Counted from the stretch's first letter, positions 1-20,000 are shown. The stretch is 20,000 bases of DNA from an uncultured virus (IMG/VR IMGVR_UViG_3300008107_000013) (IMGVR_UViG_3300008107_000013); one strand, 5' to 3'. Notes: a model not told the origin generated them from the sequence alone. Numbers and translations are program-made.

Positions 1-2
1 AT

Positions 3-224
3 AGCAGATGCTATTAGCGCGGCGTCTCGTTCTTTGGTATCTTCAATACCTGACTGTATAAGTGAGACGAGTTTTCCATTACCTGTTGCCATAGCTGCGG
101 CAAGCGCGCAACCAGAAGCCATCCCAGCGTCAATAGTAGAACGATTAATAACGGCATCCAAATTAAGTCTTGTGTCTTTAGCATATTCCGGTAATGCCTC
201 CTTTAATTGATCGACCCAACTCAT
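3..224 (-). CDS. ahpD: Alkyl hydroperoxide reductase AhpD (N-terminal part; runs off window start)
   Basis: Manual translation MSWVDQLKEALPEYAKDTRLNLDAVINRSTIDAGMASGCALAAAMATGN... matches the AhpD N-terminus (LPEYAKDxRLNL). ATGA overlap with the ahpC stop. Not in the ORF track. Confidence 0.88.
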   Translation of the reverse strand, partial: MSWVDQLKEALPEYAKDTRLNLDAVINRSTIDAGMASGCALAAAMATGNGKLVSLIQSGIEDTKERDAALIASA

Positions 225-757
225 AGAGTCTCACCGCCGACGGTGCGGTTGCATGCACATAGTTCCCCAGTTTGAAGAGCATCTAAAACACGTAGCGTTT
301 CCTCAGGAGAACGTCCAACATTGAGATTGTTAACTGTTACATGTTGAATAACATTATCTGGGTCAACAATAAATGTAGCGCGCAATGCAGCACCCGCGGG
401 ATTATAAAATACACCAAGCTGTTCTATTAAAGATTTTTCCCAATTACGTTGGGTGTCAGCAAACTGGATGTGCCTAATTTTAGAAAGATCAGGATGAGCT
501 TTCTGCCATGCGAGCTTGCAGAACTCATTATCAGTGGAGCCGGTTAGTAGCACAGCATCCCTATCGGCAAAGTCTTGAAAAAGCTTATCATATGCTACAA
601 TCTCTGTCGGGCAGACAAATGTAAAGTCTTTAGGATAATAAACAATTATTTTCCACTTATAATCAAATGATTTTTCCGTAATGTCAAAAAACTGGTCGCT
701 ACCAGGATTCACTCCAGTTACTACAAAAGGTTCTAACTTATCGCCTACTGTTTTCAT
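221..757 (-). CDS. ahpC: 2-Cys peroxiredoxin AhpC
   Basis: YPKDFTFVCPTE peroxidatic motif, RATFIVDP, GRSPEETLRVLDALQTGELC; GGAG RBS. Confidence 0.96.
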   Translation of the reverse strand: MKTVGDKLEPFVVTGVNPGSDQFFDITEKSFDYKWKIIVYYPKDFTFVCPTEIVAYDKLFQDFADRDAVLLTGSTDNEFCKLAWQKAHPDLSKIRHIQFADTQRNWEKSLIEQLGVFYNPAGAALRATFIVDPDNVIQHVTVNNLNVGRSPEETLRVLDALQTGELCACNRTVGGETL

Positions 758-827
758 TTTTTCTCCAATTCATAAGAGCACCATTGCTCTATCATAAAAT
801 ATATATTCTATTAACTACTGTGTATTA

Positions 828-876
828 ATAGTTTTAACAAATAATTGTTTTAATGGCAGCCATTGAAAAAATTAAT
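828..876 (-). promoter_or_regulatory. Putative OxyR/LysR-type binding site upstream of ahpC
   Basis: Minus strand reads ATTA-N7-CAAT-N7-ATTA...ATTT-N7-CTAT, resembling the OxyR ATAG-N7-CTAT repeat architecture. The region is AT-rich, so a chance match is possible. Confidence 0.45.
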
Positions 877-878
877 AA

Positions 879-954
879 TGGCCTGACTGGCAGGGATCGA
901 ACCTGCGACCCACAGCTTAGAAGGCTGTTGCTCTATCCACTGAGCTACAGTCAG
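879..954 (-). tRNA. tRNA-Arg (anticodon TCT)
   Basis: CTGACTG/CAGTCAG acceptor stem, ACAGC-CT-TCT-AA-GCTGT anticodon arm, GGTTCGATCC T-arm, encoded CCA. Confidence 0.96.
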
Positions 955-958
955 ATAT

Positions 959-1159
959 CTATTTCAAAGCAGGCTTGTCTAATGCTTCTAAAACACAGTC
1001 TTCCGTAGATAAGATATCTTGATAGTCGTCTTTGTATGAATTAGGGCTGGGTAAGTCACTATAATGATCCCAGTTATCTTTTTTAAAAATCTTATCCCAG
1101 TTATCTTCAAACGTTTTGCGATCAACAGAAAACGGTCTTGACATACTTCCTTTGCTCAT
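959..1159 (-). CDS. Hypothetical phage protein (66 aa)
   Basis: ORF packed between neighbours; MSKGSxxRP...FEDNWDKIF N-terminus resembles small phage proteins. Confidence 0.7.
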   Translation of the reverse strand: MSKGSMSRPFSVDRKTFEDNWDKIFKKDNWDHYSDLPSPNSYKDDYQDILSTEDCVLEALDKPALK

Positions 1160-1162
1160 AAT

Positions 1163-1336
1163 TTATTTGCTTTGATATCTAACGCGGCAAGACACCGACA
1201 TCTGTGAGTTTGCTTGTTTAAGTGCTTTTTCATAGGTATTTTTTTTCGCCAAACAATCCTTCTCGTGTTTAAATTCGTCCACGATAGCAAAATTATCTAC
1301 AACTCCTAACCAAATAATAAGTAAATAAGACACCAT
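1163..1336 (-). CDS. Small hypothetical protein (57 aa) with hydrophobic N-terminus
   Basis: Manual translation MVSYLLIIWLGVVDNFAIVDEFKHEKDCLAKKNTYEKALKQANSQMSVSCRVRYQSK; strong AGGAGG RBS. Confidence 0.75.
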   Translation of the reverse strand: MVSYLLIIWLGVVDNFAIVDEFKHEKDCLAKKNTYEKALKQANSQMSVSCRVRYQSK

Positions 1337-1350
1337 AGCTGCCTCCTATT

Positions 1351-1424
1351 TGGTGCCCCGTGACAGAATCGAACTGCCGATTGATGATTACAAATCAACT
1401 GTTATACCATTTAACTAACAGGGC
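1351..1424 (-). tRNA. tRNA-Thr (anticodon TGT)
   Basis: GCCCTGT/ACGGGGC acceptor, GTTA/TAAC D-stem, GTTGA-TT-TGT-AA-TCATC anticodon arm (one U-U mismatch), GTTCGATTC T-loop, encoded CCA. Confidence 0.92.
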
Positions 1425-1429
1425 GATAA

Positions 1430-1924
1430 TTAAACTTTCTGTAAATCTTTCTTAACCAGGTATACGTAGGTATATGCGTTTTGTTTGGTAACTTCTAATG
1501 CTTCCATAACCTTTGTAATTACAAAAGCCTCGCCTTGCTCTTTGTGTTCAAAGTATAGTTGCTTGGCTACTTCTCTCTTTGAGCCTTTTCTACTTACTGG
1601 TGTTTGCCCTTGGACCTGCTCCCCCGCGTTAAAAGCATTTTCACCAATTAGTGTTTTAAGAGTTACAACACTGCGATTAGCGCGCTCAACTATTGCATCA
1701 GGTGAAACGTCCTCGCCGTTAACGAGCTTTTCTACGGCACTCATAACGAAGACGTATGCTTTGCGTTGATTGTTTTCGTTAGGAAGTCCAAAGCTTGACA
1801 TAATCTGATTTGCTGCTTTTAGCCGATCAGGTTGATTGTCAAGATAGTCTCGCGTACGTTGAATAGCAATGACGGGTGACATACCTTGAGAAACGTTAAT
1901 CTTTTTAAGTACGGCTGCACTCAT
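1430..1924 (-). CDS. Hypothetical early protein with possible C-terminal helix-turn-helix
   Basis: 164 aa ORF, AGGAG RBS, own sigma70-like promoter; C-terminus SKREVAKQLY...VMEALEVTKQNAYTYVY looks HTH-like. Confidence 0.8.
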   Translation of the reverse strand: MSAAVLKKINVSQGMSPVIAIQRTRDYLDNQPDRLKAANQIMSSFGLPNENNQRKAYVFVMSAVEKLVNGEDVSPDAIVERANRSVVTLKTLIGENAFNAGEQVQGQTPVSRKGSKREVAKQLYFEHKEQGEAFVITKVMEALEVTKQNAYTYVYLVKKDLQKV

Positions 1925-1952
1925 ATAATCTCCTAATTTTTCAGTACATTTA

Positions 1953-1981
1953 ATTATATGAAATTATGAAAATTAAAGCAA
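1953..1981 (-). promoter_or_regulatory. sigma70-like promoter
   Basis: TTGCTT-N17-TATAAT in the intergenic gap. Confidence 0.8.
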
Positions 1982-1983
1982 CC

Positions 1984-2658
1984 CTACGTCTTGCTCTGGT
2001 TTAAATGATATGACTTAAATATTGTCATGACTTCGCTGACGTATTCTTCTTTGCGTTTAAAAAATACTTGAGGTTGGTCGTCCTCTACGGCTATGAGGAT
2101 TGCAATATAAGGAACCTCCAGATTATACCTCTCCTCTATCATCATAGCATAGGCAGTAGATTGTAAGAAGTAGCTTTTAATCCATTCTTCTTTTTTAAGA
2201 CTCTTGGATGTTTTATAGTCAGCCACGCACGGGTATCCATCATACTTACAAAACACATCGCAGGAACCTGCTGTCTTTAAAACATCTGAATAGAGGAAAA
2301 GTTCTACTCCCATTACTTCAGTAATACTAGCATCAACTCGAGGTTTAAGTTGGCGAAATAACATCTTACTAATGGGATTGGCATTGGCAAGATAATCACT
2401 TTTATTTAATACATAGTCTTCCATTATCTTGTGAAGCTTTGTACCGCGATTGGCTGCTTGAGCAGTAATCTTTTTAGCCTGATCGTGACCTATTCTGTCC
2501 CTCCACTCCTGTATGCCTTTCTTGCTTAATGTAGAAAGTACGGAAGTTACAGAGGGATATTTTTCACCAGATGGTGTAACGTAAAATCTCTTACCGTCAA
2601 TCTCGACTCGCTCTAAAGAAAGACTGGGTAAGAATTTATGTTCGAATAGTTGAGCCAC
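1984..2658 (-). CDS. PD-(D/E)XK (RecB/Cas4-like) exonuclease
   Basis: YPSVTSVL, RGTKLH, E-x-x-L, AGSCD, DYKTS and QSTAYA motifs. Confidence 0.9.
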   Translation of the reverse strand: MAQLFEHKFLPSLSLERVEIDGKRFYVTPSGEKYPSVTSVLSTLSKKGIQEWRDRIGHDQAKKITAQAANRGTKLHKIMEDYVLNKSDYLANANPISKMLFRQLKPRVDASITEVMGVELFLYSDVLKTAGSCDVFCKYDGYPCVADYKTSKSLKKEEWIKSYFLQSTAYAMMIEERYNLEVPYIAILIAVEDDQPQVFFKRKEEYVSEVMTIFKSYHLNQSKT

Positions 2659-2872
2659 GATGTTTTGATTTAATATTTTTAAGAAGATCTTTGAAGCCAG
2701 CGGCTGGTTTTTTTATTCCTGCTCGGACTGGATCCATAACCCCTGGCGCTTGCTCGTCAAAATGTCTTTCTAGATGAGGGTTGTTCTTTTTAAAATTGTC
2801 GTACTCAGACATCTTGCATGTATGTTCTTCTATCTGTTTTGTCTGAGTGTTCAAAAAAGTGTATGTTGGCAT
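2636..2872 (-). CDS. FmdB-like small protein of T4-like phages
   Basis: MPTYTF start (zinc-binding Cys pair absent), GFKDLLKNIK C-terminus; adjacent to the exonuclease. Confidence 0.7.
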   Translation of the reverse strand: MPTYTFLNTQTKQIEEHTCKMSEYDNFKKNNPHLERHFDEQAPGVMDPVRAGIKKPAAGFKDLLKNIKSKHRGSTIRT

Positions 2873-2976
2873 TATTTTTTATTTGCAGCTCTTCGCTTGC
2901 GCCAAATATAGTTAGTAATGTTTATAGAAATATTCTCTACAAAGCCCATGGCCTTGCTACGCCAAAACCAGTTCAT
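2872..2976 (-). CDS. Small basic hypothetical protein (34 aa)
   Basis: Manual translation MNWFWRSKAMGFVENISINITNYIWRKRRAANKK; AGGAG RBS; TAATG coupling to the next gene. Confidence 0.65.
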   Translation of the reverse strand: MNWFWRSKAMGFVENISINITNYIWRKRRAANKK

Positions 2977-2984
2977 AAAGTCTC

Positions 2985-3158
2985 CTAAATTGCTTCTTCG
3001 TAACTCATAATCTTTTTTAAATCTTTTGCTCTAAACGCGTTATCAAAGTTTCTTGGCTGTTTGTTTTTTACCTGCTTAGATTTCTTTGCAATATGATGGC
3101 TATTTGCATAATCATCAAAAACAGCCTGTTTGTTATTTTTGCGTGATGTCTTGCTCAT
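2985..3158 (-). CDS. Small basic hypothetical protein (57 aa)
   Basis: Manual translation MSKTSRKNNKQAVFDDYANSHHIAKKSKQVKNKQPRNFDNAFRAKDLKKIMSYEEAI; GAGGAG RBS. Confidence 0.72.
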   Translation of the reverse strand: MSKTSRKNNKQAVFDDYANSHHIAKKSKQVKNKQPRNFDNAFRAKDLKKIMSYEEAI

Positions 3159-3582
3159 TGTTCTCCTCTTGCGGCAAAAGATCAGGGAAAGCTTGTCTTA
3201 CTATTTTTTCTGTAATACCCTTAAATGGAAGTTTTTTATCTTTAACAGATAAAAGTAACTTTGCGTCTTCAGAGTCTATTGATTCAAGTAACTGAATAAA
3301 AAGAAACTCTCTTCTGAGTGGCTTAAGATTGGGATTACCCCCCTCCACAAATAGATATAATCTTTTTATTTCAGAATATAGACGGCCGTCAGCATCGTAG
3401 CCTTCAAATGGTCTGTAAGGAGGGTTTCCTTTTGGTAGAATAAATTTAAGGTTCTTATCATACACGTATCGTAATAGCTCTTTTACAGCAACCGATCCGT
3501 TTTGTCTTAAAAATAAATGCCGATCAGAGGCAGGAGTAAACTCAGATACTTCTTTTAAAATTAGTGATAGTTTTTTTCTCAT
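3133..3582 (-). CDS. Conserved T4-like phage hypothetical protein downstream of rnh
   Basis: LPKGNPPY, RREFLFIQLLE and VKDKKL motifs; ATGA overlap with rnh. Confidence 0.8.
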   Translation of the reverse strand: MRKKLSLILKEVSEFTPASDRHLFLRQNGSVAVKELLRYVYDKNLKFILPKGNPPYRPFEGYDADGRLYSEIKRLYLFVEGGNPNLKPLRREFLFIQLLESIDSEDAKLLLSVKDKKLPFKGITEKIVRQAFPDLLPQEENNEQDITQK

Positions 3583-4433
3583 AGAAAATCTTCAATCTTT
3601 TCGGCAAGGGTTTTAAGGTTGTGCTTGGCAAAATAAAGTTCAAGTTTATCCGAGGGTCTATTGGCCTGTTTCTCGTATTCAAAAAGAATTTTTTCTTGTA
3701 TGTTTTGAGGGACGTAAGTTAAATCAATCAGCGTTTCGTTACGAATCCAATTTTTGAGCAGATCGTCTTTGAAGTATTCTCTTGGATTGGCAATGTGGAT
3801 GTATTTGTTTACAAACATTTTCTTTTGACGTTCGCCATTAACGATACAATCATCGTTTGAGAGAATGTTAGGTATACCGTCGCCACGGTCACCTTTAAGA
3901 ATTAATTCACGTGTAAACATTACGGGGTTGTTATGAGTTATAAACTTTTTTCTAACTGGATCATACTGACTAACGTTACCATAAATGTGAAGCTGAGCAA
4001 AATCTTTATCGCCGGAAAGAATTAGTATCTTATCTCCTGTATTTAGCATGTTACCAAATTTATGTACAAGTGTGCCAATTATATCATCGGCTTCAGCGTG
4101 ATCTACTTGTATAACACGATACGGTGATACTTCTTTTAGCTCGTTTCTAACTTTATTAAGTATGTTAAAAATGTTAGACCAGTCTATCTCAGATGTTTCT
4201 CTATCCTTTTTTCTATTTGCTTTATACTGTGGAAACACCTGCTTACGCCAGACGTTCTTATCATCGCACGCAATAATAAGATCTCCATACTCTTTAAACC
4301 TTGATTTTAACGAACGAATAGAATTAAGAACCATGTGTCTAAACAGGCTCTCATCAATTTTAACATCAGTATGATTTCCAATTTGTGCCATAAAGTTGGA
4401 TATCATGACCTGATTTAAGTCTAGGATGATCAT
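3579..4433 (-). CDS. rnh: T4-type RNase H / 5'-3' flap exonuclease
   Basis: MIILDLNQ, WRK..FPQYKANR, EADDIIG, SGDKDFAQL and KGDRGDGIPN motifs. Confidence 0.95.
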   Translation of the reverse strand: MIILDLNQVMISNFMAQIGNHTDVKIDESLFRHMVLNSIRSLKSRFKEYGDLIIACDDKNVWRKQVFPQYKANRKKDRETSEIDWSNIFNILNKVRNELKEVSPYRVIQVDHAEADDIIGTLVHKFGNMLNTGDKILILSGDKDFAQLHIYGNVSQYDPVRKKFITHNNPVMFTRELILKGDRGDGIPNILSNDDCIVNGERQKKMFVNKYIHIANPREYFKDDLLKNWIRNETLIDLTYVPQNIQEKILFEYEKQANRPSDKLELYFAKHNLKTLAEKIEDFL

Positions 4434-4440
4434 TTTTATA

Positions 4441-4469
4441 ATTATAAAGGCATTACATAATTAAATCAA
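4441..4469 (-). promoter_or_regulatory. sigma70-like promoter for rnh (near-leaderless)
   Basis: TTGATT-N17-TATAAT, with 7 nt between the -10 and the ATG. Confidence 0.75.
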
Positions 4470-4759
4470 TCGATTAGGCGTATAGTACTTTCCGCTGCTT
4501 TCTGTAAAGGATGCTCTAGTCCTTTTTCTCTAAAGATAGCTGACTTAACCGATTCACAAATTAACCCTATGTCATAGTCATTTTTTAATTCAATAGTAAA
4601 TGTTTCCAAGCTTTGCATAAGACCCGAAACTACATTGTCAGTGATCGTATCAATAGCGTCTATTTTATTTTTTGTAACTTGATCTATTACTTTATCAACA
4701 GTAAGCTCGCCGTGTAGTGCGTCGGGAGCAGGGAACAATATTACATTATTTGCTCTCAT
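4466..4759 (-). CDS. Hypothetical protein (97 aa)
   Basis: NNVILFP N-terminus and HPLQ C-terminal motif; TAATG coupling with gmhA. Confidence 0.75.
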   Translation of the reverse strand: MRANNVILFPAPDALHGELTVDKVIDQVTKNKIDAIDTITDNVVSGLMQSLETFTIELKNDYDIGLICESVKSAIFREKGLEHPLQKAAESTIRLID

Positions 4760-5373
4760 TAAAAAACAACTTTCTCAACCGGTACTAACAAATGTTTTCT
4801 TCTAATATATTGTGCCATCGTATGCATTAAAGCTTGATGTGCATCTTCAACTATACCGTAATTATTATCTTTAACGTGCAAAAATATGTCGGCTTTTCTT
4901 TTAGCTTCTCCGCCATCAAACCCGACTAGTGCAATATTATACATTCCAAGGCTTGTAGCGGTATCTATAGCATTTAGAATATTTTTTGATTTTCCGCTAG
5001 ATGATATTGTAACTAAAACATCACCTTTGTTACCGAGATACATTAGTTGTTGTTTAAAAATCTCACTGTAGGAAATATCATTTGAAATAGCAGTAATTAA
5101 ACTCATATTACTTACCAGACTAATGACACGCGGAAATAAGGATGTATTAGTATTAATTCCTTTACAGTGGTCACAGGTAAAATGTTCGGAGATGGCGGCA
5201 GATCCGCCATTACCACACACAAATATTTGTTTGTTATTAATTATAGCATCTTCTAGTGTATGGGTAGCAAGATTAAATTGGAGGTCATCCACTGAGCTCA
5301 AAGCTATGTGGAGCTGGGAAGAATAAAAATCAAGTGCGTGACTTGGTTCGTTAAAACTTTGTTGTGTTGTCAT
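4759..5373 (-). CDS. gmhA: Sedoheptulose-7-phosphate isomerase (SIS fold)
   Basis: GNGGSAA, TAISND, ISSSGKSKN and GFDGG motifs. Confidence 0.9.
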   Translation of the reverse strand: MTTQQSFNEPSHALDFYSSQLHIALSSVDDLQFNLATHTLEDAIINNKQIFVCGNGGSAAISEHFTCDHCKGINTNTSLFPRVISLVSNMSLITAISNDISYSEIFKQQLMYLGNKGDVLVTISSSGKSKNILNAIDTATSLGMYNIALVGFDGGEAKRKADIFLHVKDNNYGIVEDAHQALMHTMAQYIRRKHLLVPVEKVVF

Positions 5374-6346
5374 AATACACTACCTCAGCACCTCGGTCAG
5401 AAAAATTAAAATTATCAAACAACTCAAAATTACTTAGTTTAGAAATAACTCGGTTTCGATATTTTGGCTTAACATAAAATAATAAGAACCCACCTCCACC
5501 AGCACCTAATATTTTACCACCTAGTGCTCCAGCTTTAATAGCCTCTTCGTATATATTATTAATACTTTCATTAGATATATTATCTGCTAGACTGCGTTTT
5601 AATTTCCAGCTTTCGTCTAATAGTTTACCAAAGTCGTCTAATTCATTCTTAACAAGCATGGACTGTCCTAGGTAGGCGTATTCAACCATTCTATGCTGCG
5701 TTTTCCATTTTTCGTCTGTCTTCATACCTTCGGCATGCTTACTCAAAATGTCATTGGCTGTACGCTTAACGCCTGTATATACCATAATAAGATTGTCTCT
5801 TAGCTCTTTTAATGTGCTGCTAGCAATATTAATAGGTGTAACGTTAACGCTTTCGGTCTTATTAAACTCTATTAGGTTAAACCCACCAAATGAAGCTGCG
5901 TACTGATCTTGCTTACCCAGCGTATCCCCGCACATTACTCTTTCAATATTAAACGCTGATTCTGCAAGCTCAAAACGGGTGTCACTTCCTCCCGTTGCGT
6001 GGTCTAGTGCTTTGCAAAGTGCTACGGTGTACGTTGAGGATGACCCAAGTCCGGTACCTTTAGTTGGTATTTCACAAAACGAAGATATTTCTATACCGGT
6101 TTGTATATCAAAATACTGTAATGTGTTTCTAGCTCTATCGTGATTTAATTCACTAATAATATCTACTTGTTCGACTCGCTCGTACGATACTTTAACTCCT
6201 CTATTTGGTGTTTTGTTGACAGCAAGGTACATATATTTGTCTATAGTGGTGCTTATAACTGCACCTTGTGAACTAGAATAAAATTCTGGAAGATCGCTAC
6301 CACCACCTAAAAAACTAATGCGCAGAGGCGCTCGGGCAAGTATCAT
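5351..6346 (-). CDS. hddA: D-glycero-D-manno-heptose 7-phosphate kinase (GHMP family)
   Basis: APLRISFLGGGSD, GTGLGSSS, GKQDQYAASFGG and GGKILGAGGGGF motifs. Confidence 0.88.
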   Translation of the reverse strand: MILARAPLRISFLGGGSDLPEFYSSSQGAVISTTIDKYMYLAVNKTPNRGVKVSYERVEQVDIISELNHDRARNTLQYFDIQTGIEISSFCEIPTKGTGLGSSSTYTVALCKALDHATGGSDTRFELAESAFNIERVMCGDTLGKQDQYAASFGGFNLIEFNKTESVNVTPINIASSTLKELRDNLIMVYTGVKRTANDILSKHAEGMKTDEKWKTQHRMVEYAYLGQSMLVKNELDDFGKLLDESWKLKRSLADNISNESINNIYEEAIKAGALGGKILGAGGGGFLLFYVKPKYRNRVISKLSNFELFDNFNFSDRGAEVVYYDNTTKF

Positions 6347-7335
6347 AGAGGATTATATGTAAATATCTGTGATTGTGTTTTCCTACTCTCAAGAGTAGGA
6401 TATTTGTCTTTAAGGCCTGTAAGAAGATCCTCCCACTGCTTAACTATTTTAACCCAAGAAAATCTACTATCAGCGTACGCTTTAGCAAAGTTTAAGTATT
6501 CCCGAGTATCATCTCTATCAACAATACCGATAGCGTGCTCAAGGGCACTATAAAAAATATTGCAGTGAGTATTAGGGTCATTATCTGATTGGTACATATA
6601 GGTCATGCCTCCGGCGGTATCTGGTAATCCTCCGTTATTAGAATGTACACAAAGTAGCTTGGCAGACATTGCTTCAATTAAACTTCTACTATTACATTCC
6701 ATCCAAATAGATGGGTAAGCAAAGATATGTGCTTTTAGTAAGTGATCTTTAACAACATCGTTAGGAGCAAACCCATGATATGTCATTTGAGGATGGTTGC
6801 GGATCTTCTCGTAAAGCGGTTCAAATTGTTTATCGGCGTCTGGCCACCCATAGATTTTAAAGCTAGAAAAAACATCAAGGTGAATGTTTTTGTACTTCTC
6901 AGCAAGCTTTTCAAAAACTGGTACTAGTAGTGAAAGCCCTCTTTGGGGGGTGGATGTGTAGATAAGTCTTATCTTATCGTATTCTTTACTAACGCTTGGT
7001 AGAGGATCGATAGGTGTTTCTAAAACTATATGATCTTTAGATGGAGGAATACCTAAAAAATCTTTGTAGCGGTTGTACTGCCAGTTACCGCAAAATACTA
7101 ACTTATGAAAACGACGCCTGCTATTTTCTTCTTTTAAGTGATTGGTTTCAGGGTCTTCTGGAAGATCGTGTAACCAATAAACTCTAATTTTATCTTCTTC
7201 AATTTTACGGATACGGGAGCATATAATTTGAAAATCATCTGCAAGACCTTCTGGTAATCTTTCTGCTAATCCTCTTTTTACACTCTCCGTACCACCTTGA
7301 CTATTTTTACTAATCTCATTTTCTTCAAACGCCAT
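6343..7335 (-). CDS. Glycosyltransferase, GT-B fold (GT4-like)
   Basis: GGTE, LIYTSTPQRGL, and YPSIWMECNSRSLIEAM (E-x7-E); start may instead be 7344. Confidence 0.88.
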   Translation of the reverse strand: MAFEENEISKNSQGGTESVKRGLAERLPEGLADDFQIICSRIRKIEEDKIRVYWLHDLPEDPETNHLKEENSRRRFHKLVFCGNWQYNRYKDFLGIPPSKDHIVLETPIDPLPSVSKEYDKIRLIYTSTPQRGLSLLVPVFEKLAEKYKNIHLDVFSSFKIYGWPDADKQFEPLYEKIRNHPQMTYHGFAPNDVVKDHLLKAHIFAYPSIWMECNSRSLIEAMSAKLLCVHSNNGGLPDTAGGMTYMYQSDNDPNTHCNIFYSALEHAIGIVDRDDTREYLNFAKAYADSRFSWVKIVKQWEDLLTGLKDKYPTLESRKTQSQIFTYNPL

Positions 7336-8320
7336 TTTTCTCATTCCATTTCATAGTATAGTAATCCCACGATGTTTTAATTATGCGATCAAGTTCACTA
7401 CTTTCGTAAATGAATGTATAGATGTTCAAAAATCTGTTTGCATCAGCAACGAGATATTCTGGATCACCGATCCTTCTTTCTCCTTCAATGACATTTACTT
7501 TCTCCCCTGTGACTCGTTCAAACATACTTACAATATCTCGAATTGTATGACCTTTAGTGGTGCCAAGGTTGCAAGTATCGTACGGGTTAGTTCCGGGGGT
7601 GGATGATTCCTCAAAGTATTTTTGCATATGGACGTGTGCTTTGCATACGTCTTTAACATGAATATAGTCTCTTACGCATGTACCATCTTTTGTATTGTAA
7701 TCCGTACCGTTGATAGTGAATGGTGTTTTTGTTTTAGCTGCAAAGCAAAGTCTTTGAATAACATGACCTGACTCAAGATGATCGCCTACCTCTCCATAAG
7801 CACCTGCAACATTAAAGTATCTAAATGTAAAGAAGTTAATGTTGGGGTACTCCGCTGCCACTATACTAATAAAATCTTCGGCGAGTTTTTTACTTCTACC
7901 GTATGGATGTATAGGTTCAATAAAATCATGTTCGTTAACAGGAGAGGACTTAAGACTGTATACACCTGCTGATGATGAAAATATAAAATTACCTTTCCAT
8001 CCTGTTGATATAAGTCCGTTAATTAGATTGATAGTTTCTGCAACGTTTGTTGAATAATATTTTGCTGGGTTGTTAAAACTATCCGGTACGCTTGCAATTG
8101 CTGCAAAATGATATACGGTGGTAGGCTTAAGAGCGGCAACCGCTGCAACTACTCCATCGCTTGCAAATGATCCTTTTACAAAGTTATCAACGTACGGATT
8201 TGAACCATCGACGATATCCACGCCGATAATTTTATCTCCCTTTTTATGGCTCTCTTCTTTATAGTACTTGCAAAAAGCTTTCCCAATGTAGCCATTACAG
8301 CCTGTTACTAGTATGGGCAC
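7325..8320 (-). CDS. galE: UDP-glucose 4-epimerase-like extended SDR
   Basis: TGCNGYIG, FSSSA, YGRSK, RYFNVAGA, DGTCVRDYIHV and RRIGDP motifs. Confidence 0.9.
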   Translation of the reverse strand: MPILVTGCNGYIGKAFCKYYKEESHKKGDKIIGVDIVDGSNPYVDNFVKGSFASDGVVAAVAALKPTTVYHFAAIASVPDSFNNPAKYYSTNVAETINLINGLISTGWKGNFIFSSSAGVYSLKSSPVNEHDFIEPIHPYGRSKKLAEDFISIVAAEYPNINFFTFRYFNVAGAYGEVGDHLESGHVIQRLCFAAKTKTPFTINGTDYNTKDGTCVRDYIHVKDVCKAHVHMQKYFEESSTPGTNPYDTCNLGTTKGHTIRDIVSMFERVTGEKVNVIEGERRIGDPEYLVADANRFLNIYTFIYESSELDRIIKTSWDYYTMKWNEKNGV

Positions 8321-8717
8321 TTATTCTTCTCCTTAGTTCTGAGGTACTAAAACCATGTTCACGGTTGTTAAAATAAAGTTCTATATTATTATCTAGGCAG
8401 TATTGTTTAGCGGTAAAATCGCGCCCGTGATAATCAGCACCAATAAATCTGACGTTAGGTTTGACCGATCTTAATATTTCTTCTATTTCGGTTTCGTACA
8501 CATATGGTACTATTTCATCTATGTATCTGCAAGAATTTAATTGTACATAGCGCTCAAACATGCTTTGAACTGGTTTGTTTTTTTCCTGCCTCTCTATTGA
8601 TGGATCTGCTTGTAATCCTACAATAAGATATTCACAATTCTGTTTGCATTCTCCAAACATTAAATTATGTCCGGCATGACATAAATCAAATGCGCCAAAT
8701 GTAATGCCTGTTTTCAA
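8295..8717 (-). CDS. TagD/RfaE-II-like cytidylyl/adenylyltransferase
   Basis: GAFDLCHAGH (HxGH), IGADY and REHGFSTS motifs. Confidence 0.88.
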   Translation of the reverse strand: MKTGITFGAFDLCHAGHNLMFGECKQNCEYLIVGLQADPSIERQEKNKPVQSMFERYVQLNSCRYIDEIVPYVYETEIEEILRSVKPNVRFIGADYHGRDFTAKQYCLDNNIELYFNNREHGFSTSELRRRISAHTSNRL

Positions 8718-8980
8718 TCAATTGCTCCAAACTGGACTTCTTTAATAGAATCATATCTAAATGAGCGCCACTCTTTTTTATCTAAATCCCATACGGCTAA
8801 AGTCTCATCGTTATGAGTTTTTACTCTATCAGTTTTCTTTTCATGAGGGGTAATAACGCCTTCACGTAGAGTACATTTCATCACTCGCTCGGTACCGTCT
8901 TTTTTTGTAAACGTTACTTTTGCATCCATCAATTTTAATTTATCGCCTAACCAGTCTTTATATCCGCTCATTGCAATCAT
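8714..8980 (-). CDS. SH3/WYL-like beta-barrel protein (DUF2693-like)
   Basis: VTFTKKDGTERVMKCTL...VWDLDKKEWRSFR signature; GGAG RBS. Confidence 0.8.
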   Translation of the reverse strand: MIAMSGYKDWLGDKLKLMDAKVTFTKKDGTERVMKCTLREGVITPHEKKTDRVKTHNDETLAVWDLDKKEWRSFRYDSIKEVQFGAID

Positions 8981-8992
8981 TTTATCTCCAAT

Positions 8993-9017
8993 AAAAAAGG
9001 GGACACTAAGTCCCCTT
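8993..9017 (-). terminator. Rho-independent terminator
   Basis: AGGGGAC-TTAGT-GTCCCCT hairpin running into a T tract, downstream of the 9039 ORF stop. Confidence 0.85.
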
Positions 9018-9038
9018 ATTGTACACTAAACTAGACTA

Positions 9039-9296
9039 TTAAACCAGTCCAGCTGCCATAGCGCGGTAGCCTGCTGCAACAACTGAGCGCTTGGGGGTAC
9101 CAAGGCGATACTTGTTAACAACGCGACCTTTAGTGTCTACATGCTTGTTTAAGTAGATAGGGAGACCCTCTTCTAAACGGAGCATAGAGACTACTTTGCT
9201 TGGGGAACCAATACCAAATTGTGAGGCAATTTGCTTGGCCGACAGTTGCTTACCTTCAAAGAAGGCTTTAGTAAGTTTCTGTTTCTGTGACATCAT
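9039..9296 (-). CDS. Small basic putative winged-helix DNA-binding protein
   Basis: LSAKQIASQFGIGSPSKVVSMLR...KYRLGTP; AAAGGAAA RBS favours a start at 9296 over 9311; flanked by its own promoter and terminator. Confidence 0.78.
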   Translation of the reverse strand: MMSQKQKLTKAFFEGKQLSAKQIASQFGIGSPSKVVSMLRLEEGLPIYLNKHVDTKGRVVNKYRLGTPKRSVVAAGYRAMAAGLV

Positions 9297-9343
9297 AGTA
9301 TTTCCTTTCATAAGTTGAGTGGTTTATTTACTACCACCCTTTC

Positions 9344-9372
9344 AGTATAGTGGCCACTAATCAAAATATCAA
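9344..9372 (-). promoter_or_regulatory. sigma70-like promoter
   Basis: TTGATA-N17-TATACT. Confidence 0.78.
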
Positions 9373-9375
9373 GTA

Positions 9376-9540
9376 TTACTGTGTACCCTTTTGAAGGACG
9401 GTAAATTCATGTCTCTGACTAGAAATATCAGCAAGTATAAAACATTTTTTAATACGTTTAGCTGCAGCTTGATCCTTCATGCCAAGTAATATCCGTTTAT
9501 ATACTCTGGACATTTTATAATTTTTATCTGTTAGTTTCAT
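9376..9540 (-). CDS. Small basic hypothetical protein (54 aa)
   Basis: Manual translation MKLTDKNYKMSRVYKRILLGMKDQAAAKRIKKCFILADISSQRHEFTVLQKGTQ; ATGA overlap with the upstream ORF. Confidence 0.65.
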   Translation of the reverse strand: MKLTDKNYKMSRVYKRILLGMKDQAAAKRIKKCFILADISSQRHEFTVLQKGTQ

Positions 9541-9725
9541 TTATTTTTCACCTGAAAGTAAGAGTCCTTAGCGTATTTTAGTACGCGCCCGTTTTGTCTA
9601 ACTACAAAATAAAGTTTGCCCTCAATGACATCTTCATTGATAATATCACAAATAACGATCTCATTTGATAGTCTGTTTTTTAAACAAACATTAGTAATAG
9701 TTTTAAATTGTTTTCTATTGTTCAT
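9537..9725 (-). CDS. Hypothetical protein (62 aa)
   Basis: ATGA overlaps at both ends. Confidence 0.7.
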   Translation of the reverse strand: MNNRKQFKTITNVCLKNRLSNEIVICDIINEDVIEGKLYFVVRQNGRVLKYAKDSYFQVKNK

Positions 9726-10273
9726 GATCGGTTAAAGTGTAGACCAGCTTTTGTAACGTAATAGCTATCTATAATATCTGATACTGGGTTACTAGCTGAC
9801 TTTGATAATTTTAAATGGTTTCTTACATCAAATCCAGTTTCCATTAGAAACGATTCTTCCATGGCCTGTTTGTTAGAGTTACCCTTGCCTGTTGCAGTCT
9901 TTTTTATTACAGTTGGAGGAATAGTAGTAAAAGGTAATCCTTTTCTCCATAATAAGTATTTTAGTATGCCGCAATTCTCTGCAATATTAAATACTCTCCC
10001 CGTCGACGCAAAAGAATAATCTTCTATAAAAACATATTGAGGCATGTTGTCTGCTATCACCTGTATAATCCATTGAGATATGTGGTGATACCTTTCCTCA
10101 TTGGTTTTATAGGGAGGTATTAAAGTACCGTATGTGGGGTGTTTAGAGCAGGCGAGCTTTTCTACAGACGTGAGATAGAAAAAAGAACAGAAGTCTAAAC
10201 TAACTTCTGTACCTTCAAACAAGCAAATCGCCGGGCTTGTAAGTGATAGATCAATCCCTAATATCTTCGTCAT
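9722..10273 (-). CDS. RuvC-like Holliday junction resolvase
   Basis: ILGIDLSLT, VFIEDY, IKKTATGKGNSNK and SDIIDSY catalytic pattern. Confidence 0.88.
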   Translation of the reverse strand: MTKILGIDLSLTSPAICLFEGTEVSLDFCSFFYLTSVEKLACSKHPTYGTLIPPYKTNEERYHHISQWIIQVIADNMPQYVFIEDYSFASTGRVFNIAENCGILKYLLWRKGLPFTTIPPTVIKKTATGKGNSNKQAMEESFLMETGFDVRNHLKLSKSASNPVSDIIDSYYVTKAGLHFNRS

Positions 10274-10406
10274 CTAAATCATCATCTTCTTCTTGCTCAA
10301 TTTCTGTGCCGCAAAATGGGCAGAAACTAACTTGTGAACCTTTTTCTAATAAACTGTCAACAGTAAATTCTTCATCACAATCGTAACAAGTAATTGATGC
10401 TGTCAT
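10251..10406 (-). CDS. Small zinc-ribbon protein with acidic tail (51 aa)
   Basis: Manual translation MTASITCYDCDEEFTVDSLLEKGSQVSFCPFCGTEIEQEEDDDLDDEDIRD; AGGAG RBS; ATGA overlap with the deaminase. Confidence 0.82.
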   Translation of the reverse strand: MTASITCYDCDEEFTVDSLLEKGSQVSFCPFCGTEIEQEEDDDLDDEDIRD

Positions 10407-10834
10407 ACAATCTCCTGAAAGGTGTCTATACCAGCTTTATGTAGCAGATCTAGTCCTTTAGTATCTCTATAACTATTTTTCCAATAGACTGATTTGATAC
10501 CAGCCTGTACGATCATTTTAGCGCACTCCACACACGGTGCATGCGTAAGAAACATGGTACTGTCTTGACCTGAGTTGCCCTGCCTGGCTAATTTACAAAT
10601 TGCATTTGCCTCGGCATGAATAACTTCTGGTTTGGTCACTAACTGCGGACCATCCTCATTAAGTAATTCTTCTTCACAGTTATTATCCATTCCAGCGGGC
10701 ATGCCGTTATAGCCGAAAGAAATAATATTTTGATCTTTGACTATAACGGCTCCTACTTTCAAGCGCCTTGCATGGGAAAGGTTGGCCGAGCTTTCAGCTA
10801 CGGTCATAAAAAAATTAACAAACTTCTGTTTCAT
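10403..10834 (-). CDS. cd: dCMP deaminase
   Basis: GYNG, HAEANAI and PCVEC zinc motifs. Confidence 0.93.
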   Translation of the reverse strand: MKQKFVNFFMTVAESSANLSHARRLKVGAVIVKDQNIISFGYNGMPAGMDNNCEEELLNEDGPQLVTKPEVIHAEANAICKLARQGNSGQDSTMFLTHAPCVECAKMIVQAGIKSVYWKNSYRDTKGLDLLHKAGIDTFQEIV

Positions 10835-11274
10835 TAATTACACCAGCTTTGTTTTGCCTCACCGTAATATTCTCTGGCAAAACCATTACGAATTAATTCC
10901 GCACGAAGACTTACACCATTCAAAATAATATCTCCCAATACACGACCACCGAACTTATCCCATCCGTATAAGGTGACCTGATGTTTCTGAGTAGAGGTGA
11001 CGGCCTGTTTTGTAAATGCTGATGCCATTTCTCCTCGTTGAGCCTCGCTTGGACATTGAGCGCGGTGTCCTTTTTCTGGGGTGTCAACTCCAAATATTCT
11101 GACCGCAAGTTCTGGCTTGAACGGCTTAGGAAGAAACGGCGCACTAATAACTATAGTGTCGCCGTCGTTTACCCTTAATATTTGAGCATCGTAAGTAACG
11201 CCCTGTGGCATCTTTTGGGCGTAGGTCGGAACAGTAACAGCAATAAGTAGTGCAATAAAGATATAAAGTTTCAT
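10834..11274 (-). CDS. Thermonuclease (SNase-like) with N-terminal signal peptide
   Basis: DGDT, RIFGVDTPE and DKFGGRVLG motifs; TAAGGA RBS before MKLYIFIALLIAVTVPTYA. Confidence 0.88.
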   Translation of the reverse strand: MKLYIFIALLIAVTVPTYAQKMPQGVTYDAQILRVNDGDTIVISAPFLPKPFKPELAVRIFGVDTPEKGHRAQCPSEAQRGEMASAFTKQAVTSTQKHQVTLYGWDKFGGRVLGDIILNGVSLRAELIRNGFAREYYGEAKQSWCN

Positions 11275-11275
11275 T

Positions 11276-11470
11276 TTAGTCCTTACGTTTTGATTGTTTA
11301 AAGTAATCACACCAACCTTCTGGAGAGATGGGCCCTGATACAGCTGAGCATGCGTTGGGAGGTCTCCACATTGTACACTCTGAGCATTTTTGATTCCCTT
11401 TAGGTTTATCCTGATATTTGGCTTCTAATTTAGAATCTTTTCCTTCAGTAAATTGTTGAAAGCTTTTCAT
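11276..11470 (-). CDS. HiPIP-like [4Fe-4S] protein
   Basis: KYQDKP..QKCSEC..W....ACSAVSGPISPEGWCDYF matches the four-Cys HiPIP pattern. Confidence 0.85.
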   Translation of the reverse strand: MKSFQQFTEGKDSKLEAKYQDKPKGNQKCSECTMWRPPNACSAVSGPISPEGWCDYFKQSKRKD

Positions 11471-12450
11471 GCTGCTTTACCCCACACCTCACCCCAGTTA
11501 CCTGACAATGCGCCTTTAGCATAATCAGTAGCTCTATTCTCAAAAAAGTTAGTATGAGTAGGAGCGTTGATCATCTCTTCAACCCAAGGTAGAGGGTTCT
11601 TTTTAACTTTAAAAATACCTTTCATGCCCATGGAGATAAGACGTCTGTCAGCAATGTAACGGATGTACGTTTTTACTTGCTCGGGTGTTAAATTTTCCAT
11701 TGGTCCAATATCAAAAGCAAGGTCAATAAACTTGTCTTCTAGCTCAACCATTTTTTCAGCAATAACATATATCTTGGATTTTAAATTATCATTCCATATC
11801 TCATTATTTTCTTGAATGTAGGTCTTAAAAAGTTTAATCATGTTCTCTGTATGCATAGTTTCGTCTACGATAGACCAGGTAACTATTTGTCCCATACCTT
11901 TCATCTTTCCATGTCGAGGAAAGTTTAGTAGCATAATGAATGAAGAAAATAGTTGCATACCCTCGGTAAAAGCTGAAAACACGGCAATATGGGTTGCTGT
12001 ATTTTCTTTAGTTGTATTCTGCCCAGATAGATCTAAAACGTACTCATGCTTTTCTCTCATCTCTTGATACTCCATAAACTGGGAGTAAGTTACTTCTGGT
12101 AACCCAAGTGTCTCTATTAAGTGTGAGTAAGCAGCAATATGAAGCGCCTCTCTTGCGGCAAATCCCATAAGCATCATTCTAATTTCTGGCTGAGGGAAGT
12201 AAGGTAAGTAATTTTTAACGTATCCACCAGCTACGTCAATATCACCTTGAGTAAAGAACCTAAAGATGTTTGTAAGGAATTGTTTTTCCGAAGGAGTTAA
12301 TTTCTTTTTCCAATCCTTAACATCTTCCAGCATAGGTACTTCAGTATGAAGCCAATGAGATTGTTCGTGCTTGAGCCATGCATCGTAGGCCCAGGGGTAA
12401 TGAAATGGTTTAAATGCATTTCTCTCATCGGTCATCTTTAGCTTTGTCAT
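11467..12450 (-). CDS. nrdB: Ribonucleotide reductase class Ia beta subunit
   Basis: FFTQGD, EALHIAAY (radical Tyr), EGMQLF, DETMH and NFFENRATDY motifs. Confidence 0.97.
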   Translation of the reverse strand: MTKLKMTDERNAFKPFHYPWAYDAWLKHEQSHWLHTEVPMLEDVKDWKKKLTPSEKQFLTNIFRFFTQGDIDVAGGYVKNYLPYFPQPEIRMMLMGFAAREALHIAAYSHLIETLGLPEVTYSQFMEYQEMREKHEYVLDLSGQNTTKENTATHIAVFSAFTEGMQLFSSFIMLLNFPRHGKMKGMGQIVTWSIVDETMHTENMIKLFKTYIQENNEIWNDNLKSKIYVIAEKMVELEDKFIDLAFDIGPMENLTPEQVKTYIRYIADRRLISMGMKGIFKVKKNPLPWVEEMINAPTHTNFFENRATDYAKGALSGNWGEVWGKAA

Positions 12451-12478
12451 GAAGGTTCCTTGTTTATTATTTTGTTGG

Positions 12479-13090
12479 TTATTTATTTTTGATCCAAAAA
12501 CCTAATCTATCACCAGCCGGGCTATAATACCACGACCACCCTGTGGGGGTAATCATAGAGTCTCCTCGCCAAACTGGTACGATCTCATCAGAGTCATGAT
12601 TAGCAAAATCATCATTATAACGTAAATGTACTTCAATTACTTTATTACCAATATACTCAACATTAATCCATTCCTGGTAATACTTAAGATCGTAAAGCAT
12701 TGCAGGCAGTGGCATATTTAATTCTACCTTACACCATCGAGAAAATCGATCTAGTCTGTTAGGATCGTTTCGAAACCCCTGTACAGTTAAATGCTGATGA
12801 CCCCAATGGTAGTCTACTGATACGTGAGGACCTTTTAGTATCTCTGACCAAAAGAATCCGTCTGGAACAGCACTAGTATCTCCTTGCTCAATTCTTTTTA
12901 TTTGAGCTCCTCGACCCATCATGTAAATATTTGTAATAGGTCTAACTATATAATCTCCAGATACAGGTACTGGTATGCCGGCTGGTGCGGCTCGCACCCC
13001 TTGTCGACGAGCAACTATAAGTTTATCATAAACCCACAACCACTGCGGCTGACAAGATTCATATACATCGCAATCGCTGATAAGCTGCAT
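12479..13090 (-). CDS. Hypothetical protein, ATP-grasp-like
   Basis: DKL, YIVRP..N..MMGRGA, WSEILKG.HVSVD and INVEY...KVIEVHLR resemble ATP-grasp motifs. Confidence 0.6.
   Translation of the reverse strand: MQLISDCDVYESCQPQWLWVYDKLIVARRQGVRAAPAGIPVPVSGDYIVRPITNIYMMGRGAQIKRIEQGDTSAVPDGFFWSEILKGPHVSVDYHWGHQHLTVQGFRNDPNRLDRFSRWCKVELNMPLPAMLYDLKYYQEWINVEYIGNKVIEVHLRYNDDFANHDSDEIVPVWRGDSMITPTGWSWYYSPAGDRLGFWIKNK
12480..12487 (-). promoter_or_regulatory. Possible T4-type late promoter
   Basis: AATAAATA (cf. T4 TATAAATA) about 30 nt upstream of nrdB, overlapping the upstream stop codon. Confidence 0.35.
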
Positions 13091-13105
13091 TACCTATCTC
13101 TCTAT

Positions 13106-14902
13106 TCATCCTTCACAAGCAAGACAGGTATCACCTTCTGTTAGTGCTCTAAGATCGATCTCCTTGATTACTTCTCTTTCTATTTTCTTTGCTACTTTGT
13201 CGGCCTTGGCCAGTTTTTCACTACGACAATAATATAATGTTTTTAATCCACGTTTCCAGGCCATAAAGTGTACAGCGTGTAAGTACTTGATGTTTACGTC
13301 TGGCCTGAAAAAGAGGTTAAGGGATTGTGCTTGGTCAATGTAATCTTGTCTGTCAGCTGCGTGCTCCACAAGCCATCTTTGGTCAATCTCCATACTCGTT
13401 TTGAATACGTCTTTTGTCCAGTCATCAAGGAAATTAAGGTGCTGAACTGATCCGTCGTTTGCAATGATACTTGACCAGGTTTCATCGTAGTCCAAAGAGG
13501 TGTCCTCATTGCATTTCTCCCTAATAATTTTATCCAGCCATCGATTTTTATTTAATGATGACCCTGAAAGTGTATCTTGCCTGTAGGCGTTAGCCCGAAA
13601 AGGTTCAATCGACGGCGATGTATTTCCCATAATAATTGAACTAGAAGCATTAGGTGCAATAGCCAGCATGTGACTAAATCTATATCCGGTGCCTTGGGCG
13701 TCGGGAGCTTCCCCTCTCTCTTTTCCTAGATAGATGTTTGCTTGATCAAGCATTGCTCTAATATGTTTGAATATCTGTTTATTTCTACTTACTGCTAAAG
13801 CTGACTCCCACGGTAGATTGTTTCGTTGAAGGTAGGCGTGCCATCCAAGGGCACCAATACCGATAGAACGCTCACGCATTGCTGAATACTTAGCCCTGGA
13901 GACTTGCTCGGGGGCGTTGTCAATAAAGTATTGCAGAACGTTGTCAAGCATCTCGGCCATATCTCGAAGAAATATTGGATCGTCTTTCCACTCATCATAA
14001 TACTCTAAATTCAAAGATGATAGGCAGCATACGGCCGTTCTATCTTTATCAGTTGGTAGAATAATTTCACTACAAAGATTTGACTGCTTAATAGACAGAC
14101 CTAACTTCTTTTGAAACTCTGGCATCATCCTATTAGACGTATCAATAAAGTGTAAGTATGGTTCCCCAGTCTGCATTCTCATTTCTAAAATACGTTGCCA
14201 TAGTTCTTTGGCCGATATCTTATCCCTTACCTCACCGTTGTGTGGATCTTTTAGTTCCCAAGTATCATCACAGTGGGGGTCAATCATGCACTTTTCTAAC
14301 AGCAACATAAAATCGTCAGTAATGTTGATACCATGATGTAGGTTGAGCGTTCTCATATTAGGATCGCCCGTTGGCTTTCTCATCTCAAGAAAAATAAGAA
14401 TATCAGGATGAGAAATATCCAAATAAGCGGCATAAGAACCCCTACGCGTTCTCCCCTGTCTATAAGCCAGGCTAGAAGCATCGTAAGTACGAAGATGAGG
14501 CATAACCCCAACAGATTTATCGTCTGCCGAACGAATTCCAATACCGATTCCAACACCACCTCCTAACATCGATAACCAATTTACCTCCGAGAGACAATCC
14601 ACCAACCCTTCTGCAGAATCGTGCAAGTACGGTAGAAAGCACGAGATAGGCAGACCCCGATTAGACCGACCAAAGCTAAGAATGGGAGTAGAGTAAGAAA
14701 GCCAATGTCTAGAAGAATACTCATATAGCCTTTGCGCATGAGCTTGGTTCGTCCCAAAAGATTTAGATACATAAGCAAACCTTTCTTGAGGAGAGGTTTC
14801 GTCCTCTCTCATATAACTTTCTTTTAAACGTTTAAGCCCTAGTTCGTCAAATAATGAATCGCGGGAATAATCAACTTTGATGCCGTGAACTAGTTCTTCC
14901 AT
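13106..14902 (-). CDS. nrdA: Ribonucleotide reductase class Ia alpha subunit (short, no ATP cone)
   Basis: PISCF, QSNLCSEI, VCCLSS, IAPNASSS, KTLYY and C-terminal CLACEG. Confidence 0.97.
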   Translation of the reverse strand: MEELVHGIKVDYSRDSLFDELGLKRLKESYMREDETSPQERFAYVSKSFGTNQAHAQRLYEYSSRHWLSYSTPILSFGRSNRGLPISCFLPYLHDSAEGLVDCLSEVNWLSMLGGGVGIGIGIRSADDKSVGVMPHLRTYDASSLAYRQGRTRRGSYAAYLDISHPDILIFLEMRKPTGDPNMRTLNLHHGINITDDFMLLLEKCMIDPHCDDTWELKDPHNGEVRDKISAKELWQRILEMRMQTGEPYLHFIDTSNRMMPEFQKKLGLSIKQSNLCSEIILPTDKDRTAVCCLSSLNLEYYDEWKDDPIFLRDMAEMLDNVLQYFIDNAPEQVSRAKYSAMRERSIGIGALGWHAYLQRNNLPWESALAVSRNKQIFKHIRAMLDQANIYLGKERGEAPDAQGTGYRFSHMLAIAPNASSSIIMGNTSPSIEPFRANAYRQDTLSGSSLNKNRWLDKIIREKCNEDTSLDYDETWSSIIANDGSVQHLNFLDDWTKDVFKTSMEIDQRWLVEHAADRQDYIDQAQSLNLFFRPDVNIKYLHAVHFMAWKRGLKTLYYCRSEKLAKADKVAKKIEREVIKEIDLRALTEGDTCLACEG

Positions 14903-14922
14903 CTATTACCTCTTTATAATTT

Positions 14923-15603
14923 TTATTGTTTAATTTTGTCAATTACTGGAAATACATTACGAATAACTTTTGCACATTCTTTGGCTATTTCGATGTGTTC
15001 AAGTTGAGTGCCGTGGGCCGAACGTAGTTGAATGTAGTGAATCCATGATCTAATCGTACCATTGACATACAGTCTGGATACGGTATTACCTTCCGGGAGC
15101 ACACTGCGAGCTTGTTCTTTGGCAATCCCTTTTTCGATTGCCCAGGTATATATTTCTTTTGATTTTTCAATTAAACTCTTCTGCAATATTTCCCACTGAT
15201 AGGCAATCTTAATTTGTTCGTCATTACTTTCATCTATGGGGATGGAGTTTTGACGGTTACTATGGTCTTGAAACCTGCATTCTCTAAGAACAAAATCGAG
15301 CTCTCTAACTGGGTCACTATATCGTTGAGAGAACTCTTGGAATGAGAAACTTCTATGTCTGAGGATTTGTCTGGCAATATCTCTGGTGGTGGTGATTTCG
15401 AGACAGGCGTTGACCATTTCAAGGGGTGACCAATGTTGGTTTCGGATAAGGTATTGGATGAGTTTTTCTGATGTTTCTGTATTGGACTGATTGGCTGGAT
15501 TGGAAACCCGTGCACAGAATGCAGCAAGGTCCTGAACACTTGATAGGGTACACTCATCTAACTCTCCTGACTGGGTGGTATAGCTGATCAATCTTACTTT
15601 CAT
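14923..15603 (-). CDS. thyX: Flavin-dependent thymidylate synthase
   Basis: ARVS, HWSPLE and RHRSFSFQEFSQRY signature; likely start MKVRL with ATGA overlap on the primase stop. Confidence 0.96.
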   Translation of the reverse strand: MKVRLISYTTQSGELDECTLSSVQDLAAFCARVSNPANQSNTETSEKLIQYLIRNQHWSPLEMVNACLEITTTRDIARQILRHRSFSFQEFSQRYSDPVRELDFVLRECRFQDHSNRQNSIPIDESNDEQIKIAYQWEILQKSLIEKSKEIYTWAIEKGIAKEQARSVLPEGNTVSRLYVNGTIRSWIHYIQLRSAHGTQLEHIEIAKECAKVIRNVFPVIDKIKQ

Positions 15604-16613
15604 ACCTTCTTCCACTCTACAAACTTCAACCTCGCCTCCAAACCTTTAAATTGAAACTCTTTGACCATACCCTTTGGATCATAACCTTCAAGCACCATGT
15701 CATTAATATCTTTGACCCCTTCTATAGAAGAAGGCCATATCACAATATTATATCCTCTATTGACTATCTGTTCCATCTTCTTCACAATCTGCACATTTCT
15801 TGGTTCATTGTCATATACGTAGACACAATTTTGTAATGCAAGATCTTGACCGCAGATTTTATCAATTCCTAAGTCGGCCCCGGCCATTGCTACCGCATTA
15901 TCTAAGAATAATGAATCAATAGGGCCTTCCACAATGTAGAACGTTTTAGTAAAGTCTACAGTATCTAGGCCAAATATTTTTGGTTTAGAATCGTCAAGGA
16001 TGATGGTTATGTATCGTATTCCATCTTTCTTGAACGACCGTCCTTGAAAGCCAAAACACTCCCCCTCCTTATCCAAAAACGGTAGAATAAGTCTTGGTTC
16101 GTCTCCATCCTCGGTAGAAAATTTCTCCGGAATAAACGAATTAACCCACTGCTTGAACCTAGGACAGTAGAACAACTTATACTGTACTTCTGGAGGAATA
16201 CGTCTATGGACGACGTAAAGCTTAGCCGGATGATCATGGGGTAGCTGTGATATTTTCTTTAGGGATCGCAATGGAGATCCTTTCAGATACCGGGGCCTTT
16301 CTATTTTGGTAATATCGGGCTTGGCTGGCTGTTGAACCTGTTTCTCCAGGTATTTCTCAGTCTTGTACTCTTTAAAGAGCTGGGGATCGATCCATTCTAG
16401 AAACTTACCAAAGATCATCGACGCATTGCAGTTATGACAATGAAAGATGAGCTTGTTTTGTTTCTCGAATATGTACCCTCTCGTCTTGTGCTTATTCTTT
16501 TGGGAGTCCCCGCAAATGGGACATCTAAAGTTATAGAGGGTGGGGGAGGAGCGTTTAAACCGGTCTAACCGGTTAGAGAGTAAATTTACAAACTTATGAT
16601 CGATGTATAACAT
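15600..16613 (-). CDS. T4 gp61-like DNA primase
   Basis: NFRCPICGDS...CHNC zinc finger, GFQGR, and TOPRIM motifs VEGPIDSLF, DNE, KDIND. Confidence 0.95.
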   Translation of the reverse strand: MLYIDHKFVNLLSNRLDRFKRSSPTLYNFRCPICGDSQKNKHKTRGYIFEKQNKLIFHCHNCNASMIFGKFLEWIDPQLFKEYKTEKYLEKQVQQPAKPDITKIERPRYLKGSPLRSLKKISQLPHDHPAKLYVVHRRIPPEVQYKLFYCPRFKQWVNSFIPEKFSTEDGDEPRLILPFLDKEGECFGFQGRSFKKDGIRYITIILDDSKPKIFGLDTVDFTKTFYIVEGPIDSLFLDNAVAMAGADLGIDKICGQDLALQNCVYVYDNEPRNVQIVKKMEQIVNRGYNIVIWPSSIEGVKDINDMVLEGYDPKGMVKEFQFKGLEARLKFVEWKKV

Positions 16614-16642
16614 CTGGTACCTTTTTTCTTTCCGACATAGCG

Positions 16643-16671
16643 ATTATAGAAGAAAGGTACTACAAAATCAA
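16643..16671 (-). promoter_or_regulatory. sigma70-like promoter for the primase-thyX-nrd operon
   Basis: TTGATT-N17-TATAAT. Confidence 0.8.
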
Positions 16672-16672
16672 C

Positions 16673-16927
16673 TTAGAATAGTTTATCCAGCCTGACGTGG
16701 GCAAGTATGTAACCGATTACTACTGCGGCACCTACGATCATCCATCTCCAGCGCTCAAGTACATCAACGCGATTAGACATGTCGCTTACTTTGTTCATTA
16801 GTAAGTCGTGCTGCTCTTTTTGCTCTTTACGTATCTCTTTTACGTCTGTAGCAATATTTTTAACTTCGTTTTCTAGCACGGCTATCCTTGAGGCGGTTTG
16901 ATCGAACATTTCCATATCGGGTGACAT
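16673..16927 (-). CDS. Coiled-coil protein with C-terminal TM helix (XhlA/holin-like)
   Basis: RIAVLENEV heptads followed by WRWMIVGAAVVIGYILA; lies directly downstream of the tail fibre gene. Confidence 0.7.
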   Translation of the reverse strand: MSPDMEMFDQTASRIAVLENEVKNIATDVKEIRKEQKEQHDLLMNKVSDMSNRVDVLERWRWMIVGAAVVIGYILAHVRLDKLF

Positions 16928-16946
16928 TTTAGTTATGGTAACTCTA

Positions 16947-16954
16947 TATTTATT
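16947..16954 (-). promoter_or_regulatory. Possible T4-type late promoter
   Basis: AATAAATA overlapping the tail fibre stop codon, 20 nt upstream of the next ATG. Confidence 0.45.
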
Positions 16955-19900
16955 ATTTTGTTATAAGGGCTGATATTGGCGCGGTAAAGTTTGCTGTGTA
17001 GCGCGCGACCCCTTTTGTGATGCGTAGGTCGTCTATGTAGCCGTTGAGGTAACTTGTATTTGTGGAACTTGCGTTGACACCAATCCAAGGTCTGTTTCCA
17101 GTGTTTAGATAGTTGGTGCTGTCTGTGTATGTAGAACCTATTTGCACACCATTGAGGAACAGTTTTGTATTCGTACCTGAGCGACACAAAGCAATGTGAT
17201 ACCAAGTTGATGTAGATAAAACAGCGGTGCCACTAGTTATTCTGTCAGCACCATTTACCCAGTAATATAAAAATCCGCTAATAAAATACAGCATTGGATA
17301 CGCACCGTTTGTACCGGCAGGCCTTCCGTCATAGAACACGGAGTTAGTGACTGAGTTTGTATATAACCACATTTCAATCGTGAAGTCGCCAGTGCCAAAC
17401 GCAAAGTCTGTTGGGTTTCCAGTCAGCGTTAGGTAATCCCCAGTGCCATCAAAGTACATAGCACCCGAACCATATTTTTTAGTGTTTGTACTTACTCTTG
17501 CATCACCAACACATTCTAAGACGTTTCTTCCTGTTATGTCAACGATCCCACCATGATTAAACGGCATGTTAAGAATTAAACCATGAGTTGATGAACTTGT
17601 TCGTGAACCTTTTCTTATTTCTAGATCAGCAACATATGCTGCAGATGCATACGTTGCAGTTTGACCATAGCTTCCTATACCGAGCGCTGACTGAGAAAGG
17701 TCTGTGCTAACTGTAGCTGATGCTTGAAACTTTTCATTTACCCACAAATAGGCTACATTAGATATTCTTTCAATTCTAACTTTTACCCATTGCCCTAAAA
17801 AATTTCCTCCGGGGATTGAAGTAGAGGTAACAGAAGCAGCTGCCAAATTATTTACTCGAAAATCAAGGTAGGTATTGTCACCTAAATTAAAAGCCCAGGA
17901 GCCAGTAGAATTACCAGTACCTATAATGTAACCGGTGGTTATAAGATACATGTAAAAACTTATTTCAAAATCGCTAGTACCTAACACCATGTTGGTATTG
18001 GATATAGCCAAATAATCCGAACCATCTAGATAAACGCTACCCTTGTGAGTAGCAGGTGCATATTCTTGTAAGAGCGTTGTATACTCGCCAAAAGGATTAA
18101 ACTTCTTAACGTGCACATTACCTAAAGGAATAATTGTACGCAAACTAGTAGAGTTATCAACTAGGGTTGACGTCTGGCAAGTAAGAAGCTGGGTATTAGA
18201 AACGGCTGTTAATTGAGCCGTAGGAGGGGTAAAATTAGATGTATACTGAGCAGTCCCGTTTATTAGTCTAACGTTAGAGATGTACCCGTTCATATAAAAT
18301 CCATTATATGAAAGATAAAATCTTCCAACTACTGCACTTGTTGCGGTAATACTTGCTGATGAGGTATCAGAATCAACTGATGTTCCGTTAACATACAAAT
18401 TTAATGTTGATCCGTTCCTTACAAAAGCAATATGATACCACGTTTTAAGTGAGAGGGGGGTAGCGCTGTTTAAAAACGTAGCACTGTTACCTCTTCCTAC
18501 AAACCCTTGAACAGTATTATCATTAATAATTGATAAATTAATTCCAACTCCAGACGTGTCTTCCGTAGAAGAATAAACTCCCATATAAGAACTACCGACA
18601 CTGAGATACACCCATGCTTCTACTGTGAAAGAATTAGTGCCAACGGCCGTAGCAGTAGTTGATAGATAGTCGCCCGTACCATCAAAATATACACTATGGG
18701 TATTGGCTGTTATAGTATGAGATTTAAACGGGGAGAACGAAGCGATCTTTACATCATTATACTTTGTAATAGCAAGATTATTAGGTCCGTCATCCTCAAT
18801 TGTATTTGATCTTAATATTAAAAGCTGTGTGTTACTAACCGGTGCTAGGGGAGATATTTCTGGAGTAAAAGTAGTGGTGTAAAGTGCATTACCTTTTATA
18901 ATGCGTAAATTTGAAATGTAACCGGTTGCCATCTCTGTTGATCCGTTATAGCTACCAATATATAAAAGTTTATTTAAGGAAATGTTTTGTGTCTGAGACG
19001 TTTGAGTGTTAGCAACCGCACCGTTTAAAAATAATCTACCAGTAGTTCCACTTCTTGTAAGCGCAATATGATTCCATGTATTAAGAGAAAGAGCAGTGTT
19101 ACCTGTATACACTGTTCCCGAAGAAGTTGCTACTGTTCTCAAAAAAGCTATTGGATAGTAAACTCCTCCAGAATTTGTTATACCTACGTAACATACTGCT
19201 GTATCTGAACCATCAAATTGATAGGAATACATGCGAGCAACACCTCCAGAAGAAAGTGCAGCTGTTTGATTCACCCAGAACTCAACTGTAAAATCACCGG
19301 TTCCAAAGTTAAATCCTTCGTTGTTTGATAATGTTAAATAGTCACCCGTACCATCAAAGTATCCTGACCACCCTGTAGGAGAAAATGGAGAAAAAGAACC
19401 TTGAGAGGCGTTGCCCGATCTTGTTACAATATTTCTATGACCAGATTCATCTACAAATGTATGGTTATTGATTGATTGAAAATTTTGTAATGTTAACACC
19501 GCAGTATTTGCAACGGCTGTTAATTGAGATGTGGGAGGAGTGAAATTAGATGTATAAAGAGAAGTGCCTCTAACATATCTAAAATTAGACATATAACCTG
19601 CTACTGGTTCTGCTCCGTTGCTTTGTGCTCCAAGCATTAAAGGATTAGCCTGATCAACTAAAGACACACCTGCACTTGATAGTGTTATAGTTATTCCTAA
19701 AACACCATTTAAAAATCCTTTTACAGTTTGTCCAGATCTTGTTATTGCAACGTGATTCCATGCGTTCAATGTCATTGTACCCAATGAATAATTACTATTT
19801 ACGCCATGTACATCCCAAGCTGATCCAGTATAACTAAGAAAGATATAAAATCCAAGATTGCGTTGAGCAAAGTAAAAGGCACCATAACCTATTCCATTTT

Positions 19901-20000
19901 TACTAAACCACGCATAATATGTATTACTTGCATTAGATGTTGGATATATCCATGCCTCTATTGTCCAATCTAGATTGCTAGGTTCTAAAGCAGCATTGTC
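16953..20000 (-). CDS. Multi-LamG/concanavalin-like domain virion (tail fibre/adhesin) protein, 5'-truncated by the window
   Basis: Repeated YFDGTGDYL, DFTxExW, WxHIAxxR and GYISNxR modules. The frame stays open to 20000 (DNAALEPSNLDWTIEAWIYP...), so the track's TTG start at 19784 is internal. Confidence 0.9.
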   Translation of the reverse strand, partial: DNAALEPSNLDWTIEAWIYPTSNASNTYYAWFSKNGIGYGAFYFAQRNLGFYIFLSYTGSAWDVHGVNSNYSLGTMTLNAWNHVAITRSGQTVKGFLNGVLGITITLSSAGVSLVDQANPLMLGAQSNGAEPVAGYMSNFRYVRGTSLYTSNFTPPTSQLTAVANTAVLTLQNFQSINNHTFVDESGHRNIVTRSGNASQGSFSPFSPTGWSGYFDGTGDYLTLSNNEGFNFGTGDFTVEFWVNQTAALSSGGVARMYSYQFDGSDTAVCYVGITNSGGVYYPIAFLRTVATSSGTVYTGNTALSLNTWNHIALTRSGTTGRLFLNGAVANTQTSQTQNISLNKLLYIGSYNGSTEMATGYISNLRIIKGNALYTTTFTPEISPLAPVSNTQLLILRSNTIEDDGPNNLAITKYNDVKIASFSPFKSHTITANTHSVYFDGTGDYLSTTATAVGTNSFTVEAWVYLSVGSSYMGVYSSTEDTSGVGINLSIINDNTVQGFVGRGNSATFLNSATPLSLKTWYHIAFVRNGSTLNLYVNGTSVDSDTSSASITATSAVVGRFYLSYNGFYMNGYISNVRLINGTAQYTSNFTPPTAQLTAVSNTQLLTCQTSTLVDNSTSLRTIIPLGNVHVKKFNPFGEYTTLLQEYAPATHKGSVYLDGSDYLAISNTNMVLGTSDFEISFYMYLITTGYIIGTGNSTGSWAFNLGDNTYLDFRVNNLAAASVTSTSIPGGNFLGQWVKVRIERISNVAYLWVNEKFQASATVSTDLSQSALGIGSYGQTATYASAAYVADLEIRKGSRTSSSTHGLILNMPFNHGGIVDITGRNVLECVGDARVSTNTKKYGSGAMYFDGTGDYLTLTGNPTDFAFGTGDFTIEMWLYTNSVTNSVFYDGRPAGTNGAYPMLYFISGFLYYWVNGADRITSGTAVLSTSTWYHIALCRSGTNTKLFLNGVQIGSTYTDSTNYLNTGNRPWIGVNASSTNTSYLNGYIDDLRITKGVARYTANFTAPISALITK
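18201..18245. repeat. Direct repeat copy 1 within the LamG gene
   Basis: 40/45 nt identical to 19512-19556 (encodes YTSNFTPPTxQLTAV). Confidence 0.85.
19512..19556. repeat. Direct repeat copy 2 within the LamG gene
   Basis: 40/45 nt identical to 18201-18245. Confidence 0.85.

What the first reader, a model, noticed from the sequence alone, without database searches (positions are those of the whole stretch)
11276..11470. HiPIP iron-sulfur protein with a T4-style capsid-targeting leader in place of a Tat signal
Seen: a complete four-Cys HiPIP core preceded only by MKSFQQFTE-G, with no twin-arginine or hydrophobic segment. Known: bacterial HiPIPs are Tat-exported periplasmic electron carriers. 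T4 internal head proteins begin with a capsid-targeting sequence (IPIII MKTYQEFIAE) that the gp21 protease cleaves after Glu. Inference: this may be a redox [4Fe-4S] protein packaged in the head and ejected into the host, or protecting the virion.
Basis: partly seen in the sequence, partly recalled or inferred. Interest (0 to 1): 0.85.

Follow-up and report, generated by a model that had tools for sequence, protein, structure and literature searches.

The report
Phage mini-HiPIP with capsid-targeting-like tag
A T4-like water phage encodes a tiny iron-sulfur electron-carrier protein that has lost its bacterial export signal and instead starts with a short peptide like the one phage T4 uses to load proteins into its head, so it may be carried in the virus particle, though no experiment shows this yet.

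Summary
Window 11276-11470 (minus strand) is a 64-residue ORF. Residues 11-57 align without gaps to PioC, the 54-residue solved HiPIP (E 5e-11), with all four Cys, Tyr19 and the GWC motif. A confident model (pLDDT 87.6) matches HiPIP structures only. There is no twin-arginine motif and no hydrophobic segment.

The first nine residues (MKSFQQFTE) are conserved in close homologues. They lie outside the predicted fold and resemble the T4 capsid-targeting sequence, with aromatics at the targeting positions 4 and 7.

Packaging is inferred, not shown. Related near-complete genomes all encode a gp21-type prohead protease. In phage S-SRM01 eight other proteins, mostly unrelated, carry the same tag. 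Elsewhere the HiPIP domain is fused to head proteins (MuF, portal-MuF) and to wall hydrolases.

Three points count against it here. The window's tag has Phe, not Leu/Ile, at the cleavage position. The gene overlaps nrdB in a nucleotide-metabolism operon. No late promoter precedes it.

This scan reached the same reading earlier on other genomes. New here: the carrier is probably not a cyanophage, and an nrdB-linked rival was tested and weakened.

HiPIP identity about 0.9; head packaging about 0.5.

The parts
11276..11470 (-). 64-aa ORF: N-terminal tag, PioC-type HiPIP core and a short basic tail (KQSKRKD); pI 9.0
11444..11470 (-). Codons 1-9, MKSFQQFTE: capsid-targeting-like tag, with Phe at positions 4 and 7 and Glu at 9
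   Evidence: Conserved in P0001-P0003 and L004. Residues 1-10 have mean pLDDT 58 against about 95 for the core. Best match to the T4 CTS among 233 ATG starts in the window. The most similar T4 N-terminus is that of IPI.
11300..11440 (-). Residues 11-57: HiPIP core. Cys ligands are C29 (11384-11386), C32 (11375-11377), C41 (11348-11350) and C54 (11309-11311). Tyr19 is at 11414-11416 and Trp53 at 11312-11314.
   Evidence: Ungapped alignment to PioC 6xyv, E 5e-11. Y19, C29, C32 and C41 are invariant in 123 sequences; W53 and C54 are at 90% or more. Foldseek: 18 of 19 matches are HiPIPs.
11467..12450 (-). nrdB (class I ribonucleotide reductase small subunit); its TGA stop overlaps the HiPIP ATG (ATGA)
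   Evidence: Pfam Ribonuc_red_sm E 9.6e-74; overlap read
10834..11274 (-). Next gene in the operon: a staphylococcal-nuclease-like protein with a signal-peptide-like N-terminus. Its ATG lies 1 nt after the HiPIP stop.
   Evidence: Pfam SNase E 9.4e-11; start read

Best explanation
The ORF encodes a PioC-type minimal HiPIP, a roughly 50-residue domain that holds one [4Fe-4S] cluster on C29, C32, C41 and C54, shielded by Tyr19 and Trp53. It is made in the host cytoplasm by a T4-like phage and is not exported, because the Tat signal of its bacterial relatives is gone.

In place of that signal it carries a nine-residue N-terminal tag (MKSFQQFTE) of the type that T4 uses as a capsid-targeting sequence.

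The most likely mechanism has these steps:
1. The host Fe-S machinery loads the cluster.
2. The tag docks the folded, basic (pI 9) protein onto the scaffolding core of the assembling prohead.
3. The gp21-type prohead protease may trim the tag after Glu9.
4. The 55-residue protein stays among the packaged DNA and leaves with it at the next infection.

Shown by computation: HiPIP homology and fold, absence of an export signal, conservation and separability of the tag, and a gp21-type protease with a conserved L-x-E capsid-protein site in related genomes.

Inferred: cluster binding, targeting, cleavage, ejection, and what the protein does after ejection. Candidates for that last step are a one-electron redox partner at the start of infection or simply iron-bearing, DNA-associated cargo.
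For: HiPIP identity:
- The window protein hits PioC 6xyv at E 5e-11. A 40-sequence profile hits it at 1.3e-18, followed by other HiPIPs.
- The AF2 model built on 123 sequences has pLDDT 87.6, with the core near 95.
- In Foldseek, 18 of 19 PDB matches are HiPIPs. 1isu gives TM 0.71/0.73 and rmsd 1.1 A; PioC gives TM 0.68/0.79.
- The family is large: 1391 representatives at E<=1e-3. Of the 150 listed, 61 carry Tat-like signals and 21 carry tag-like N-termini by my rule.

Tag as a separable signal:
- It is conserved in P0001-P0003, L004 and S-SRM01.
- Residues 1-10 have low confidence in the model (mean pLDDT 58).
- In P0026, P0130 and P0036 the tag sits at the far N-terminus, with another domain between it and the HiPIP domain.
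- T4 literature: the CTS is MKTYQEFIAE (passage, bioRxiv 10.1101/2021.01.19.427310). Residues 4 and 7 carry targeting, residues 8 and 10 carry processing, and gp21 cuts after L/I-x-E (passages, PMC9026906).
- Of 802 first-ATG ORFs in T4, the N-terminus nearest to the window's is IPI. Those nearest to S-SRM01's are IPII and IPIII.

The same tag on other proteins:
- S-SRM01: 8 of 1101 first-ATG ORFs and 0 of 1298 internal ATGs match a strict pattern. Eight other genes score 25-34 against the tag; two of these (82315 and 83142) look like paralogues. The maximum among 1031 internal-Met decamers is 24.
- G002, the 163.5-kb relative of the window phage: the three best matches to the T4 CTS among 465 ORFs are an 88-aa protein with pI 10.4 (MLRYKEFISE), a 106-aa neighbour (MIRYKDFISE) and the HiPIP.

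Protease:
- PF03420 is found in G002 and S-SRM01 and in G004 and G019. That is 4 of 4 near-complete genomes carrying the HiPIP. T4 served as positive control.
- The gp23 propeptide site aligned to T4's LTE|A reads LFE|A in G002 and LSE|A in S-SRM01.

Fusions to virion proteins (30 long family members scanned):
- Phage_Mu_F in 2 (P0043, P0082). P0082 is portal + MuF + a C-terminal HiPIP domain.
- GH19 in 3, one of them with LysM as well.
- MuF is a head protein that carries delivered effector domains (passages, PMC5512222).
- In L049, tagged neighbours of the HiPIP gene are a phage lysozyme with a peptidoglycan-binding domain, and a second peptidoglycan-binding protein.
Against: - No virion proteome, cleavage or metal data exist for any carrier. 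Only S-SRM01, of 50,697 phage records, has the gene, and its paper reports no proteomics (passages).
- The window's tag has Phe at the P3 position (F-T-E) and Glu at 9. This is not the L/I-x-E that the lineage's own gp23 site keeps.
- Its score against the T4 CTS (23) is below a T4 false positive (28).
- The gene overlaps the nrdB stop, and no terminator or promoter signal lies between them.
- No NATAAATA lies within 250 nt upstream in 5 of 5 genomes checked. TATAAATA does precede gp23 and other late genes of G002 (6 of 226 genes).
- In G019 and G004 the similar N-termini nearby belong partly to paralogous gene families, so likeness there may be common descent and not a shared signal.
- The window (20 kb) and its near-identical record G001 (18.6 kb) hold no protease gene. 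The link to the protease therefore rests on a relative whose HiPIP is 77% identical.
Confidence: 0.5

Rival explanations
1. It is a cytoplasmic auxiliary redox protein that works during infection, and the N-terminal peptide has no targeting role. It would be co-expressed with NrdB and pass single electrons to or from di-iron enzymes (ribonucleotide reductase R2, fatty-acid desaturase) or another phage or host redox partner. This would make it a functional analogue of the YfaE ferredoxin encoded beside E. coli nrdB.
For: - The start codon overlaps the nrdB stop, with no promoter or terminator signal between the genes and no late promoter.
- In L004 the gene follows a FA_desaturase gene that itself follows nrdB.
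- The window also encodes AhpC, ThyX and NrdA.
Against: - nrdB lies within 2 kb of the HiPIP gene in only 3 of 24 loci, all close relatives of the window. In L003 a phosphoesterase and a glycosyltransferase sit between them. In S-SRM01, G004 and G019 the gene is elsewhere.
- HiPIPs work at +50 to +500 mV (abstract of PMC7462912, seen in the listing). Reduction of diferric R2 or of desaturases needs low-potential donors (recalled knowledge; the YfaE work is recalled and was not read here).
- This reading does not explain a conserved, separable tag or the fusions to MuF and portal proteins.
Confidence: 0.25
2. It is packaged, but the metal site is structural. The four-Cys domain (Fe-S or zinc) would serve only as a very small, oxygen-stable, basic module that fills the head, neutralises DNA charge or stabilises larger ejected proteins. 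It would have no electron-transfer role.
For: - The protein has pI 9.0 and a lysine- and arginine-rich tail.
- The domain appears as one module among many in long modular phage proteins and in wall hydrolases.
- T4 internal proteins are small, basic and embedded in the DNA (passages, PMC3012670).
Against: - Tyr19 is invariant and Trp53 is conserved in at least 90% of 123 sequences. I recall both as cluster-shielding residues of redox-active HiPIPs. This argues that the cluster environment, and not just the four Cys, is under selection.
- The Tat-type relatives are just as basic (median pI 8.8 against 9.1), so charge does not mark out the phage forms.
Confidence: 0.15
3. The tag-like N-terminus is a by-product of phage codon and translation-start preferences (A-rich early codons, 'MK...') or of common descent. 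It is not a signal of any kind.
For: - 'MK' starts are common.
- The window's own score against the T4 CTS is within the range of false positives.
- Paralogous families in G019 share their N-termini.
Against: - The strict pattern matches 0 of 1298 internal ATG starts in S-SRM01 but 8 of 1101 first ATGs. Most of the rest of these proteins are unrelated by eye, and none matches a shared Pfam or PHROG family at E<=0.01.
- The aromatic pair at positions 4 and 7 followed by Glu is kept while neighbouring residues vary.
Confidence: 0.08

Closest known systems
PioC of Rhodopseudomonas palustris TIE-1 (PDB 6xyv), the 54-residue HiPIP of the pio photoferrotrophy operon
   Same: Same minimal HiPIP core: an ungapped alignment over 47 residues at E 5e-11, with all four Cys, the Tyr and the GWC motif. 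The predicted fold has TM 0.68/0.79 to 6xyv.
   Different: PioC is one of three proteins of the pio operon (abstract of PMC10304953). That it is Tat-exported to the periplasm and shuttles electrons to the reaction centre is recalled. The phage protein has no signal peptide. It carries a nine-residue tag and a basic tail, and it is encoded by a virus beside nrdB.
[quoted passage not shown]
   Same: A short N-terminal peptide with aromatic residues at positions 4 and 7 followed by Glu, on a small basic protein. It occurs in phages that encode a gp21-type protease and keep an L-x-E site in gp23.
   Different: The cargo is a metal-cluster redox domain of bacterial periplasmic origin, not an anti-restriction or DNA-binding protein. 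The window's tag has F-T-E with Glu at 9. The gene is in a nucleotide-metabolism operon without a late promoter. Nothing here is experimentally shown.
MuF (SPP1 gp7 / Mu gp30) head proteins with fused C-terminal effector domains
   Same: In P0082 (portal + MuF + HiPIP) and P0043 (MuF with a HiPIP domain) the same domain occupies the place of delivered cargo. MuF is described as a head component fused to delivered effectors (passages, PMC5512222).
   Different: Those are covalent fusions in phages with other head-assembly systems. The window protein stands alone and would depend on a peptide tag. Neither 'HiPIP' nor 'iron-sulfur' occurs in that paper.
YfaE, the [2Fe-2S] ferredoxin encoded next to nrdB in E. 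coli (recalled, not read here)
   Same: A small Fe-S protein gene directly downstream of nrdB in the same operon.
   Different: It has a different fold and cluster type and, by expectation, a far lower potential. The linkage to nrdB is not conserved in the phage family (3 of 24 loci).

Membership tests
HiPIP (Pfam PF01355; PioC-type minimal subgroup) | Four Cys ligands in the order C-x2-C-x(8-16)-C-x(12-13)-C, aligned to those of a solved HiPIP | tested here: met
   C29-x2-C32-x8-C41-x12-C54 aligns without gaps to PioC. C29, C32 and C41 are invariant and C54 is at 90% or more in 123 sequences.
HiPIP (Pfam PF01355; PioC-type minimal subgroup) | Score at or above Pfam's gathering threshold (22 bits) | tested here: not met
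   The window protein scores 20.4 bits, E 6.4e-4. Homologues in L004 and S-SRM01 reach 23.3 and 23.7. Of the 30 long family members, 18 have HIPIP hits at E<=1e-3. The shortfall is small and is outweighed by the PDB match.
HiPIP (Pfam PF01355; PioC-type minimal subgroup) | Conserved aromatic residues around the cluster (the Tyr before the first Cys; Trp in GWC). Their shielding role is recalled. | tested here: met
   Y19 is invariant; G52 and W53 are at 90% or more.
HiPIP (Pfam PF01355; PioC-type minimal subgroup) | HiPIP three-dimensional fold | tested here: met
   AF2 pLDDT 87.6. In Foldseek, 18 of 19 PDB matches are HiPIPs, the best being 1isu at TM 0.71/0.73 and rmsd 1.1 A. This is a predicted model, not a solved structure.
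HiPIP (Pfam PF01355; PioC-type minimal subgroup) | Binds a [4Fe-4S] cluster that cycles 3+/2+ at positive potential | not testable with these tools
   Needs recombinant protein, UV-visible and EPR spectra, and voltammetry.
HiPIP (Pfam PF01355; PioC-type minimal subgroup) | Tat signal and periplasmic location (typical biology, not a fold criterion) | tested here: not met
   No RR and no hydrophobic run longer than 1 in residues 1-28. Of the 150 listed family representatives, 61 do have Tat-like signals.
T4-type capsid-targeted internal head protein | N-terminal peptide of about 10 residues like MKTYQEFIAE, with the targeting determinants at positions 4 and 7 | tested here: met
   F4 and F7 are present. 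The ORF is the best of 233 ATG starts in the window against the T4 CTS. The nearest T4 N-terminus is IPI. The determinants are from PMC9026906. The window's score alone (23) is not above the T4 false-positive level (28).
T4-type capsid-targeted internal head protein | Prohead-protease site L/I-x-E ending the tag | tested here: not met
   The window has F7-T8-E9. The homologue in S-SRM01 has L8-F9-E10, and many other family members have [LI]-x-E. The lineage's gp23 site keeps L-x-E.
T4-type capsid-targeted internal head protein | The genome encodes a gp21-type protease (Peptidase_S77) and a T4-type head | tested here: inconclusive
   Present in the relatives G002, S-SRM01, G004 and G019. The gp23 of G002 is 37.6% identical to that of T4. 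The window and G001 are fragments that lack the head module.
T4-type capsid-targeted internal head protein | The same tag on several unrelated proteins of one genome | tested here: inconclusive
   Met in S-SRM01 (8 others, two of them apparent paralogues) and in G002 (2 others). Within the 20-kb window only this ORF has it.
T4-type capsid-targeted internal head protein | Physical presence in virions with a processed N-terminus | not testable with these tools
   I found no proteome for any carrier phage.
YfaE-like R2-maintenance ferredoxin | Conserved linkage to nrdB and a low-potential [2Fe-2S] ferredoxin fold | tested here: not met
   Linkage occurs in 3 of 24 loci only, and the fold is HiPIP.

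The most novel reading that the evidence does not exclude
T4-like phages of lakes and seas, not only cyanophages, load an oxygen-stable [4Fe-4S] HiPIP into their heads through a capsid-targeting tag and inject it with the DNA.

The same domain has been taken up repeatedly as virion cargo: as a free tagged protein, as a MuF or portal-MuF fusion, and as the N-terminal module of ejected wall hydrolases.

At T4-like internal-protein copy numbers, such virions would carry hundreds to more than a thousand iron atoms each. They would also deliver a ready one-electron redox agent at the first moment of infection.
Probability: 0.35. Interest if true: 0.8.

Novelty: new variant of a known kind. Interest (0 to 1): 0.6.

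Why it matters
If the protein is packaged, it would be the first metal-cluster electron carrier known as phage head cargo.

It would widen the idea of injected phage proteins from enzymes and anti-restriction factors to redox cofactors.

It would also give a concrete, countable source of iron inside aquatic virus particles. That bears on the proposal that viruses hold part of the colloidal iron pool (the 'Ferrojan Horse' hypothesis, known to me here only from the abstract of bioRxiv 10.1101/674382).

It would show that T4's capsid-targeting tag can be read from sequence far outside the coliphages, so that head cargo could be predicted in uncultured phages.

If it is not packaged, it is still a Tat-less cytoplasmic HiPIP used by a virus. 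I found no report of that either: the search 'HiPIP' + 'bacteriophage' gave 16 papers, and none of the 15 listed concerns a phage-encoded HiPIP by title or abstract. The search 'capsid targeting' + 'cyanophage' gave one T4 review.

Tried and rejected
- AF2 with the 40-sequence alignment gave pLDDT 54 and was not used. The 123-sequence alignment was needed.
- The search for related loci with alignment A1 was not possible because no stretch was conserved enough. Single proteins were used instead.
- PHROGs gave nothing for the ORF. For the S-SRM01 tag-bearing proteins it gave only one family of unknown function. Pfam gave nothing useful for them or for the two CTS-like small proteins of G002.
- No whole genome is held for the window. 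The nearest record, G001, is an 18.6-kb fragment.
- The search for a cultured carrier with a virion proteome failed. tblastn with three different family members found the HiPIP domain only in S-SRM01; P0032's unrelated C-terminal part also matched Flavobacterium phages. The S-SRM01 paper has no mass spectrometry (its supplements were not read).
- The 102-aa tagged protein of S-SRM01 has homologues in 135 cyanophage records. All 40 listed are annotated as hypothetical, so annotation gave no virion evidence.
- Charge does not separate phage forms from Tat forms in a useful way (median +4 against +3).
- The family tree has only 45 columns and 3 well-supported branches. It shows that tagged forms cluster (10 changes against 27.6 in shuffles) but not one origin (quick method; the careful search did not finish).
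- The sigma-70 and terminator scan found nothing above chance for promoters, and no terminator between nrdB and the ORF.
- The nrdB-partner idea was considered and marked down.
- A membrane-anchoring role for the tag was rejected because nine mostly polar residues are too few.

Full report
**What is there.** Window 11276-11470 (minus strand) is a 64-residue ORF, MKSFQQFTEGKDSKLEAKYQDKPKGNQKCSECTMWRPPNACSAVSGPISPEGWCDYFKQSKRKD. Its ATG is the first possible start after the upstream stop and overlaps the TGA of nrdB as ATGA. The next gene, a nuclease of the staphylococcal type with a signal-peptide-like start, begins 1 nt after its stop.

The 20-kb window reads as a phage nucleotide-metabolism and replication block, all on one strand. 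It holds thyX, nrdA, an unknown 203-aa gene, nrdB, this ORF, the nuclease, dCMP deaminase, a RuvC-like gene, a sugar-nucleotide cluster, T4-type RNase H and AhpC. Close homologues of the same 64-residue length are 91, 77 and 75% identical. Against the L004 copy, 19 codons differ synonymously and 15 non-synonymously. The gene is therefore real and under selection.

**Is it a HiPIP?** Pfam alone is borderline: 20.4 bits against a cut-off of 22. Homologues pass the cut-off. The other evidence is stronger.
- The protein alone matches PioC (PDB 6xyv, 54 residues) at E 5e-11, residues 11-57 against 4-50 without a gap.
- A 40-sequence profile matches PioC at 1.3e-18, and then other HiPIPs.
- An exhaustive phmmer search found 1391 representatives at E<=1e-3.
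- In an alignment of 123 of them, Y19, C29, C32 and C41 are invariant. P23, P38, V44, G46, G52, W53 and C54 are at 90% or more.
- With that alignment AlphaFold gives pLDDT 87.6, with residues 11-60 near 95.
- In Foldseek against the PDB, 18 of 19 matches are HiPIPs. 1isu gives TM 0.71/0.73 and rmsd 1.1 A; PioC gives 0.68/0.79.

Cluster binding itself cannot be tested here.

**The export signal is gone.** Residues 1-28 hold no RR and no hydrophobic run longer than one residue. Among the 150 best family representatives, my rule-based sorting gives:
- 61 with Tat-like signals;
- 21 tag-like (one looks false by eye, and two more were missed because of upstream or GTG starts);
- 6 with no extension;
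- 26 with short other extensions;
- 33 with long other N-termini;
- 3 without the core pattern.

A quick and weakly supported tree puts tagged and bare forms together, apart from most Tat forms.

**The tag.** The T4 capsid-targeting sequence is MKTYQEFIAE. Residues 4 and 7 carry targeting, residues 8 and 10 carry processing, and gp21 cuts after L/I-x-E.

The window protein has F4, F7 and E9. Close homologues read MKTYTQFNE, MKSYKLFSE and MKSYTQFNE. The S-SRM01 homologue reads MKSFQEFLFE, which fits the T4 pattern position by position. Other viral loci show MKSFKEYLTE, MRFIEFISE, MESFRSFLEE, MNFKRIFESLLTE and MKIEDLFEEK. In each case the stretch K-x-SK-xx-A-x-Y follows, which is where mature PioC begins.

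Two results show the tag is not part of the HiPIP fold. It is not packed in the model, where residues 1-10 have mean pLDDT 58. In P0026, P0130 and P0036 it sits at the far N-terminus with another domain between it and the HiPIP domain.

**Controls.** In T4 my strict pattern finds IPII, IPIII and gp61.1 among 802 first-ATG ORFs, and no internal ATG. The T4 N-terminus most like the window's is IPI. With the T4 CTS as the query:
- The window ORF is the best of 233 ATG starts (23, next 19).
- In G002 the top three of 465 are an 88-aa protein of pI 10.4 (MLRYKEFISE), its 106-aa neighbour and the HiPIP (31, 27, 26, then 19).
- In S-SRM01 the top nine of 788 are the MK[ST]F.QF set, with the HiPIP best (35).
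- A T4 protein that is not a known internal protein scores 28, so the window's 23 is not convincing by itself.

**Related genomes.**
- The window's own genome is not held.
- G002 is 163.5 kb and 93% complete, and its HiPIP is 77% identical. It has a Peptidase_S77 (gp21-type) gene, as do S-SRM01, G004 (330 kb) and G019 (218 kb). That is 4 of 4 near-complete carriers. Of the 22 further records searched, most of them small fragments, 3 have the protease gene. T4 was the positive control.
- The gp23 site aligned to T4's LTE|A is LFE|A in G002 and LSE|A in S-SRM01.
- The gp23 of G002 is nearest to Stenotrophomonas phage DLP6 (68.5%), then to OM43, Pelagibacter, Sinorhizobium and cyanobacterial T4-like phages (about 62-63%).
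- G002, G004 and G019 have no psbA. This carrier is therefore probably not a cyanophage.

**Shared tags and fusions.**
- In S-SRM01, 8 of 1101 first-ATG ORFs and 0 of 1298 internal ATGs match the strict pattern.
- Eight other genes there score 25-34 against the HiPIP's tag, against a maximum of 24 in 1031 internal-Met decamers. Two of them (82315 and 83142) look like paralogues.
- One of these genes lies directly after gp23 and another lies before the tail-sheath genes.
- Of 30 long family members, 2 carry Phage_Mu_F (one being portal + MuF + a C-terminal HiPIP) and 3 carry GH19, one of them with LysM.
- MuF is a head component known to carry delivered effector domains.
- In L049, tagged neighbours of the HiPIP gene are a lysozyme with a peptidoglycan-binding domain, a second peptidoglycan-binding protein, and a 1148-aa protein.

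**What speaks against packaging here.**
- The window's tag ends F-T-E, not L/I-x-E.
- The gene is coupled to nrdB.
- No NATAAATA lies within 250 nt upstream in any of 5 genomes, although TATAAATA precedes gp23 and other late genes of G002.
- In G019 and G004 some similar N-termini belong to paralogue families.
- No proteome exists for any carrier.

**The nrdB rival.** A YfaE-like role is suggested by position. However, nrdB lies within 2 kb in only 3 of 24 loci, all close kin of the window. Other genes are inserted between the two in L003 and L004. The HiPIP potential range of +50 to +500 mV (abstract) also suits a donor to di-iron sites poorly; that last point rests on recalled knowledge.

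**Earlier notes.** After I had formed this reading, the scan's index showed five earlier notes of the same kind of protein on other genomes, and two notes of CTS-like tags on many phage proteins. They agree with this report but are not independent evidence.

**Verdict.**
- A PioC-type HiPIP without an export signal: about 0.9.
- Loaded into the head by a CTS-like tag: about 0.5.
- Cleavage after Glu9: less likely than targeting.
- Function after delivery: unknown.

Noticed in passing
window 10834-11274 (-): A staphylococcal-nuclease-like protein with a signal-peptide-like start (MKLYIFIALLIAVTVPTYAQ) lies directly after the HiPIP gene. It may be an exported phage nuclease.
   Followed up: no
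L004 9262-9996 (+): In the 163.5-kb relative, a membrane fatty-acid desaturase gene (Pfam FA_desaturase, E 1.4e-12) sits between nrdB and the HiPIP gene. In L003 a calcineurin-like phosphoesterase and a GT4 glycosyltransferase occupy that place instead. The site downstream of nrdB therefore looks like an insertion hot spot.
   Followed up: partly
G002 85244-85510 (-) (= L013 9244-9510) and G004 9307-9903 (+): An 88-aa protein of pI 10.4 starts with a near-canonical T4-type tag (MLRYKEFISE). Its C-terminal motif (RRRSFRARHNC...ARYWSCRAW) is shared with a 198-aa protein of G004. It is a good candidate internal head protein, and Pfam has no family for it.
   Followed up: partly
T4 record NC_000866, 18966-19130 (-), gene 61.1: The 54-aa hypothetical protein gp61.1 of T4 starts MKTFKEFIKE. 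After IPII and IPIII it is the closest match to the capsid-targeting sequence in the genome, and it lies in an early region next to the primase gene.
   Followed up: no
P0015, P0016, P0024, P0027, P0035, P0036, P0039, P0056; loci L044-L052: Long modular phage proteins pair the N-terminal HiPIP domain with recurring modules. These are 'GRIVKGVNTTVDVGPNEI..KFGN' and a C-terminal 'RYTLKEWAI.GGHSLEE...KLFDW.KY', with variable domains in between (GH19, a HAD-like domain and others). The middle module is widespread in viral contigs: 92 of 98 candidate stretches were confirmed as relatives of P0039.
   Followed up: partly
G019 195315-199008 (-): A tandem family of about ten small paralogous genes has N-termini MSFK.F.ES or MYFNQ.VLEAL and a shared C-terminus ...DSFGGLLDVL. 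It lies 2 kb from the HiPIP gene.
   Followed up: no
window 12479-13090 (-): A 203-aa ORF with no Pfam family sits between nrdA and nrdB. By eye, a G004 protein (14499-15095) looks similar; the two were not aligned.
   Followed up: no
window 4759-8717 (-) and 221-757 (-): There is a sugar-nucleotide/heptose-type cluster (SIS isomerase, GHMP kinase, GT1 glycosyltransferase, NAD epimerase, cytidylyltransferase). There is also an AhpC/TSA peroxiredoxin, both in a phage replication region.
   Followed up: no
window 16953-20000 (-): A protein of more than 940 residues has four Laminin_G_3 (concanavalin-like lectin) repeats, E 9.4e-72. It runs off the window end and is probably a fibre or adhesin.
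   Followed up: no
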